Program-made: the position numbers and the translations under genes
NCBI GenBank assembly: GCA_001179505.1
Contig: CDMY01000327.1
Location: 1-64,000 of the forward strand
DNA from: Vitrella brassicaformis CCMP3155
Lineage: Eukaryota > Protista > Chromerida
Reading direction: 5' to 3'
Length of the DNA: 64,000 bases
The notes under the pieces: generated by a model
Told to the model about the DNA's origin: nothing
What the model saw: the letters and a program-made list of their open reading frames with translations, nothing else
Database searches by the model: none
Shown here: one piece after another, positions 1 to 64,000 of the stretch
Layout: every line of letters starts with the position of its first letter
Numbering within the stretch: position 1 is the first letter of the stretch

Positions 1-288
1 TCAACCCCCCCCTCCCCCCCACCCACCCATACCACCCTCACATCATCAACGACAACCCGCCCGTCAGGTCGCGAATCATGCGGCAGGGGGGCAGCTGGAC
101 AGCCGCCAATAGTCGGATGACCACTGATGCATCAGCGTCGGCGTTCATCATGAGCCTCATCATGGAGCCTCCACTGGCCAATTTGGTCGCAACTCCTCTC
201 GTTGAGGTTGACCGGTACACATGACACACCACACTCAGACACACAGATCCATGCGAACAGGTATCTGCTCTTTGTGTGGTTCTCTAGG

Positions 289-1253
289 CATGCTCATGGC
301 GGTGTGCTGGACGGCCTCCTGAACCACTCGCCCCACCAGCCGCCCAACGGATGCACAGCGGTCATGGCGAGTGACCATAGGCGCGACGGCATGGATCCCC
401 CTAGTGAGTTGCGGGATCTGCTGCTGACGTCGTTCGGCATGCTATTCGTCGCATATGTCGCTCTTGACAGCTCTGCCGACACGAACACAGGCAAGAAAGC
501 GATAAGAGGCCCTCTGTGCTGATTGAGCCATCCTTCCGGCGTGTGCTGTCCGCTGCCTGCAGTGAGTGTTATTGTCTTCACCACTGAGCCACCTGTGGGT
601 GGTGCATCTGATGCCTTCAAGGACCGCCGGCGCACTACCGCCCCTCTGGTGCGCGGCCTGCTGGGCAACGCCATCGCAGACATGGCGCTCAACCGAGGGG
701 AAGTGGAGGAAGACGACGAGGGTGAGTGAGCAGCCGGCTTCCTCTGTCTCTGTGTGTCGGATGAATCCGTATGTGTGTGTGTGTGTGTGTCGTGTACTGT
801 GCAGAGGACGGCGCGGACGATGGTGGTGACGACAACAGCGACAGCGATGAGGGTGAGAGGTGGGGATGTGTGTGGTTCGATGGGCTCACCTGTATGTCTG
901 CGATGTGTGTGTATCTACGCAGATATGGATAGCAATGGCGATAGCGATGGCCAGCAAGAGCAGCCGGAGGAGGACGATGAGGGTGAGCCAGATCAGCATG
1001 GCACTCACGCAATCACTGTGTGCCTTATGGATGGATGGACATGGATGTGTCAGATGAGGGTGTGGAGGAGGGGGAGGCCAAGAGAAGGAGGACCACAGAG
1101 TGATCGAGGGGGACACACGCGCCGTCGTGTGGGTGGTGCACTGATTGAGGATGGACAGGAGGACAACCGTAGACGTGTGCACAGACAGCGAGCGGCCGCC
1201 TCTGATGCATCCATGCAGTTGACAGATGCAGACCTTTGCATTGATTTGTCCAT
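289..1253 (+). pseudogene. Probably degraded member of a lineage-specific repeat gene family, with an acidic low-complexity tail
   Basis: ORFs 202..522 and 523..729 are in one frame separated by TGA at 520-522 (…DTNTGKKAIRGPLC*LSHP…FTTEPPVGGASDAFKDR…). Small acidic exons with GT-AG boundaries follow (e.g. gag g|gtgagt near 721). Family identity is from recollection only. Confidence 0.4.
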
Positions 1254-1389
1254 GTGTGTGACGAACCCTCTTTTGTGTGTGCATATGAACGGGTGCTTGG
1301 CGGTGGGTGGAACGGCTCTCCGTTTTGGTTGTCTGTGTCCACATCAGATCGGTGTGAATGACTGGGTGGACGCGTCAATCATCAATCAC

Positions 1390-2215
1390 GTGTGTATGTA
1401 TATTGCCTGTCGGCAATGAAGTGTCCGTCTCTCCTGACTAAACCACTCACACTCACACACATCGTCTCTTCTGCAGAGGTCACCGACATACTCACCCGAC
1501 CGATCGATATCGATCGCATTGACTGCAGAGCGGTCATATACAAATACGTATGTATATATGTGTGTGTGTGTGTGTGCAGACAGACACATCGGTATATATG
1601 GGGAGAAAGCCTCAACCAGATATGGACTCGGACACACACACCACAAACCGCACACACATCACCGCAGAAAGAAAGAGGGCACTCACACCTGTGTATGGCT
1701 CTGTGCGCGCGTGTCTGGGCGGGGTGGGTGGCTGGGTGGCTAACCTTTGCCTCCGAGAAATCCCTGCCAGTCGAACTTGCTCGACCCCAACCGAGCAGCT
1801 GACAAGAACACACACACACACACACACACGTGTGTGTTTGCGTATACACGTCGACTGGCTGACCTTTTGCGTCTGTTTGGTTGACTTGCGTGGCGTTGAC
1901 ACAGTCGCCGTCGACACACACGGCGTCGGGCGGACAGCTGACCCACCGGCACTTAAAGTTGACAGCCTGCATTGCATTGGATTGGATTGCATTCACACAC
2001 ACATCCCTCTGCTGCTGTGTGTGTGGCTGTGTGTGTGTGTTGGTTGGGGGAATGGAATAAGCAGGATTGTGTTGGTGGACGCACGTCGTCGGGTGTGAGT
2101 GGCTGTGCCCTGCAGTTGCCGAAGACGCAATGTGGCCGGTCCTTGGGGCATGTGACGAACTTGCAGTACATCTCGTTGTTGTTCACGAAGGCGCCCTGCC
2201 AGCCACTGCTGTCTG

Positions 2216-2249
<34 letters not shown>

Positions 2250-3935
2250 TGCACACCACGATCGCATCTCATGCTGTCTGTCCATCTCTGTGTGTCTGCC
2301 CCCTTTCGCACTTGTGTCCATCCAGTCGGTGAAGGACTGCCAGTCGAAGTACTGCCCGCCCTGCCTCTGCACATTGGCCGCCGGCAAGGTCGTCTCGTCC
2401 ATCTTGCTCACCTTGCCCCCAGACGGCGTCCGGCCAGGCACAAAGTGCTGCCAATCCCCACCAGACACCCCCAGCAGATTCGTCGGCTGCACACTTGCTG
2501 AACAAAACAATGCCATCCATTAGCACATTATTTTTGGTCGCCCGTGGATCAGCGGCATACTTGCTCCAGTCGTAGAAAGACCGCCCCTGCTGCTGCCCAC
2601 CCATCTCCCCCCACCACTGGCAGCCGGTCACGTCCCACCGCTGCCCCCACCCATGTATTTCTTCCAGTCGAACGACTCAGTGGTGCCGAACGCGTCACGT
2701 TCCTCCGCACGGACGAGGGTCTCTGATTCTGGCGGCCATCCGTCTGCGTGGCGGGTGGCCTTGGCGGCTTTCCGATAGTTGGGGGGGACGAACTGATGGA
2801 TAAAGGAATGAAGGAATGATTGACCCGTGTGTGTGTGTGGTTGGTGGGGTGGGGTGGGGGGGCCAGAGGGGGCGGGTAAGTGGTACCTTTTGCCAGGCGG
2901 GTAAGTTGATGGGGATGTTCCGCTTCTGGAACTTCTTGTAATCCCCGTGTTTCTTGCCGCTGTCCTCGACCAGCACCACACACACACACACACGCACACA
3001 CGCATGACGACACACATCCATCTACCCATCCACGTGCAGCATACCGCCTCTTCCTTCTTAAATTCGTGTGCAGGCGCCTTGGTGGTAGTGGTAGTGGTGG
3101 TGGTGGTTGTTGTGGTTGTGGTTGTGCTGGCCTGGCTCTTCTTGTGGTGTGAAGCAGCAGCAGGGGGCGATGGTGGCGGTGATGGTGATGGTGCTGCTGG
3201 TGGGGGTATGGGCACGTGCTCCGGCACAAACGGCAGAGGGGCGGGCGGGGGCGGGACCTTGCCAGCTTCCTTCTCACGTTCTTTCTCTCCCCTTCCCTCT
3301 TTCTCCTTCTGTGGCTTGCCCGTCGGCCTTGCCGCTGCCGCTGCCGCCTCCGCTTTCTTGTGTGTGGTGGGCACCTCTGTCTTTGGCTGTGGGTGGTGCG
3401 ATGACTGGCAAGGTGACGGAGGGGGGCATTGTGGGCATGGTGTGGGAGGGGGTGGGAGTGGGGCTTCCTTGGCGGCGGCTTCCTTCGCTTCGCTTTGGTT
3501 TGTTGCTGTGAGTGCTGAGCCTGGCTGGTGCGTGAGGCCTCCTCCTTCTTCTCCAGCTTGAAGGTATCCTCAGCCTGACAACCACACACACACACGCACG
3601 TACACATACACATACACATGGATGGGCCACAAGCACCAAGGTGTTACACCTTGGTTACATACCCGTTTCCGGTCAGGCGACTTCATCGGTTGCTGCCAGG
3701 CTGTGGCTGGGTGTGGGTGTGGGTGCCAGTGCGTGTGGCGGCCAGCTGCTGCTGCTGCTGTTTGGGCGATGGTGCTGATCCAGCGACACAGAGAGAGCAG
3801 TTGCACGTCAGGTGTGTGTAGGTGCGTTGGGGGGGTGGGAGGGGGGAATGGTGTGGGTCGCTTACTTGTGGGGGCATACGAGCGTTTGGCAGCCTTGGCG
3901 TAGCCCTTGGGCAGAAACTTCTCCCACCCATAGCT

Positions 3936-3966
<31 letters not shown>

Positions 3967-4410
3967 CACAGACACACACACAGACACAGACACAGACACA
4001 GAGAGGCAGTCACAATCACGTGTCGATACATACAGTTTGCCTACCTACCTAGGCTGCTGCTTTGTCTTCTTTCCTTGTCGTCCTTCTCGTCCTCCTCCTT
4101 TGCTTTGCTCTTCTTGCTCCTTTTGTCTGTGTCGGCGGTGTCGGTATCGGCCCTATGAGATGGGTGCACGGGATCGTAGTGCTCGGAAGGAGGGGAACTC
4201 GCCGCTGTCTGCACCGCACCCAGCCACACACGCAGGTACGCGCAGCGCAACAGACGTGTGAATGGCATGGCCACCAACCATTGGAGAAGGAGGGCGTCTT
4301 GGTGTCGTTGATTTCGTTGACTGTCTTGAGCTCGTCTGCCACCTTCTTGGGCGGGATCACAAATTGGCGGTCAGCTTTGTCGGACGATGACTTCAGAGCG
4401 CCTGAAGCGT
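1390..4410 (-). CDS. Multi-exon hypothetical protein: Lys/Glu/Pro/Thr-rich, repeated [FY]-D-W-x-x-[FY] motifs, two 4-Cys repeats
   Basis: Spliced exons read …SYGWEKFLPKGYAKAAK…, …PAWQK|FVPPNYRKAAK…FDWKKYM…, YDWSKY, GDWQHF, FDWQSF, MYCKFVTCPKDRPHCVFGNC, FKCRWVSCPPDAVCVDGDC, FDWQGF. Start, end and some junctions are unresolved. Confidence 0.55.
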
Positions 4411-5660
4411 GTGCACATCCAATGGTGTCTGTGAGTATAGCGGCTGCTCTTGGTGCTGCTGCTGTTCCTTGGTGTAGATGAAGAACTTCTGCGTGTAGGC
4501 GGTGCCTTTGTAGGTGGTCATCAGCGCGTCAACCACCTCATCACACACACAAGCACACACACACAGAGAGAGATGAGTGTGCGCATGGGCACACCAACAC
4601 GCGCACCGCCACACGAGTGCGTCCCCATGGTACCTTACCTACAGCTGGTCGTATCCTGCGTCTGTGCAGGTCCCTCGCCCGAAGAGGACGATCAGACTCT
4701 CGGGCAAACAGGTTTCCTGCGCACACACGCAATTGATGTGTGTGTGCAGACAGACAGACTGACACTACATCAATGCCCTCAAACACTGATGCCCACTCAT
4801 CCGCCCAAGGGACCATTAAGTGGCCATGAGGGTTCTCAGCCCGCCCCGTGAACAGAGGCCCACTGACCCGCCGAAGAGACCGCGAAGAGCTCATGAATTG
4901 GCCCAATGGACGGCTGCTCGATCCCTCCTGCTCCACTTGCTCGAGTGCCGGCAGTTGCCACCCCCTCTGGGCGAGTTCCTGGTGGTCAGCAGTGAGGCCG
5001 ACGACACGCGTGAGCGCATGCAGCGTCGGGGGAGGGCTGGGAAGAGACGGAAGGGGCGGTTCCTCGCGTGTAACGGTCCTCATGTCCCTGTTGGCCAGGT
5101 CGATTCCTCCGAAGCTGATGTTGCGCAGCGTCCCTCCTGGCATGCCGCCTGCCTGTCGCCCGGCAGCGTGTCCCTCTACCATGGCTACGAAGACGTCCAG
5201 ACACCATGCACACCACGACAGGCCGCTGGGGTAGCAAAGGGTGATGGACGTGAGAGCCGCGTGAGAAGCGCCCCAAGCTGACTGACGAGAGTGACGGGGA
5301 CTCGCTGCCACACCGACCGCTCCTCCTGGGTGCCGCAGCTGATGGTGAGGTGCGTGTGTTCCGGCGCGGCATGCTGGAAGATGTCCTTGGACAGCTGCAC
5401 CAGCAAGTAGAGGGGCAGGAAGGCCACAATACTAACGAGGAGGCCAGGCTGGGAAAACAAAAAGAAATGCCATCTATCTATGCCTTTGTGGCTGTCCCTC
5501 TTTGGTGTGGTGTGGTGCTCTTGCCTCGTCAGTGATCTGGTGGATCAGGTTCCTCTCCCTCTCTGCCCGTCGCTGCCGCTCCTCATCAGAACTGGCGGCA
5601 GCAGCAGCCGCGGCAGCTGGAGCAGCTGGGCGAGCCCTCTTGGCCTGCATGCAAACATAC
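4393..5660 (-). CDS. Lineage-specific hypothetical protein (F-box/LRR-like expanded family); boundaries uncertain
   Basis: Exon-like segments RRAERERNLIHQITDE, LVSIVAFLPLYLLVQLSKDIF…HTHLTISCGTQEERSVWQRVP and the long ORF 4541..5311 (LPSPPPTLHALTRVVGL…ELAQRGWQLPALEQVEQ), separated by microsatellite introns. Confidence 0.45.
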
Positions 5661-5991
5661 ATACATCCATCCATCCACGGCACACACAGACAGGTTGAAG
5701 GGGTGGCAGACACTCCAAGATCCTTAACGCCCGGTGTGCTCACCTTCCTTCCATCCATTACGTCCCACAAGCTACTGGGCCTGAAAGATCCATCCCTGAG
5801 TATTCATCAGCCCCATTCATTGTACAAAGCTGTTTTCAGGCGGGCCGCCTAGGGTGCGCCATGAAACCGCTGGGGAGATGAGGAAAACTGAAGGGAAGAG
5901 GAAAAAGGAGGATTGTGCGATGCAGGAGGCTTGTCTTGGAAGTGTGTGAGCTTGGGGTGGATCGTGGCTGTTTGTTTCGCGTTTTCTCTCG

Positions 5992-8166
5992 ATGGAGGGT
6001 TCGGTGACGTATCTGGCGTTCAACCAGGACTGCACGTGTCTCGCGGTGGGCACCCGTGGCGGCTTCTCCATCTATGGGTGTGATCCCTTCCAGCTGCTGT
6101 ACCGCGAGGAGGGCAGCTCCATCAGCGTCGTCGAGATGCTCTACTGCACCAGCCTCGTGGCCGTCGTGGGCTCGGGCGACACTCCCAGCAGCTCCTGCCG
6201 CCAGCTGACCCTCTACAACACCAAGGAGCGGAAGGCCATCATGCGCATGAACTTCAGCACCATGATCACGGCGGTCAGGATGAACCAGAAGCGGCTGGTG
6301 GTGCTGCTCAGCCAGAAGATACACTTCTTCGACCTCAAGAGCATGCATGCCCTCCACTGCATCGAGCGAATCGCACACACGAGCGTCGACCCGGCGCTTT
6401 GTGCGCTGTCTTCATCGCTCGACAGAGGTGAGATGATGAGACCACAGACATAGGCAGGTCATTAGCATATCCACGACGGCCTTGATGCGACATTTGTGTA
6501 TGTGTGGCTGGATCAGGTGTGTTGGCGACCCCCACTGTGTCGGACCCACCTGCAGGCCTGATATCGCTGCTCGACACCCACACACTGAAGCCCCTCGGGA
6601 ACACTCTGGCGCACCACTCCCCTCTCAAGGCCATCTGCCTCAACCAGAGCGGCACGCTGCTCGCATCGGCCTCGTCTAAGGTCGGTGGGCGAGCCCGATA
6701 CATGGAGGAAGGGATATGAGTGCACGAGTGGATGTTCCCGGCTTGTCTTTTGTTTATAGGGCACCGTTATTCGTGTGTTCTCTGTCCCAAGTTTGGATCG
6801 CATAGCAACTTTCAGAAGGTCAGCCAAAAGAGAGAGAGATAATCGTCGCCTGCATGACGGATGGATCTGCTTGTCTCGCTTGCTTTGCAGGGGCACAGTT
6901 GAGTGTTCCATCTACAGCCTGTCGTTTTCCCGCGACAACCTCTTCCTCACGGCCACGGGCTCATCCGGCACCATACACATCTTCAAGGCGCCAGACGAGG
7001 CCCTTCCCCCGACACCCAACGGCCGCGACCACACCTCCACACGGCCACCGATGCACCGCACAAGCGGCGGCTGGACCGACACCAGCAGCGGTGGCCCGAC
7101 CAGCTACGCCCGGCCGAATGGAGTGCATAACGGTGCTGCGGGGAGCAGCAGCAGCAGTAGGGCCAGTGACGATGCCAGTGGCGGTCCGTTTTTCCGCCCG
7201 TCCCCCTCCCCGCCCCCCATCTCATCCGCCCACCGGCACGACCGCACCGACCCCTCCACGTCTCCCCTGCTGTCGCTGGCATCGCAGGCGACGGCCGCAT
7301 CCATGGCAAGCGTCGCATCCATGGCCAGCGGGGTGGCCAACGCCGCCTCGACGACCTTCTCGACCACCCTGATGAACTATTTGCCGGCCAGCTGTAGGGA
7401 TCTCTTCGATGCGACGCGCTGCTTCGCGTGGACCAAACTGAAGACGCCACCTGAGTGAGCTAGTGGGGTTGGAAGTCGGGGAGAGAGAGGGAGAGAGAAC
7501 ACCGGACATCATTCTCCTCTTTGTCTGTGTCTGTGTGTGCCACCTTCCCTGATTTGTCTGTCAGTTTGCCGTCGATCGCTACGGTGAATTACAAGGCGGC
7601 CACGGGCATGTATGAGCTGGTGGTGGCGTGCATGTCGGGATGCGCCTACGTCTACGAGTGGAGTGCTGACACAGGCGGAGAATGCAGGTAGGGGAGAAAC
7701 CGAACCTGTCGAATCGCACCGCACACCACGGGGCGGCACTCATCCACGATAAGCTGCCCTGCCTGTGGTTATCGTTGACCTGGTGCTGCCTGCTGTGCTG
7801 TTCAGGTTGCGTGCTGAGCATTTCCTGCGTTCCTCCCTGCAATCGTACGACCTGTTCAACTCCTACCGGGCAGCCAACCACTCCTCGTCGCTCCCCTGCA
7901 GCCCCCCCGAGCACCCCACACACACAGCAGAAGATGAGCCACCTTCGGCTGCGCACCAGCCCCCTTCATCGCCACCACAGTGCCCCCCATCATCTGCAGT
8001 GCCACAGCAAGAGCAGCACCAGCAGCAGCATGCCCCGCCACCAGCGGGTGACAGGAGCGACAGCACGAGCACGAGCGACCACTCGAGCACCGATGCCGAT
8101 CTGATGGCTGCTGGGGCGGCGGCGGAGGGGATCCAGGGGATGCAGGGCAAGGGGGGTGTAACATAG
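5992..8166 (+). CDS. ATG18: Autophagy PROPPIN, ATG18/WIPI family WD40 propeller
   Basis: join(5992..6427,6517..6680,6760..6818,6891..7454,7565..7687,7806..8166); all junctions GT-AG and in frame. Motifs: LAFNQDCTCLAVGT…[87 protein letters not shown]. Confidence 0.95.
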
Positions 8167-8191
8167 ATATCAAACGACGTGTGTGGGGGGG

Positions 8192-8491
8192 NNNNNNNNN
8201 NNNNNNNNNNNNNNNNNNNNNNNNNNNNNNNNNNNNNNNNNNNNNNNNNNNNNNNNNNNNNNNNNNNNNNNNNNNNNNNNNNNNNNNNNNNNNNNNNNNN
8301 NNNNNNNNNNNNNNNNNNNNNNNNNNNNNNNNNNNNNNNNNNNNNNNNNNNNNNNNNNNNNNNNNNNNNNNNNNNNNNNNNNNNNNNNNNNNNNNNNNNN
8401 NNNNNNNNNNNNNNNNNNNNNNNNNNNNNNNNNNNNNNNNNNNNNNNNNNNNNNNNNNNNNNNNNNNNNNNNNNNNNNNNNNNNNNNNNNN
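8192..8491. other. Assembly gap (300 N) flanked by poly-G
   Basis: N run with G tracts on both sides. Confidence 0.99.
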
Positions 8492-9483
8492 GGGGGGGGG
8501 GGGGGGGGGGGGGTCGTGGTTAAAAGTAAAGTCTTGATGTTGACCGATTGATTCATTAATCCGTTCATTGTGGGTAGTTAGGGGTCAGACTGTCGATGTG
8601 TCTGTGGCGGCACCATTGATGCGATGCGTGGATTGATGGAATGGAATGCAGAGGAAGAGGCTGCCACTTGGTTCCATGGACGTGAGACATTTTCTCAACC
8701 ACGGGGGGATTGCTGTGCGCTGTCGACAGTGGTCTCTGTTGGCTGCTTTTCTGTCCCTGTCCTGTACCATAATGATGCATTGCATGCTCACCCATGACAT
8801 ACGTATGCCCACCACACTCACACCCCGGCCCCCACTGTAATGTTGTATTGCAAGGCTCGTTTTACCTCCCGAGTCAGTCGACTGGTCGTCGTGTTGACAC
8901 GCCTACATGTTCGATCGGTCTGTTGGTGCACACCCGTTTCTGTCGGGGGTTTCTGGTCACCCTGGGTCACCAGCAGTCTTCCTTCTCTCGTCACGGTGAG
9001 AGGAAGCTGCAGGTTGCCCAGCCGAGGCTGAAACCCTCACAGATGAGATGAGCGGCGCTGTGTCTATCGATCAGCGGCAGACACGCAGTCAGTACAAATA
9101 TAGATTGCTGGGGTCATTTGCTGGACGTCTGCTTACTCTACGTGTGCTGACCGATTGGATTGCTCATCACGATGAATAAAATGGATGGAGGGATGGATCA
9201 AGGTTTGTCCTTCACTGCTGACCCGCACGCACTGCTGTCTCCAGATGGATCCATGTGGAGACAAAAGCGGATGAGGACCAGCGAAGGCGTATCTCACACG
9301 ACATGACGGCACTCACATCGTCCAACAAAGCCAGTGTAGCCGCACAAAAACGGCGACTAACCGGCCAGCTCTCCCACACCGACACAGAAACGTCTCACAG
9401 AGACAGGCACACAGGCACGGTTCACCTCAATGGCCTTCCGCCAAATGCCTTACTCACACACAGCCAGAGAACCCACGAGCGCA

Positions 9484-11313
9484 TCAGCTGCTGCCTCCCA
9501 TCCCGACTGTCCTCGGCAGCACAAAATCCCGCTTATGCGACAGCTTCGGCCGCTTGGACAGGATGGCGTCAATGGCAGACACGTCAGCGGGTCGCAAAGC
9601 AGCGTACTGGCCGGGCTTGAGTGAACGACGCTGGCTGACGGCGGCTGAACCCTTCACGTCGTGAGCATCCTCACGGAGCGCTGAGCGCATCGTCTCAGTC
9701 GGAGAGGTCCTCTGAGAGAGAGGAACGGCGCACGACAAACACTGAATGTCAGTCAGTGCTCTTTTCGTGGTTTTAGCCGTGAGCTCACCTCCGCAACGGC
9801 CGCCAGCTCGTCGAACCCAGACGCGGAGAGAACAGCGGCAATGGTCTGGAAAGGTGTCGCACACAAGTCCTCGTAGCGCACACATGCCTGGACGGGCATC
9901 GCCTGGCCCTCGTGCTGCCGAACCACATCGCCGATCTCCTCCATGCAGTCAATCTGAACGAAGAGTCAGTAATTCCACACAATCAACATATGCAAATTAC
10001 TCGATTGTCTCGGTCTTGCCTCTCCCATACCACACCCTCCCTTCCACCCACCCATTCAGTGGCTGAGTGAGAGGCCTGGCGTGCCCATGTTGGCCAGCGC
10101 CGCATACATGCCCGGATCCTTCATGCAGCGGGACATCATGCGCATCACACGCCACAGCTCCCCTGAGCCGAAGTAGCGGTCGAGATGCAGCCGTCTCATA
10201 AGCCGCGCCGGCGGGAAGTACGCCAGGATCATGGCCGTGAAGGAGTCCAGGGTGTCGTGGGCGTTGCGGTAGAGCATCACACCCTTGGCCTCGGGCAACG
10301 CCTGGTGCAGCATGTCGACGGCCAGGCAGCTGACCGACCGGAACTTGATCACCAGCACTCGGGACGAGGGGAGGCCGCCACTGAGAGAGCGTTGAAGATA
10401 CTGCTGCTGGTAGAGCAGGAGCCAGGCTGCGGTGCTTCGCAGGATGGCGCACCAGATCTCTCGCTGTGCCATCTCGTTTCGGTCTGGCGGGGGGAGGCCG
10501 GGGATGCTCGGGATGACCTGAGCCTCGTAGAGGGGGACGGAAGTGATGACGTCGGGCTCAGACAGCGATGTGATTCCTTGGCCAATGGTCGAGAGTATTT
10601 TGCTGAAGAAGGTGGAGCCACACCTGCCCGTGTTGTAGAGCAGCATCACGTTGGGCAGCTGCGAGGGAAAGTCGACATCAAAACCGGCGTTGGAGCCGGT
10701 GGCCAGGCAGCCTCGGACCACTGACGGATCGAGGATCTTGACGAAATCGTCTGCATGGAAAGGGCAAGGAAATAAGGACGGTTGACCTCTGTCTGTCTGT
10801 GATGTTTGTTCCTCACGATATGGGAGTGAGGCCATTCTGCAACTATGTTGCCGCTGGGCCACGTAGACAAACTCCTAAACACACACACACAGAAGGACAC
10901 ACAGCTGACAAATGGCATTGATGGCATGAGTACTGATGCGCTAACCGCAGTTGTCAAGTCGACGTCGGCAGGCGTCTCCACCATGACCACAAACCGCCCG
11001 GCTGCCTCCACACAGAAGGGCGTCCAGTAGCTGTTGGCCGAGCCGCTCACCACCATCTGCACAAACTCCGCAAAGCTCATGGCCTGCTCGACGCTGATGT
11101 CCTCTCCCAGGTCCCGCATGTCCACCAGATCAAAGATCTGCGTCGCCTTGATCTTGGTGCGGCTGGAGATGATGCACGGCTTGAGGCACAGTGCTGCAGC
11201 ACTTGCAAGTAGCGCTGCTTCTGCCTCGTGCGGCGCCTCCGGTGGAGCAACACGAGGACAGAGGCTGCTGCAGCACTGAGGCCGAGCGCGGTCAACCAGC
11301 GGGGTTCGAGCAT
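9484..11313 (-). CDS. Sulfotransferase-fold (P-loop, PAPS-binding-like) protein, multi-exon
   Basis: 5'-PSB-like MLLYNTGRCGSTFFSKIL, SEPD, 3'-PB-like MLYRNAHDTLDSF, and CVRYEDL. Hydrophobic N-terminus MLEPRWLTALGLSAAAASVLVLLHRRRR from ATG 11313. The link between the N-terminus and the core needs a frame change (see findings). Confidence 0.7.
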
Positions 11314-11606
11314 GATGCAGAAAAATGGGCGGAAGGGAATCAGACGAGAGATCTCGCACCCGCGAGGCACAGTGATGAGTCAGAAGACGCCAAGGACCTT
11401 GTATCCTGTTTGCATGCAAGCTCGCAATTATTCGACCGGGAGCTCGCAGTCGTGAAGCGAAAGAAGAGCGACTTTTGGCGCCTGACTCAGCTTCCTCAAG
11501 CAAGCACGAGTCGACTGCTATCTGTTTTGACTGTTGCCAATCATTCGGTCGTCTGACGCTCACTGGACGCTCATCCTCCAGCGAACAGCACACCCTTCCT
11601 TACAGC

Positions 11607-12417
11607 ATGAAAGGTCCCTCCGAACCGTCCCTCACCGCCAAGAGCCCGGCAGACAGCGGCACTCAGACAGACAAGCCCTGGCACTGGCAGATCAACGTGG
11701 GCGGCATCACCATGGAGTTCCCTCGTGATTTGCTGCTCCAAGATGGCCTCAAGGACAGATGTTTGGCTGTGCTGCTGAACCGCTTCGATGAGTCGCTGCT
11801 CAAGGACACCGACGGCATCCCCTTCATCGACGCTGACCCTCGCTACTTCATCTGGTGGGCGGGAAGCAATAAGGCATGATGTTCGGCGACGTGTGCGGCG
11901 GATTGATCTTTTGTGTGTCTGTGTGTGTGTCAAGAATTTCGGTCTCCTCAAGGCGGGTTTCATCAAGGGCATCCAGCTGTTCTCTGACGACTCCCCCACT
12001 CACGCCTTCTACCACGACCGATTCTTCGCCAAGACGACACTCAGCATGACGCCACAGGACGACAAGCGCAGTGAGGCCTTCCAGAACTTCATGGCGGTGA
12101 TGGGTGGCTTCATCAAGTCATCAGTCGGCGGGACGGGCGGCTATGAGGTGCTGAGCGTACGTGTGAACGGCACTACCGTGGCCACCACTGATGCCACTCT
12201 GGACGACCACAGCACATTGAAGGACCGATTCAACAAGTGGGTCAATGAGCATTGCAGAGAAGGAGGAAGGAGATGACGTAGTAGTCACTGGATTTGCCGC
12301 TCTGTGTTCGTGTGTGTGTAGGTATGGGGGGCCCGTCGACGACGTGTCCATTGAGCACTTCCACAAGTAACACCAAACACCGCGGCCACACAATGAGGTC
12401 ACGCATTCATCCTTGCC

Positions 12418-12454
<37 letters not shown>

Positions 12455-13463
12455 TTGCAGAGTCGTGGATTTCCTTCGTCGCCGTCGCCTGGCCGCCCCC
12501 GACGCCGTCACGCCCCTCCCCACCACCGACGACTGGCCGCAGCTGCTGAGTGCCTTTGAGATGTACAACCTGATGGACTGTGTGTACCTGGCCATGATCG
12601 GCAAATCGCACAGCACCATACGCTGCCTCTTCAGGTGAGCACACACAGCAGAGAGAACGAGAACACACAACAGATAGGATCTGTTTATGTGTGTGGGTGT
12701 GTCAGCATGGCTGGTCGCACGAGGCTCTGTTCAACCGAGTGGCGGGCGCGAAGGGCGGTCTGCTCTTCGTCGTCGAAGCTGAGTGTGAGAGTGAGGGCCA
12801 CCGCCACATCTTCGCGTGCCTCATCGACGGCCCCCTCATCGCGCCAGCCGACCCTACAGCAGCGGTGCACACCGGCCGCGCCATCACCTTCTACTCCATC
12901 AGTGGCGCGTTCAAGGACGAGAGCATCGTCAACATCACAGTGCCGCACGACTGGCAGCGTGTGGAGGTCGCCGGCACGGATGGGGCGGTCAAGGGCACCA
13001 AGGGTGTGGGTGCCAATGTGGTCATCGGTGACGGCCGCTTGCGTTTGGGGTATGGAGGGATTGATGGTCGTTCGGCCACCGACCTCCACAGCTGCGAGCA
13101 GCGGGTGAAGAGGGACGAGCTGCCCGCCGGCAAAACATACCTGGACAGCTACGAAACCAACGGATGGGCCACTCTGGCGGGCAGCCATTGCTTCACCGCC
13201 CAGCGGCTGGAGGTGTATGAGGTCAGTCAGACCTCAAAGGAGGGGGACTGAGTTGATGTGTCCATGATGGACCGTTGTTGTCTGTGTGTCTGTCTGTCTG
13301 TCTGTGTGCAGGTGTTGACGACTCGTCCGGCCGACCCCATTCTGTCTGATGCGAAGCTGCAGGAGCTCATCGACATGACGGGCAATACCAATGCGACGGG
13401 GAAGCTGCTGTACAAGTGAGTGACCAGCCCACCGACAGAAGCAGTAGTGATGTCACTGATTCG

Positions 13464-13500
<37 letters not shown>

Positions 13501-14218
13501 TGTGTCTCAGGGGTGCCCGCGACGGCTGGAAGTACCCCACCATGGTGGCCAAGGTGGGCACCGCCACCAACCTGCTGCTGCTCATCAAGGACACCGGCGA
13601 CCACATCATCGCCGCCCACATCAACGGACAGCTTAAGCAGCCCGCCGACCTCACTGCCGTGGAGACGACCAAGTGCCCCGTGGCCTTCTACTCGGTGTGT
13701 GGCGCCTTCAGCGAGGCCGACGGCATCGTCGAGATCGAATTGTCGGAGGACCAGCAGTATGTGGTGGTCGCCGGCACATACGCCGGCACACAGGGGGCGG
13801 CCAAAAGCACCAAGGGTGTTGCCAATTTGTGCATCGGCGAGTGGCCCGGCTGCCTGGGGCTGGGGTGCTGCCTGTGGCTGGGGTATGGACAGAATGGTCG
13901 TCCAGCTGGCGACCTGCGTCGCTGCAAGCAGTTGATGAGCACGTGTGTGGTGGAGAGTTACGAGCTGCCCGGCGGCAAGACCTACCTGGGCAACTACCCG
14001 AGCATCACCAGCGGAGACGCCACCTTGGCTGCTGCTCAGTTCTTCACTTGTGTGGACATGGAGGTCTACACACTGCAGCAGGTGGGGCAGACAGACAGCT
14101 GGATGAGACGAGAGCAAGACCGGAGAGAAGTTGGGTACACATACACGGCACTGTGGTTTCCTGTGGCCTCCTGATTGCCTTTCAGCCTTCGAGTGTCACG
14201 TCGACCGGCAGCGGCTGA
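11607..14218 (+). CDS. BTB/POZ x2 + divergent TLDc x2 protein (expanded family)
   Basis: KCTD-type BTB segments (INVGG…EFPRDLL…LAVLLNRFDESLLKDTDGIPFIDADPRYF; LSVRVNGTTVATTDATL…LKDRF…VVDFLRRRR). Two TLDc-like units (CLFR|HGWSHEALF…LLFVV…FTAQRLEVYEV; LLYK|GARDGW…LLLLIKD…FTCVDMEVY). The first splice junction is uncertain. Confidence 0.75.
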
Positions 14219-14735
14219 GTGAGTGATGGGGGAGGAGCAGTGCGGTGGGGTTGGTCGTGGACGTGCGGCGGTGTGCCTCATGGGAGTGAATGGAGAGACA
14301 GAGGGCAGGGGAGGAGAGGGCACACCGGCTGTGTGTCTGTGTTGCCTCTGCTTGGATCGATTCGCTCTTTTATCCATCCTTCACGTTCATGCATATGCGG
14401 TCAGTCTGTGCGTGATTGAGTGGATTTAAACGCGCCCGACGGCCACCTGCCTGTCCGCAATTGACTCCCTTTATCCATCCCTATGCTGCATTGCATGCTC
14501 GGCTGCATGGACGTACGTACAGACTTTTGTGGACTGACATGCAATTCGATCTGAATGCTGCGTGTGTATCGTTTGAGTCATGTGAATCCACCCAGTCACG
14601 ATGATCTGTCCCTCTCATTCCTCCTCTCATCGATGGCTGTTTGCCTTACCGCGGCAGGCTGCTGTTCCTCCGGCAACAAAAACGAGTCAGAGCTAAATCG
14701 TTTCACGGACTCGATGTAAATCTCTTTCCAGGGAT

Positions 14736-16594
14736 ATGAACAGAGGAGGGGCGAGTTGTTCGTCGAGGGAGGCGCACAGGCACCCCGCTGCCGGATCATC
14801 AAGTGAGCGGAATAAGGCAGCCACCCTTATCGCCGTTTGTCACTGTGTGCGGCTGTGGCTGCCTGCAGGACCATGGCGGAGGAGATCTTTGTCGTTTCGT
14901 CTTCTCCTGGCTGTGGCTGCGGCTCTGTCGACGCCCTCGGCAACAGTCGAGGGGACAGAGCAGGTGCGCTTCCTTCTGATCTCGTCTGCATCGGAGAGGC
15001 GTGTGTCGTACATTCCCATCCAGGGGGAGGGGCCCCTCACCACACACATGGACCTGCGACCACTCATTAGTGTCAGTCGGCAAGAGGAGCAGCAGAAGGA
15101 TAAGGAGAATGAAGACGAAGAGCCAGCAGCAGCCCAGCAGCAGCCGGACACCAAGGCCCCGCCCTTTCTGGCGCAGCCGGCGGGCATCTGTGTGGACAAG
15201 CGGGCACATCGGCTCTATGTTGCTGAACCGCTCAGTCGCATGATCCTCTGGTATGGTCTGGCGGTGAAGGATGGCCAGCTGACAGCGGACGACGGGCCCC
15301 ATGTGGCACAGGACAACGTGGATGCTCGGTGGGTGGCCGTGGATGGGGCGGGGGACCTCTTCTGGACGGATAGCGACAACAACAAAATAATGGTGGGCCC
15401 GACCTGACAAGAGAGGACACGGCATCTAGCCTTGGCTTTTGTGGGTTTGTGCCCGTGCAGAAGGTGTCCACAGCGTGTTTATCGGACTCCGCCAATGCCT
15501 CCAAGCAGCCGTGCAACGCCACAGATGTCAACGGCACTGCAATGGAGCTTTACTCTGCACCGATCACCAACCAAGTCTCAGAACCAGCAGGCAAAACCAT
15601 ATGCACGCCTTCCGGTCTTTCCAATCATTCGAGTCTCCTATTTTGTTTTGTCTGTCCGGCAGGCGTCAAAGCGGACGTCAACCACGTCTATTGGGGCAAC
15701 CAAGTAGCGGGCATGCAAGACGGGTCAGTGCAGGCGAGACACGACAAAGCTCACGTGCGCACCTGCTAGGCTTTGTCGTTGTCTTCATCTAATTGTCGGC
15801 AGCGCACTCATCAAGGGCAACAAGACGACGGCAGGCGGGCTCAAGGTTCACACGCTGGCCAACAACACTGAGAAGGCCATCGGCGTCTGCGTGGCACCCA
15901 GACACATATTCTACACTGACGGGTGGGTGCGTGGTGACGAGCACATCTCGCCATGATCTCTTTCGTCCGCTTTGGTTCTTGTGCGTGCATTTGTAGTGAG
16001 TATGGTCGCATCTACGGTGTTCGTAAGGGTGGTTCAGCGGTGACAGTGGTGGCGCAGACAGGCCTATCGCAGCCCAGGGGGTGCACATGGGATGACGACA
16101 ACACCATTTTCGTCGCAGGTATGCATGTGTGCAGACACATGGGACGGGCCAGGTGTTTGGTGAATATATGTATCTCCCCTGCAGATAAGGGCTTGGGAAC
16201 TGTGTGGTCATTTGCTGCTGGGACCAGCCTCGCACCTAGAATGCTATCAAAGGTGGCTGAGTGCCTGCACGGGTGAGTGTATGTGTGCAGGTGTTCCTTT
16301 CCCTGTGTTTTGTGCAGCATCTGCCCGACCACTCGTTTCCTGGTGCGCTTGACGTGGCGCATTATGCCGTCGAGGCGCCGCAGTCGGACTCGATCATCAC
16401 CAAAACCGTCAAATACGTCTCATCAAGTGAGCCAAGAAAGAATGTCGTCATGTGGGTGTTGTGTGCAATGTGTCTTCTCCGTCTGTCTGTCTGGTCCGTG
16501 CAGTATTCGGCGGTGGGTGGACCAAGTAGCTTTGTTGGAGGCCATGCGTGTCCACAGAGACGAGGGCGTGCACGACCCAGTGTATGTCATATGA
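14736..16594 (+). CDS. Putative secreted NHL/YWTD-like beta-propeller protein
   Basis: Signal-like SLSFRLLLAVAAALSTPSATVEG; blades LAQPAGICVDKRAHRLYVAEP, DARWVAVDGAGDLFWTDSDNNKI, GVKADVNHVYWGN, GLSQPRGCTWDDDNTIFVADKG over about 7 exons. Start codon uncertain. Confidence 0.7.
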
Positions 16595-17108
16595 CGCGTA
16601 GTAGGGTGGAGAGGGATAGACCTCATTTCATGGATATCGTGCGTGAATCGTTGATGTTGTCACATAGGGCTCATTGAAGGTCTCTGGGTTGCCTAGCTGA
16701 CAGCGGGCCCAGTGGCTTGAATCAATCACACACACACACGCTCGCGCACCGATTCTCGTCGAATGCGTGTGGCTAAGTGCATTAAACTATTCTTAAGAAG
16801 CGCATTGACTCCAATCATATGTGTGTGCATTCATTCCCTGATGGACAAGTCTCCTCCTAATGTGGCCTTTATGGTGGACTGTCAGTCGTCAACAGCTGCA
16901 AATCGCACCTCAGTGTTGGGGTCACGGCGATAGCACTTTTTGATCGATCCGTGTGGCAGATAGACGAGGCCACACACACATGAATTGAATGCACACATCC
17001 GGGTGTCTGAGTCTGAGTGCACATCCATCTTTGGATGGGATGGATGGTCGTGCTGATCAAAATTTTGCACGTCAGAGAGCTGGAAGGGGTGGGTGGGTAG
17101 GGGGGTGG

Positions 17109-17408
17109 NNNNNNNNNNNNNNNNNNNNNNNNNNNNNNNNNNNNNNNNNNNNNNNNNNNNNNNNNNNNNNNNNNNNNNNNNNNNNNNNNNNNNNNNNNNN
17201 NNNNNNNNNNNNNNNNNNNNNNNNNNNNNNNNNNNNNNNNNNNNNNNNNNNNNNNNNNNNNNNNNNNNNNNNNNNNNNNNNNNNNNNNNNNNNNNNNNNN
17301 NNNNNNNNNNNNNNNNNNNNNNNNNNNNNNNNNNNNNNNNNNNNNNNNNNNNNNNNNNNNNNNNNNNNNNNNNNNNNNNNNNNNNNNNNNNNNNNNNNNN
17401 NNNNNNNN
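17109..17408. other. Assembly gap (300 N) flanked by GGGT-rich repeats
   Basis: N run; both flanks read gggtgggtaggggggtgg. Confidence 0.99.
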
Positions 17409-17837
17409 GGTGGGTGGGTAGGGGGGTGGGTGGTGGGGGGGTGGGTGGATTTGATTCCGCAACGGACGATCAACGAATGACTTGCCCACGCATTGAAAGA
17501 TGATCAAAATTGCACGGCACACACAGGCTGTACGATGGTCAAATCAATGCAGTCCACCATGCGCACACAATGCAGCGATCCATCTGCCACAGCATCCACC
17601 GATAGCCCACGTGACCCCTCCATCCCATCCAGTCATTGGCATCTCTGTGGGGCGATCAGCCCTCCACCGCCAACCGGCCTCCTCTCCTGTGGCATGATCT
17701 CGGCGAGTCGGTGCCTGGTCAGCAGATGGCGGGTCGACACACACACACACACACAGAGACGCACCAGTGCCATCCATGCACTCGAGGCATGCATCTTGTG
17801 TCTCTTCCCCACCACGGCTCACTTGTGTGCGTCTCCT

Positions 17838-20174
17838 CTACTCTGGTATGAGGTCGGCGAGCCCATGTTTGATCAGGAGGGGGCAGGCCAACGCAGCCAC
17901 TCCCCCTGTCGACTGGCCAGACAGAAACAGCCACTCGATCTCTGCCTCGGTCGTGTAGATGTCGATGCGGCCAACGCCCACGTGCAGATCGGCGGCGAAG
18001 GTGTCATCCTCCTTCATGCCCTTGAGGATGATGTGTCGCTCCCGATCGAAGCCGATGAAGTCGATGGTGGTGTGGCCGTCGATGGGATCGGTCAGCAGCG
18101 ACCGAGACTGTCCACGTAGAATACTTCCTTCCCGCCCACCCCCTCTTGAGCACACCAATCCCTCAACACCACCCACTTCATGAAGGCCGTGAACGAAGGG
18201 AACTCGAAGAAGACTGGGCAGTGTGAATCTTCAAGATAGCGGATGGGCGGGTTGTGGGGGTCGTATGTCTCACGGAAGCGATGCTGGGGAGGTAGGGCGG
18301 ACAGCGGCACCGTTTCGAAGCGACACTCGTGCTCGCCGCCCCCCCTCCCGATGCAATACCACTGCCGTGTCACCCCACCGCCCCCCTCGTCCCCCTCCTG
18401 TCCTTCCTCCTTCTTGTCCTTCTTGCTCTCACCAGTCGGGTCCTGTCCATCTTCTCGAGCGCCAGGCTGGTGCCCTTGTAGTTGAGGAGGTGGCCGAATG
18501 TGCTGTACTGGCGAAGGGCGAGGGGCATGGTGTGGAAGTCGGCCTTGGTGGGCAGGTGGGCCGCCATCCACTGCGCCGACATGATCAGCGGCAGACCAGT
18601 CGAGGGCGTCAGCTTGTAGATGTCGGCCAGCCGGATGAAGTCGGGCCACTCACACCACAGCGCCCCGCCCTGCTTGAGTGCATAGTAGCACTGGCACAGA
18701 TGACCGAAGTGCGCACTGCTGGTGGTGCAACTGCTACTGGTGGGAGTTCATCATGATGGAGGCGACGGCACTCACCCACTGCCACCCAGTAGACGGCTGC
18801 ACATACACACACACACACACAGACACACACAGAGACGCTGGGGGGAGACGGATCATTCATCGTGTGTGTGTGTGTCTTTCTTCTCTTTCTGACCTGCAGT
18901 GTGTAAATCTCCATATCGGCAGCCGGGAAGTTGACGCTGGAGGCCAGCATGGCTGCGCCCTCGTTGTCGATGGTCCCGACGTACGTCTTGTCGTCGGGCA
19001 GCTCCTTATTCCACACCCACACCTGGCAGCTGCGAAGATCGCCTGCCGGGCCGTGATCGCCAAGCCCCAACCACAGGCGGCCCTGGGCGATGCACACCTT
19101 GCCGCAGGGCATACCGTCATCGTCCGTCACCGCCCCCTGTGTGCCCGCCACCTCCACACGCTGCGCGTCCTCGGGCACCTCGATCTTGGTGATGCCGTCG
19201 CCCTCAAACGCGCCACGCACCGAGAAGAGCGACACACCACAAGGGGTCATCGCCTCTGCAGTGGGGTCGGCGGGCGGGGTGAGTCCGCCCTCGATGTGGG
19301 CGGCGACGACGGGGCCGCTGGGGTCTTTGAGGAGCGGCAGGAGGTCAGTGGCGTCGCCCACATTCTTGAACATGGCCTCCTGCTCTCAGCCGTCACGCTC
19401 ACCCCTGACAGACACAAAGCAGCAAGGGGATATCATTCACGAGTTACCAACAGCCTCCCTGTCGTCGGTGGCACACTTGTACAGCAGCTGTGGCGTCGCG
19501 TCCGTCATGCCGGTCAGGTCGACGAGTGCTCGCAGGTCAGACTCAGTCAGGATGGGGTCGGCCGGCACAGCACTCAACACCTGCACAGACAGTAGACAAC
19601 GATCTCATGATATCCCCAGCCAATTCTGTGCTCTCTGGTCGATGCCTGGCTGGCTGACCTGGAAGACCTCCACTCGCTGAGCGGTGGAGCAGTGGGTCTC
19701 GACGCCACAGAGGCTCACCTTATTGGGCCAGCAGCTGATGGTCTTGCCGACAAATTCCCTGCTGGCCGGCAGCTCCTTCTTCTCCACCCCCTGGCAGCAG
19801 TTGAGAAGGTCGTCAGTCGGGCCGTCCTTGCCACACCCCAGCCACAGGCGGCCCCTGGCGATGCACACCTTGCCCCATGGCACACCGTGGATGTTCGTCA
19901 CCGCTCCCTGTATGCCCGCCACCGTCACATGCTGCTCGTCCTGTGGCACCTCGATCTTGGTGATGCCCTCCTTGAACGCACCGCACACCGAGAAGAGCGA
20001 CACGGGGCAGTCAAAGCCCAGCACCGATGTGGGATCGGCCGGCAGGTGCAGCTGTGTGTCAGCAAAGACTGCGATGGTGTTGGTGTCGTCGCACTTGATG
20101 ACGAAGAGGAGGCCGCGGCGCCCCACCACACGCTGCGCCAGATTCCCATACGACGAACCGTGCAGCGAACTCCT

Positions 20175-20210
<36 letters not shown>

Positions 20211-21700
20211 GACAGACACACACACCGACGGGCGAATACACATTCGCCAAGAGAATGGCGCGATGCCCTTCGTTTGTCTGTTCTCACTTGAAGAGGCAGG
20301 TCATCTTGGGTTGTTCCTTGCCGATCATCTCGAGGATGGTCTGCATGACGTCGTTGGCGACTATGTTGGGGTACATGTCCTCGAGGACGCCGTACATCTC
20401 ACTCACACCCAGCAGCTCTTCCTCGTCGGCACACGTGGGCGGCGGGACGACGGCTGGGGTGGGTGCCGCAGCATCGGCTGTGTCTGCTGCTGTCCGGTGC
20501 ACGTCGATGAGGCCGGTGAGCTTGTTGTCCGTGAGGTGGCTGTCAATGTGACGCAGCACGAAGACCTCATCGACGAGTTGGGTGCCGTATGCCCTGCTGA
20601 TGGGGCGGGCCGAACAGACGGCCTCATCGATGGACAGGCACCGGTAGATGACGTCGCGGCACACCTCGGGCGGCAGGCCGTCGGCCAAGTCGGTGGGCTG
20701 GCGCGGCTTGGCCCAGCCGATGGGCCGAATGGTGCCCTTGATGCCACCCTCGACGTCGCGGAGCGCATCTTTAGCCGACGAGAGAGCGGTGAAGACGCTG
20801 AGCCACTTTTTGGCGAGAAAGGGCGTCTGCAAACACACACACACAGACAAACAGGGAGAGAGTGACGGCTGCAGTACTCTCTCGTGTGTGTGGTTGACCT
20901 GTGCGGCGACTGTGTTGTTGAAGAGCTGCTGCACACCGGCAGCCGCTTGTGAGACCTGCAGGCACCGCACACACACACACACACACACACAGAGCGAATG
21001 AAAGCACACCAGCAGTGATGCCATTGGGCCCATCATGCGCCACTTGCCTGATCTATTTGTGTGTGCAGCGATGCGATGCGCTCCTCCAGACGAACCAAGC
21101 CCTCACTGATGGGCTGCAACACATACACACACACACACGCACACACGCAATCACTGATGGACGTCTGTGTGCTCTCTGGCCTGAATGCATTCGCTTCTCG
21201 ATGATGCTTACCGGCGGCAGGCCGTCGGCCGAGTCGGCGGGAGGGGGCGGCTTGTCCCAGCCGATGGGCCGAATGGTGCCCCTGACGCCATCCTCGACGT
21301 CGCACAGCGCATCTTTAGCCGACGAGAGAGCGTCGAAGACGCTGAGCCACTTTTTGGCGAGAAATGGCGTCTGCAAACACACACAGACAACCAGGGAGAG
21401 AGTGACGGCTGCAGTACTCTCTCGTGTGTGTGGTTGACCTGTGCGGCGACTGTGGTGTTGAAGAGCTGCTGCACACCGGCAGCCTCGTGTGTGACCTGCA
21501 GGCACCGCGCACACACACACACAGTGGAGGAGACCACAGCAGTGATGCCATTGGGCCCATCATGCGCCACTTGCCTGATCTATTTGTGTGTGCAGCGATG
21601 CGATGCGCTCCTCCAAACGAATCAAACCCTCACTGATGGACTGCAACACACACACACACACACAGACACACGATGAATGATGGATGTGTTTGGAGAGGCG
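17838..21700 (-). CDS. Duplicated helical module + F-box-like + divergent TLDc x2 + lineage-specific C-terminal domain (frameshifted near the end)
   Basis: Exons PISEGLVRLEERIASLHTQIDQ|VSQAAAGVQQLFNNTVAAQ|TPFLAKKWL… occur twice. F-box-like LPPEVCRDVIYRCLSIDEAVCSARPISR. TLDc units 19605..20243 and 18609..19373 are paralogous to those at 12.7-14.1 kb. The C-terminal part changes frame near 18110. Start not defined. Confidence 0.65.
20675..21665. repeat. Tandem segmental duplication, about 530-545 bp period, covering three exons and their introns
   Basis: About 20675-21135 and about 21218-21665 are near-identical, e.g. cagcagtgatgccattgggcccatcatgcgccacttgcctgatctatttgtgtgtgcagcgatgcgatgcgctcctcca occurs twice. 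Confidence 0.9.
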
Positions 21701-21900
21701 CAGCTCCTGAGGCGCGCAGCGGTTTCATGAAGCACCCTAAGCAGCCTGACGGCCAAGTGGAGGAGCCTCATACAGCAACAGCAACAACAAATCTCACGCC
21801 AATTTCCGAAATCTCAGGCTCGTCACTAAAGAAGAGCGCCCTTCCTGCCTTCTCCGACTCTGAAGGCGCACGCGATTCGTCTGCGTCGCCCGCAGCCCCG

Positions 21901-23900
21901 ATGGACACCGACAGCCATCCCCCGTCATTCATGGAGAGCGACCCAGCCGTCCGCAGAGAGCAGGAAGACAGCGGCGGCCGCGTCAACACGGATGAGGACG
22001 AGAATGAGGCTGAGGAAGAGCCCGTGACCTATCTGCGGCTAGGGGTGGATTATGAGGTGGACCCGGCTGACACGGATATCAGCATACAGTGCGGGCGGAT
22101 ACGCAAGTTTGAGAACCTCGAGCAGTGCACCAACCTGCAGGTCAACGGGACGGGTCGAGCAAGGGAGGGGACGTAGCGGAAGAGAGAGGACCACGGCGTC
22201 TGCATGCTTTGTGTGTGTCGGCAGAGTTTGTGTCTGATAGCGAATCACGTGAGGGCGTTGGAGAATCTGGAGCATAATATCCACCTGACGCGCTTGGAGC
22301 TGTACCAGAACGCCATCACGCAGATCGCAAACATCAGCCACCTCACCCAGCTCAGGTCCGCAGGAGAGCGAAAGTCACGAACGAACATATGTGCTGGTAG
22401 CGGTGCATTTGTGGGCATGTGTCTGTCTTGTCTGTCCTTGTGGCTGCACTGTGTCTGTCGGTCAGGGTATTGGATCTGTCCTTCAATCAGATCCGCAAGA
22501 TAGAGAACATCGAGACTCTGGTGCAGCTCGAGAAGCTCTACCTGTCGAGCAACAAAATCACCAAGGTGAGCGACAAGGCGAGTAGGCAGGCAAACGAGCA
22601 GGACAGAGAATGCGCAGTGCACATGGCGTCATCTGATCAGATAGAGGGGCTGGACAATTTGGTGGGTTTGAAGCTCCTGGAGCTGGGCAGCAATCGGATA
22701 CGGGTACGAGCGGATCAGACAGACCACGCAGCGGCAGCACCAGATAGATAGATGGAGAATGTGCGAGGGTGACGGTGTGATTGATGTCTCTCTTGATATG
22801 ATGCCTGTCTGTCTGTCTTTCTGTCTGTCAGGTGATCGAGGGTGTGTCGCAGTTGCAGCAGCTTGAGGAGCTGCACCTGGGCAAGAACAAAATCACATCC
22901 ATGGTAGGTATACCGTACGCTCACATGGGCAAGGACACACAGACATGGGCCCATATCGCATTGCCTGTCGGTTCGTTTGCCATGCACCGGTCAATCAGGC
23001 GTTGCCGGTTCTCCCGAGGTTGACCACGCTGACCCTGCAGGTAGGGGAGAGGAGATGCAGCGCGTCGCTCCTACGAGTGACAGATGCTTCGCGTTGTTGC
23101 TCTCTTGTGTGCATTTGCCCCTCAGAGCAACCGTCTGGAGGAGTGGGACGCGTCCGTGTTCGCCAACACGGGCCTGCAGGAGCTGTACCTATCGCATAAC
23201 GCGCTCTCTAACGTGCCCCAGGACATATGCAGACTGGTACACTACAACTAGCAGCACACAACCAAGGCCTCCAACTCATCTGTGCGCCGGTCTGCCTCTC
23301 CCCGGGTGCGCGATAGGTGGAGCTGGAAACACTAGATTTGGCGTCGAATAAGATCGGCGACTTGGCGCCTCTGGCGGGTCTGATGAAAGTGGAGGACCTC
23401 TGGGTACGTTAACAGCACGTCACACACACAGCGACTCCTCTCATGTGAATGGCTGATTGGGTGACGATGGCTGGACGCCTTCACGTGTGTTTAGATGAAT
23501 GACAACGCAGTGGAGGACATCAAGCAGGTCGAACACCTGAAGGCCATCACCTCACTCAAAACGGTGCGCAGACGACAACAGTGACTAAACGGGTGCTCAA
23601 CCCTTATATATCACATTCACGTGTCGTTCTCTATGTGCGTATGTATGGGGTCTGTCTGTCTGTTCTGTGCGTCCCGTCCACCAGTTGTATCTGGAGAGGT
23701 GTCCGCTGCAGTACAAGCTAGGACCAGGGTATCGCATGGCCGTCACAAGCACACTGCCGGGCCTCAACCAGCTGGACGCCGCAGAGGTGCGGGCGACCAT
23801 CACGGTGCACACAAGGCCACTGGTGGGCCGGGTGGGGCAGAGAGCTGGGGGCGCCGACAGGAAAGAAGGGGGAGTAGTCAAGTCCATCATGAAGAGATGA
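21901..23900 (+). CDS. SDS22: Protein phosphatase 1 regulatory subunit SDS22 (PPP1R7), LRR protein
   Basis: About 10 exons of SDS22-type LRRs: GRIRKFENLEQCTNLQ|SLCLIANHVRALENL…LELYQNAITQIANISHLTQLR|VLDLSFNQIRKIENIETLVQLEKLYLSSNKITK|IEGLDNLVGLKLLELGSNRIR|…LHLGKNKIT…LYLERCPLQ, with LRR cap YRMAV…LPGLNQLDA. The ORF is open upstream to 21673, so the start is uncertain. Confidence 0.9.
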
Positions 23901-24456
23901 TGAGATGAGTGAGTGGTTGTTGGAGTGAGCGAGGTGAGTTTTTTGTGTGTGGATAGACGGACAGAAGCGTGTTTAGTGCATGCCTCCGTGCTGGTGACTC
24001 GCCAAAGTTACTGACTGTCTCGGCCGGCCCATTTATGCGATCGATTATGAAGATGCATCCACCCATACGACTGTGCAATCAATACACAGCTGACCAAGGA
24101 CCATCAGTGATAGATAGGTGCGGCTGCCAGGTCGCTGTCCAGCTGCCATTCATTCCTTCATCACACACGAACTCATATACAGTCGGTATCCAACACACGT
24201 ATACATACACACACGTGGAGTCTAGGAAGGAGGAGATGCTTTGGCCCTAGGCTAGGCGTCCCTTCCCCGGCACAAATACTGTTGATTAATTGAAGCACTG
24301 CGAATCCATAGTCACAACCCAAAGACACACGCAACGCAACCACATGTCTGAAACACGTCTCACTGTCACTTACTTTAATCTACAGAGCACAAGCCAAAGA
24401 AAAATCCTGACAAGACCGCAAATATATCCCCACACACATGTATCTATCAGCCCTCC

Positions 24457-27400
24457 CTACACTGGCGGCCTGGGCGTCCCCTCGTCCCCCCACCAGCCCC
24501 TTTTGACCAGGTTTAACACAGACCAGGCCCCCGACTTTCTCTGGCCGGCAGCCGGCTGTGTGTCTCCCCCAGTGCCCGCAACAGACGACCGACGTCTCTC
24601 ATCCTCTATTCGCCTTCTGCTGAGCTCAAACTCAGCGGCGGACGTGACCTGATCATCATCAATCTCATCCGGGTGGAAGGATGTTGACGAGTCGGAGGGG
24701 CGGGGGGGAGGGGCGCTGGCAGGGGTGGCCGAAGCATTCTGGGGTGACCCGCTGGCCCGGCGGGAGCTACGGCGAGGGGATGAGGTGGACGTGTGTGAGC
24801 GAGCAGGGAGAGTCTGGGACGCCTCAGGTGTACGCGCGTCGGCGCTGCCGACACCTCTGCCTCCTGTTGCCCGGTCTCCGCCTCGCCCTCTGCCAGCCGA
24901 TGTCTTCTGAGCATGGTGGCGGAGGAATCTGTTCCAATACGTGTCTCGCTCTTCCTGGTGCTCCAGGGCCTTCTTGCGGCGCTTGAGCCGCCAGTATGCG
25001 TACGCCGCTCCGACGAAGATGATGGCGAAGACAATACACAGGTAGAGCCAGACTGAGTTCTCGCCCGCCAGCAGCTCCTTCATGAATTCTGCGAATTGGT
25101 CTTCTGGGTCGCCGAGGGCGCTCTGCGGCCGGACGCACCGAAACTGGTTGAATGGAAGGTTGGGGTCCGTAGACTCCCACGTGCCGTTGTTGCACTTGGC
25201 GACGATGCCCGTGCCGCCGGCTACCGCGGACAGGTAGCCTCCGGCGCACGTCATGTCGAACTGACAACCGTGCTCGAAGGGTCGGGGTTCGAGGGGGCAC
25301 GTTTTGTTTTCAAACTTGTACGCTGGGCCGAGTGTCTTCTCGAGGGACTGGCAGTCGCCTGGCGAAGAGCATACAAGCATGCTGCATGAGGGTGTCAAGG
25401 GTTTGGCATTTACTCACTTCGGCAGTCGAGCTGGATTAGCGTCCATTGGCCGTCGAGGCACGTAATTTTGTTGGGGCTTGGCCCACCGACGCGAGAGGAG
25501 TTCTCCAACACGCAGATTAGCTCCCTCTCAGACCCGTGCTGCAGACCCGTCCCCCTCACCTTATAGCTGCCGAACACTCGCACTTTCCCCTCATCCCCCG
25601 GCGCAAGGAAAGATAACCCCGAGGTCGTCTCCGCCGGCAATTCGCCCGACTCGCCCGTGCAGCCGGTTCGACACACCAGTCCATTCTTGTTGTACAGCTT
25701 GCCGTTGTCGCACACCACTGTGTCTGGCTGTGCGCCCTTGGTCAGGTCATATCCAGTCTGACACTCAACAGAGCTCTCCGCCCCGTGCTGCAGCCCTGCT
25801 GCAGTAGCTGCGGCTGAGCCGATGCGGTATGCCTTACTGTATGCCTTGACATCTTGGGCACTGCAGCCTGTATTGGACAGCGATTCGGTGAGGTCGTCAA
25901 GGCCTATTGCGCCGCGGGGTGGCAAGGGCGGAGCACCCCGTGTGTTGATGAATGTGGGGGATGAGAAGCGGGAGTGCAGCACCATGCCGCCTGGGCGATC
26001 GGTGTCTATCTTGACGCTGATCGGCTGTTGTGGAGAGAGGCGGAGGGACTCGAGAGACACGTCACGGGCGAGACGCCTATCAACAGCCGCTGCCAGAGCG
26101 CCACTCATGCCCTGACAAGAATATCCGTCAAACAAAATATGTGCCGCATGTCGCGTCTCAGCTTACCTGCTGTTCAATGTATTCCCTCAGGAACACACCC
26201 ATGGTGTCGCGTTCTGGCGGGAGGTCCAGCTCCACCTCGACAGCAGCACGCCTCGCCACGTCCGTTGTGTCGGGCCGCACCACTATCCGCGACACGTCTG
26301 TACGGACAGTGCCGATCTCCCACGCAACGGCGTCCCTCAGGGCCTCCAGCAGGCCGTCGACCGTCGATGATGGTATGTTCAAGGCAGCAGCATCGATGTT
26401 TTCGAGCATGAGGTCAATGGAGAGGATCGAGGCAGTCTGGGCCGAGCCGTCGAATGCAGTGGAGCAGGTACGATCCAGAGACATGAGGCACTTCTGCTCC
26501 ACGTACGGGATGGTCCTGGGTACGTAAAAAAGCGGATGAGGATTGGTGCAGAAAGTACTTATGTTTTCACCAATGCCTTATTCACCTCTCAGCGATCCAT
26601 GGAGTGCGATCAGCCTCCTCAAATAGTGACGTCTGTTCGCTGTCCTTAGCTAGCGCCTCCCGCAGCACTTCCAGGGAGGCGGCAAAGCAGCAGCCCCTGT
26701 TGGTGACGCCATCCACCAGCTGAGTGCGGCATTCATTAGCACTGCAAACGAAGGCCGAGTCGTAAGGAAGACACTTCTCTTCCAGGTTGCCCACAGCATT
26801 CCGCAATGTGGTGGGAAACATGATCTGGAAGAGACAGTCCCCGCCGTCATACACGCAGTCCTCGTGGTAGCAGACAGCATCGCACTGGCCGTCACCGATG
26901 TAAGATTTCGGGCAGATGTCCGAGCAGTTAGTCAGCCGGGAGGTGTTCACTGCCGGCTGGGGAGACAGTTTGGTGGATGTGAGGGACGACGTGGGGCTGG
27001 AGACGTCAGATGGCGCGTCTGTGAAGAGGTATGATCGACAGAGATTGCTATCGGTGTTCTGGCTGCATGCGAAACGGGCATAGCCTAACAGCAGCTGTCC
27101 CAAGGCAAAGTGGTAAGGGCTCTCCATCTCGTCACCGAGGGTCGCGACGGCCGACCCCATTTGAGACACAACAGGCAGAAGACACCTGAATGAGACACAC
27201 CAGTGTATCCACTCGCAAAAGCCGCCCGGCATCTGCTTATGTGTCTACGCATTGCATACTTGGACTTGCATGGATTGGAAACGAGTTTGGGATTGACAAT
27301 GGGATTCTCCTCGGCCACCAGTTGCGCCTCCTGCTCGCAGTAGTCGCCCTCGACTCGCACACACACCACGTCCACCAACTCCTGTCGAAACGGCCCGTAG

Positions 27401-30400
27401 TAGTTCGGAACCACAGCACGCAACGTCTCCCGAGTCAGGAAAGTGTCAGGCTCCTCTGTTGGTATCGGGCCGCGAAGCCCTTCCAGGTCGATCGGCGACT
27501 CTCCAGGCTCCCTTGGCCCCGCAAGTGCAAATAGCCTGCTGACCGCACTCAAGTAGCGCGCGTTCGATCGGAAGCAGCTGTTTGCGTGACAGATAGTCAG
27601 CAGCTGGTCGGGTGCCTTTCCTGCCAGGGCCTGGATGGACATGTCGGGCCGCTGCTTGACTATGTCTCCAAAGCAATACGGCGATGTCTCCCCTGTCGAT
27701 GTTGGCTCGGTGGCGCACCAAGCCTCCAGCACGTCGAGCAATGGCCGACGAGCAGTACAGTCTGCTGGCAGGGCGACGGCCGCCCTCATCAGCTGGTCCC
27801 GCTCGCTGGAACACGAGCCCGTACAGAATGACTGGACGCGGTCTCTGTCCATCGCCCCGCGATAGAGACGGTCCCCACATACGGAATAGATGTAGTCCCG
27901 CGTTTGACGGATGATGTCGCAACACGGTGTCGTAGTGTTACTGCACTCGGGCGGGAAAGCGATCTCCGGGCGGGACAGGCCAATCTTTGTAAGTAGTTTC
28001 CACGTTTGTTTTGGCGGATTGCCTTGTCCGGGCCAGGACCCCTCTGCTCTTGATTTGGGGATGTTTCGCCTTGCAGGTTTGTCGTACTCGACAGTCACAG
28101 TACTCATGATGGCGGATGCTGAGAGGGCTGGCGCAGCGAATGTCTCACCAGGTATCGTGACCCCTGCCAACTTCTGCACGAGCGCGTCGCGGTATCTGGT
28201 GTCAAAGCTGGTGTTGATGAACTTCTGGTCCATCCAGTCATTGGTCTGGCTGACCGTCAGGCCAGGCAGCTCGACGTAGAAGTTGACCTGCAGGAACTCT
28301 CTCCCATCCTCCTGCTCCTCTTCCTCCTGGAGCAGTCGCGCCACCGCTGCCGTGATGGTGTTGCAGCCGGCAGGGAGGGACACCTCGCCCCTGTCGATTG
28401 CGTCCTGTAGGGCATTGGGGATGAAGGGCGAGCCCTCCGTGCACTTGCCACATGAGACGGGACACGCGTCCGAAATGAGGGTCTCCGGGGGGACACCTTC
28501 AGGAATAGTCGCGCCAGGACTGAAAGTGTTGACGAGCTGCTCCAGTGTGCTAGGACACTGTTGGAGGGAGAATAGGAGGTCACAAGTGACAGCCAGGTCA
28601 GGTCCTGCAGCCTCCTGCGCAAGCCGCTCAAATGTGGCGCTGTTGGCACACACGCCAGTAACGAGGGGCTTCAAATCGGCCGGTATCTCGACGTCATCAA
28701 GTGAGCAGGCCGCAAGGGGCGGCCCCCCTTCAGTAGGAGCCGCAATGACGGCGAGGCTGCTGGCGATGGCGCTGATCTGAACAGCCGCGTTTGTGGTCGT
28801 TCCCAATGTGGACACCAATGCGGCCTGAGATACGACAACAGCGCAGCACACGTAAAGTGTCGAAGCGTCTTTCCTGGATCCTCACATGAATTGCAGGAAT
28901 CGTTGTTTCATCGAAGTTCTCAGCTCCCCGCAGCCTCAGGATGCCTTCAAACTTGGCCACCATCTCCTCAGTACAGCCAAGGTCAGGGGCCGTGAACTGC
29001 CCATCAGTACACGTCACGAAGGCGTACCCGCCGAACCCCTCTTTGGCCACATAGCCGTCAGCACACGACAGGACGCGCCCTCCTCCGTGTCTGACCAGCC
29101 CCTGCTTCCGAAGGGGGTCTTGCTCCTCAGAGCTTGGGACCGTCAGAACGAAGCCGCTTCCAAGCTGCTTGAGCCATTCGATGGAGCACGTCCGCTTCAG
29201 GTCGCAGGATGGACATGAACCTCCACAGTCAACGCCTTGCTCGTCGCCGTTTTGTATGGCGTCCGTACACTGCGGTTTGCCACAGAGTCCACATGACTTG
29301 GGGCACGTGTCTCGAACTCGGGCAGTCGGGGGCAAGTTGACCGGCGGGGGCTCGTCCGAGAGGTCCTTCAGGAGGGTATCGCAGCCCTGGGCCCCAATAC
29401 GGATGAAGAGATCACACGAGTACCCCAAGGCTTCCACCATCGGGTTGTCCTTGCAGCCTGCCACACAGGAAAACAAGCCAGTGACGGCAGACCCCATCAG
29501 CTCATCAACCTACACGCCCATTTGGTACTTACCGGCGTCTCCTGGCGATGGCGCTGGCTGGTCTGCAGCAGGTGTGCAGGCCTTGCACGTCCGGTTGCAC
29601 GCATCGTTGAGTGTCCAATCAGGGGGCACCCCAGCAGGCAGACGCTGCCCAGACGGCAGCAAGTCCTTCAGCGGTGTGCCACACCCATTGATGGCAAACT
29701 GTAGCAACAAGTCGCACGGAAAGCCCAGCTGAGTTGTCAACGGGTCATCCACACACGTCTCTGCCACTGGCGGGGGCGTCGTCTGTGGCGCTAGGGTGAA
29801 GCCGGGCGGGACCGTGACCGCTGCCGAGCAGTCCTTGCATGTCTTCGGGCATGCATTTTTGACAAGGATTTCTTCAGGGATGGACGACGGCCACTCCATA
29901 CCAGGTGCATTCTCTCTCTGCACATCAATAAGTCTGTCGCTGCAGTTTCCGACGAAGACCAGAATGTCGCAGTTGATGCCCTCAAACTGGCTGACAAGGG
30001 GGCTGTCCTCGCAATCCAACGAGTCCTCATACCCTGGCAGAGGAGTGCCGGTCGGGGCAGGGGTGACTGGGATACAGCCTGTTGGCGTCGGCAGGTTGGC
30101 ATACACGATGGGAGGGAAGAACGTCTCGCCCTCCTCACAGAGGCCGCAGGTGAGCGGACAGGCATCTGCCACCGTGGTCTCGGGCGGGACATTCGGTGGG
30201 AGGGTCGTGTCACCTACTACTGCTGCAAACTTCTCCAGAAGCTCCCCGAAAGTGATGGTACAGTCCTGCCCATTGAGGTTGTACAGGACTGAGCAGCTGA
30301 GCGCCAGATCTCCCCCGACTTCTGCGACAGCATTGCTGTCCTCACACACGCCCGAGAAGAGCCCCTTGTACTCGTCAGGGATGTCGTCGATCGAGATTTC

Positions 30401-33027
30401 GGGCAGCGCGCACTCGCCACCCGTAGGCGCCGCCGTTGTCTCCCCTGGCGCGAGAGTGGTGACCTCGACTCCACTGTACGCCGCCGCCTCCTCGAAGGGC
30501 ACACATGCCGGCACTTGTGGGATGCCGTTGACAACCTCGAGATCGGCGCCCTCGCCAACAAAGTTGCCGTCGCTGAGACATGTCAGGGTGATCTGCTCGA
30601 CGTCGAAATAGCCCAAGAATCGCTGCGAGGAGTCTGGGCATTTGATGGTGTAGTTCTGGCCCTCATTGATGAAGCGGCTAATGGGGGTGACGCCTCTGCG
30701 TGTCGACACAGGGATCTCGGGCCCCTCACAGTCGCCCTGACAGTCGCCCTCATCAAAGTTGCAGTCTCCTGCAACATTGCATGGCGTCTCACAGTTGAGG
30801 TTCCCCAGCTCCCACAACTCACAACCGGACGCGCACTCTGAAGAATACAAACAATAGTCGGGTATGGCCCATATGCGATCTCTTTATTGTGAGTCCTAAC
30901 ATGTACCTTCACACAGGCCGCAGGTTCTCCTGCATGCGTCCTGTATGCGCGCCTCCGGCGGTACGCTTTCCGGGAAATCCAGCCCGAATTGTTTTGCAAG
31001 ATCCATCAGGAATTCGGCGCACTCGGCCGCAAGGAGCATCTGCTCGCATGTAAAGCCGCCAGACAGTGACGCGACGTCGGGATCGTCTTCACACTGTGTT
31101 CCAGCTGAGGAGCGAAAAGTCAGACGTGAGCAGTCGACAAGTCGAGGAGCTCGAGCGTACGGCATCTGAGTTGGTTGCAGACTTGTCGCTCCTTGAGACT
31201 CGAGGGGCAGGGTCGCCCGCCCTCTTCGGGTGGTGTCTGCACACATGCATATGCGATGCATATCCGATGCATACACCCACGTGCTACCAATCGACCTTGC
31301 TGTTTCCTCCTCGCCGACCTGAATTTGTCTCGTTCGGACCTGCTGTCCATAGCTTCCGCTGGCAAAGCAGGTGGCGGAGCATTCACTCCAGTCAGACCAC
31401 GCAGACACGACGCAGTCACGGGGAGGAGCTGAATGAATGACAGGACGAAGAATACAAGTACAGAAGGAGAGTCGTGTGGCATGCCCGTGACCCACCGCAA
31501 GTGTCAGTGTTGCACGCGAGTGTTTCCTCGAATGGCGGACACGGCAGGCCACCGGCACACGGAGGAGTCTGAGAAAAAAGGAAAACGCTCGCAGATGATA
31601 GATCAGTGTCCAGTGTGTGGACTCGATGTTTTACCGATACGGTTCTTGTTCTGTTTTTCGAGCCCCCTCCGCAGGCCTTTGTGCACGTTGACCAAGCGCT
31701 CCATTGCGTCATCACACATTCAGAGAAAGTACAATCAGTCGCTGACGTGATATGATCAGAACACAGAAAAGCGTGAGACAGCGAGGGCGGTGGGACAAAT
31801 ATTCGATTCGTGTCTCTCACCGCAGCTTGTGAGTAGGCATTCTCTTGTGTCTTCGAGAGGGTCGCAAGACGCTCCCTCGAATTTAGCTTCGCTCACAACG
31901 CTTCTTGTCCGCCGTTCAGTGCCCAGGTCACATGTGTTAGAGCACAGACTCCACTCACCCCACTCGCTAGGAACACAATCCACAGCTGAGACATAACAAA
32001 AGGAAGCTCTTAAGCGCTGATGCGTCTGTGTGTTCTTCTCATGTGTTTCTCCCTTCAAGTGTCTCTCCTCACGGCAAGGAACATCCTCGTTGCAATCTTC
32101 TCGCTCTTGGAGCAGAGGACATGCACGGCCATTGTTCCTCGGAAGCTCCTGACGGACGAAAACAGAGGTAAGCCGATAGCTCGTCCCTTTAAATGATCAT
32201 TCGTACGCGTATGTCTCGCTCTCTGAATGCGCTGCCGGGTCCGTTGCAGGAGACCGAGCATTCACTCCACTCGTTCCACTCGCTGACCACACAGTCCTTG
32301 TCTGACGATAAGAAAGATGACGGACTCGAAGACAGACGGAATGTTCCTTCTCAATGTCTGCGTACCGAAACAGTCTCCTCCGTCGAACTGACAGTCCGGA
32401 TTGTAGCACTCCTCCTCACACTTGCCGTTGTCGAGGAAATACAGCGCACAACCGGGCGCGCATGCTGTAGTGGAAAACAGCCGAAACACCTTGTGTTGTT
32501 CGTGGACAGCATATCTATCTTGCTTTTGTCTCACTTCTGCACAGTCCGCAGCTAGCCGGGCATACGTCTGCCACCCGTGCATTCTGCGGCACACCCTCGG
32601 GCAAGGAAGAGGGCGCAACCTCCACGCCAGGAAGCTCAACATCAATATTCAAGAGGTCCCTCAACAGCTCAGAGCACCCCAGCGGTCCAAGATTGGTGGC
32701 AAGAACTGCACAACTCTGGCCCAGCTCCTGCACCTCGGGCATATCCTTGCATGCTATTTCTCCGCCAGTGGAACCGCCCGTGCCGCCACCGGTCGTGTCC
32801 TTGGGTTCCTGTTGAGCAATCAGGTTAGGATCTGAGAAGACGGGAGGAAAGCCAGGAACAGGCGGCGCAGGGGGCGCAGGGGGCGCAGGAGGAGCAGGAG
32901 GGACCGGGAAGAGGCCGCCGAAGGGATCACCTCCTCCGAAAAGGCCCTGGGCGCTCGAGAGAGCCACAAGGGACAGGAAAATTGCCGCAAGCTGAACAAG
33001 ACGAGTAGCAAACCTTCCCTCGTGCAT
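24457..33027 (-). CDS. Large type I membrane adhesin A, TRAP-C2/MIC14/MIC15-like: SP, about 7 ShKT-like, 3 LNR, 4 TSP1, 5 Sushi/CCP, 2 SEA-like, Cys-rich helical region, TM, tail
   Basis: Signal MHEGRFATRLVQLAAIFLSLVALSSAQ; CKDMPEV…VADVCPASCGLC; CAPGCALYFLDNGKCEEECYNPDCQFDGGDC; TSP1 CVPSEWGEWSLCSNTCDLGTERRTR; CTDAIQNGDEQGVDCGGSCPSC; TM VWLYLCIVFAIIFVGAAYAYW; stop at 24457. Many GT-AG introns. Confidence 0.85.
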
Positions 33028-33234
33028 CCTTGATGCGAGATGGGCGGAATGTCGGGGAGGGAGGGAAAAGATCGCTCTTGGCCCCACGGCAGCCCCCATC
33101 TCTCCCTCCCCCCCCCCCTCTCGGAATACTACGACATTGAGACCGCGTAGGCCTACGGTGAACGTGAGAAGCTTCGACAGACAGACCCCCACTCGGATTC
33201 CCCATCGATTCGAATTCTCGTTCTCCTGACTGTC

Positions 33235-33526
33235 ATGGGTGCCCTTTGCGGCAAAGGGGGCAGGGACGATGACGATGTGGACATCCCGGACAACAAGTTT
33301 GCGAGAATGGCTTATCGGAAAGCCACCAAGATGAAGCCGAAGCCCAAAGACGCCGACGAGGGGCCCAGGAGAGACGAAGAAGGTGTGTCGAGAAGAAATG
33401 CTGCACAGAGACGACTGCTGGATGTGCGTCTGTCTATATGATCATTTTGGTGCAGCTAAGGCGGTTGAATCAAATCCAGCAACCGAAGAGAAGGGAGAGG
33501 GAGAAAAGCGGGTCGGTTTCGCTTGA
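33235..33526 (+). CDS. 72-aa predicted myristoylated/palmitoylated protein with a C-terminal RVxF motif
   Basis: join(33235..33382,33456..33526), GT-AG and in frame: MGALCGKGGRDDDDVDIPDNKFARMAYRKATKMKPKPKDADEGPRRDEEAKAVESNPATEEKGEGEKRVGFA*. Confidence 0.65.
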
Positions 33527-34629
33527 CACAGGCCCTGCACTGTGTACTGGTGTGCCCTTCCTCTTGCTGGACTTTTTGCATTGTCGTGAGCTGAACGTCA
33601 CCTTTGCAAAAACACAATGACAGAATCGACCCGCTGCGTTTGTCTTCTCGACTCATGTCATATCATAAGATTGCTCGATACGAACCGATGCTTGGGCGGC
33701 CGTTATCGCCCGTTCATGTATCTTAACTTCTATTACATGAAGAATGCACATGGTGTGAGTCAGAATGCCAACCAGTGGCTGTCTGTCTGTGTGTACATAT
33801 CTGTCTGTCTGTCTGTCTGTCTGCCAGGTAGTCTGTCTCTTCCTCAACCAGTCAGCACCTCGTTCAAGTGGCCATGTGTGTGAATTGAAAGGGAGTTACC
33901 GATGTGATCAGTTGACTTCATGGACACAATGCAAGCGGTCCAACCGCTCACCGGGGCGTGACATTGACAGATCCGACCTGGCAAATGCATTCATGCGTTC
34001 ATCATGAACCCCGCAAATGTGTCCGTATGTACATGACGTATGAATCTGTCTCAGCCACGATTCCCATCAATCATCCGGCCATCCGTACATTGATGTATAG
34101 AGATAGAGAGACCTTTGCAGCCATCCTCGTATCAGTCGGTCCACACATACCCGCACCCTCTAACACCTCGGAGGGTCGCCATACCGTGGTGGTGGACTAC
34201 GGATGTGTATGCTATGGTGGTGTGCTCTATGTGTATGCTATGGTGGTTGTGTGCTCTGTGTGTATGGTGTGGAGCCTCCTTTTCCTTCTGTTGACGAGGG
34301 TCTTACCACGGACCCAACGAAAGCTAATACAGACCTATGGAAACCAAGACAACCACGTACACCAACCATGTGCACTGTTGCCTACCGACCTTCTCTCTTT
34401 GCCTACCGTGAATTCATCGTAGACCTGTTGAGATCATACTGTTCTGTTGGAAACCGCATGGCATGGGTGCTGAGGAACCGCCGCCACTGACAGAGGCAAC
34501 ACATTGCCGTGGCAACGAGCGGCTGTGCGCACCTGCAGCTGCCAGATCCACCAGATCCCTCCACTCCTGGCTCACTGCATACGGAGACACACAGCATGGG
34601 TGACATCCATATAGCTACGCTGGCGCCGC

Positions 34630-35160
34630 CTACAAAGTCCAACGAATACTAAACAGCTGAAACACGGACAATTTGTGAGTATGTGTGGGCTCTGTGCGTA
34701 CCGTCTGGTTTACGGGCTGCTGCTTGGGAGCCTGTTCGCCGAACCACCAGAAGCCACTACACCTCTGACAAAACCAAAACACAGACATACGTGCGTGTCG
34801 GACGCGTTCCAATATTGACGCGTTCCATCCGATGTGTTGTATTGGAGGAGGAAGTGAAGAGTTTCGTCCCCACTGGTCGGCTTTGTACACTTCAACCAGC
34901 AGGCCTTTGACCATGCCGCCCACCTGCTTCGGCGCGAAACACCTGCCAACACACCCACCCACACACCCGTACCACGAAACCTGAAAGAAATCCCACATAC
35001 CGACGCTGCCATAGATGTGATGAATAGATGGATGCACCACGTAGCTCCTTCCCTCTACGCGCTTACCATCACCTGTCAACGTGGTGTCGGTCCTGGTCGG
35101 CTGACGGAAGGTAAAGAACACGAAAGGATTCGGAACTCGCATGCCAGTCCAACTCATTCG
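34630..35160 (-). other. Possible small spliced gene or transcript, head-to-head with the S74 gene
   Basis: Several GT…AG intron-like segments on the minus strand (gtaagc…ggcag, gtttcg…agcag, gtatgt…gtcag) inside ORF 34630..35352; no recognisable domain. Confidence 0.25.
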
Positions 35161-35363
35161 TCCGTCAGCAGCAGCGGCTTCGAGAGCAGCGTCTGCAGGC
35201 GTGCGAGCTTGGGGGTTCCCACTTGTGAAAGAGATCCTTGTCGCCTCGAAATGAGTAGGGAGGGAATCTCCGATGGGTGAGGTGGGAGGAAATAGGTTTC
35301 GGCATCCTGTATTCATGTATCTGTGTTGTTGCAGGACCCGATGATGGTTCATTGACGGTGTTG

Positions 35364-38300
35364 ATGGTGTGGCAGTTCTTTCTATTTCTCTTCACATTTT
35401 TTTCCTCTGTAGCATCATGGTACGTCTGCCTGGCATCTGACGGTCTTTCGTCCATTGGAATTTTTGCCATGCAACGTGTCTGATGTGTGCAGGGTCCTGG
35501 TAGGAAAGAGCGGCGAGCTTACTTTCCTCGGGCCTCTCGATATCGGTGAGCCAGCCAGTTTGAAGGCTGCTGATGAGGAAACAAAGGTGCTTGTGCGGTT
35601 TCATGCAGACCCGTCCAATGCAGACCGGGCGCAGATATCATTCAGGTCGCTGGGTGTCAAGAAATGGCTCGTCTACCTCGAGGATCTGGTATGAAAGGAC
35701 GCATGATGTCCACATATGAAATTCCCATATAGACGGTTCTGGTGTCTGTGCATGGCCCTTTGCATTCAGTCGCCCGCCAACGCATTGGACGGCGAGCCGG
35801 ATTTCGCCATTGGCAGCAAAGGTAAGAAGCAATGAATAGAGAAACTCACAATACGGCCTCTCTCCTTCGTCCCACAGAATCGGGGGCATTCATTGTATTG
35901 GATAGCTATGGAGGGGCTGCTTTTAATACCACACTATCCGTGCGAGACTCTTCCATCATTGGCGGCGGGCTGTCAGTCTATCAGCAAGCTCACATGGGTG
36001 GAGAGCTTTCCGTGCAAGGCGTAAGTCTTTTGGGGTCCACTCTTTCTATCTTCGATACCTCCTTCTTCGGCAGCACACTGTCTGTAAGAGGCATCAGCCA
36101 ATTAGGAGGAGGACTAACCGTCGCCGATCATGCCGACTTCGGCAGCTCCCTCTCGGTCCATGAGTGGACAAACCTCGGATCGACCTTATCCATCTTCGAC
36201 ACCGCCACCTTCGGAAGCTCTCTATCCGTTCGGGGCATCTTGAAGGTCGGGTCAAAGCTTGAGGTTTTCGGCGAGACTACTCTTGGCAGTGTGCTGTCCA
36301 TTGCTGGTGATGCAATCGTCGGGAACACGTTGTGCGTCATCAGTTTTACCAAAATGGGAAGCTCTCTTTCAGTCTACGAATCGGCGGTCCTCAATTCTAT
36401 TCTCTCTGTCCGCAGCTATGCACTCTTAGGTAGCAGTCTTTCACTGACGAGCTTCGCGTTGCTAGGGAGCTCTCTTTCGGTCGGTGGCGTCTCGCATTTT
36501 GGATCCCCCGTGTCGATCTTTGATATGACAACAATTGGAAGTGCTCTCTCAATCCACCACTTTACGCATGTGGGAGGGGCTTTATCTGTCTTCGGCCGAT
36601 TGGATGCTGACTCTACACTCTCCGTTAGAAGAAATGCGGTCATTGGCGAAACATTATCGGTCGACTCATTCGTTCGTTTCGGGTCTTCACTCTCTATTTT
36701 CGGGATGGCGCGGTTCGGAGCTAGTTTGTCTATCTTCGATTTTTCGTTGGTAGGAAGCTCTCTGTCTGTTCGATCCTTTCATCGATCAGGATCAAGCTTG
36801 TCGGTTTTTGGGGCTACAAGACTTGGCTCATCACTATCAGTGGTGGATTTTGGTGTTTTTGGGGCTTCCTTGTCGGTGTTTGGTATTGCAACGCTCGGAA
36901 GTGCTCTTTCGGTCCTCGATTACGTGGGGCTGGGGAGCAGTTTGAGCGTGGGGAGCTTCGTTCAGCTGGGGAGTTCGCTATCACTGAGATCATTCGCGAG
37001 AATGGGTGACACTTTGTCGGTGTTCGGCTTGGCCCGTCTCGCCAGCACCCTGTCCGTATTAGACTACGTGTCTTTGGGCAGTTCTTTATCTGTCCGTCAG
37101 TTTGCATATCTCGGCAGCACGTTGTCTGTTGAAGACTCATCGACATTCAACAATGTTGAAATCCGGGGCACTTTGAATGTCGTGAGTGGAGCGACCCTTA
37201 ATCTACAGGCTGGATCGACATTCGTACTCGATTCTAGCAGTCCAGGGGCGGTCACAATCGATACAGATGCTTGCAGTGTTATCCACGCCAGCGGCTGCAA
37301 TAGTTCATCAGATAGACGACTGAAAACGCTTATTCAGCCAGTGGAAGGTTATCTGTCCTGGGCTTCCCGTTCTGGGCGGCATCACGTCTCGAGAAGCAAA
37401 CGGAACCTTTCGGCTGTCTCGTCGAGGGATCGTGATAGCGTCGAGCATCTTATCGACAGGTTGCGCCCCGTCAAGTTCGAATGGAAACAGGTACACATAC
37501 ACCTCGTCAAGAAGCATCACAAATGGGTTATGCTTTGCAGCCTCACGAAGGCATCAAGAGATCCAATAGAGTGCACTTCGGCCTTATAGCGCAAGTCAGC
37601 ATGCCCTTGTCAATGACCGAATATCCCATTCGTCACTTTCCTCTGTCTTCAGGATGTGGCAACTTTGTTGCCTGAGGTTGTTTCAAAGGAACCCAGGACA
37701 GGCACACTGAGGATTCGCTATATGGTGCGTACACGCGATGAACAAGAAATTACGTCAAGATGGAAACTATGTTTGTTGCTGCTCGTGCCTGTCAGGACTT
37801 CATTTCGATTCTTTTGGAGAGTGCCAAGCAGCTTCATCGGCGCTTCCGGGTATATGCATTGCATGAACGGGATCGGGGTCATTCATTGCTTGTCTCTTGT
37901 TTCAGGTGTTAGAGCGACGAGTTGCAAGCCTCGACTTCCCCAATCTGGACCCATATTCTAATATCACAACTACTGCACGACTACATAGTGGCCCACCAGT
38001 GAACAGCCTCAGCAGCCTCAGCGTGCCTCTAGAGGCCCTCTACTCACTCTTTACAAGCGAGCCTCTGTCTTCTATCGCAAGCAACAGCACCCGCCTATCT
38101 CGAAGTCATCCGTCAGTCCATTCACTTGGGCATCGTCTCAAGAGAGCAGCATTAGACCTCAAGAATGTCCTCCAACAGGAGGTAAGACATCTCCGGGCTT
38201 CTGTCGAAGCCGACAGACAGTATACAGTGGCGCAATCGGGTGTCTTCCGCCGGCTACGAGCTGTCGAGAAACGAGTGCGCGTCGTTCAGCAGGCCATTAG

Positions 38301-38694
38301 AAGTACGGAGGCTGCCCTCAGGCGACGTGAGAAGAAACTATTCTCCCACACATGGCCACCAAGGAGGATGCTACCCTCTATCCCCGCGGTTAGACAGTCT
38401 GCAGCAGAGAGGATGGACGCACATGAGAGTGACCATGAGGTGGATTCCCTAAGACGGAAGATTGAAGATATGGGGGCTTCCACAGCGAGAAGAATCAACG
38501 ACATGGCGCGGCGCCATGAGGAGGCCATCAAGCTACACCAGGAAGAAATCCGGCTGCTCAAGGAGCAAAATAGACGTCAAGATGAGGAGATTCGGCTGCT
38601 CAAACAACAGCTGCAGCGTCCTCTCGCCGGACACGCATCCTCTACTCGAGCCCCAAGAGACGAAGACTATACACTGATAGAGGCACCACGCTGA
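35364..38694 (+). CDS. Secreted phage-tail-fibre-like protein: signal peptide, 34 x 12-aa beta repeats, peptidase S74/ICA domain, coiled coil (about 961 aa)
   Basis: join(35364..35419,35493..35688,35770..35821,35878..37490,37541..37594,37653..37724,37796..37849,37906..38694), all GT-AG and in frame. N-terminus MVWQFFLFLFTFFSSVASW; ICA motifs SSSDRRLK, LIDRLRPVKFEWK, HFGLIAQ|DVATLLPEVV, LRIRYM|DFISILLESAKQL; then heptad-rich helices. Confidence 0.88.
35922..37145 (+). repeat. Coding tandem repeat, 34 units of 36 nt (consensus [LFV]-G-S-[ST]-L-S-[VI]-x-x-x-x-x)
   Basis: From FNTTLSVRDSSI (35922) to LGSTLSVEDSST (ends 37145): 1224 nt = 34 x 36, no indels, DNA diverged between units. Confidence 0.92.
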
Positions 38695-39019
38695 CGCGAT
38701 GTGACGGCATGTGTCTTGTGTGTGATATACATTCTATAACCCTTTCTCTGAAGCTTCTTTGTGCTCTTTCTATTCTTCTGAAAAGACAAAGTGTACGAAT
38801 GAAGTATAAGGATGTTGTCAATCCTTCATCTCCCATTTCGTAGCACTGCCGCAGTGTCAAGCCATGAACATGGTTTGCAGACAGCACTGTGCCAACCTTT
38901 ATGGTTGAGTACAAACTGAGCACCCAGTGGGAGGGACGCCGCAGAAGAGAGTCAAGCGTCGGCCCTCGGCATATCCGCTTCCCTGTCTGCTTGTTTGTGT
39001 GTGTGTGTGTGTGTGTGTC

Positions 39020-39110
39020 ACGGGCCACATTTAGCTATGCTGGCCAGGGTCGTCTGCTGCTGGTCATCAAGGACCATACGGACCCGGACCCCCCGATCCA
39101 TACAAGGTCA
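39020..39110 (+). pseudogene. Possible TLDc-family exon remnant
   Basis: FSYAGQGRLLLVIKDHTDPDP after a (GT)n tract resembles the TLDc segments TATNLLLLIKDTGDH and GRRGLLFVIKCDD elsewhere in this window; no continuing domain found. Confidence 0.25.
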
Positions 39111-39704
39111 AGAGTGCCGTCTGTGTTCAGACGGCACGATTTTCACAGGTGGATGGCACCCACACATGGGACAGTCACCCAGTCCTTCATCCGGCAGGCA
39201 TGGCAGTGGACCAATGCAGGCGGCCCGCACTCAATCTCAGGCCTCTCCGTCGGGTACCTCCGTCAGACGGCCAGGCAGCCATCGCAGCTGCTGCACCTAC
39301 CTGCTGCAAGTGCTGCAGATGTTTCCCAGCGGCATGAGTGCACTCGTTTCAGTTGACCTCTCTCTGTGTTCTGTGGGTGTGCATGTCTCTCTAGGTGCGC
39401 GTCCTTCCTTCGACATGTCCGGCACATGACTGCATAAGTGCCGTGTGCCTCACAGCTGTGTGTACATGTTTGTGACGACAAATCGATGAATGTACCAGCT
39501 TGTTTCTGTGGGTGAAGGTGGTCAAGGGTTTGGGTTACAGGGTTTTCTAAGCTTGCATTGTCGAGGTCCCTTGAGAAGAGCCGCAGAAGAGAATTCATTC
39601 ATTCATAGCGAGGAAGCTCTTCTGTCTACCTGGCGTCGACAGATCTGCGAATGTGAAGCATCCCAGCTATACTTCATCTCGGCTGGATCCAGCAAAAAGA
39701 GGCG

Positions 39705-42700
39705 ATGAGCGGCGTCGAGGAGCTTGCCACGGTGCTAGGTGGCAATTTCTTTGCGATTGGTCTTGGGTACTGTTGTTTGAGGACGCATCTGCTGGATGAC
39801 GTGAAGGGCATCACATTCATCGTCAGCAAGATAGCCTTGCCGCTGCTCGTCTTCAGAGCGGTGAGCGGAAAGACAGTCACAAACGCACTGGTCAGTCTGT
39901 CGGTGCGTGTGTGTGATGCATGCAGGTGGCACTGATGGATCTTGGTTCTGTGAATCTGACGGTCATCGCTGCCTGCACCGTTGCCAAGTTCGTCGTGCAG
40001 GCCGCCGTCATTGTCGCAACCATAACCATCGACAAGGTACTCTCAATCACTGTGTGGCTGGCCGAATGCTGCTGCTTGCTTGGCTGCAATGGATGGATGG
40101 ATGGATGGATGGATGGATGGATGGACGGATGGATGGACGGATGGACGGACGGATGGACGGATGGACGGATGGACGGATGGACGGATGGACGGATGGATGT
40201 GTTGCGTCATTGCAGTCGCCCAAAAATGTATCGCGTGCGGCCCTTCATGCCCACTTCGTGTCGAGCGAGAATGCATTCGCCCTCGGGATCCCAATAGTCT
40301 ACGCCCTCTTCCCCATAGCCGCCTACCCACAGGATCTCCTCGGCTACCTGACTGCACTCGCAGGTTGGGATGCACCAACGAGATGTGCTCACAACGCCAC
40401 GCGTGCTTTGCGTGCAGTCCTGCAGACGGTTCTGCACACCAATTTATCGTTTGTGCTGTTTGAGGCCGGCAAGGCCAAGAGGGAGGCACACGAGCAAGGG
40501 GACACGGCAGGCAGCAAGAGCTGTACCGTGGAGATGCCTGCAGTGCGTCAGGTGGACGAGACGTTGAGTTTGCCGCCTTCCCCGTCCCCGCCGTCGACAG
40601 CAGTAGAGGGCAAGAGGAAAAACCTGTTGGTCAAAGTGGTGTCCAATATCATTACGCAACCCCTCATGTAAGTATGAGAACAGGACAGCGAGCCAGCTAC
40701 GGATGGATCAGACTGTGTGTGCTCTTACAGCATAATGATCGTGGCTGGTCTGCTGTTCAAGGCGGCCTTTGGCTGGGCGTTCACGACGAGTGACACTGGT
40801 CGGCTGCGGTTGCCTTCGGGTCTTCATGACGTGGTGGCTCTCGCCACTGAGCCCTACGTCATGTGTGCTCTGTTTCTCACGGGCGCCACGGTCGTCAACA
40901 ATCTCGACGCACTCCTCAAACCACAACAGGCAAGAATCAACATTCATACATACATACATACATCAAGTGGATGGGGTCACCTCTCGTGTCGTTGCCTGCC
41001 TACCTGCCTGCGCGCGTGGATGTGTACAGGTGGTTCTGCCGCTGTTTCTGGTGGTTCTAAAGGTGATGGTGTTGCCGTCAGTCATGTGGCTATTCGTTTC
41101 TGTCATGAACACTGGCATGGCCGAGGAGGAGCTGGAGGTGTATCAAGACTTCGCACTTCTGTTTGGATCCATACCCACGAGCTCTGCACCCGTCGTCTTC
41201 GCCAAGGTTTACAAGGTCGACGAAGATGTGGCCGGTGCCGGTGTGATCCTGGGCCTCGTGCTGGGCGGGCCTCTCATTTTCGTACTCGCCATCCTTTTCG
41301 ATAAAGAAGTGAGGCACTCAGTCAGCGATATACCAACAATCAACTCACTGATGTGTTGTTGTCGCTTTCTCTCTCCCTCTCGTCCGTCCATGCAGCTCTC
41401 GGCGGTGGCTGACGCGTTCCTCGTGATCAACAAGAGCTTTGCAGTGTCATCCATGGTCTTTGCGATCATGGTTCTTTTCATTCTGCTGCTGATACGGGCT
41501 CGTGAGGACTGGACCACCTACCCGCGCGTCCTAGTGCCATGCTACGCCGCCTCTGTGGCTCTGTCGGGGCTGCTGGTGACGATTTTGGCCTCATCGACCA
41601 ACTACTGCTCGAGAGGCGACAGCGACGACACGTGGCAGGTGGCCATGTACAACATGAGCAATTACTTTATGCAAATGGTGAGGGAATGAACTGGCACGAA
41701 AAGTGAGTATCCGGTCGCACCACACATGTGTGGGGGATGGGTCGGTCAGAGTCGTTGGTGCCTGTGCGGACTGTGCCTGAATGTTGCTCTCGGCGTGAGG
41801 ATGGGCCTGTCGAAGGCAAGGAGGCGCTTCTTTTTCCTGACAATCGCGGCCGCTTTCATCCTGCCCCTGGGTAACACACACAGGCACACACACACACATC
41901 TCCACGAATGCATTTCTGTCTGTCGCTTGCACGTTGGTGTGTGTGATGGCTGTGATGGTGTGATGGATCCATTGGCTCAGTGTCCCTAGTATGGTCCTGG
42001 CTTGGCCCGCCGGTCGTGAGTAGGCGGGCGATGGAGTACGACCCCTGTTTGTTCTGGTACGGCCCCCCAGAGCAGGTGTGCGACGCTACACTTCTGCTGC
42101 TCGTGCTCGTCCTGCTGGCCGTCGCACTCGCTATGTCGATCAAGGCTCGCAAGCCAGACAGTGACCAGCAGGATGTCAAGGACCAATCAGCCATAGTGGA
42201 GAGGGAGCCGTGGCAGCACAATCTCATATTCCCTGTCATGGTGGGTTGAGTGGAGAGGTGGCGACAATTGAAGTCAGCCACAACTGCTTTTGTGTGTATG
42301 TGTATTTGTGTCGTCAGGTGTTGGGTGCTGTTGGCGGCTTGCGGCTGATCCTGCTAGTTGTGTACAGCTGGGGGCAGGTCACCGCAACAGAGATAGACAT
42401 CTCGGGGTCGCTGCTCAAGGTCAGCTCCGAACTGACGTCCACATACAACGTGTGACGCACGTGCATGCAATGGTTGGTTGGTGTGTGTGCGTAGTTGGGA
42501 ATGGTGGTGAGTGTGCTGGAGAAAGGACAAGGTCTGCTGATCTTCCTCGTGTTCGCCTTCCAATCCGACGCAATCATGCAATACAACCTCGTGGCACGGT
42601 CGACGGGCCAATGCATGCAAAAGGTGCACATGACACTCATGATCATGGCCTTTTGCGCACACTCACATATCGATGACTATGATTTCCCTTCTTCTCTGGC

Positions 42701-43292
42701 TCGCTTGCTCAGTGCTTCCATCGTGAGATTGCGTCTCCTCCAGTGACCGACCCCTCAGTCCCTCTGCCCTCTTCCCTCCTGCACGTCGTCGATGCGCTCG
42801 GGGCATCGTGCGCCTGTGGCGGACCACTGGACAAGACACACCCGGATTATCACGCCGAGAAGGCGAGCGACAGGCGGTGTTTGTCAGCGTTGCGGCGTCA
42901 GCGTGTATTGGTGCATCACTGCTTCACGGGGAGGGAGGCCGTGGACTGGATGGTTGACTGCGAGCTGGCCCACGTGCGAGAGGAGGCCGTGCAGATCGGC
43001 AAGAGGCTCATACGGCTGGGTGAGACATGATGGACAGAAGACACACCTTGATGTGAATGACGTCACGTGTTCTGTTGACGTCACGTGTTCTGTGTGTTCG
43101 TGTTGGGCAGGTGTGATATCCCATGTGAGGCAGGAGTGCGACTTCTTCGACTCGCACCTCCTCTACCGGTACCGCCCCGATCACCGGGAGAAGCGGCTGT
43201 GTCAGCCGTCCACAGGAGTGTCGGCCACTCCTGAACAAGAGCAGGAACAGCCAGGGCTGCTCTACGGGGAAACAAACGAACGGTTCGGTTGA
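39705..43292 (+). CDS. GPR155: GPR155/LYCHOS-like protein: PIN/AEC (Mem_trans) transporter domain + GPCR-like 7TM + C-terminal DEP domain
   Basis: Exons [15 protein letters not shown]|[10 protein letters not shown]…, [57 protein letters not shown]; then TMs with [11 protein letters not shown] and [12 protein letters not shown]; [38 protein letters not shown]|[20 protein letters not shown]. Confidence 0.82.
40089..40198. repeat. Compound (GGAT)n/(GGAC)n microsatellite in an intron
   Basis: Run of ggatggatggacggatggac… inside GPR155-like intron 2. Confidence 0.95.
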
Positions 43293-43518
43293 TGAGAGCA
43301 TAAGACAGACAGCAACGAGTGAGAGGTCGTAGGTGTAAGGTCGCCCCTTCCAGTCGAGCTGTTGTCAAGTGAGCCTTGCTCTCCTGGTGTGTATGCATCA
43401 TATATATATTTGTCGAAATGCCGTTTGTCCGTCACATCACCCGTATGTCCATCGTCTTTGGAAGAGGCCGGCGAGGTGTGTTGCGCTCTCTTCATAGAGT
43501 TCTTGTGTGAAGGGTTCG

Positions 43519-43559
43519 GGTTGCAGGGTTTCAGCTCGCAACCGTGAAACCCTGCAACC
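43519..43559. promoter_or_regulatory. Perfect 15-bp inverted repeat with 11-nt spacer upstream of RPN11
   Basis: ggttgcagggtttca (43519-43533) is the exact reverse complement of tgaaaccctgcaacc (43545-43559), 112 nt before the ATG. Regulatory role is inferred. Confidence 0.5.
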
Positions 43560-43671
43560 ACTCTACAAAACCACCCGCAGGGCGAGTTTGCTTCACTCTG
43601 ACCGTCGTTTTAGCTAGCGCTCACCGCGCGACAGCGAGTCGGCTCCGTCGTAGCTCCCGTGTGTTGTGAGT

Positions 43672-45155
43672 ATGGCGTTCAACTTGCGTAATCTGTTTGG
43701 TTCGATGCCTGGGATGGGCCAGGCGCCGATGGACCCTGACGCCGCTCCCATAGCCGACACGGCCGAGCAGGTGTACATATCGTCCCTGGCGCTGCTCAAG
43801 ATGCTCAAGCACGGAAGAGCCGGCATCCCCATGGAGGTCATGGGACTCATGCTGGGTCAGGGGGACACATCACGGCACAGGATATCAAACGACAGAAACA
43901 GCTGCACTTGGCGACGTTCGGTTGTGTGTCGTCTTTCCGTGTGCGTTGATCGATCAGGTGAGTTCATCGATGACTACACTGTGCGAGTGGTGGACGTCTT
44001 CAGCATGCCGCAGTCAGGTACATACATACATACTGCACAGCACACGGGATGAGACCGTGCGCCATAAAACGGTCTGCCAGTACGTAAGTAAGATCGGATG
44101 TTCTTGTGTGTCCCTCTCTCAGGCAACTCCGTGTCCGTCGAGGCTGTTGATCCCGTGTTTCAGACCAAGATGCTCGACATGCTCAAGCAGACGGGCAGGC
44201 CAGAGATGGTCGTGGGCTGGTACCACTCGCACCCAGGATTCGGCTGCTGGTTCTCTGGTAACCAGATTGACTGCTGGGCAATCTGGGACGTGTCAGGTGT
44301 CGACACGATTGCCCCTCTGCTGTGCGTGTGTGTGTATGTGTGCAGGTACTGACATGAACACGCAGCAGTCGTTTGAGCAGCTGAATTCGCGTGCTGTGGG
44401 CGTGGTCATCGACCCCGTGCAGTCGGTCAAAGGTATTAGCAGGGAACAGACAGACACCACAGCAGTCCTGGGGTGTGCACCGACGTGGCCGATTGGTGCG
44501 TGTGTTTGTCAGGCAAAGTCGTGATCGACTGCTTTCGTCTGATCAACCCACAGCTGATGCTACTGGGGCAGGAACCGAGGCAAACCACATCAAACATAGG
44601 TACTCACTCTCTCACACCGCGCCAGCCACACAAGCGACCACCTGAATGCGGTCTGGTTGGTGTCAGGTCACCTGAACAAGCCATCGCTGACGGCGTTGGT
44701 ACACGGTTTGAATCGCCACTACTACTCGATCGCCATCAATTACCGCAAGAACGACCTCGAGCAGAAGATGCTCCTCAGCCTACACAGGAGCAGATGGTCC
44801 GACGGACTCACTCTAGAGGTACGTGTGTCAACCTCGACACACCCACACACGCGGGGGGCAACACATCCTTGCTGTCTGTGGCTGTGTGGCTTCCCTTCCT
44901 CCCATTGCTGGTGCGGTGCAGCCGTTTGACGAGCATCAGGGGAGGAACGAGAGTCTGATCAAGTCGACCAAGGAGCTGTCTGAGAAGTACAACAAGATGA
45001 TTCAGGAGGAACTCAAGAAGACACCGGAGGAGCTCGTGGTCGCCAACGTGGGCAAACTCGACGCCAAAAAGAGGCTGCAGGGCGACGTCGACAAGCTCAT
45101 GACCCAGAACATCCTCCAGTGCATGGGCGCCATGCTCGACACTCTCGTCTTCTGA
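43672..45155 (+). CDS. RPN11: 26S proteasome lid deubiquitinase RPN11/PSMD14
   Basis: [34 protein letters not shown]|[19 protein letters not shown]|…[17 protein letters not shown]|[12 protein letters not shown]…[12 protein letters not shown]…[24 protein letters not shown]…MLDTLVF*; JAMM motif intact. Confidence 0.98.
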
Positions 45156-46455
45156 CTCACTCACTCCATCCACCTACTCACTCACTCACTCATCCACTCA
45201 CTGTCTGGCTGCTCCCTCCTTGACGTGTGTGGTGTTCATTCATACGAGGCTCCTTCACCATCGCACTTGTGTCCACCGACAGGCACAAGCGCGTCCGGCG
45301 AGAGGGCCGTCGTGATGACTGACCCATAGGCAAGGAAGGAAGCCAGTGTCGATTGAGCTGAGCTGTATTTTCGATTGCATGAGAGACAGACAACCGTGTT
45401 GTGAGTGCGTGTCATGGCGGACAGACGACCAATGCATTCACCTGCCTGGGCGTCCGAGGTTTTTCGCGTCAATCGCACGTCGTGCACGTAGCTACGCTTA
45501 ACGCATTCATCAATGATGAAGTCGCAAGCTTCTTGGTCGCTACAAGCTTGTGCATCCCACCACTATCCAGGGGCTTAGTGTGTGGAATGACAGGCATATA
45601 TGTGGTGGTGGCTACTCGCAACCACGGTAGGAGGGATAGTCGGTCTGGTGTAGATGGCTGGGAGGAAGGAAATACTTACTGGCTCGAATGGCATGTGTGG
45701 ATGTCTGGCTCGAATGGATGCGTCTTTGTGTGACGATATCTGCATGGATGGATGGATGGATGGCCCATTCGATCATGGATCGATGGAATGCTCAACTCAT
45801 TCATACCCATGCTCAACAACACGGGAATAGGTATATACATCACATTCCCTCCCTGCCTGCCGTCCTCCCATCCCATCTCCCCCCCCCTCCACCACCCACC
45901 CACCTACCCGCAGTCACTGTATCAACACATCGTGAAGCAACAACCAGCGCAATCCGCTGCAGAAAAGCAGATCCGTGTCGGCCACAGTCAGTCAGTCAGT
46001 CAGTCAGTAAGGCCTTGCCACCTTTTTCTTACCCCTGCCGGCCTGTCTGCCCCCCTCCTTCAGCGCTAGCTCCATCTGTATTGTGCTTTTGTTATACCCC
46101 GACGCCTCGCCCAGAGTCGTGTGGAACTGGGTTGTGACTCAAAAATATCGTCATCGTCATCCAACTGGAATCCACAACGACGCACACTGCGATTGGGCCC
46201 GAAGGCTCTCTGCCTGACACCACGCCTAAAACAAACTCTGGGAGCTTAGGAAATTTACACCCGAACACTAGGGTTTGCGTACAAGGGGTTTGGGAAGGTA
46301 GCCAAGGTGTTGCGCGGACTGACAAGTGAGGACGGAAGCTGAGCTTGGTGCAGCGGCGGTAGACGAGAAGCGACAGCGGACCACCAGCCCCAAAGAGACC
46401 CTTCTCAGAATCGCAATCACCAATGAACTCCCCAGTGTATCGCCACTGAAGACCA

Positions 46456-49400
46456 ATGGCGGGCCGCAACCAGGCAAACCAACCGCAGCTGAGCCGAGGG
46501 TCTGAGAGAGCCGCCTACACACATCGACGGTGGAGAGTCGTGCTCCAGCTGCTGTTCTTGCTGCTCCTGGTGGTGCCGCTATCCGCTCAGCCTGATCTTC
46601 CCCTCCTCGGCGAGGGAGGGCTGGCAGATGTGTTCGGCAATCAGGGCGGCATCAAGCGAGACCGCCGCCCCGGCAATGGCCTCTTCGGCAGACGAAACGG
46701 CAACGCTGGCAATGATGACATCGGTGCCTTGGCTGTGGGCGGCGAAGAGGAGGACGATGAGGACACCGGAGGTGGGATTAGCAGCAGCAGCCGTCCTGGC
46801 GGCCTCTTGGGGGGCCGTCCGAACAACGTCAACAAGGCGCCGCCTCGCTCGAATGGGTTCGTGTGCATGGACCGACCCGAGGTGGAGGAGATGGGATCGA
46901 GCTGTCGGCAGATAGCCAAGAATCTCCCAGGCATCGGATGCCGTCAACTGGTGCGCGACCTGCCGCTGCCAAACGACAAGGAGCTGCCGAGAGAGCTGCC
47001 GCCCAACGCGCGAGTCGCCGACATCTGCCCCGAGACGTGCGGACTGTGCAGTGGTGTGTATACATGGATTTCGCATAGTGTCACTCACTGACTCACTCAC
47101 TCACTCACTCGCACCCGATGAACGACCCTTTTGTGTGCGTGCTCCGTGCGTGCAGAGTGTGCTGACGGCTGTGCGCTGTGGTTTCTGGGCAACGGTCTGT
47201 GTGACGAGAAGTGCTTCAATGTGGGCTGCCAGTTCGACGGAGGAGACTGCTGGAGTGAGCGGCGAGTGACGCGATGTTAGTCAAGTGATAAGCATGATGG
47301 CGTCTGTGCCGTTTGATTCAGGCCGCGACTGCACTGTGGGCGAGTGGAGCGACTGGGGCGAATGCAGCGTATCGTGCGCTGGACCCGGCACACAAACGAG
47401 AAGCAGAAAAGTCAAGGTGAAGGGCAATGGACAGACGACACAGCCAGCGACGGTGTGAGTGGTTGTTTCTGCAGGAAGAGGCCCGGAATGGCGGCGCTGA
47501 GTGTGATGACTTATCAGAGGTCAAATCAGGCTGCAACAAAGACGTCCCATGCCGTAAGCCAGACAATCAATCAATCAATCAGCACAAGCCGAATCCCAAG
47601 AAAACACACAATCACCGGTCATTTTTGCTTCTTTCTTTCTGCCTGTCTCTTCTCGTGTGAATCCAGCCGAGAATTGTCGTGTTGGCGAGTGGACAGAGTG
47701 GAGCGAGTGTTCCAAGACCTGCGGCGACGGCAAGCAGCTCCGCAACCGTGATGTCCGCAAGCCTCCTGTGGGCGGCGGAGAGGAGTGCCCACCCCTCACA
47801 GACACACGCAAGTGCCTCAGCACCCTCTGTGGTACGACGTGGAAGAGAACAGAGAGGTATATGGACAGAGTCGACGGATACGTGGCATGTCCCGTCTGCG
47901 TACAGCTGTCGATTGCCTGACGACTGAGTGGAGCGAGTGGAGCTCATGCTCAACCACATGTGGCGGAGGGCTGCGCAACAGAAAACGAAGCGTGCTGGTA
48001 GGCTGCCGGGGGGAGGGTGAATGAATGATGGCATACCAAGCATGTTTGTCATTGTCATTATATGTCAGACGGAGCCTGCGTATGGTGGTGAGAATTGCCC
48101 CATCCTCGAGGAAGAGGAGGGTTGCAACACCGAAGCATGCCGTAAGGCCATCCATTGAAGACCCACGAGCACATGGACACTTGCTGCACGGATTGACTTC
48201 TGTGTGTGCAGCTGAGGGCAGCGACGACTGCACAGCTGAAGACGGATGCAGTAAGCCGCCATGAAGCAAGAGACGTTCTTACACAACCGTCTGCACGTGT
48301 GCCGCATTTCATTCATCAGAGGTCGATTGTAAGGTGTCTTCGTGGGGTCAGTGGAGCAGCTGCACAAAGGTGTGCGAAGTGGGTGAGATCACACGGTCGC
48401 GAGCCATCACCACCAAGCCCAAGAATGGAGGCGCCAAGTGCCCGTCCCTCAAGCAGTCACGGGCGTGCCTCGTGTCTGATGACCCGTCATGCGGTACCAC
48501 CACCAGCACCACATAGCCACATGGCGCTGTTGCTACATGTTGTCTCCGCTTTCGTGCTCGATGTTCCTTCAGCGACGGACTGCAAGGTCAGCGAGTGGAG
48601 CGACTGGAGCAGCTGCAGCGCCACATGCGATGGAGGCACAAAATCGAGAGAGAGACGCGTGGAGGTCAGCCAGTCGCCTGCTGTTGATTGGAAAGTTGGT
48701 GAGATACATCCAGTCTGTCCCTTATCAGGTCGAGCCTCACTCAGGCGGCAAGCCGTGTCCCGACCTCAAAGACAGCGAGGCCTGCGGCACTGAGCCATGC
48801 GGTGAGCGAAGATGACGATTCGAGACGCACTTCCCTATGTATGTGTCACTCACCAGCTGAGCCGACGGACTGTGAGGTGTCTGATTGGACTGAATGGGGT
48901 AAATGCAACTCCCCCGAGCGTACCTGCGGCGGAGGAGTACATAAACGCACACGAAAGATCCTTGTAAGCACAGCACGCAACGACAGACAGTCAGTCTGCC
49001 TAGTAGCATGATTTCATTGCTTCCTGTCTGTATCAGGCTCCTCCAAGTGACGGTGGGCGCGTCTGCCCCTCTTCACTGGAAGAGATGAAGGGATGCAACC
49101 TATCCAGATGCCGTGAGCAACACACACTCGCATCCTAACTGCCGCACATCCATCCGCCTTGCCTCGTTCATTCCCTGTTCAGCGGGCGCCAAGTGTGAGG
49201 ACAACCCCGACGTGCCCGAGTTCACCGGCGGCGGCACATGCGAAATCCTCAAGATGCAGGGATGCGAAGAATCGCTCAAGAACATCGCCAAGAAATTCAA
49301 CAGGCCCTTCCCCAGCAACGTGCCACCCGAGACAAGAGTGCGCGACGCATGCCCCAAGACATGTGGCTTTTGTGAAGGTATTCACACAGCGACACATTCA

Positions 49401-52400
49401 CGCTAGAAATGCACTGTCTCCCTTGCACATGTCATTCGTGTGTTGTGTTTGGGCGTCCCCCCATCAGAGTGCTCTCCCGGCTGCGAGTTGCGTGATCTGG
49501 GCAACACCGTCTGTGAGAAACCGTGCGACAACGAGGCCTGCAAGTTCGACGAGGGCGACTGCCGCGGCGAGTGCAAGTTGCCTGAGATGCCCGTGTCTGT
49601 CAAGTTCTCCCCCATCCGCATGTACATCGACGCCGGCGACATGGTCACCGTCACGTGCCCGGAGTCATCGCTGAGATTTCTTGACTTCCCGGAAGAGACC
49701 AAACTGGAGCTTACCTGCCAGTCAGGGGGAGCGATCGACGATGGCGGCTTCGGCTTGAACGAGACAAACGGCACTCTCATGATCCCTCCGTGCGTCCCCG
49801 CCGCGGAGGCCACACCAGTCGGTGCGTTGGGAGCTGGGGGAGGCGCTGATTTGGAGCCGACGGAGCCCCCTCCGCCTGACGACGAGCCTATGACAAATCC
49901 CCCGGCTGCCGGCGGGTCTAAGGGTCCATCGACGGTCTTCAATGGCACAGAGCGGTACTGCGAGGACGCCCCCGAGGTGAAGGCGCTGTCGGGCTACGAC
50001 TGCAAGGAGCTGACCACCAAGCTCAACCTCCCCTGTGCGGCCCAGCTCAAGGACGTGGGCTTCAAGCCACCGCCAGGCATCCCCGACACAGCAACGGTGG
50101 ACAAGTTCTGTCCGGCCACATGCGGCAAGTGCGAGGCCACCTGCGCTGATGAGTGTCTCGACTGGTTCCTCGCCAATGCGCACTGCGATCCTGCATGCGA
50201 CAATGCCGACTGCAAGTACGACGAGGGAGACTGCAAGAAGGGTGGGAGTGGCGGCGCCAGCGGGGGTGGCGGCGCCAGCGGGGGTGACGGCGCTGTCTCG
50301 GCTCAAGGAGGGGAGAGCACCACTGGACCGCCCGTGGAAGACATTGACTGCGATATTCTGGACAACCTCGACGAGATCGAGATCCCCGAGGAGTACTCGA
50401 AGCTCGTCACTGGCGTGTGCGAGGACAGCCCCGCTGTCACGGACCTGGGCTACACGTGCGCCCTCTTCAAGACCATCTCCAAAGACGACTGCGACATGAC
50501 ATTCGGGGAGCTGCTCAAGACCATCGGCAGCGGCGACACCGTGCCAACCCTGCCACCCACTGTGCCTGAGGAGACCAAGATCGGCGACGCCTGCCCCGTC
50601 ACGTGCGAGCTGTGCAAGAAGGGCGACACGTTCCTGCCCGACATCGTGCGAGACAAGCTCGGCTGCACGTCGACGGGCAAGCCCAAGCCGACACCGAGCA
50701 AGAAACCGGGCGGAGGGTGCCGGGCCGAGGACATATCTGAGAAGGACATCCCCAAGGAGTACCGGTCGATCGTCACGGGCAAGTGCGAGGACAGCAAGAT
50801 GGTGGAGGAGCTCGGCTACAACTGCAACCTGTTCAAAACCATCGCAAAAGAAGACTGCACGAAGGACTTCGACACGCTGCTCGAGACCGTCGGAGAGGGC
50901 GCCGACGTGCCCACTCTGCCTCCCAAGGTCCCCGGCACCACCACCGTTGCGGATGCATGCCCAGTGACGTGCGGTGAGTGCACTGAAGGCGAGCCCTTCC
51001 TCCCGCCCATTGTCCGCAAGACCCTCGGCTGCGAAGACGAGCCCAGCGAGCCCAGCGAGCCCAAGGACGACGAGAAGCCGACAGAGGCCCCTGGGGAGGC
51101 GCCTGGGGACTGTGAGGACAGCCCTCTCGTGTCGTCCTTCGACATCACGTGTGAGGTCCTGTTGGTCGTTGGCACGTGCAACGACACGATCTACGAGCTG
51201 CAGAAGAAGAACAAGCCTGACGCCACCTTCCCCTCGTCCATTCCCAAGGACACCCTCGTCAAGAACGCATGTCCCAAGAGCTGCAACGACTGCTCGGCGG
51301 TGATCCCGCTGCCTGACGACTTCTCACTTGACGCCGCAGACAAGCCGCCGACAGAGACGGCGGCGCCGTGCGCTGACGACCCCCTGGTCAACCAACTGGG
51401 CTACACGTGCGACCTGCTCAAGCAGTTTTCGACGGATGGGTGCAGGAGCAAGCTGCAGGACATGCTGCCCGAGGGGCAGAGGCTGCCTGATGGTGTGCCC
51501 AAGGGCTGGACGCTGGAGGACGCATGCCCGAGGACGTGCGGAGACTGCCCTGGCGCACCGGCACCCGACACAGCAGACGCAAGTGAGTGCCCATGGCACA
51601 AGACACAAAGGGCTTGGGATGTCGAAGCTCTCTCTTTCATTGGTCTATCTCATCTATGTGTGTGCGCAGGCTGTCAGGACAACCCCATGGTTGAGAGCCT
51701 CGGCTATTCGTGCGCGCGGTTCATCGAAGTGGGAGGCCGCGGCTGCGACACACTTCTGGTTGACCTGGCCGACGGTCAGACGCCCATTGACCTACCACCG
51801 ACGGCCAAGGTCAAGGACACGTGTCCCAAATCGTGCGGTGTGTGCGGCGGCCCCTCGTGCATTGACGGCCAGCAGAATGGCAAGGAAGAGGGGGTAGACT
51901 GCGGCGGCAACTGCAAGCCATGCAGCAAGAAGGCCGGCTGTTCCATCGAGAGCCTCAAGCAGCTGGGCACGGGAGTGGCCATCAGCCGCGCCTCTGGTGG
52001 TGCAGCAGTGGAGGGGCCGCCTGGCAGAGTGGCTCACGGCACCCGCCGTGTGCTGACCTGCTTGGAGGGCTACGAGGAAGTGGGTACTGGGTGGGGCTAC
52101 GACGTTGTGACGTGTCTCGACGGCAAGTTCACGGCTCCTCGGCTGCGGTGTGAGGAGGCGAAGGCAACTGTGTATGAAGGGCGGCTCAAGATCTACGGTG
52201 CTGAGGACTTCGACGAAGTCACCATTCCATATATACACGTGAGTGGGAGGGGAGGGGAGGGGAAGGGGACGCGCCCAGAGAAGCAAGCCAGCCTACTTGC
52301 AAGCCCTTCTGTCCTTTTGTGTGCTGTGCATGTGTGTGATCAGGAGGCCCTTCGTGACGCCATGAAGCTGCAGAAGTCCGAGGTGCAGCTGGGCGCAGTG

Positions 52401-55400
52401 GTCAGCAGCCTTGCTGCCGGTTCGGACTCCTTGCCCCCGCAAGGGGAAGAGGTGGCAGACTGCGGTCTCGATAACGTCGACATCCCGCCAGAGTACAAGA
52501 AGGTCGTCACGGGCGTCTGCCAAGACAGCGACAGTGTCTCCCAGGTCAAGATCTCCGGGACCGATATCACATGTTCGCTTCTCAAGCAACTCGCGGAAGG
52601 AGACTGCTCTGAGACGCTAGGCGGCCTCATGAAGCTGGCGGGCTCCGGCGGTCCCCAGCTGCCTGACGGCGTCCCTGCAGAGACCCCCATCTTTGACGCG
52701 TGCCCGGTAACATGCGGCAAGTGCAATGACGGCGACTTTTACGTGCCGTCCATTCTGATTGAGAACATTGAGCTGCCAAAGGGATGCGAAACCCTCACGG
52801 CATCGAGGAGGCGACAGCGGCGGCGCATGCAGGAGGGTAGGGACGGGGAGTTCCTGCAGATCGTCTTCTTCCTCGACATGCCCAACAAGAAGGACAAGGA
52901 CATCCAGGCCATCGTCAGTCGACGTGTCTCGGACCAGGGCAAGTTCAACGCCAACTTCATGGACGACTTCCGCTTTCTCCTTAAGGGCTCCTCCGTCACC
53001 CTGCCGCTGGGCAACTTCACCGACCCACCATCATCCGCCGCCCAGCTCCTCATCGACCGCAAAGCCACAGCAGAGATCGACCCCCCGCAAAGACGCCGTG
53101 TGAGCAAGAAGATGTTCGAGCTAGCCTTTCCAGGTAACCTCTCCGACACCTCGTCGCCCTCGCCTTCCCCCTGGACCATCCTCAGGAGACCTGGTATCGG
53201 CAGGCCCAAGATCGGCATGCCGGGCACGTGTGGCGGGCATGGTGGCAGCAAGAGTGAGGGCGATGACGGGTTCATTCCCGAGTGCTGTGAGCTGCTGGAG
53301 TCCCTTCTGCGCTTCCTGGACGGCGAGTGCGGGGCACTCCTGTACCGCGGCGAGATGAGCAGCGCGCGCGCAAAGGCCTTCTGCGAAGGTTCGCCTGGTT
53401 CCCAGGGCCAGAACCGCGGCAGTGACAGCTGCCACGAGTCCTTCAACCAGATACTGGAGGAGTCCCACAAGTTCCGCGACTCATGCCCCGCATGGGAGCC
53501 GCTCAAGACAATGGCCGACTCGTGGTGCGCCAAGGCCCCCGACCACCACCACAAGGACGGCAAGCGGGCAGCCTACTGCTTTGGTGACATTCTCAGCGAC
53601 CAGCGAGACATGGGTTTCAAGGGTCTGGCATCACGCAACACGAAGCGATTGGACCAGATCTGTGCATCCCACAGCTGTTTCCGATCCAATGTGCGGTACA
53701 TGACTGCTGTGCGGCAGCTCGCTGAGATGGGCGGCGAGGCGGCGGACGGCGAAGCGGCCACAGAGATCGAGCAGTTGAGAGGGCCAGTGCCGGCTGAGCT
53801 GCAGGAGGCCTTTGCCCGGGAGCAAAACGGCGGCCGGCTACCCTACTATGGGCCGTTCCGCGAGGAGCTGCTGGACGTCATGTGCGTCAGGGTGGGCAAT
53901 GAGTACTGCCAGACGACTGCACTGCTGGTGGCGGACGACAACCCAATCGACAACCCCGACATCGTCCTCAACCCATGCAGCTCAAGGTGCGGCAGCACAC
54001 ACATACGGTCTCAATGACTTACTTATTGTCTGTCTCTTCTCTCTGTTGCTGCAGGTGCTTGATGCCGGTCGTCTCCCGGATGGGCACCGCTCTCACACGC
54101 CTTGGCCTTGACCGACACAGCCCCTTCCACAGGCAGCTCGGGCAGCTCCTAGTGGCCTTCAGCCGATTCGCATGCAGTCGCACCACCGAGGGATCCAGCT
54201 GCAGAGGATACCTGTTCAGCCCGGGCACGTCAGGACGCAAGGATGGGTCGGCACTCCTCGCACCTCCCAGTGTGGATGCATTCGACCTGGCGGCGTGCCG
54301 CTCGCCCTGCCCTGCATCCTACGTGGGCGACGGCCAGTGCGACGCAGCGTGCTACAGCGAGCCGTGTATGTACGACGGGGGCGACTGTCTCTTCCAGAGC
54401 ATGTTTCCCCACGTGGCCGACAACCTGCTGGGAGGCATCTCGACGCCTGAATGTCTGCCGTATGAGGAGGACTTCAACTGCCCCAAGAACACCTGCCGTC
54501 TGCAGCTCATCGACGGCCTCGACAAGAGGGGGTGCTGTGTGGCCGCCGCCATGGAGATCCTCAGGGCGGCCCTGCAGGGCGATGTGGAGCAGACCACTCT
54601 TTTCGACGCCGCCAATGTCCCTGTCTGGCAAGTCGATAGGTGGGCAGATGACAGAAAGGATGCGTCAAAGATGTACATATTCATTCACAAGTGTGTTCCG
54701 GTGTCACGTCTCAGGAGTGTGCCGTTCGTCGAGCAGAAGTGTGGGCTGAGCCTGGACAGGACATGCAGTGCCGGCCAGTCGTTCCAAGTCAAGAAGACGG
54801 ACCTGTTCATCGAGAACCTCGACCACGAGGCACTCGCCAAGAACAAGGCAGCGCTTGGCTCTCTGGAGATGCTGGTGCAGGACGTGCTGGCGGGCAAGCT
54901 GGGCACAGTCCCCACCGACATCAACCGCATCGTCTTCCGGCCCAACATGACGACGCCCAGCTCGACCAATGCAGAGGTCTACTTCCAGGTTCCCACTGGG
55001 GATGCGAACTCGTTCATCACCAAGAGACTCGAACAACAGGTAAGATCCAAGTTCAGCGGTGAATCCAGAAGCATATTTCAATGCTTGTGTCTCATGTTCC
55101 CTGTGCAGCTCCGCTCGGGCTCTGCAACGGCCGCCTTGACTGCTGCCCTGCAGCAGCTGTCATCGCTGGAGAGTCTTATGTCTGACCCCAAGAGGCCTCT
55201 CCGAGCTGGCGTCGAGCCGCAACGGACCCACGACACCCTCCTGCGATCCGCTACAGTCAACCCGCTACCCCTTTCGCTCGCCAAGGCACCGGCGATCCCC
55301 CCGGCCGGCACGCTCGGCCTGAAGGATCTGGGCATGACACTCCCTCTTGAAGCGTGCAGCGAGGAAGAGGTTGACAAGGCAGCCAAGAGCCTCAAGATCG

Positions 55401-56796
55401 ACTCCCTCAAGTCATCCGTGCGGGCTTTCAAACACACCGAGGAGAGCTCGGTGTCGTGCGCCGACGGCTATTCGGCGACGCGCGGCAAGCAGCCCGACAC
55501 TCTGCTGTGCGACAACGGCAAGCTGATCGTCAAGAATGGCCTCCTGTGTCGGCAGATGTGCAGTGGAGAGTCGCCCGAGCTGCCCTTCAACGCCACGACT
55601 CCTCCGAGGGCGCCCTTCTTGGCCCCTAACGAGGCCGGCAACGTCAGCACCGAGGGCACGGTTCGCGAGGGTGGTGGCTATCGGGCAGTGGGTGAAGGGT
55701 ACATCCACGGGTCGTCGCGGGAGGTGTCTTGCTTGAAGGGTTACACAGCTATCGAGGGCAAGGCCCCCGAGACCATCGGGTGCGTCGATGGACAGTGGCA
55801 GGAGCTCAGACTCGACTGCAGAGGTGCGCAGAAATGGTCGCAAACACACGGGGCACGCAGTCGAATTCTGTTTCCGTCGTGTCTCCGCCTTGTTCACTGT
55901 CTGCAGCCGACTGCACGGAGCTGTCTCTTGGTGACGGCTATCGCGTCGAGGGCAGTGGCCTCACCCATGGAGACACCCGCAAGATCAAGTGCTCGCCCGG
56001 CTACTTCTCGACGAAGCTTGTCGCTGCCTCCACACACACACTGTCTGTGACGGTGACGTGCCAGGACGGCTCTTGGGCACCGCCGCAGCCCATCAAGTGC
56101 GTCAAGCCCGACACGACGACGAAAACACCCAGACAGGGCTTTTTCGTCTTCCTGAGGGACCTGTTTAGCGGCAACGCGGCCGTCGGCATCGTTGTGCTCA
56201 TCGTCTTTTGCGTGGTCATGGTCATCGCGTCGCTGCTCGCCTGGAAGTACTACTTCAAGGACAAGTCCATTCGCAACCACGAGGAGCGAGAGAAGAGGAT
56301 CCAGCAGCGACACGGCACCACACCAGTGACAAGAGACGGCACCAACAATCCATCAGCAGACCTGAGGGCCGCCGGGAGCAAGACCAAGGCGCCACACAAT
56401 GCTGAGGATGACTCGCTCACTCATGCCAGTGGGGGCCCCGAGACAGACCTCCTGTCCAGTGAGGGGCGGGAGAACAATAGCGACACCAGCAGCCTCGGCC
56501 CCAGCTCTGTCCGGATGGATGAGGGATCACGGTCCACCTTGCCGAACACACGGGGCGCATCATCAAACAACAAGGCGGGGCCCGACCGTCACGTGCCCTG
56601 GGCACCTCCCAGGACGGCCACTGAGGGAGGGGCGACACTCACAGACACCGACGACGACCTGACGTCGGCGGCTCACTTCGCGAGGGAGAGGAGACGGCAC
56701 TCATGGGGACAAGACGGCACGAGCTCTGTGGGGTCGGAGTGGACAGAGTCGAGCAGTTTGGCGGATCGACACAGGCCGAGGAGGCCGCCCGTCTAG
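46456..56796 (+). CDS. Large type I membrane adhesin B, paralog of A: SP, about 9 ShKT-like, 4 LNR, 6 TSP1, 5 Sushi/CCP, 2 SEA-like, Cys-rich helical region, TM, tail
   Basis: Signal WRVVLQLLFLLLLVVPLSAQ; CMDRPEV…VADICPETCGLC; six WxxWxxC TSP1 repeats at 47.3-49.1 kb; long exons 49.47-54.0 kb; CIDGQQNGKEEGVDCGGNCKPC; TM AAVGIVVLIVFCVVMVIASLLAW; ends RRPPV*. Confidence 0.87.
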
Positions 56797-57465
56797 TGAC
56801 GAGCGGCACGGACTGTGTCTCCTGCTCCTGGTTGTTTTGTTTGTTGTATAGCAGCGCGTGTACATGTGTGCATATCAATCAGCCAGCCGTCATCGGTGTA
56901 GATAGTCAAGCATGGTATTGAATTAGAGGTCGGTTTGGGCTCTCGACAGCCAAGTTTTCGGCCTCTGTGCTTTCTCGAGAAAGGGCACCGTGCATTACGG
57001 CGGCCTAGCTTACAAAGTGTGGGCACGAGGAATGGGGCAGGGGCCAATTAGGTAGGTGTACCCTTGCGTGTGACAGATCGTATGGTGAGGTGCATGCGTC
57101 CACATTTTTTTCTTGTGTATGTGATTTGTTTTGTCACGGCCTTATTGTGAGACTCTGAAGGTCATGACTAGCTGCCGCATGTTCTTCATGTGTTTATGTC
57201 TCAATCCACACAACTTCAGCAGTGTCCTTCCATACATCCATGCAACGTCCTTGCAGGCACACAGTCCTCAGCACTTGTCACAATCGCCCCAGACACCTAC
57301 TGGCGGCTGCTTCGTCGCTATAATCCACGACTTTATACACAACCTGCAATGAACAGCTCAGATGACGGCGGCACTGTGTGTGTGTGTGTGTGTGCCGGTT
57401 TTGCTGACCAGTTTCTGTGAAGCACTCGGAAGACCGCAATCGGGACAGTGCATGCAGTGAGTCGA

Positions 57466-58819
57466 TCAGTAGAGCATTCCGCTCTCAGTTTCGCATTTTG
57501 TGCATCGACCTGCGCCGTACAGAGACCACACAGCAATGACGCTCCCGTGTAAGGGGGATTTGCGCATCTTGCTCGTCTCACAAAGGAAATGGTGCGAGCG
57601 AAAGAGGACATCCTGCACACACATGCACGATGCAGCAGAATATCTTTGCTCATCGCTTCTCGCCCTTACCCTGCGTACGTCGACCGGCCACGTGATGTCG
57701 ACGCCATAGTTGGAGACTATCTCCTCACCTGCACAGGCAAGAGCGGCAGACATGAATGGCACCGCACGTGTGTGGGTGACATACACACATACCTGTGCGG
57801 ATGTCCTTGGTGGTTGTGTAGGTCACGAGGGTGCCTTCGGTTGGTGCATAAGACACCGACACATTGGGTGCACACGAATGGTTGATCAGGCTCGCCACGG
57901 CATACATGCCTCCTCCTCCCTTGGTCGCTGCCCCCTGTGCAGGCCCATGAGCACCGTCAATATGACACAGGTTGAACAAATTGCTCTTGACAGTGGCCAC
58001 AAGACACTGATATAGCTCCACCGGCAGTTGACGTTCCCCTTCGCCAATGCCCAAGTGGTCGAGGACCTGCCGGTACTGCGACAGGATGGGCTGCATCTGC
58101 ACATTCATGGCGAGTTGCTCCATTCCGTAGGGAAGCAGACCCTCGAGAGAGGCGGCCAAAGCAGACGCCAGGCTGGCCCCATCTCTTCGCTGCGATACGA
58201 GGGCCCTCCAGAGAACCCGACAGACCAACCGTCCCTCCTGGCCATTCAACAATAATGCGGCCGTATCGTTCTGCGTGGGCTCTAGGAAGTCCACCGGTGC
58301 CCTATCATCGCCGCCATCATCCATCGCTGCATCTGCGCCAACGTAAGAGCCGACGCCCCTGACAGAGATGCGCTTCCATGCAGACGATGCCCGCAGGCTC
58401 CCATACACCCTCCGCCGCTCCCGCGAGAATCTCCCCGTGCTGTTGACCCTGTCGAGGTTCCTCCACAACTGATCTCTCCCCTTCGGTGTCGTCGACCGGC
58501 ACTCCAGCACATGGAACTCATCACGGGCCATTGAGCGGCACTTTCTGCTGCAGTAGAGCTCAGACGAGAGGCATTGCGGGCAAAGAATCAGCCGCCTGCC
58601 ACCCAAGGGACGACAGCAGTAGCTGCAAGATAATGGCGATGAGCGTGGGGGCACGGCGATCATCGACGGCTCAGAGAACAGCTGTTCGCCGGCTGTGATG
58701 TTGCGTGTTGCGACGAGTCCTCTGCCTGTGGCGGGCGAGTATGTTGGCCCCAGGGGAGCGGCGAGTGGCGAGAGGGCGCGACGCTGGTGCGCGGACAGGT
58801 GAAAGACGTCGATGACCAT
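57466..58819 (-). CDS. SET-MYND (SMYD-type) lysine methyltransferase
   Basis: GRGLVATRNITAGEQLFSEP; MYND CSYC…CPQC…YCSRKC…H…EC; ASLINHSCAPN; spliced GEEIVSNYG and post-SET HHFL|CRCTKC. The 3' end may extend further. Confidence 0.88.
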
Positions 58820-59088
58820 CGAAGGATCTGATCAGCCCTTCCCTGAACAAAGGGCAAGATGCAATCAAGTGCAGCGATTCTTGTACCTACCGTCTATCTG
58901 TGGCCGGCCAAGGTCCTTCTTACCTTCATCTGTCGTACATGGCCCTTTGTCATGCAGCGCCACCACAGCCAGGCAAAAGATCTTCAATGAATGCATTGAG
59001 ATGGCTGACTTTGTTGATTCATTCAGCGGCTCCGGCAGCGGCAAATTGGCTGGTTGGTTGTTGCGTTCGCCCCTCCATCCAAATCGGG

Positions 59089-59119
59089 CGCCCAAACCCT
59101 GACGCCCAAACCCTGACGC
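59089..59119 (+). repeat. 14-bp direct repeat (cgcccaaaccctga x2.2) immediately before ATG 59120
   Basis: cgcccaaaccctga at 59089 and 59103, then cgc, inside the 300-bp divergent intergenic region. Confidence 0.8.
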
Positions 59120-60863
59120 ATGCGAGACATGGATATGGAACGCGAGCTTAGCCTAGGCCGCGGTTTGCTGAGATTCACTTGCCGCCGGCGGGTTCACCCC
59201 ACTCGGCACACCGGTCAGATCACGCATCAGCAGATGGACAGAGGTGACGTTCCGATGCTCCCGATGGATGCCGTGTTGAGAGATGAGCTGGCCACATTCG
59301 GCCCGCACCTCAAGAACACCTTCATTCACTTCGATGACAAAGCACAAGCCGCCAGACCTCGCCCAGAGCGACTCAGGTGACGGCGGGAGGTTACATGGGG
59401 CGGCAGAGAGAGCCGCTGACTCACTGTGCTGCGTGTGTGTGTTCAGGTTGCCCCGGAGTTCGTCTCAGCACTCACTGCCATCGCAGGAGCAGCTGGATGA
59501 GCTGAGCAGCGATCTCCACAGCTACTATTTCCTCAACCGTGGCATCTCCCCGTCCCCCTCCAATCGCCCCTCTCCCTCGCCCGAGATGCTCGAGTCCATG
59601 CTCGTCGAAACCACGAAGAAGCTCCGCTCGTCGAGCAGCCTCATTAGCGGCAGGTCTACCGACGCATGTGGCGGCTCCACATCCGACTCCGACGGCACCG
59701 CTCCCACCGCATCGGGCGACTCGGACAATGAGAGCACCAGTGGCGGCGGATATGTCAAGTTCCCATCGCCATACTCGCCCTCGTCGGCCATGCAGACGGG
59801 CGGCAGGTATGATGAGAGCGAGACGGCGTCGCTGAGCGTGCAGTCTGACGAGTTCAAGGGTGGGTGGGGGGTTCAGGGCATGGGGGGCATGCCGGCCAGC
59901 CCCCTCATGTCCATGACCGTCACTCCGGAGGAGCGCGCCGCTGCGGGCAGCTGGTCCTTCGGCACCACGTTCCATCAGAGAGGTGAGCAAGGTGGAAAGA
60001 AGCCAGGGAGGAGGCAAGACAGACAGACAGACAGATTCCATGAATCCATGAGAACTACGTGCGTGTGTGATCCGACTGTTGAGATGCAGGCACGTGCAAT
60101 CCGTGTCGTTACGAGTGGACCAAGGGGTGTCATTTGGGCAGCCAGTGCCGGTTCTGCCATCACGAGGATCACACACCCAACGGCGCCATCCGCGTCATCC
60201 CCGACGCCGAGACGGTCAAGAACTCATCGGTGCGGCCCGACACCATTCTGGGAGGCAAGAAAACCCGACTCAGCCCACACCAGAACGGTCAAGACGACAG
60301 CCCACCATTCCTCAGCCGCGAGACTTCCCCCGTCCACATGCTATATGCAGCGGCCAATCCGACGGCATTCTACCTGCCAAAGAGGGGCGTGACGGCAGCC
60401 AACGGGGGCGGTGCGGGGGGCGCGGCGCCGCTGATGTACGTGTATTCGCCTCCCGGCAAGGGCATGCGCATGGACAGGGCTGCTTTGAAGACACTGGGAG
60501 CACCGAACCGAAGCCTGTCTGGGTGAGCTCATTCACATCACAGCACAGCACAGCCACACAACACATTACATGGTTTCCCCTCCCTGATATGATAGATGCT
60601 CATCGCATGTTTGCACTGCACGTCACGTTGGTTGTGTGTTGTGTGTGTATGGTATGCAATGCAGGGGTCTGCTTCCGTCAATGCAGGGACCCATGTGTGA
60701 TCCGACGAACGGCAACGGGCTGCTCCCCACACCCAACGGAGCATACCCTGCGCCCCGGCACATCTCGGCCCAGCAGCAACTGGAGCTGGTCGGCAAGCTG
60801 CTGACACGGAACCACCCGTCCCAGCGAAACAACGTGACCGACACCACCAACATGGCCCGGTGA
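59120..60863 (+). CDS. Ser/Pro-rich protein with a KNTFIHF motif and an atypical Cys/His (CCCH-like) zinc finger
   Basis: Exons about 59120-59376, 59448-59982, 60090-60522, 60663-60863. The junction 59982|60090 builds SFGTTFHQRG|TCNPCRYEWTKGCHLGSQCRFCHHEDH; the N-terminal exon has HLKNTFIHFDD. Confidence 0.75.
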
Positions 60864-63800
60864 CGGGCGGACAGGGGGAGAGGGGAGGGGAGGGGGAGAG
60901 GGGAGGGGGACACTGCGTGGCTGTCTGTGTTGTGGGTGGGGTGGTACTGCGTATCCATTACATGTGAGTATCTGTGTGTGCATCCACTCCATCTGCCTAG
61001 CGCTCGTGTGTGGTGTGCATTGCATCGACTGTGCACTCTTCCGTGCGTTGCGTTTATCCTGCCTTGTGAGGTTTGTAAGGAAGGAAGGCACACAGACAGG
61101 CAGACAGACAGACTGGCTGGCTGGCTGGCTGGGGGATTGGATTGGCTGTGTGGGTTCCATTCTACCTACAAGACAGGCACGGCACGCCTTCATGTCATGA
61201 CAGACTGACTGATGGGTAAAAGTGGAAGGGAATGAATGGATTGGTCGTTGTGTTTTTTCACGATCTTGTGGTTGGGGTGAGTCAGTGGTTGTATGGCTTG
61301 TCGTGATGTGATACACGCACGTACGGGTTTTGATTTCCAATGGGGCGACGGGGGGAGGGGGGGGGGGGTTGGATGGGATGGGCCGCAAGGCAAGGGGCGG
61401 GAGGGCATCTGTGCGACGCACATGGCCTCTGATTTGCCCCTTGCGCATGTGCCTGCCTGGCTGCCTGGATGAGTGGACTCCCCTGACTAAGCAACGCACG
61501 GAGCATTTGTGCTGTGTGCGCGAGGCCGAGATTGAGGCAACGACTCACGTGACGCTTTGACGCACACAGCAATGGATGGATGGATTGATGCGAGTGTCTG
61601 GCTGCATGCATGCAAAGGAACTCTCTCTGAACGAAGCACGGATTTTTCGCTTTCTCTGGCTGGCCAACCACAACCAGCACACATCCCATGCCATCACCTC
61701 ACCTACACAAGCAGCACACAACTGGTAGACAGACAGGACGAGAGAGACAAGGAGAGGCAAGGCAGGTTGCGCTGCGCACCTGACTGGCATGACATTGGGC
61801 TTTCTCTTTCCTCCCCTGCCCTGCACGTATGTATCACTGCATTTTTGATGACCTGCCTTCAAGTGGTATGTATGGATGTAGGGAGCACACAGGGAGGAAG
61901 CAAGCAAGGAAGCCACAAACCAAGCTGCTGCCCAGACTCTCCCTCTCCTTGTCTCGGTCTCTGCCACTAGGGGAGCGAAGCGAGGTGACATCCACTCGCA
62001 GGGAAAGCACACAGGGATGCGATCCGTGTATGGTATGCGTGCACCTTTGCATGTGTGTCTGCGTGTGCATGTGTGTGTGTGTGTGGATGGAGGGCTCCAC
62101 GAGCGTACCTTTGTTTTGTCCGCTGGGGGCTCACTCACTCACCTCATATGCCTGCCGTCTGAGTGACTGTCTATAGTCACTCATTCACTATCCATCGAGT
62201 CTGTCTTTGTTCGTTTTCTCTCTCTGCGTTGCTTAGCTGCTCGTTGTGCGTACGTACGTCCGTATGTACGTGTGTGTCTATGTAAGGGTATGTACTGTTG
62301 TAATTCGACAAGCTAAGTAAGTGAGGCACAGCGCAGCGGATGCGAATGCCCTCCCTGACTGAGAGCAGAGCTTGGTGCGTTGAGTTGCGTGCGTGTGACC
62401 CAAAGGGTCAGCGAGCGGAGAGCAGACGACACGAACGACCTCCATGCATTGCATGCCGGCCTACCTGCCTACCTGCTGCTGTGGTTTTGCCCGATGATTG
62501 AGCTGCCTGCGTGATGATATCTATGATGACTCGGGAATCTCGAGAACGGACGCTGCCTGCCTGCCTGCAAGTGTGCGATGCTACACAATGAATGGACGCG
62601 TGTTGTGTTGTGATGGATCTGGGTGAGGATGACGGTTGATTTTGTCTGCCTGCCACCGGTGGCTGCGCTGCTTCTTTCGCTCATGCAATTTTTGTCTCCT
62701 GGTCGACGGAGGGGGGGATCGGCGGGCGAAGGTATGACGGACCCGACCCACAGAGGCCGGTGACGTGATACCACGCCACGCTCGCTTCTTGCTTCCTTCC
62801 TATGTCATGGATGTTGGTGCGGTGCCCTGCTGGCTGTTTGTTGTGGTGTGAGGTTGGGAAGGCGGTTAATGCTCCGGGTGTGTTGCTTTCCGTCGTGATA
62901 CTTACTGAGGTTGCTTACATACACCCATACGTGAGTGAGTGAATGCCGTGATGTGTCTGGCGTGTCTGTGGTGTCCCTCATCCCCACATACTTGACTTGG
63001 AGAGGTGCTCCTACAAGATCAGATCGCTCGTGAGCGTGTGAGTGGCGGTTGCCGCAGAGTCGGCAAGTGTGATGGTTCGTGTCGGTAAACTCTCACCGTC
63101 CCCGAGATCAGTCAGTACCTTTCACTCACATATGGCCATATGTGAGAGAGACGTACGTCTCGGGAAGGGAGGCAGTAGACATACCAAACCCCAGCCCAGC
63201 CGTCCTCTCATCTCCCTCCCACAACGACAGAACAGATCAAGTGCACCTCACCGTGCGTACTTGCTTTTTGTCATCTGCTGTGAGCCTGCCTGCCTGCCTG
63301 CCAAGAAAGCATTCATGTGTGTCGTTATGTGTGTTATATTTGTAATCCCTGCGTGATGTAATGGTTACCGCCATGTCCCTTCACTCACATTCAACCACTA
63401 GCTAGCGTGAAAGATCGGCAGGGTGGAGGCCCATCCCATGGGTGTCTGTCTGAGGTGTGGTGCTGTGTCTGGTGTGCTGCCGGGTGGGTGGGCGGGGGCA
63501 AGGGGGAGGGATGGGTGTGTGTACTCAGGGATACAAGTCTACCGACTTTGTGTATTAGTGAGAGAACGGAGGAAGGACAGACAAAAGGACAGATGAGATA
63601 GATGCACACGTCACGGTATCAGACAGAAACAAAGGAAGCAACAACAGCGACACAGATGGATGGATGGACTGCCTGCCTGCCTGCCTGTTCACCTGCCTGT
63701 TTACCTGCGTCCGTCGAAAATCACCTCACGTCATTCAGTCAGCGAGAGCCCTCCCTTGTTTGTTGAATTCTCTGTCCACATGACATGACATCATCACTCT

Positions 63801-64000
63801 GCCGTGTGTTGTGTGTGTTGTCTGTCATCTTTGTTGTATGTACAGCATGCCCTGTGGTGCTGTGGATGTCTGTCTTGCTTTCACACCCAACCGCACGCAC
63901 CCATGCATTCCATCGCGTGACGTCACACGATCATTCTCACCATCATATCCACCCCGTCAACCTATGTGTTGTGTATATCTTCAGGGATTTTTTCCGTCCT

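What the first reader, a model, noticed from the sequence alone, without database searches (positions are those of the whole stretch)
24457..33027. TRAP-C2/MIC15-like invasion-type adhesin in a presumably free-living alveolate (gene A)
The domain order is SP, ShKT-like, LNR, TSP1 array, ShKT-like, LNR, Sushi, ShKT-like array, Sushi, …, LNR, Sushi x3, TM. From memory, this matches the architecture annotated for Cryptosporidium TRAP-C2 and related Toxoplasma microneme proteins MIC14/MIC15, with MIC15 reported in the CRMP complex needed for rhoptry discharge. The TSP1 repeats keep WxxWxxC C-mannosylation sites. A full-length homolog in a chromerid would mean this host-sensing module predates parasitism, perhaps serving zoospore attachment or extrusome firing.
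Basis: partly seen in the sequence, partly recalled or inferred. Interest (0 to 1): 0.75.

Follow-up and report, generated by a model that had tools for sequence, protein, structure and literature searches.

The report
Algal relative of parasite TRAP-C2
A free-living photosynthetic cousin of malaria-type parasites carries an intact gene for a very large surface protein of the same family as Cryptosporidium TRAP-C2 (CpTSP2); this is real but already noted in print, and I found no support for a link to the Toxoplasma MIC15 rhoptry-discharge factor.

Summary
On the minus strand at 24457-33027 lies a 17-exon gene (all GT-AG, introns 55-87 nt, 2492 codons).

The genome is Vitrella brassicaformis. 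The gene is collinear over its whole length with Cryptosporidium TRAP-C2 (= CpTSP2, cgd5_3420). Its non-generic central exon finds only that family, in Cryptosporidium, Eimeria/Cyclospora, gregarines, Cardiosporidium and Chromera.

It is a co-orthologue, not a one-to-one orthologue. A better-conserved paralogue (gene B) lies at 46456-56796 in the same window, and two more lie elsewhere in the genome.

The MIC14/MIC15/CRMP link is not supported. Published MIC15 architecture differs, its homologues are reported only from Coccidia, and TRAP-C2's published best Toxoplasma hit is TGME49_223480. I had no MIC14/15 sequence to compare directly.

Chromerid orthologues of CpTSP2 were already stated by Boisard et al. 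2022. Function is unknown for the whole family. A surface adhesion or recognition receptor is my inference. Interest is low to moderate.

The parts
24457..33027 (-). Gene A, whole coding span: 17 exons, 2492 codons plus stop
   Evidence: Stop-free frames; splice junctions; exon translations without stops
32535..33027 (-). Exon 1: ATG, signal peptide (33027-32944), Gly/Pro-rich linker, ShKT-like repeat 1 (32539-32751)
   Evidence: Sequence. 45% identity to residues 165-231 of C. canis TRAP-C2. Repeat definition
32366..32464 (-). Exon 2: LNR 1
   Evidence: Pfam PF00066, 38.1 bits. 66% identity to TRAP-C2 residues 233-264
32073..32301 (-). Exons 3-4 (32207-32301, 32073-32148): TSP1 no. 1, WxxWxxC kept, split by a 58-nt phase-0 intron
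   Evidence: Pfam TSP1; junction J2
31821..31985 (-). Exon 5: TSP1 no. 2 (complete in one exon)
   Evidence: Pfam PF19028, 66.1 bits
31496..31741 (-). Exons 6-7 (31635-31741, 31496-31568): TSP1 no. 3
   Evidence: Pfam; junction J5
31161..31428 (-). Exons 8-9 (31319-31428, 31161-31236): TSP1 no. 4
   Evidence: Pfam; junction J7
30907..31104 (-). Exon 10: ShKT-like repeat 2
   Evidence: Sub-threshold Pfam ShK; repeat alignment A2
29533..30837 (-). Exon 11: LNR 2 (30737-30837), Sushi-like module, ShKT-like repeats 3-5
   Evidence: Pfam Notch, 18.1 bits, below threshold. 51% identity to TRAP-C2 LNR 1222-1255. Repeats. The Sushi-like module has no Pfam hit
28886..29457 (-). Exon 12: ShKT-like repeat 6, a small conserved Cys-rich motif ending in DCGG..C..C (29192-29281), Sushi-like module
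   Evidence: The motif is conserved in the family consensus of alignment A1. 38% identity over 190 aa to P0001 and to the Eimeria protein P0051
27260..28824 (-). Exon 13: ShKT-like repeat 7 (28441-28656), an alpha/beta region, and the single-copy family-specific Cys-rich helical core (about 27262-27975)
   Evidence: Full HMMER scan; one copy per protein in all family members; helical in the AF2 model of homologue P0013
26586..27185 (-). Exon 14: pre-LNR helices, LNR 3 (26834-26929), post-LNR Cys-rich helical stretch
   Evidence: Pfam Notch, 32.3 bits. 31% identity over 195 aa to P0001
26167..26515 (-). Exon 15: conserved EQ.C....DRTC motif, then a SEA-like alpha/beta domain
   Evidence: Alignment A1. 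The homologous domain of P0013 (residues 753-860) matches SorCS2 (Z 8.2), EpCAM (Z 7.2) and SEA domains (Z 6.0-6.3)
25418..26111 (-). Exon 16: linker and two Sushi-like modules
   Evidence: Pfam Sushi, 22.2 bits in the whole open frame and 17.9 bits for the first module alone. Collinear with TRAP-C2 residues 3392-3579
24457..25358 (-). Exon 17: third Sushi-like module, membrane span (24991-25053), basic juxtamembrane stretch, 177-residue Ser/Arg/Pro-rich tail, stop (24457-24459)
   Evidence: Sequence; Pfam Sushi, 15.8 bits; membrane span and juxtamembrane stretch conserved with gene B

Best explanation
Identity (shown). Gene A is an intact Vitrella brassicaformis gene for a type I membrane glycoprotein of about 2492 residues. 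It belongs to the CpTSP2/TRAP-C2 family, whose members include C. parvum cgd5_3420, Porospora PgTSP2, uncharacterised Eimeria/Cyclospora proteins and Chromera Cvel_8866. The evidence is the exon structure, the domain order, whole-length collinearity with TRAP-C2, a single-copy family-specific core shared only with this family, and the family tree. It is one of at least four Vitrella paralogues that together are sister to the apicomplexan clade. It is the faster-evolving member of a convergently oriented (tail-to-tail) pair with gene B in the same window.

Function (inferred).
- The protein probably sits in the plasma membrane.
- Its outward end would carry C-mannosylated TSP1 repeats, with ShKT-like and LNR modules, for binding extracellular ligands.
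- These would be held away from the membrane by a stalk: the Cys-rich helical core, an LNR, a SEA-like domain and three Sushi-like modules.
- The conserved juxtamembrane segment and long tail would couple it to the cell interior.
- In a free-living alga the likely uses are attachment or recognition of surfaces or partner cells. Examples are zoospore settlement, cell contacts inside the sporangium, and contact with the coral holobiont.

I put family membership at about 0.9 and the adhesion/recognition role at about 0.5. No member of this family has a tested function.
For: - Gene model.
- Domains: Pfam; ShKT-like fold.
- Family-specific similarity: phmmer of the central open frame against 1.84 billion representatives gave 20 hits, best 3.3e-25. 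All named hits with the core are Apicomplexa or Chromera. A few weaker hits, including another Vitrella protein, match only the ShKT-like part.
- Naming: Cryptosporidium members are called 'TRAP-C2 extracellular protein'. CpTSP2, cgd5_3420 and TRAP-C2 all map to UniProt Q5CRC0.
- Collinearity: exons 1-17 map in order onto TRAP-C2 residues 165-3579.
- Reverse search: Cyclospora P0002 against the whole Vitrella genome returns gene B and gene A first (1.8e-27 and 2.6e-26).
- Tree: chromerids against apicomplexans 97/97; genes A and B sisters 99/96.
- Glycosylation: WxxWxxC is present in all four TSP1 (sequence). A DPY19 C-mannosyltransferase gene is in the genome (120.5 bits). CpTSP2 WxxW motifs are C-mannosylated in sporozoites by mass spectrometry (PMC10034466).
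- Prior literature: Boisard et al. 2022 state that CpTSP2 has orthologues in chromerids.
Against: - No expression, localisation or binding data exist for the Vitrella gene.
- No member of the family has a tested function, so adhesion is inferred from domain types alone.
- Gene A has the long branch of the A/B pair (1.43 against 0.55) and fewer TSP1 repeats. It could be diverging in function or decaying.
- Three of the five Sushi-like modules and all ShKT-like repeats fall below Pfam thresholds.
- The exon model has no RNA support. In-frame introns inside the large exons would go unnoticed.
- The full-length spliced protein was never searched or folded.
Confidence: 0.75

Rival explanations
1. 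First reader's functional reading. Gene A is the chromerid counterpart of Toxoplasma MIC15/MIC14 (RDF1/2). It would work with CRMP proteins as a contact sensor that triggers discharge of rhoptry-like or extrusome organelles.
For: - It is a type I membrane protein with TSP1 repeats, as MIC15 is.
- CRMPs are reported as numerous in Chromera (PMC9815656).
- Nd proteins are described as conserved across Alveolata (PMC9218915).
Against: - MIC15 architecture differs: H-type lectin, two ~300-aa Cys-rich repeats, three TSP1 next to the membrane, and no LNR or Sushi.
- MIC14/15 homologues are reported only from Coccidia.
- No H-lectin was found in any exon.
- The full scan with the central exon found no MIC14/15 proteins. 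Its Cyclospora hit is a gene distinct from the listed Cyclospora MIC14 and MIC15.
- TRAP-C2's published best Toxoplasma hit is TGME49_223480.
- In gene A the TSP1 array is N-terminal, not membrane-proximal.
Confidence: 0.04
2. A Notch-like receptor gated by force or by a protease. The membrane-proximal LNR plus SEA-like domain would act like the Notch negative regulatory region, hiding a cleavage site until a ligand pulls on the TSP1/ShKT end.
For: - An LNR is followed by a SEA-like alpha/beta domain close to the membrane in every family member.
- The top Foldseek rows for the homologue model are the Notch1 and Notch2 NRR.
Against: - Those Foldseek rows are not significant (E 0.3-1.1, rmsd 15-17 A).
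- VIA-align does not list any NRR among its 50 rows (lowest Z shown 4.0).
- There is one LNR, not three.
- About 100 helical residues separate it from the SEA-like domain.
- Three Sushi-like modules lie between that domain and the membrane.
Confidence: 0.1
3. A structural component of a wall or matrix (sporangium, cyst or zoospore coat) rather than a receptor.
For: - TRAP-C2 has one peptide identification from oocyst-wall proteomics and low expression in the table of PMC13095730.
- Vitrella has other wall-type Cys-rich proteins, such as OWP arrays (PMC4501334).
Against: - A membrane span with a conserved juxtamembrane segment and a long tail is kept in both paralogues and across the family. 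A purely structural matrix protein would not need this.
- CpTSP2 is detected in sporozoites.
Confidence: 0.12
4. Gene A is a decaying duplicate of gene B with no function of its own.
For: - Long branch.
- Lower scores than gene B against every apicomplexan homologue.
- Four TSP1 repeats, against at least five in gene B.
Against: - All 17 exons are open.
- All 16 introns have GT-AG, and the junctions preserve the frame.
- The cysteine frameworks of the repeats and the core are intact.
Confidence: 0.05

Closest known systems
Cryptosporidium TRAP-C2 = CpTSP2 (C. parvum cgd5_3420, UniProt Q5CRC0; here P0028 from C. hominis and P0029/P0031 from C. canis)
   Same: - Same order from end to end: SP, ShKT-like, LNR, TSP1 array, ShKT-like, LNR, Sushi-like, ShKT-like array, Cys-rich helical core, LNR, EQ.C..DRTC motif with SEA-like domain, Sushi-like x3, TM.
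- WxxW motifs, shown to be C-mannosylated in CpTSP2.
   Different: - About 2492 aa against about 3870 aa.
- Four TSP1 repeats, against at least 10 Pfam TSP1 stretches in the C. xiaoi member.
- Three LNR against six Pfam LNR stretches in that member.
- 21-29% identity in the specific regions.
- Co-orthologue (one of at least four Vitrella copies), not a one-to-one orthologue.
- The host organism is a free-living alga.
Porospora PgTSP2 (P0035) and gregarine, Eimeria/Cyclospora and Cardiosporidium members
   Same: Same family core, present once per protein. Boisard et al. 2022 call PgTSP2 a CpTSP2 orthologue with orthologues in chromerids and coccidia.
   Different: They fall on the apicomplexan side of the 97/97 split. 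Most carry 14-16 TSP1 repeats.
Chromera velia Cvel_8866 (P0020)
   Same: Chromerid member with the core, LNRs, Sushi-like modules and TM. It groups with the Vitrella copies. It is listed under Notch and CCP in the supplement of Woo et al. 2015.
   Different: Pfam finds four LNR and no TSP1 in it. Gene A keeps the TSP1 array, as the apicomplexan members do.
Toxoplasma TGME49_223480 (Sushi domain protein; 16 TSP1, Sushi, Notch-type domain, TM; 4752 aa)
   Same: Same set of domain types (PMC9218915 Table 1). It is the published best Toxoplasma BLAST hit of TRAP-C2, at 1e-176.
   Different: - Not retrieved here by any search, so I could not test whether it keeps the family core.
- Its BLAST score may rest largely on TSP1 repeats.
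Toxoplasma MIC15/MIC14 (RDF1/RDF2), partners of CRMPa/b in rhoptry discharge
   Same: Type I membrane proteins with TSP1 repeats.
   Different: - H-type lectin, two ~300-aa Cys-rich repeats, and TSP1 next to the membrane.
- No LNR or Sushi.
- Restricted to Coccidia.
- No evidence of specific similarity here.
TRAP/MIC2 gliding adhesins
   Same: TSP1 repeats, single membrane span, cytoplasmic tail with Trp near the C-terminus.
   Different: - No vWA/I domain.
- The tail is long (177 aa) and basic/Ser-rich, not short and acidic.
- ROM4 was not found in chromerids according to PMC9250747.

Membership tests
CpTSP2 / TRAP-C2 family | N-terminal order: signal peptide, ShKT-like, LNR, TSP1 array | tested here: met
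   exon 1 maps to TRAP-C2 residues 165-231 (45% identity), exon 2 to 233-264 (66% identity), and exons 3-9 fall within 299-1157.
CpTSP2 / TRAP-C2 family | Single-copy Cys-rich helical core between the last ShKT-like repeat and the last LNR | tested here: met
   The full scan found only this family. The core is present once and in the same position in all members. Near-invariant cysteines appear in alignment A1.
CpTSP2 / TRAP-C2 family | Membrane-proximal order: LNR, Cys-rich helices, EQ.C..DRTC motif with SEA-like domain, Sushi-like x3, TM | tested here: met
   Exons 14-17 are collinear with TRAP-C2 residues 2995-3579. The SEA-like fold was shown in the model of homologue P0013, not of gene A itself.
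CpTSP2 / TRAP-C2 family | Reciprocal best match | tested here: met
   Forward. Reverse, Cyclospora member against the whole Vitrella genome: gene B 1.8e-27, gene A 2.6e-26, other loci 5e-9 or weaker. Gene A is second to its own paralogue.
CpTSP2 / TRAP-C2 family | Placement in the family tree | tested here: met
   Chromerid copies form one side of a 97/97 branch against all apicomplexan members. Genes A and B are sisters, 99/96 (277 columns of the core only).
CpTSP2 / TRAP-C2 family | C-mannosylated WxxW in TSP1 repeats | not testable with these tools
   The motif is present in all four repeats (sequence). DPY19 is encoded in the genome. The modification itself needs mass spectrometry.
MIC14/MIC15 (RDF1/2) | H-type lectin domain (MIC15) | tested here: not met
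   No such Pfam hit in any exon at E up to 0.1.
MIC14/MIC15 (RDF1/2) | TSP1 repeats in the C-terminal half next to the TM; two ~300-aa Cys-rich N-terminal repeats | tested here: not met
   In gene A the TSP1 array lies in exons 3-9, near the N-terminus, and Sushi-like modules adjoin the TM. MIC15 layout is taken from PMC9218915.
MIC14/MIC15 (RDF1/2) | Direct sequence similarity outside TSP1 | not tested
   No MIC14/15 sequence could be obtained with the tools. Indirect evidence only: no such protein appeared among the hits, and the Cyclospora hit differs from the MIC14/15 accessions.
MIC14/MIC15 (RDF1/2) | Complex with CRMPa/b | not testable with these tools
   Needs biochemistry. CRMP and Nd6/Nd9 were not searched in this genome, because no query sequence or family model was available.
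TRAP/MIC2 adhesins | vWA (I) domain, and a short acidic tail with subterminal Trp | tested here: not met
   No vWA in Pfam. The tail is 177 aa and basic/Ser-rich, though two Trp lie 10-11 residues from the end (sequence).
Notch negative regulatory region | LNR modules packed on a SEA-like heterodimerisation domain | tested here: inconclusive
   Foldseek's top rows are Notch NRRs, but at E 0.3-1.1. No NRR appears in the VIA-align lists. There is one LNR only, and the model coordinates could not be inspected.

The most novel reading that the evidence does not exclude
The module conserved from chromerids to Cryptosporidium (Cys-rich helical core, LNR, SEA-like domain next to the membrane) might be a switch gated by force or by a protease. 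It would be analogous to the Notch regulatory region. That would make this family an ancient contact-sensing receptor that existed before parasitism and was later put to use at the host interface.
Probability: 0.1. Interest if true: 0.7.

Novelty: already known. Interest (0 to 1): 0.27.

Why it matters
The gene confirms, with an explicit exon model and a whole-length comparison, that a large apicomplexan surface protein family (CpTSP2/TRAP-C2) was present in the free-living ancestor shared with chromerids. That includes its TSP1 array.

This point is already in the literature in brief form (Boisard et al. 2022; Woo et al. 2015), so it is not a discovery.

What this work adds is modest:
- a definition of the single-copy core that marks the family;
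- support for the ShKT-like and SEA-like folds;
- the finding that Vitrella holds at least four copies, including a convergently oriented (tail-to-tail) pair;
- a correction, in that the family should not be equated with MIC14/MIC15 or tied to the CRMP rhoptry-discharge complex.

The family still has no tested function in any organism. The free-living alga could therefore be a convenient place to ask what it does apart from a host.

Tried and rejected
1. MIC15 link. No MIC14/15 sequence could be fetched. Word-limited searches from Cyclospora and Eimeria reached only Eimeriidae, and a search from Cryptosporidium reached only Cryptosporidium. A blank for Toxoplasma is therefore uninformative. 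The rejection rests on the literature and on the full scan.
2. PDB sequence search with the two largest exons found nothing relevant.
3. ESM Atlas search with the core gave best scores of 0.76-0.78, within the chance range.
4. Foldseek on the 860-aa homologue model gave no match at E<=0.001. The helical core has no convincing structural relative (Z about 5, which is normal for helical proteins).
5. The Notch NRR-like reading was not supported by VIA-align.
6. Pfam does not recognise the ShKT-like repeats above threshold, nor three of the five Sushi-like modules.
7. A literature search on the bare gene number returned only noise. Templeton & Pain 2016 and Deng et al. 2002 are not held, so whether they name the chromerid genes is unknown.
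8. Earlier notes of this scan hold nothing on this gene.
9. The joined, spliced protein was deliberately not built, searched or folded. All searches used single exons by reference, so no full-length search or fold of gene A exists.
10. CRMP and Nd6/Nd9 were not searched in the genome, for lack of query sequences or family models.

Full report
**What is there.**

The window is eukaryotic and intron-rich, with about 58% G+C. Its assembly has 72,700,666 bases in 1064 contigs.

On the minus strand between 33027 and 24457, a chain of stop-free frames carries recognisable modules. I fixed the exon borders by requiring three things: GT-AG, frame continuity, and agreement with the domain consensus and with homologues. 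The result is 17 exons:
- 33027-32535, 32464-32366, 32301-32207, 32148-32073, 31985-31821, 31741-31635;
- 31568-31496, 31428-31319, 31236-31161, 31104-30907, 30837-29533, 29457-28886;
- 28824-27260, 27185-26586, 26515-26167, 26111-25418, 25358-24460.

The stop codon is at 24459-24457. Introns are 55-87 nt long. The lengths sum to 7476 nt, or 2492 codons. No exon has an internal stop. The eight introns that separate the N-terminal modules (ShKT-like, LNR, TSP1), plus two further on, are in phase 1. The three introns inside TSP1 repeats are in phase 0.

Every search and fold below used single exons, or homologues, by reference.

**Domains.**

- Pfam gives two LNR above threshold and a third at 18.1 bits.
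- It gives four TSP1 repeats, each with WxxWxxC.
- It gives one Sushi at threshold (22.2 bits, whole open frame); tested singly, two modules score 17.9 and 15.8 bits.
- The other Sushi-like modules have the cysteine pattern but no Pfam hit.

The seven ShKT-like repeats have about 58-72 residues and six invariant cysteines, and end in C...C..C. They reach only 13.6-15.3 bits against Pfam ShK. An AlphaFold model of one repeat was built on an alignment of the 16 repeats of genes A and B, and has pLDDT 81. Only six of 48,161 PDB representatives align to it at Z>=2. Five of the six are ShK/ShKT peptides or the Cys-rich domain of a CRISP toxin (Z 2.1-2.7, 33-37 residues aligned, 21-35% identity). 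The Z values are small because the domain is small, but the list is specific. The label 'ShKT-like' is fair.

The signal peptide, the membrane span (24991-25053) and the 177-residue tail are read from the sequence.

**What family it belongs to.**

I took the largest open frame (28881-27088, 598 aa). It holds one ShKT-like repeat and about 450 residues that Pfam does not recognise. I scanned all 1.84 billion representatives with HMMER. Twenty proteins passed E 0.001. The best scored 3.3e-25 at 35% identity. Most of the matches fall in the unrecognised part (query 303-545).

The named hits that carry the core are:
- Cryptosporidium xiaoi and C. bovis TSP1 proteins of about 3830 aa;
- a Cyclospora TSP1 protein;
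- a Cardiosporidium 'sushi domain' protein;
- Gregarina, Selenidium and Porospora proteins;
- Chromera Cvel_8866.

A few weaker named hits, from Siedleckia and from another Vitrella protein, match only the ShKT-like part.

The close Cryptosporidium relatives of these hits carry the names 'TRAP-C2 extracellular protein' (C. canis) and 'TSP1/LNR repeat containing protein' (C. hominis). Two papers tie the names together. CpTSP2 is UniProt Q5CRC0 (PMC10034466). cgd5_3420, 'TRAP-C2 extracellular protein', is also Q5CRC0 (PMC13095730).

Exon-by-exon BLASTP shows that gene A maps in order onto TRAP-C2, from residue 165 to residue 3579. An HMM of the central region finds the core once per protein, always between the last ShKT-like repeat and the last LNR. 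In the reverse direction, the Cyclospora member lacks the TSP1 array and so makes a specific query. Searched against the whole Vitrella genome, it returns this window first. Membership of the CpTSP2/TRAP-C2 family is therefore well supported.

**Paralogues and tree.**

The same window holds a second copy, gene B, on the plus strand at about 46456-56796. It is 38% identical to gene A over the central region. It scores higher than gene A against every apicomplexan homologue. It shares at least one intron position with gene A.

Two more distant copies with the core lie on contigs C376 and C61.

A maximum-likelihood tree of the core (25 sequences, 277 columns) puts all chromerid copies, plus one unnamed sequence from a public read assembly, on one side of a 97/97 branch. 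All apicomplexan members are on the other side. Genes A and B are sisters (99/96), and gene A has the longer branch. Gene A is thus a co-orthologue of TRAP-C2 that arose by duplication on the chromerid side.

Chromera's member has four LNR but no TSP1 by Pfam. The Vitrella copies are therefore the ones that show the TSP1 array is ancestral.

**The MIC15 claim.**

PMC9218915 describes MIC15 as having a leader peptide, an H-type lectin, two ~300-aa Cys-rich repeats, three TSP1 in the C-terminal half, a TM and a tail. MIC14 is similar but lacks the lectin. BLASTP homologues were found only in Coccidia.

Gene A differs on each point:
- It has no H-lectin.
- Its TSP1 array is near the N-terminus.
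- Its membrane-proximal part is made of Sushi-like modules.

The Cyclospora protein found (XP_026194468) is neither of the Cyclospora MIC14/MIC15 accessions listed in that paper. The same paper's Table 1 lists a different Toxoplasma protein, TGME49_223480, with 16 TSP1, Sushi, a Notch-type domain and a TM. PMC13095730 gives that protein as TRAP-C2's best Toxoplasma hit, at 1e-176.

I could not fetch MIC14/15 or TGME49_223480. The word-limited searches reached only Eimeriidae or Cryptosporidium. The rejection of the MIC15 link is therefore indirect, though consistent across sources. With it falls the proposed tie to the CRMP complex and rhoptry discharge. I did not search the genome for CRMP or Nd6/Nd9, for lack of queries.

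**Structure and likely working.**

I folded an 860-aa homologue fragment (P0013). In one piece it covers the stretch that gene A spreads over exons 13-15. The alignment included those exons. The model has pLDDT 69 and pTM 0.66, with 75-93 in the ordered parts.

- The core is a disulfide-rich helical domain with no convincing structural relative.
- The last LNR is followed by more helices, and then by an alpha/beta domain.
- That domain matches membrane-proximal ectodomains: SorCS2 (Z 8.2), EpCAM and TROP2 (Z 6.2-7.2), and SEA domains of MUC16 and a transmembrane protease (Z 6.0-6.3). About 90 residues align in each case. I call it SEA-like, with moderate confidence.
- Foldseek's top rows were Notch NRRs, but at E 0.3-1.1 with large rmsd. 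VIA-align did not list them. A Notch-like gated switch remains only a possibility.

The genome encodes DPY19 and has weak O-fucosyltransferase matches. CpTSP2's WxxW motifs are C-mannosylated in sporozoites. C-mannosylation of gene A's repeats is therefore plausible.

[quoted passage not shown] I found no functional study of any member.

My working model is a plasma-membrane adhesion or recognition receptor. Glycosylated TSP1/ShKT/LNR modules would be held on a rigid stalk. This is inferred from domain types, not shown.

**Novelty.**

- Boisard et al. [quoted passage not shown]
- Woo et al. 2015 list Cvel_8866 and a Vitrella gene under the Notch and Sushi domains. They also state that chromerids have proteins with micronemal-type architectures.

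The central message of the finding is therefore already known. The exciting part, MIC15/CRMP, is unsupported. What is added here is detail: the exon model, the family-defining core, fold support for the ShKT-like and SEA-like domains, the four Vitrella copies and their tree.

Noticed in passing
window 46456-56796 (+): Gene B is a paralogue of gene A, convergently oriented (the two 3' ends face each other), about 13 kb from gene A. It has the same architecture but at least five TSP1 repeats, nine ShKT-like repeats and an extra ShKT-like+LNR unit. It is 38% identical to gene A over the central region and is closer to the apicomplexan homologues. A 1536-aa open frame (49407-54014) covers most of its ectodomain.
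   Followed up: partly
G000:C376 about 362,000-368,000 (L007, L010) and G000:C61 about 4,800-7,300 (L009): Two further Vitrella loci carry the family-specific core with an LNR and post-LNR region. They are sisters to each other in the tree (100/99). Their full architecture was not worked out.
   Followed up: partly
window 32535-30837 (introns of exons 1-11): The eight introns between the N-terminal modules (ShKT-like, LNR, TSP1) are in phase 1, and those inside TSP1 repeats are in phase 0. This is the pattern expected of exon shuffling. The intron after the NPC.S motif at the end of exon 13 is at the same place in gene B.
   Followed up: partly
window 29192-29281 (-): A small Cys-rich motif ending in DCGG..C..C lies between ShKT-like repeat 6 and a Sushi-like module. 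It is conserved in gene B, in Chromera Cvel_8866 and in the family consensus. It has no Pfam match.
   Followed up: no
P0020 (Chromera Cvel_8866): The Chromera family member has four LNR and no TSP1 by Pfam. The TSP1 array was therefore either lost in Chromera or missed in that gene model.
   Followed up: no
G000:C510:51607-55213 (-): A multi-exon DPY19-type C-mannosyltransferase gene (best exon 120.5 bits) is present in Vitrella. Weak O-fucosyltransferase matches lie on C244.
   Followed up: no
window 24460-24990 and 56270-56793: The tails of genes A and B both end in RPPV. Both contain an acidic DDD..TSAA.F motif followed by an Arg-rich stretch. BLAST did not align these parts, so the resemblance is by eye only.
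   Followed up: no

What the first reader, a model, noticed from the sequence alone, without database searches (positions are those of the whole stretch)
35364..38694. Intron-containing eukaryotic gene for a secreted, self-cleaving phage-tail-fibre-like protein
Seen directly: a signal peptide, 34 perfectly phased 12-aa beta repeats, then S-D-R-R-L-K (Ser at 37308-37310, Lys at 37323-37325), the rest of a peptidase-S74/ICA domain spread over four small exons, and long coiled coils. Established: ICA domains (phage K1F endosialidase, T5 L-shaped fibre, GA-1 gp12, and eukaryotic MYRF/MrfA) trimerise, chaperone triple beta-helix folding and then cut themselves off with this Ser-Lys dyad. Inference: the cell makes a rigid trimeric beta-helical fibre of roughly 500 aa per chain in its secretory pathway. 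That differs from the cytosolic transcription-factor release role of MYRF. Candidate uses are extrusome or trichocyst shaft, wall fibre or adhesive spike. Seven spliceosomal introns show it is a domesticated host gene rather than contamination. This is the best candidate for an undescribed system in the window.
Basis: partly seen in the sequence, partly recalled or inferred. Interest (0 to 1): 0.9.

Follow-up and report, generated by a model that had tools for sequence, protein, structure and literature searches.

The report
Spliced alveolate gene for self-cleaving fibre
A gene of the alga Vitrella brassicaformis encodes what looks like a secreted, phage-tail-fibre-like rod, built from 34 short beta repeats and ending in the self-cutting "chaperone" domain that viruses use to assemble three-chain fibres; it belongs to a large, unstudied family shared with dinoflagellates, Perkinsus and giant-virus-like contigs.

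Summary
Window 35364-38694 (+) of Vitrella brassicaformis carries one intron-bearing gene. My model has 9 exons and 940 aa:
- a hydrophobic leader
- a conserved N-terminal module
- 34 gap-free 12-aa repeats
- S-D-R-R-L-K at exactly the stated codons
- a Peptidase_S74/ICA domain split over small exons
- a coiled-coil tail

Pfam PF13884 scores 46 bits on the database protein, against a cutoff of 22. The predicted fold's best PDB match is the MyRF ICA domain. The Ser, Asp, Arg and Lys positions are invariant in 64 relatives. RNA contigs confirm the four ICA introns and join the last repeats to the ICA.

Corrections:
- There are probably eight introns; an extra in-frame 63-nt intron lies at 35546-35608.
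- The public annotation starts inside the repeats and removes 38181-38399, which the RNA contigs retain.

Weak points:
- There is no RNA support for the four predicted 5' exons and only about 3x depth over most repeats.
- The trimer, the cleavage and the secretion are all inferred.

The S74 domain is already auto-annotated, so this is not wholly undescribed. I found no paper on the family. It has 553 clusters at E<=1e-30, from dinoflagellates, Perkinsus, Chromera and probable giant-virus contigs. Other first-reader notes, unchecked, report more S74 genes in this genome.

Verdict: a new variant of a known kind, moderately interesting.

The parts
35364..35419 (+). Exon 1: start codon and 18-aa hydrophobic leader (MVWQFFLFLFTFFSSVAS), predicted signal peptide
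   Evidence: This is the first in-frame ATG after an upstream stop. The GT donor is at 35420. The leader-to-[WF]VLVG junction is conserved in Perkinsus P0124, P0085, P0095 and P0030. There is no RNA support.
35420..35492 (+). Intron 1 (73 nt, GTACGT..CAG), predicted
   Evidence: Splicing creates the codon TGG (Trp) that aligns with Trp/Phe in homologues.
35493..35545 (+). Exon 2: start of the conserved N-terminal module (WVLVGKSGELTFLGPLDI)
35546..35608 (+).
   Evidence: All homologues lack exactly these 21 aa. Removing them gives LDIDPS, which matches IDIDPA/VDIDPS. There is no RNA evidence either way.
35609..35688 (+). Exon 3: N-module continued
35689..35769 (+). Intron (81 nt, GTATGA..CAG), predicted
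35770..35821 (+). Exon 4: N-module continued
35822..35877 (+). Intron (56 nt, GTAAGA..CAG), predicted
35878..37490 (+). Exon 5 (1613 nt): end of the N-module, the repeat array, a 57-aa beta-rich linker, the cleavage motif and the first part of the ICA, including a 28-30-aa insertion
   Evidence: RNA contig X6 record 30 covers 37136-37487 without gaps and continues across the next two introns.
35913..37136 (+). 34 phased 12-aa repeats, consensus [F]-A-x-[LF]-G-S-[ST]-L-S-V-[FR]-[GDS]; residues 93-500 of the 940-aa model
37308..37325 (+). S-D-R-R-L-K: predicted nucleophile Ser558 and general base Lys563 of the S74 dyad; the scissile bond lies before the Ser
   Evidence: The Ser, Asp, Arg and Lys positions are invariant in the 64-sequence alignment A2. 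The motif aligns to SDRRIK of the tail-fibre chain 6f45.
37308..37938 (+). Peptidase_S74 / ICA domain (with introns), residues about 558-689
   Evidence: PF13884 at 46 bits. The top Foldseek hits are 7dc3 MyRF ICA, then 3gud and 3gw6. PDB profile hits are 6f45, 8jov and 7dc3. All AFDB and Atlas neighbours are S74.
37491..37540 (+). Intron (50 nt), RNA-confirmed
   Evidence: Joint in X6 contig.
37541..37594 (+). Exon 6 (PHEGIKRSNRVHFGLIAQ)
37595..37652 (+). Intron (58 nt), RNA-confirmed
37653..37724 (+). Exon 7 (DVATLLPEVVSKEPRTGTLRIRYM)
37725..37795 (+). Intron (71 nt), RNA-confirmed
37796..37849 (+). Exon 8 (DFISILLESAKQLHRRFR), part of the ICA C-terminal helix
37850..37905 (+). Intron (56 nt), RNA-confirmed
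37906..38694 (+). Exon 9: end of the ICA helix, a low-complexity linker, the coiled-coil tail and the stop codon
   Evidence: X6 record 31 runs 37905-38834 without a gap.
38113..38619 (+). Heptad-rich, predicted coiled-coil segments (residues 748-916)
   Evidence: AF2 helix with block-mean pLDDT of about 77-97, heptad scan and weak coiled-coil Pfam hits.
38181..38399 (+). Segment removed as an intron in the public model P0001 but retained in RNA contigs
   Evidence: X6 record 31 and X1 record 8 read through it. It is in frame and adds 73 aa.

Best explanation
This is a genuine nuclear gene of Vitrella brassicaformis for a 940-aa precursor. Its parts are an ER signal peptide (1-18), a conserved N-terminal module (19-92), 34 x 12-aa beta repeats (93-500), a beta-rich linker (501-557), a Peptidase_S74 intramolecular-chaperone (ICA) domain starting at Ser558, and a roughly 250-aa coiled-coil tail.

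Proposed mechanism (inferred from the ICA family):
1. Three chains associate through the C-terminal helices and coiled coil of the ICA.
2. The ICA trimer templates folding of the repeat region into a trimeric beta-helical rod about 11-16 nm long.
3. The Ser558/Lys563 dyad cuts the bond before Ser558.
4. This releases the ICA and coiled coil and leaves a stable fibre of about 540 aa per chain.
5. By analogy with phage and Bdellovibrio MAT fibres, the conserved N-module would be the anchoring end and the newly exposed C-terminal end the tip.

The fibre is made in the secretory pathway. It most likely serves as an extracellular, wall-associated or adhesive fibre.

Shown: gene structure of the 3' half, S74 membership by sequence and fold, the intact motif, the repeat architecture, and the family distribution.
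Inferred: signal-peptide use, trimer, cleavage, destination and role.
For: - Repeats and motif read directly from the sequence.
- PF13884 above the curated cutoff.
- S, D, R and K invariant in 64 homologues.
- Best PDB matches of the fold model are the ICA structures 7dc3, 3gud and 3gw6.
- Profile hits to phage tail-fibre chains 6f45 and 8jov.
- Four ICA introns, and the repeat-to-ICA junction, seen in spliced RNA contigs.
- The spliced model is one open 940-codon frame with GT..AG at every intron.
- The leader plus N-module is conserved in Perkinsus olseni and three other relatives.
- Chromera P0090 places the same repeats N-terminal to a Sushi domain and a hydrophobic, TM-like segment (my reading of the sequence). 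This would put the repeats on the luminal or extracellular side.
- ICA biology: trimerisation through the C-terminal coiled coil, a Ser-Lys dyad, and release of a kinetically stable trimer (PMC8326128, PMC3742443).
- A cellular precedent has the same layout of signal peptide, conserved N-domain, fibre and S74 (PMC10769870).
- The four repeats of P0001 are disordered in a monomer model (pLDDT about 40). This is what an obligate oligomer would give.
Against: - No RNA contig covers the four predicted 5' exons. Most of the repeat array has about 3x depth, against 35-68x for the 3' part in the one spliced run. The main transcript may therefore start near 36,9xx, as the public 413-aa model does.
- The monomer AlphaFold2 model of the repeats is a low-confidence solenoid (mean pLDDT 55) with only weak left-handed-beta-helix hits. 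This neither shows nor excludes a triple beta-helix.
- No multimer prediction or biochemical test was possible.
- A signal peptide shows ER entry only. In an alga with a complex plastid, a leader followed by an aromatic residue could also route elsewhere. The acidic, conserved N-module does not look like a transit peptide (my assessment).
- Unlike phage ICAs, this one carries a 28-30-aa insertion and a long tail. Their effect on cleavage is unknown.
Confidence: 0.6

Rival explanations
1. The main product is the short, leaderless protein of the public annotation (from Met at about 37002). It would have about four repeats, the ICA and the coiled coil, and would be made in the cytosol. On this reading the long upstream repeat ORF is little or not expressed, and the "secreted fibre" reading is wrong for most molecules.
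For: RNA depth steps from about 3 (36423-36875) to 45-68 (from 36993) in run X6, with nothing over 35200-36315. The database model P0001 starts at this Met.
Against: - The upstream 1.6 kb keeps an uninterrupted frame, with repeat positions conserved at the protein level while the DNA has diverged.
- The N-module and leader are conserved across genera and across the predicted splice sites.
- Many database relatives that "start" at a Met inside a repeat are demonstrably truncated calls. Two examples are L083, where repeats run 3.4 kb upstream, and L085.
- The step coincides with a roughly 100-nt stretch of extreme k-mer depth that breaks assemblies.
- X6 is a small run, and contigs show presence, not absence.
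Confidence: 0.17
2. The gene is a fibre gene captured from a giant virus or polinton-like virus. It would be an endogenous viral relic, or a gene still serving a virus, rather than a host structural gene.
For: - The same 12-aa xxLSV repeat occurs in 910-930-aa proteins on a contig with NCLDV-like content: DHFR-TS, Asn synthase, RNase HII, YqaJ and glycosyltransferases (L081).
- 2783-aa and 4226-aa proteins with these repeats plus a C-terminal S74 lie on dense, intron-free contigs (L086, L087).
- S74 fibres are common in polinton-like viruses and occur in giant viruses (PMC12220804, PMC13659346).
Against: - The gene has eight introns, four of them RNA-confirmed.
- It has a eukaryotic leader.
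- Neighbouring ORFs gave no viral hallmark hits; they gave LNR/Notch domains or nothing.
- There is no paralogue or viral block in the window.
- Relatives occur across dinoflagellates, Perkinsus, Chromera and Vitrella with a shared N-module.
- IMG/VR holds only distant relatives matching little beyond the ICA, at 24-34% identity.
- An ancient transfer in either direction stays possible and is compatible with the best explanation.
Confidence: 0.1
3. The repeat region is a single-chain beta-solenoid, left-handed-beta-helix-like or bactofilin-like. The S74 domain would act only as a trimerisation or quality-control module, or be inactive, so no interdigitated triple beta-helix fibre is formed.
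For: The monomer AF2 model gives regular strands every 6 residues and weak matches to hexapeptide beta-helices. JGI auto-names relatives LpxA-like, and viral relatives score faintly on Bactofilin.
Against: - There is no Hexapep or Bactofilin Pfam hit on the Vitrella exon even at E<=1.
- Model confidence is low.
- The dyad and surrounding motif are invariant across the family, which argues for retained catalysis.
- Known S74 proteins with single-chain helices are still trimeric fibres or spikes, from my own knowledge of phage GA-1 gp12, whose ICA structure 3gud is among the fold hits.
Confidence: 0.13

Closest known systems
Phage tail-spike and tail-fibre proteins with a C-terminal intramolecular chaperone (K1F endosialidase 3gw6, GA-1 gp12 3gud, long tail fibre 6f45; Peptidase_S74, PF13884)
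   Same: SDxRxK Ser-Lys motif, ICA sequence profile and predicted fold, position directly C-terminal to a long beta-rich fibre region, and a C-terminal helix.
   Different: This is a eukaryotic nuclear gene with eight introns and an ER leader. Its ICA carries a 28-30-aa insertion and is followed by a roughly 250-aa coiled-coil tail rather than ending the protein. The repeat is a regular 12-mer with no match in PDB.
MYRF / Dictyostelium MrfA (the only eukaryotic ICA proteins described in the papers I found: PMC3742443, PMC3828593, PMC8326128)
   Same: The best structural match is the MyRF ICA 7dc3 (E 5.7e-4, prob 1.0). Both are eukaryotic, with ER-associated synthesis.
   Different: There is no Ndt80-type DNA-binding domain and no transmembrane segment after the ICA. 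Here the N-terminal part is luminal, behind a signal peptide, whereas in MYRF it is cytosolic. The released product would be a fibre, not a transcription factor.
Bdellovibrio bacteriovorus MAT (mosaic adhesive trimeric) fibres, S74 subgroup (PMC10769870)
   Same: This is a cellular, non-viral use. The order is the same: signal peptide, conserved beta-rich N-terminal domain, long fibre, S74 with SDxxxK. In MAT fibres, S782A blocks processing.
   Different: MAT fibres are bacterial. Sequence homology of the N-domain or fibre to the Vitrella protein was not tested. The MAT role is prey recognition, and there is no evidence for that here.
Giant-virus and polinton-like-virus fibre proteins with S74 (PMC12220804, PMC13659346), and the uncharacterised proteins P0140, P0161 and P0009 on probable giant-virus contigs
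   Same: They share the same 12-aa xxLSV repeat type at 35-42% repeat-level identity. P0140 and P0161 also carry a C-terminal S74.
   Different: The viral proteins lack the leader and N-module. They end about 90-115 aa after the Ser and are intron-free, and their ICA is only 29% identical. That these contigs are viral is inferred from gene content only.

Membership tests
[quoted passage not shown] | Pfam PF13884 profile match above the gathering score | tested here: met
   P0001 (identical to this locus) scores 46.0 bits, E 6.7e-12, against a cutoff of 22. A single exon alone gives no hit, because the domain is split by introns.
[quoted passage not shown] | Catalytic Ser and Lys five residues apart in an S-[DE]-x-R-x-K motif at the start of the domain | tested here: met
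   SDRRLK lies at nt 37308-37325. S103, D104, R106 and K108 are invariant in 64 relatives. The motif aligns to SDRRIK and SDERLK of PDB tail fibres.
[quoted passage not shown] | ICA fold | tested here: met
   In the AF2 model, the ICA region has block-mean pLDDT of about 52-93. Foldseek ranks 7dc3 chains at 1-3 (prob 1.0), followed by 3gud and 3gw6. All AFDB and Atlas neighbours are S74. TM-scores are modest (0.5 by target).
[quoted passage not shown] | Homotrimer formed through the C-terminal helices; templates an upstream trimeric beta-helix | not testable with these tools
   Only monomer prediction is offered. The C-terminal helix and long coiled-coil-like helix are predicted. The repeat region is beta-rich but low-confidence as a monomer.
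[quoted passage not shown] | Autoproteolytic release of the domain | not testable with these tools
   This needs expression of wild type against Ser and Lys mutants.
MYRF-type membrane-bound transcription factor | Ndt80/PhoG-type DNA-binding domain N-terminal to the ICA | tested here: not met
   No Pfam family matches the 551-aa exon even at E<=1. The region consists of 12-aa repeats.
MYRF-type membrane-bound transcription factor | Transmembrane segment C-terminal to the ICA | tested here: not met
   The highest 19-residue Kyte-Doolittle mean after the Ser is 1.15. The tail is charged and helical.
Hexapeptide-repeat left-handed beta-helix transferases (the JGI auto-name for relatives: LpxA/LpxD) | Hexapep Pfam match and acyltransferase fold | tested here: not met
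   There is no Hexapep hit at E<=1. Foldseek matches to left-handed-beta-helix proteins have E>=0.39 and prob<=0.09.
Bactofilin | PF04519 match | tested here: not met
   There is none on the Vitrella exon. The match occurs only on the viral-type relative P0009 and is faint on others.
Bdellovibrio MAT fibres | Sequence homology of the conserved N-terminal domain or fibre | not tested
The resemblance is in architecture only (PMC10769870).

The most novel reading that the evidence does not exclude
Myzozoan alveolates (dinoflagellates, perkinsids, chromerids) possess an ancient, expanded family of very long secreted fibres. These are built from 12-residue beta repeats and matured by a phage-type self-cleaving S74 chaperone. 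The architecture is shared with giant-virus fibres. This would be the first structural, non-regulatory use of the ICA fibre-assembly mechanism by eukaryotic cells, possibly as a component of the cell wall, the cell surface or extrusive organelles.
Probability: 0.45. Interest if true: 0.8.

Novelty: new variant of a known kind. Interest (0 to 1): 0.62.

Why it matters
In the literature I could search, the only eukaryotic ICA/S74 proteins studied are the MYRF-type transcription factors. There the domain releases a regulator from the ER membrane.

Here the same module sits where it sits in viruses, at the end of a long fibre, but in an intron-bearing cellular gene with an ER leader. The gene belongs to a family of at least 553 sequence clusters at 50% identity. 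These come from dinoflagellates, Perkinsus and chromerids, and many are from marine metagenome or transcript-derived assemblies.

If the product is a self-assembling, protease- and SDS-resistant trimeric rod, it is a candidate for an unidentified structural element of these ecologically and economically important protists, such as a wall fibre, surface adhesin or extrusome shaft. It would also be a clear case of exchange of fibre architecture between giant viruses and their hosts.

This locus is useful because, among everything I retrieved, it is the only one where leader, N-module, complete repeat array, ICA and tail lie in one gene. It also shows that the public gene model is truncated.

Tried and rejected
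- Tandem Repeats Finder on the region found nothing relevant. The repeats are too diverged at DNA level.
- Pfam on the long exon alone and on single small exons gave no S74 hit. The spliced database protein was needed.
- I considered an intron inside the ICA insertion (37348-37438, GT..AG). I rejected it because its 91 nt would shift the frame and RNA contig X6 record 30 reads through it.
- The public model's intron at 38181-38399 is not supported, because spliced RNA contigs retain it.
- tblastn of the exon against the window found no paralogue here.
- Pfam on ten neighbouring ORFs gave no viral hallmark, only LNR/Notch.
- An IMG/VR scan found only distant S74 relatives, mostly matching just the ICA.
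- A word-based search with the ICA region alone returned only the query.
- Foldseek of the repeat model against PDB gave no significant match.
- Literature searches found no paper on this eukaryotic family. I searched for repeat peptides, "Peptidase S74" with dinoflagellate, PF13884, "chaperone of endosialidase", Vitrella with tail fibre, and trichocyst proteomes.
- A spliced full-length protein could not be handed to the prediction or search tools, so the exon and the database protein were used instead.
Full report
**What is in the sequence**

The window comes from Vitrella brassicaformis CCMP3155. A 413-aa NCBI/UniRef protein (P0001, named "Peptidase S74 domain-containing protein" by UniRef) is 100% identical to part of the locus.

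The ORF 35832-37589 (+) translates into 34 consecutive 12-residue repeats with no insertion or deletion, at nt 35913-37136. The consensus is [F]-A-x-[LF]-G-S-[ST]-L-S-V-[FR]-[GDS]:
- Leu at position 8 in 33 of 34 repeats
- Ser at position 9 in 31 of 34
- Gly at position 5 in 30 of 34
- an aliphatic residue at position 10 in 34 of 34

At DNA level the units are only 43-47% identical, and Tandem Repeats Finder reports nothing. This is an old array kept by selection on the protein, not a recent expansion.

A 57-residue beta-rich linker follows the repeats.

**Gene model**

With GT..AG introns the locus gives one open frame.

Homologues lack exactly the 21 residues encoded by 35546-35608. That stretch has GTGAGC..CAG ends and is in frame. 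Removing it turns LDI-GEPAS...FHA-DPS into LDIDPS, which matches IDIDPA and VDIDPS in relatives. I therefore prefer nine exons, eight introns and 940 aa.

Logan contigs of one run (X6) carry four splice joints: 37491-37540, 37595-37652, 37725-37795 and 37850-37905. One spliced contig runs from 37136, the end of the last repeat, through the cleavage motif into the downstream exons. The cDNA therefore joins repeats and ICA, at least for the last repeats.

Another spliced contig runs uninterrupted from 37905 to 38834. A contig of run X1 covers 38231-38590. The 219-nt intron that the public model removes (38181-38399) is thus retained in these RNAs.

The weak point is the 5' half. In X6, contig depth is:
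- 35-68 from about 36993 onward
- about 3 at 36423-36875
- nil upstream

X6 holds only 19% of the sampled words of 35364-36900. The public model starts at the Met at about 37002, inside a repeat. I could lay reads only once, so the 5' exons rest on splice-site logic and homology alone.

**Leader and N-terminal module**

Exon 1 encodes MVWQFFLFLFTFFSSVAS. Splicing then creates Trp followed by VLVGKSGELTFLGPLDIDP.

Perkinsus olseni proteins start MYYLIVQVVLLLLQPAGA|WVLVGRDGTITFLGRIEID (P0124). Three other relatives (P0085, P0095, P0030) show a hydrophobic leader directly before F-[VI]-[LM]-V..G.[ILV]TLLG..DI. The similarity continues across all predicted exon boundaries up to FNTTLSV, the first repeat. 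This supports both the splice model and ER entry.

Chromera P0090 carries the same repeats N-terminal to a Sushi domain and a hydrophobic, TM-like segment (my reading of the sequence). That would place the repeats on the luminal or extracellular side.

Most database relatives appear to begin with a Met inside a repeat, but these are truncated calls:
- On contig L083 the repeat array continues 3.4 kb upstream of the called start of P0005.
- On L085 it continues to the contig end.

Among everything retrieved, no database protein combines the N-module and S74. This Vitrella locus is the only one where all the parts sit in one gene.

**S74 / ICA membership**
- PF13884 matches P0001 at 46 bits against a cutoff of 22.
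- In an alignment of 64 relatives, the S, D, R and K positions of the motif are invariant, as are four later positions.
- A profile of that alignment finds phage tail-fibre chains 6f45 (E 7.6e-10) and 8jov, and MyRF 7dc3. SDRRIK and the GLIAQEVE..LP..V block are aligned.
- In an AlphaFold2 model of P0001, the ICA region has block-mean pLDDT of about 52-93.
- Foldseek's three best PDB hits are the MyRF ICA chains (E 5.7e-4 to 1.2e-3, prob 1.0), followed among weaker hits by 3gud and 3gw6.
- Every AFDB-cluster and Atlas neighbour is an S74 protein.
- The domain differs from phage ICAs. It has a 28-30-residue insertion after the first helix, which is present in RNA and variable in relatives. It also has a roughly 250-residue tail with long predicted helices of block-mean pLDDT about 77-97 and heptad patterns.
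- There is no DNA-binding domain and no transmembrane segment, so it is not MYRF-like.

**The repeat region**

As a monomer, the four repeats in P0001 are predicted disordered, with pLDDT about 40. The whole exon gives a low-confidence model (mean pLDDT 55) with short strands every six residues. Its only PDB matches are insignificant hits to left-handed beta-helices and other solenoids.

This does not distinguish an interdigitated triple beta-helix from three parallel solenoids. The tools offer no multimer prediction.

The rod length of about 11-16 nm is my own estimate, taking 4.8 A per rung and either 18 residues per turn or one face per repeat.

**Relatives and origin**

The word-based search found 248 relatives. 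Most have repeats plus PF13884. Sources include Alexandrium, Oxyrrhis, Pfiesteria, Biecheleria, an unnamed dinoflagellate, Perkinsus olseni and Chromera.

An exhaustive profile search gives 553 clusters at E<=1e-30 and 20,448 at E<=1e-10. The latter set includes generic S74 or repeat proteins.

The same 12-residue xxLSV repeat occurs in 910-930-aa proteins without S74, such as P0009. P0009 lies on a contig with bifunctional DHFR-TS, asparagine synthase, RNase HII, a YqaJ nuclease and glycosyltransferases.

Proteins of 2783 and 4226 aa, with these repeats and a C-terminal S74, lie on dense, intron-free contigs. I read these contigs as giant-virus-like from gene content only. IMG/VR itself gave only distant relatives matching little beyond the ICA.

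The architecture is therefore shared between probable giant viruses and myzozoan cells, and the direction of transfer is open.

The Vitrella gene itself behaves as a host gene. It has eight introns and a leader. Its neighbours are LNR/Notch-domain ORFs and, per another first-reader note, an adhesin-like gene. No viral hallmark was detected.

Other first-reader notes on this genome, unchecked, report several more S74 genes. One is described as a "giant" 12-residue-repeat fibre.

**Mechanism proposed**
- Shown: the parts list and S74 membership.
- Established for the family: ICA domains trimerise through their C-terminal helices, template the upstream trimeric beta-helix, and cut before the Ser with a Ser-Lys dyad, leaving a kinetically stable trimer (PMC8326128, PMC3742443). 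A cellular organism, Bdellovibrio, uses the same layout of signal peptide, conserved N-domain, fibre and S74 for surface fibres, and its S782A mutant blocks processing (PMC10769870).
- Inferred here: ER import, C-to-N folding of a trimeric rod nucleated by the coiled-coil tail and ICA, cleavage before Ser558, release of a 383-aa ICA-plus-tail fragment, and export of a fibre of about 540 aa per chain anchored by its conserved N-module.
- Its role as a wall, surface or adhesive fibre, or an extrusome component, is a guess from secretion and from the distribution in walled or predatory myzozoans.

**Novelty**

The S74 annotation already exists in UniRef for this and related proteins, so the domain call is not new.

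What appears undescribed is the full architecture, the corrected gene model, the N-module, the size and range of the family, and its link to giant-virus-like fibres. I found no paper in about 8.4 million full texts. That library misses most subscription journals.

I class it as a new variant of a known kind, with moderate to high interest.

Noticed in passing
window 36975-37070: This stretch of about 100 nt (repeat units FARMGDTLSVFG and LARLASTLSVLD) has k-mer depth about 800x that of its flanks in DNA runs and about 150-200x in the RNA run. It appears as many 45-72-nt contigs 95-99% alike. A loose end reads ..SVLDSV.., so the high-copy sequence is itself a repeat of this type. It probably comes from a paralogue with hundreds of near-identical, recently amplified units elsewhere in the genome. 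It coincides with the start of the public gene model and may be why that model is truncated.
   Followed up: partly
window 38181-38399: The public model P0001 splices this out (GTAAGA..CAG, 219 nt, in frame). A spliced RNA contig (X6 record 31) and an X1 contig read through it. It is therefore either alternative splicing or an annotation error.
   Followed up: yes
L081:7586-10345 (P0009) and neighbours: A 919-aa protein with the same 12-aa xxLSV repeat but no S74 lies on a 91-kb contig beside DHFR-TS, asparagine synthase, RNase HII, a YqaJ nuclease and glycosyltransferases. The gene content looks like a giant virus.
   Followed up: partly
L086:10001-22681 (P0161, 4226 aa); L087:4922-13273 (P0140, 2783 aa): These are huge intron-free proteins with the repeats and a C-terminal S74, on dense contigs. 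Their neighbours match DUF5767, DUF5759, DUF5672, patatin and PA14/GLEYA. They are probably viral fibres with the same architecture as the Vitrella gene, minus leader and tail.
   Followed up: partly
L083:1-6099; L085:1324-7315: Repeat arrays of relatives run for more than 3 kb beyond the called ORFs, broken by short gaps (introns or frame changes). Many "330-460-aa" database members are therefore fragments of far longer proteins.
   Followed up: yes
window 49440-56050 (+): Two long ORFs (1525 and 691 aa) each carry an LNR (Notch) domain, at E 2.5e-6 and 1.5e-8. This looks like another gene for an extracellular-type protein.
   Followed up: no
window 35364-36900 (as query): Marine sediment metagenomes (runs X11-X18) hold 5-39% of the sampled words of this Vitrella stretch. 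This suggests Vitrella or a very close relative is present in those sediments.
   Followed up: no
window 34001-38000: GC content is 0.51-0.53 across this gene, against 0.55-0.62 for most of the window. This may simply reflect the Ser/Leu/Phe/Val-rich repeats.
   Followed up: no
window 37112, 37121, 37122 and 37013: All DNA and RNA contigs of runs X2 and X6 differ from the window at 37112 (C>T), 37121 (G>A) and 37122 (T>C). At 37013 the reads are mixed T/G. These are either assembly errors in the repeat or contributions from paralogues.
   Followed up: no
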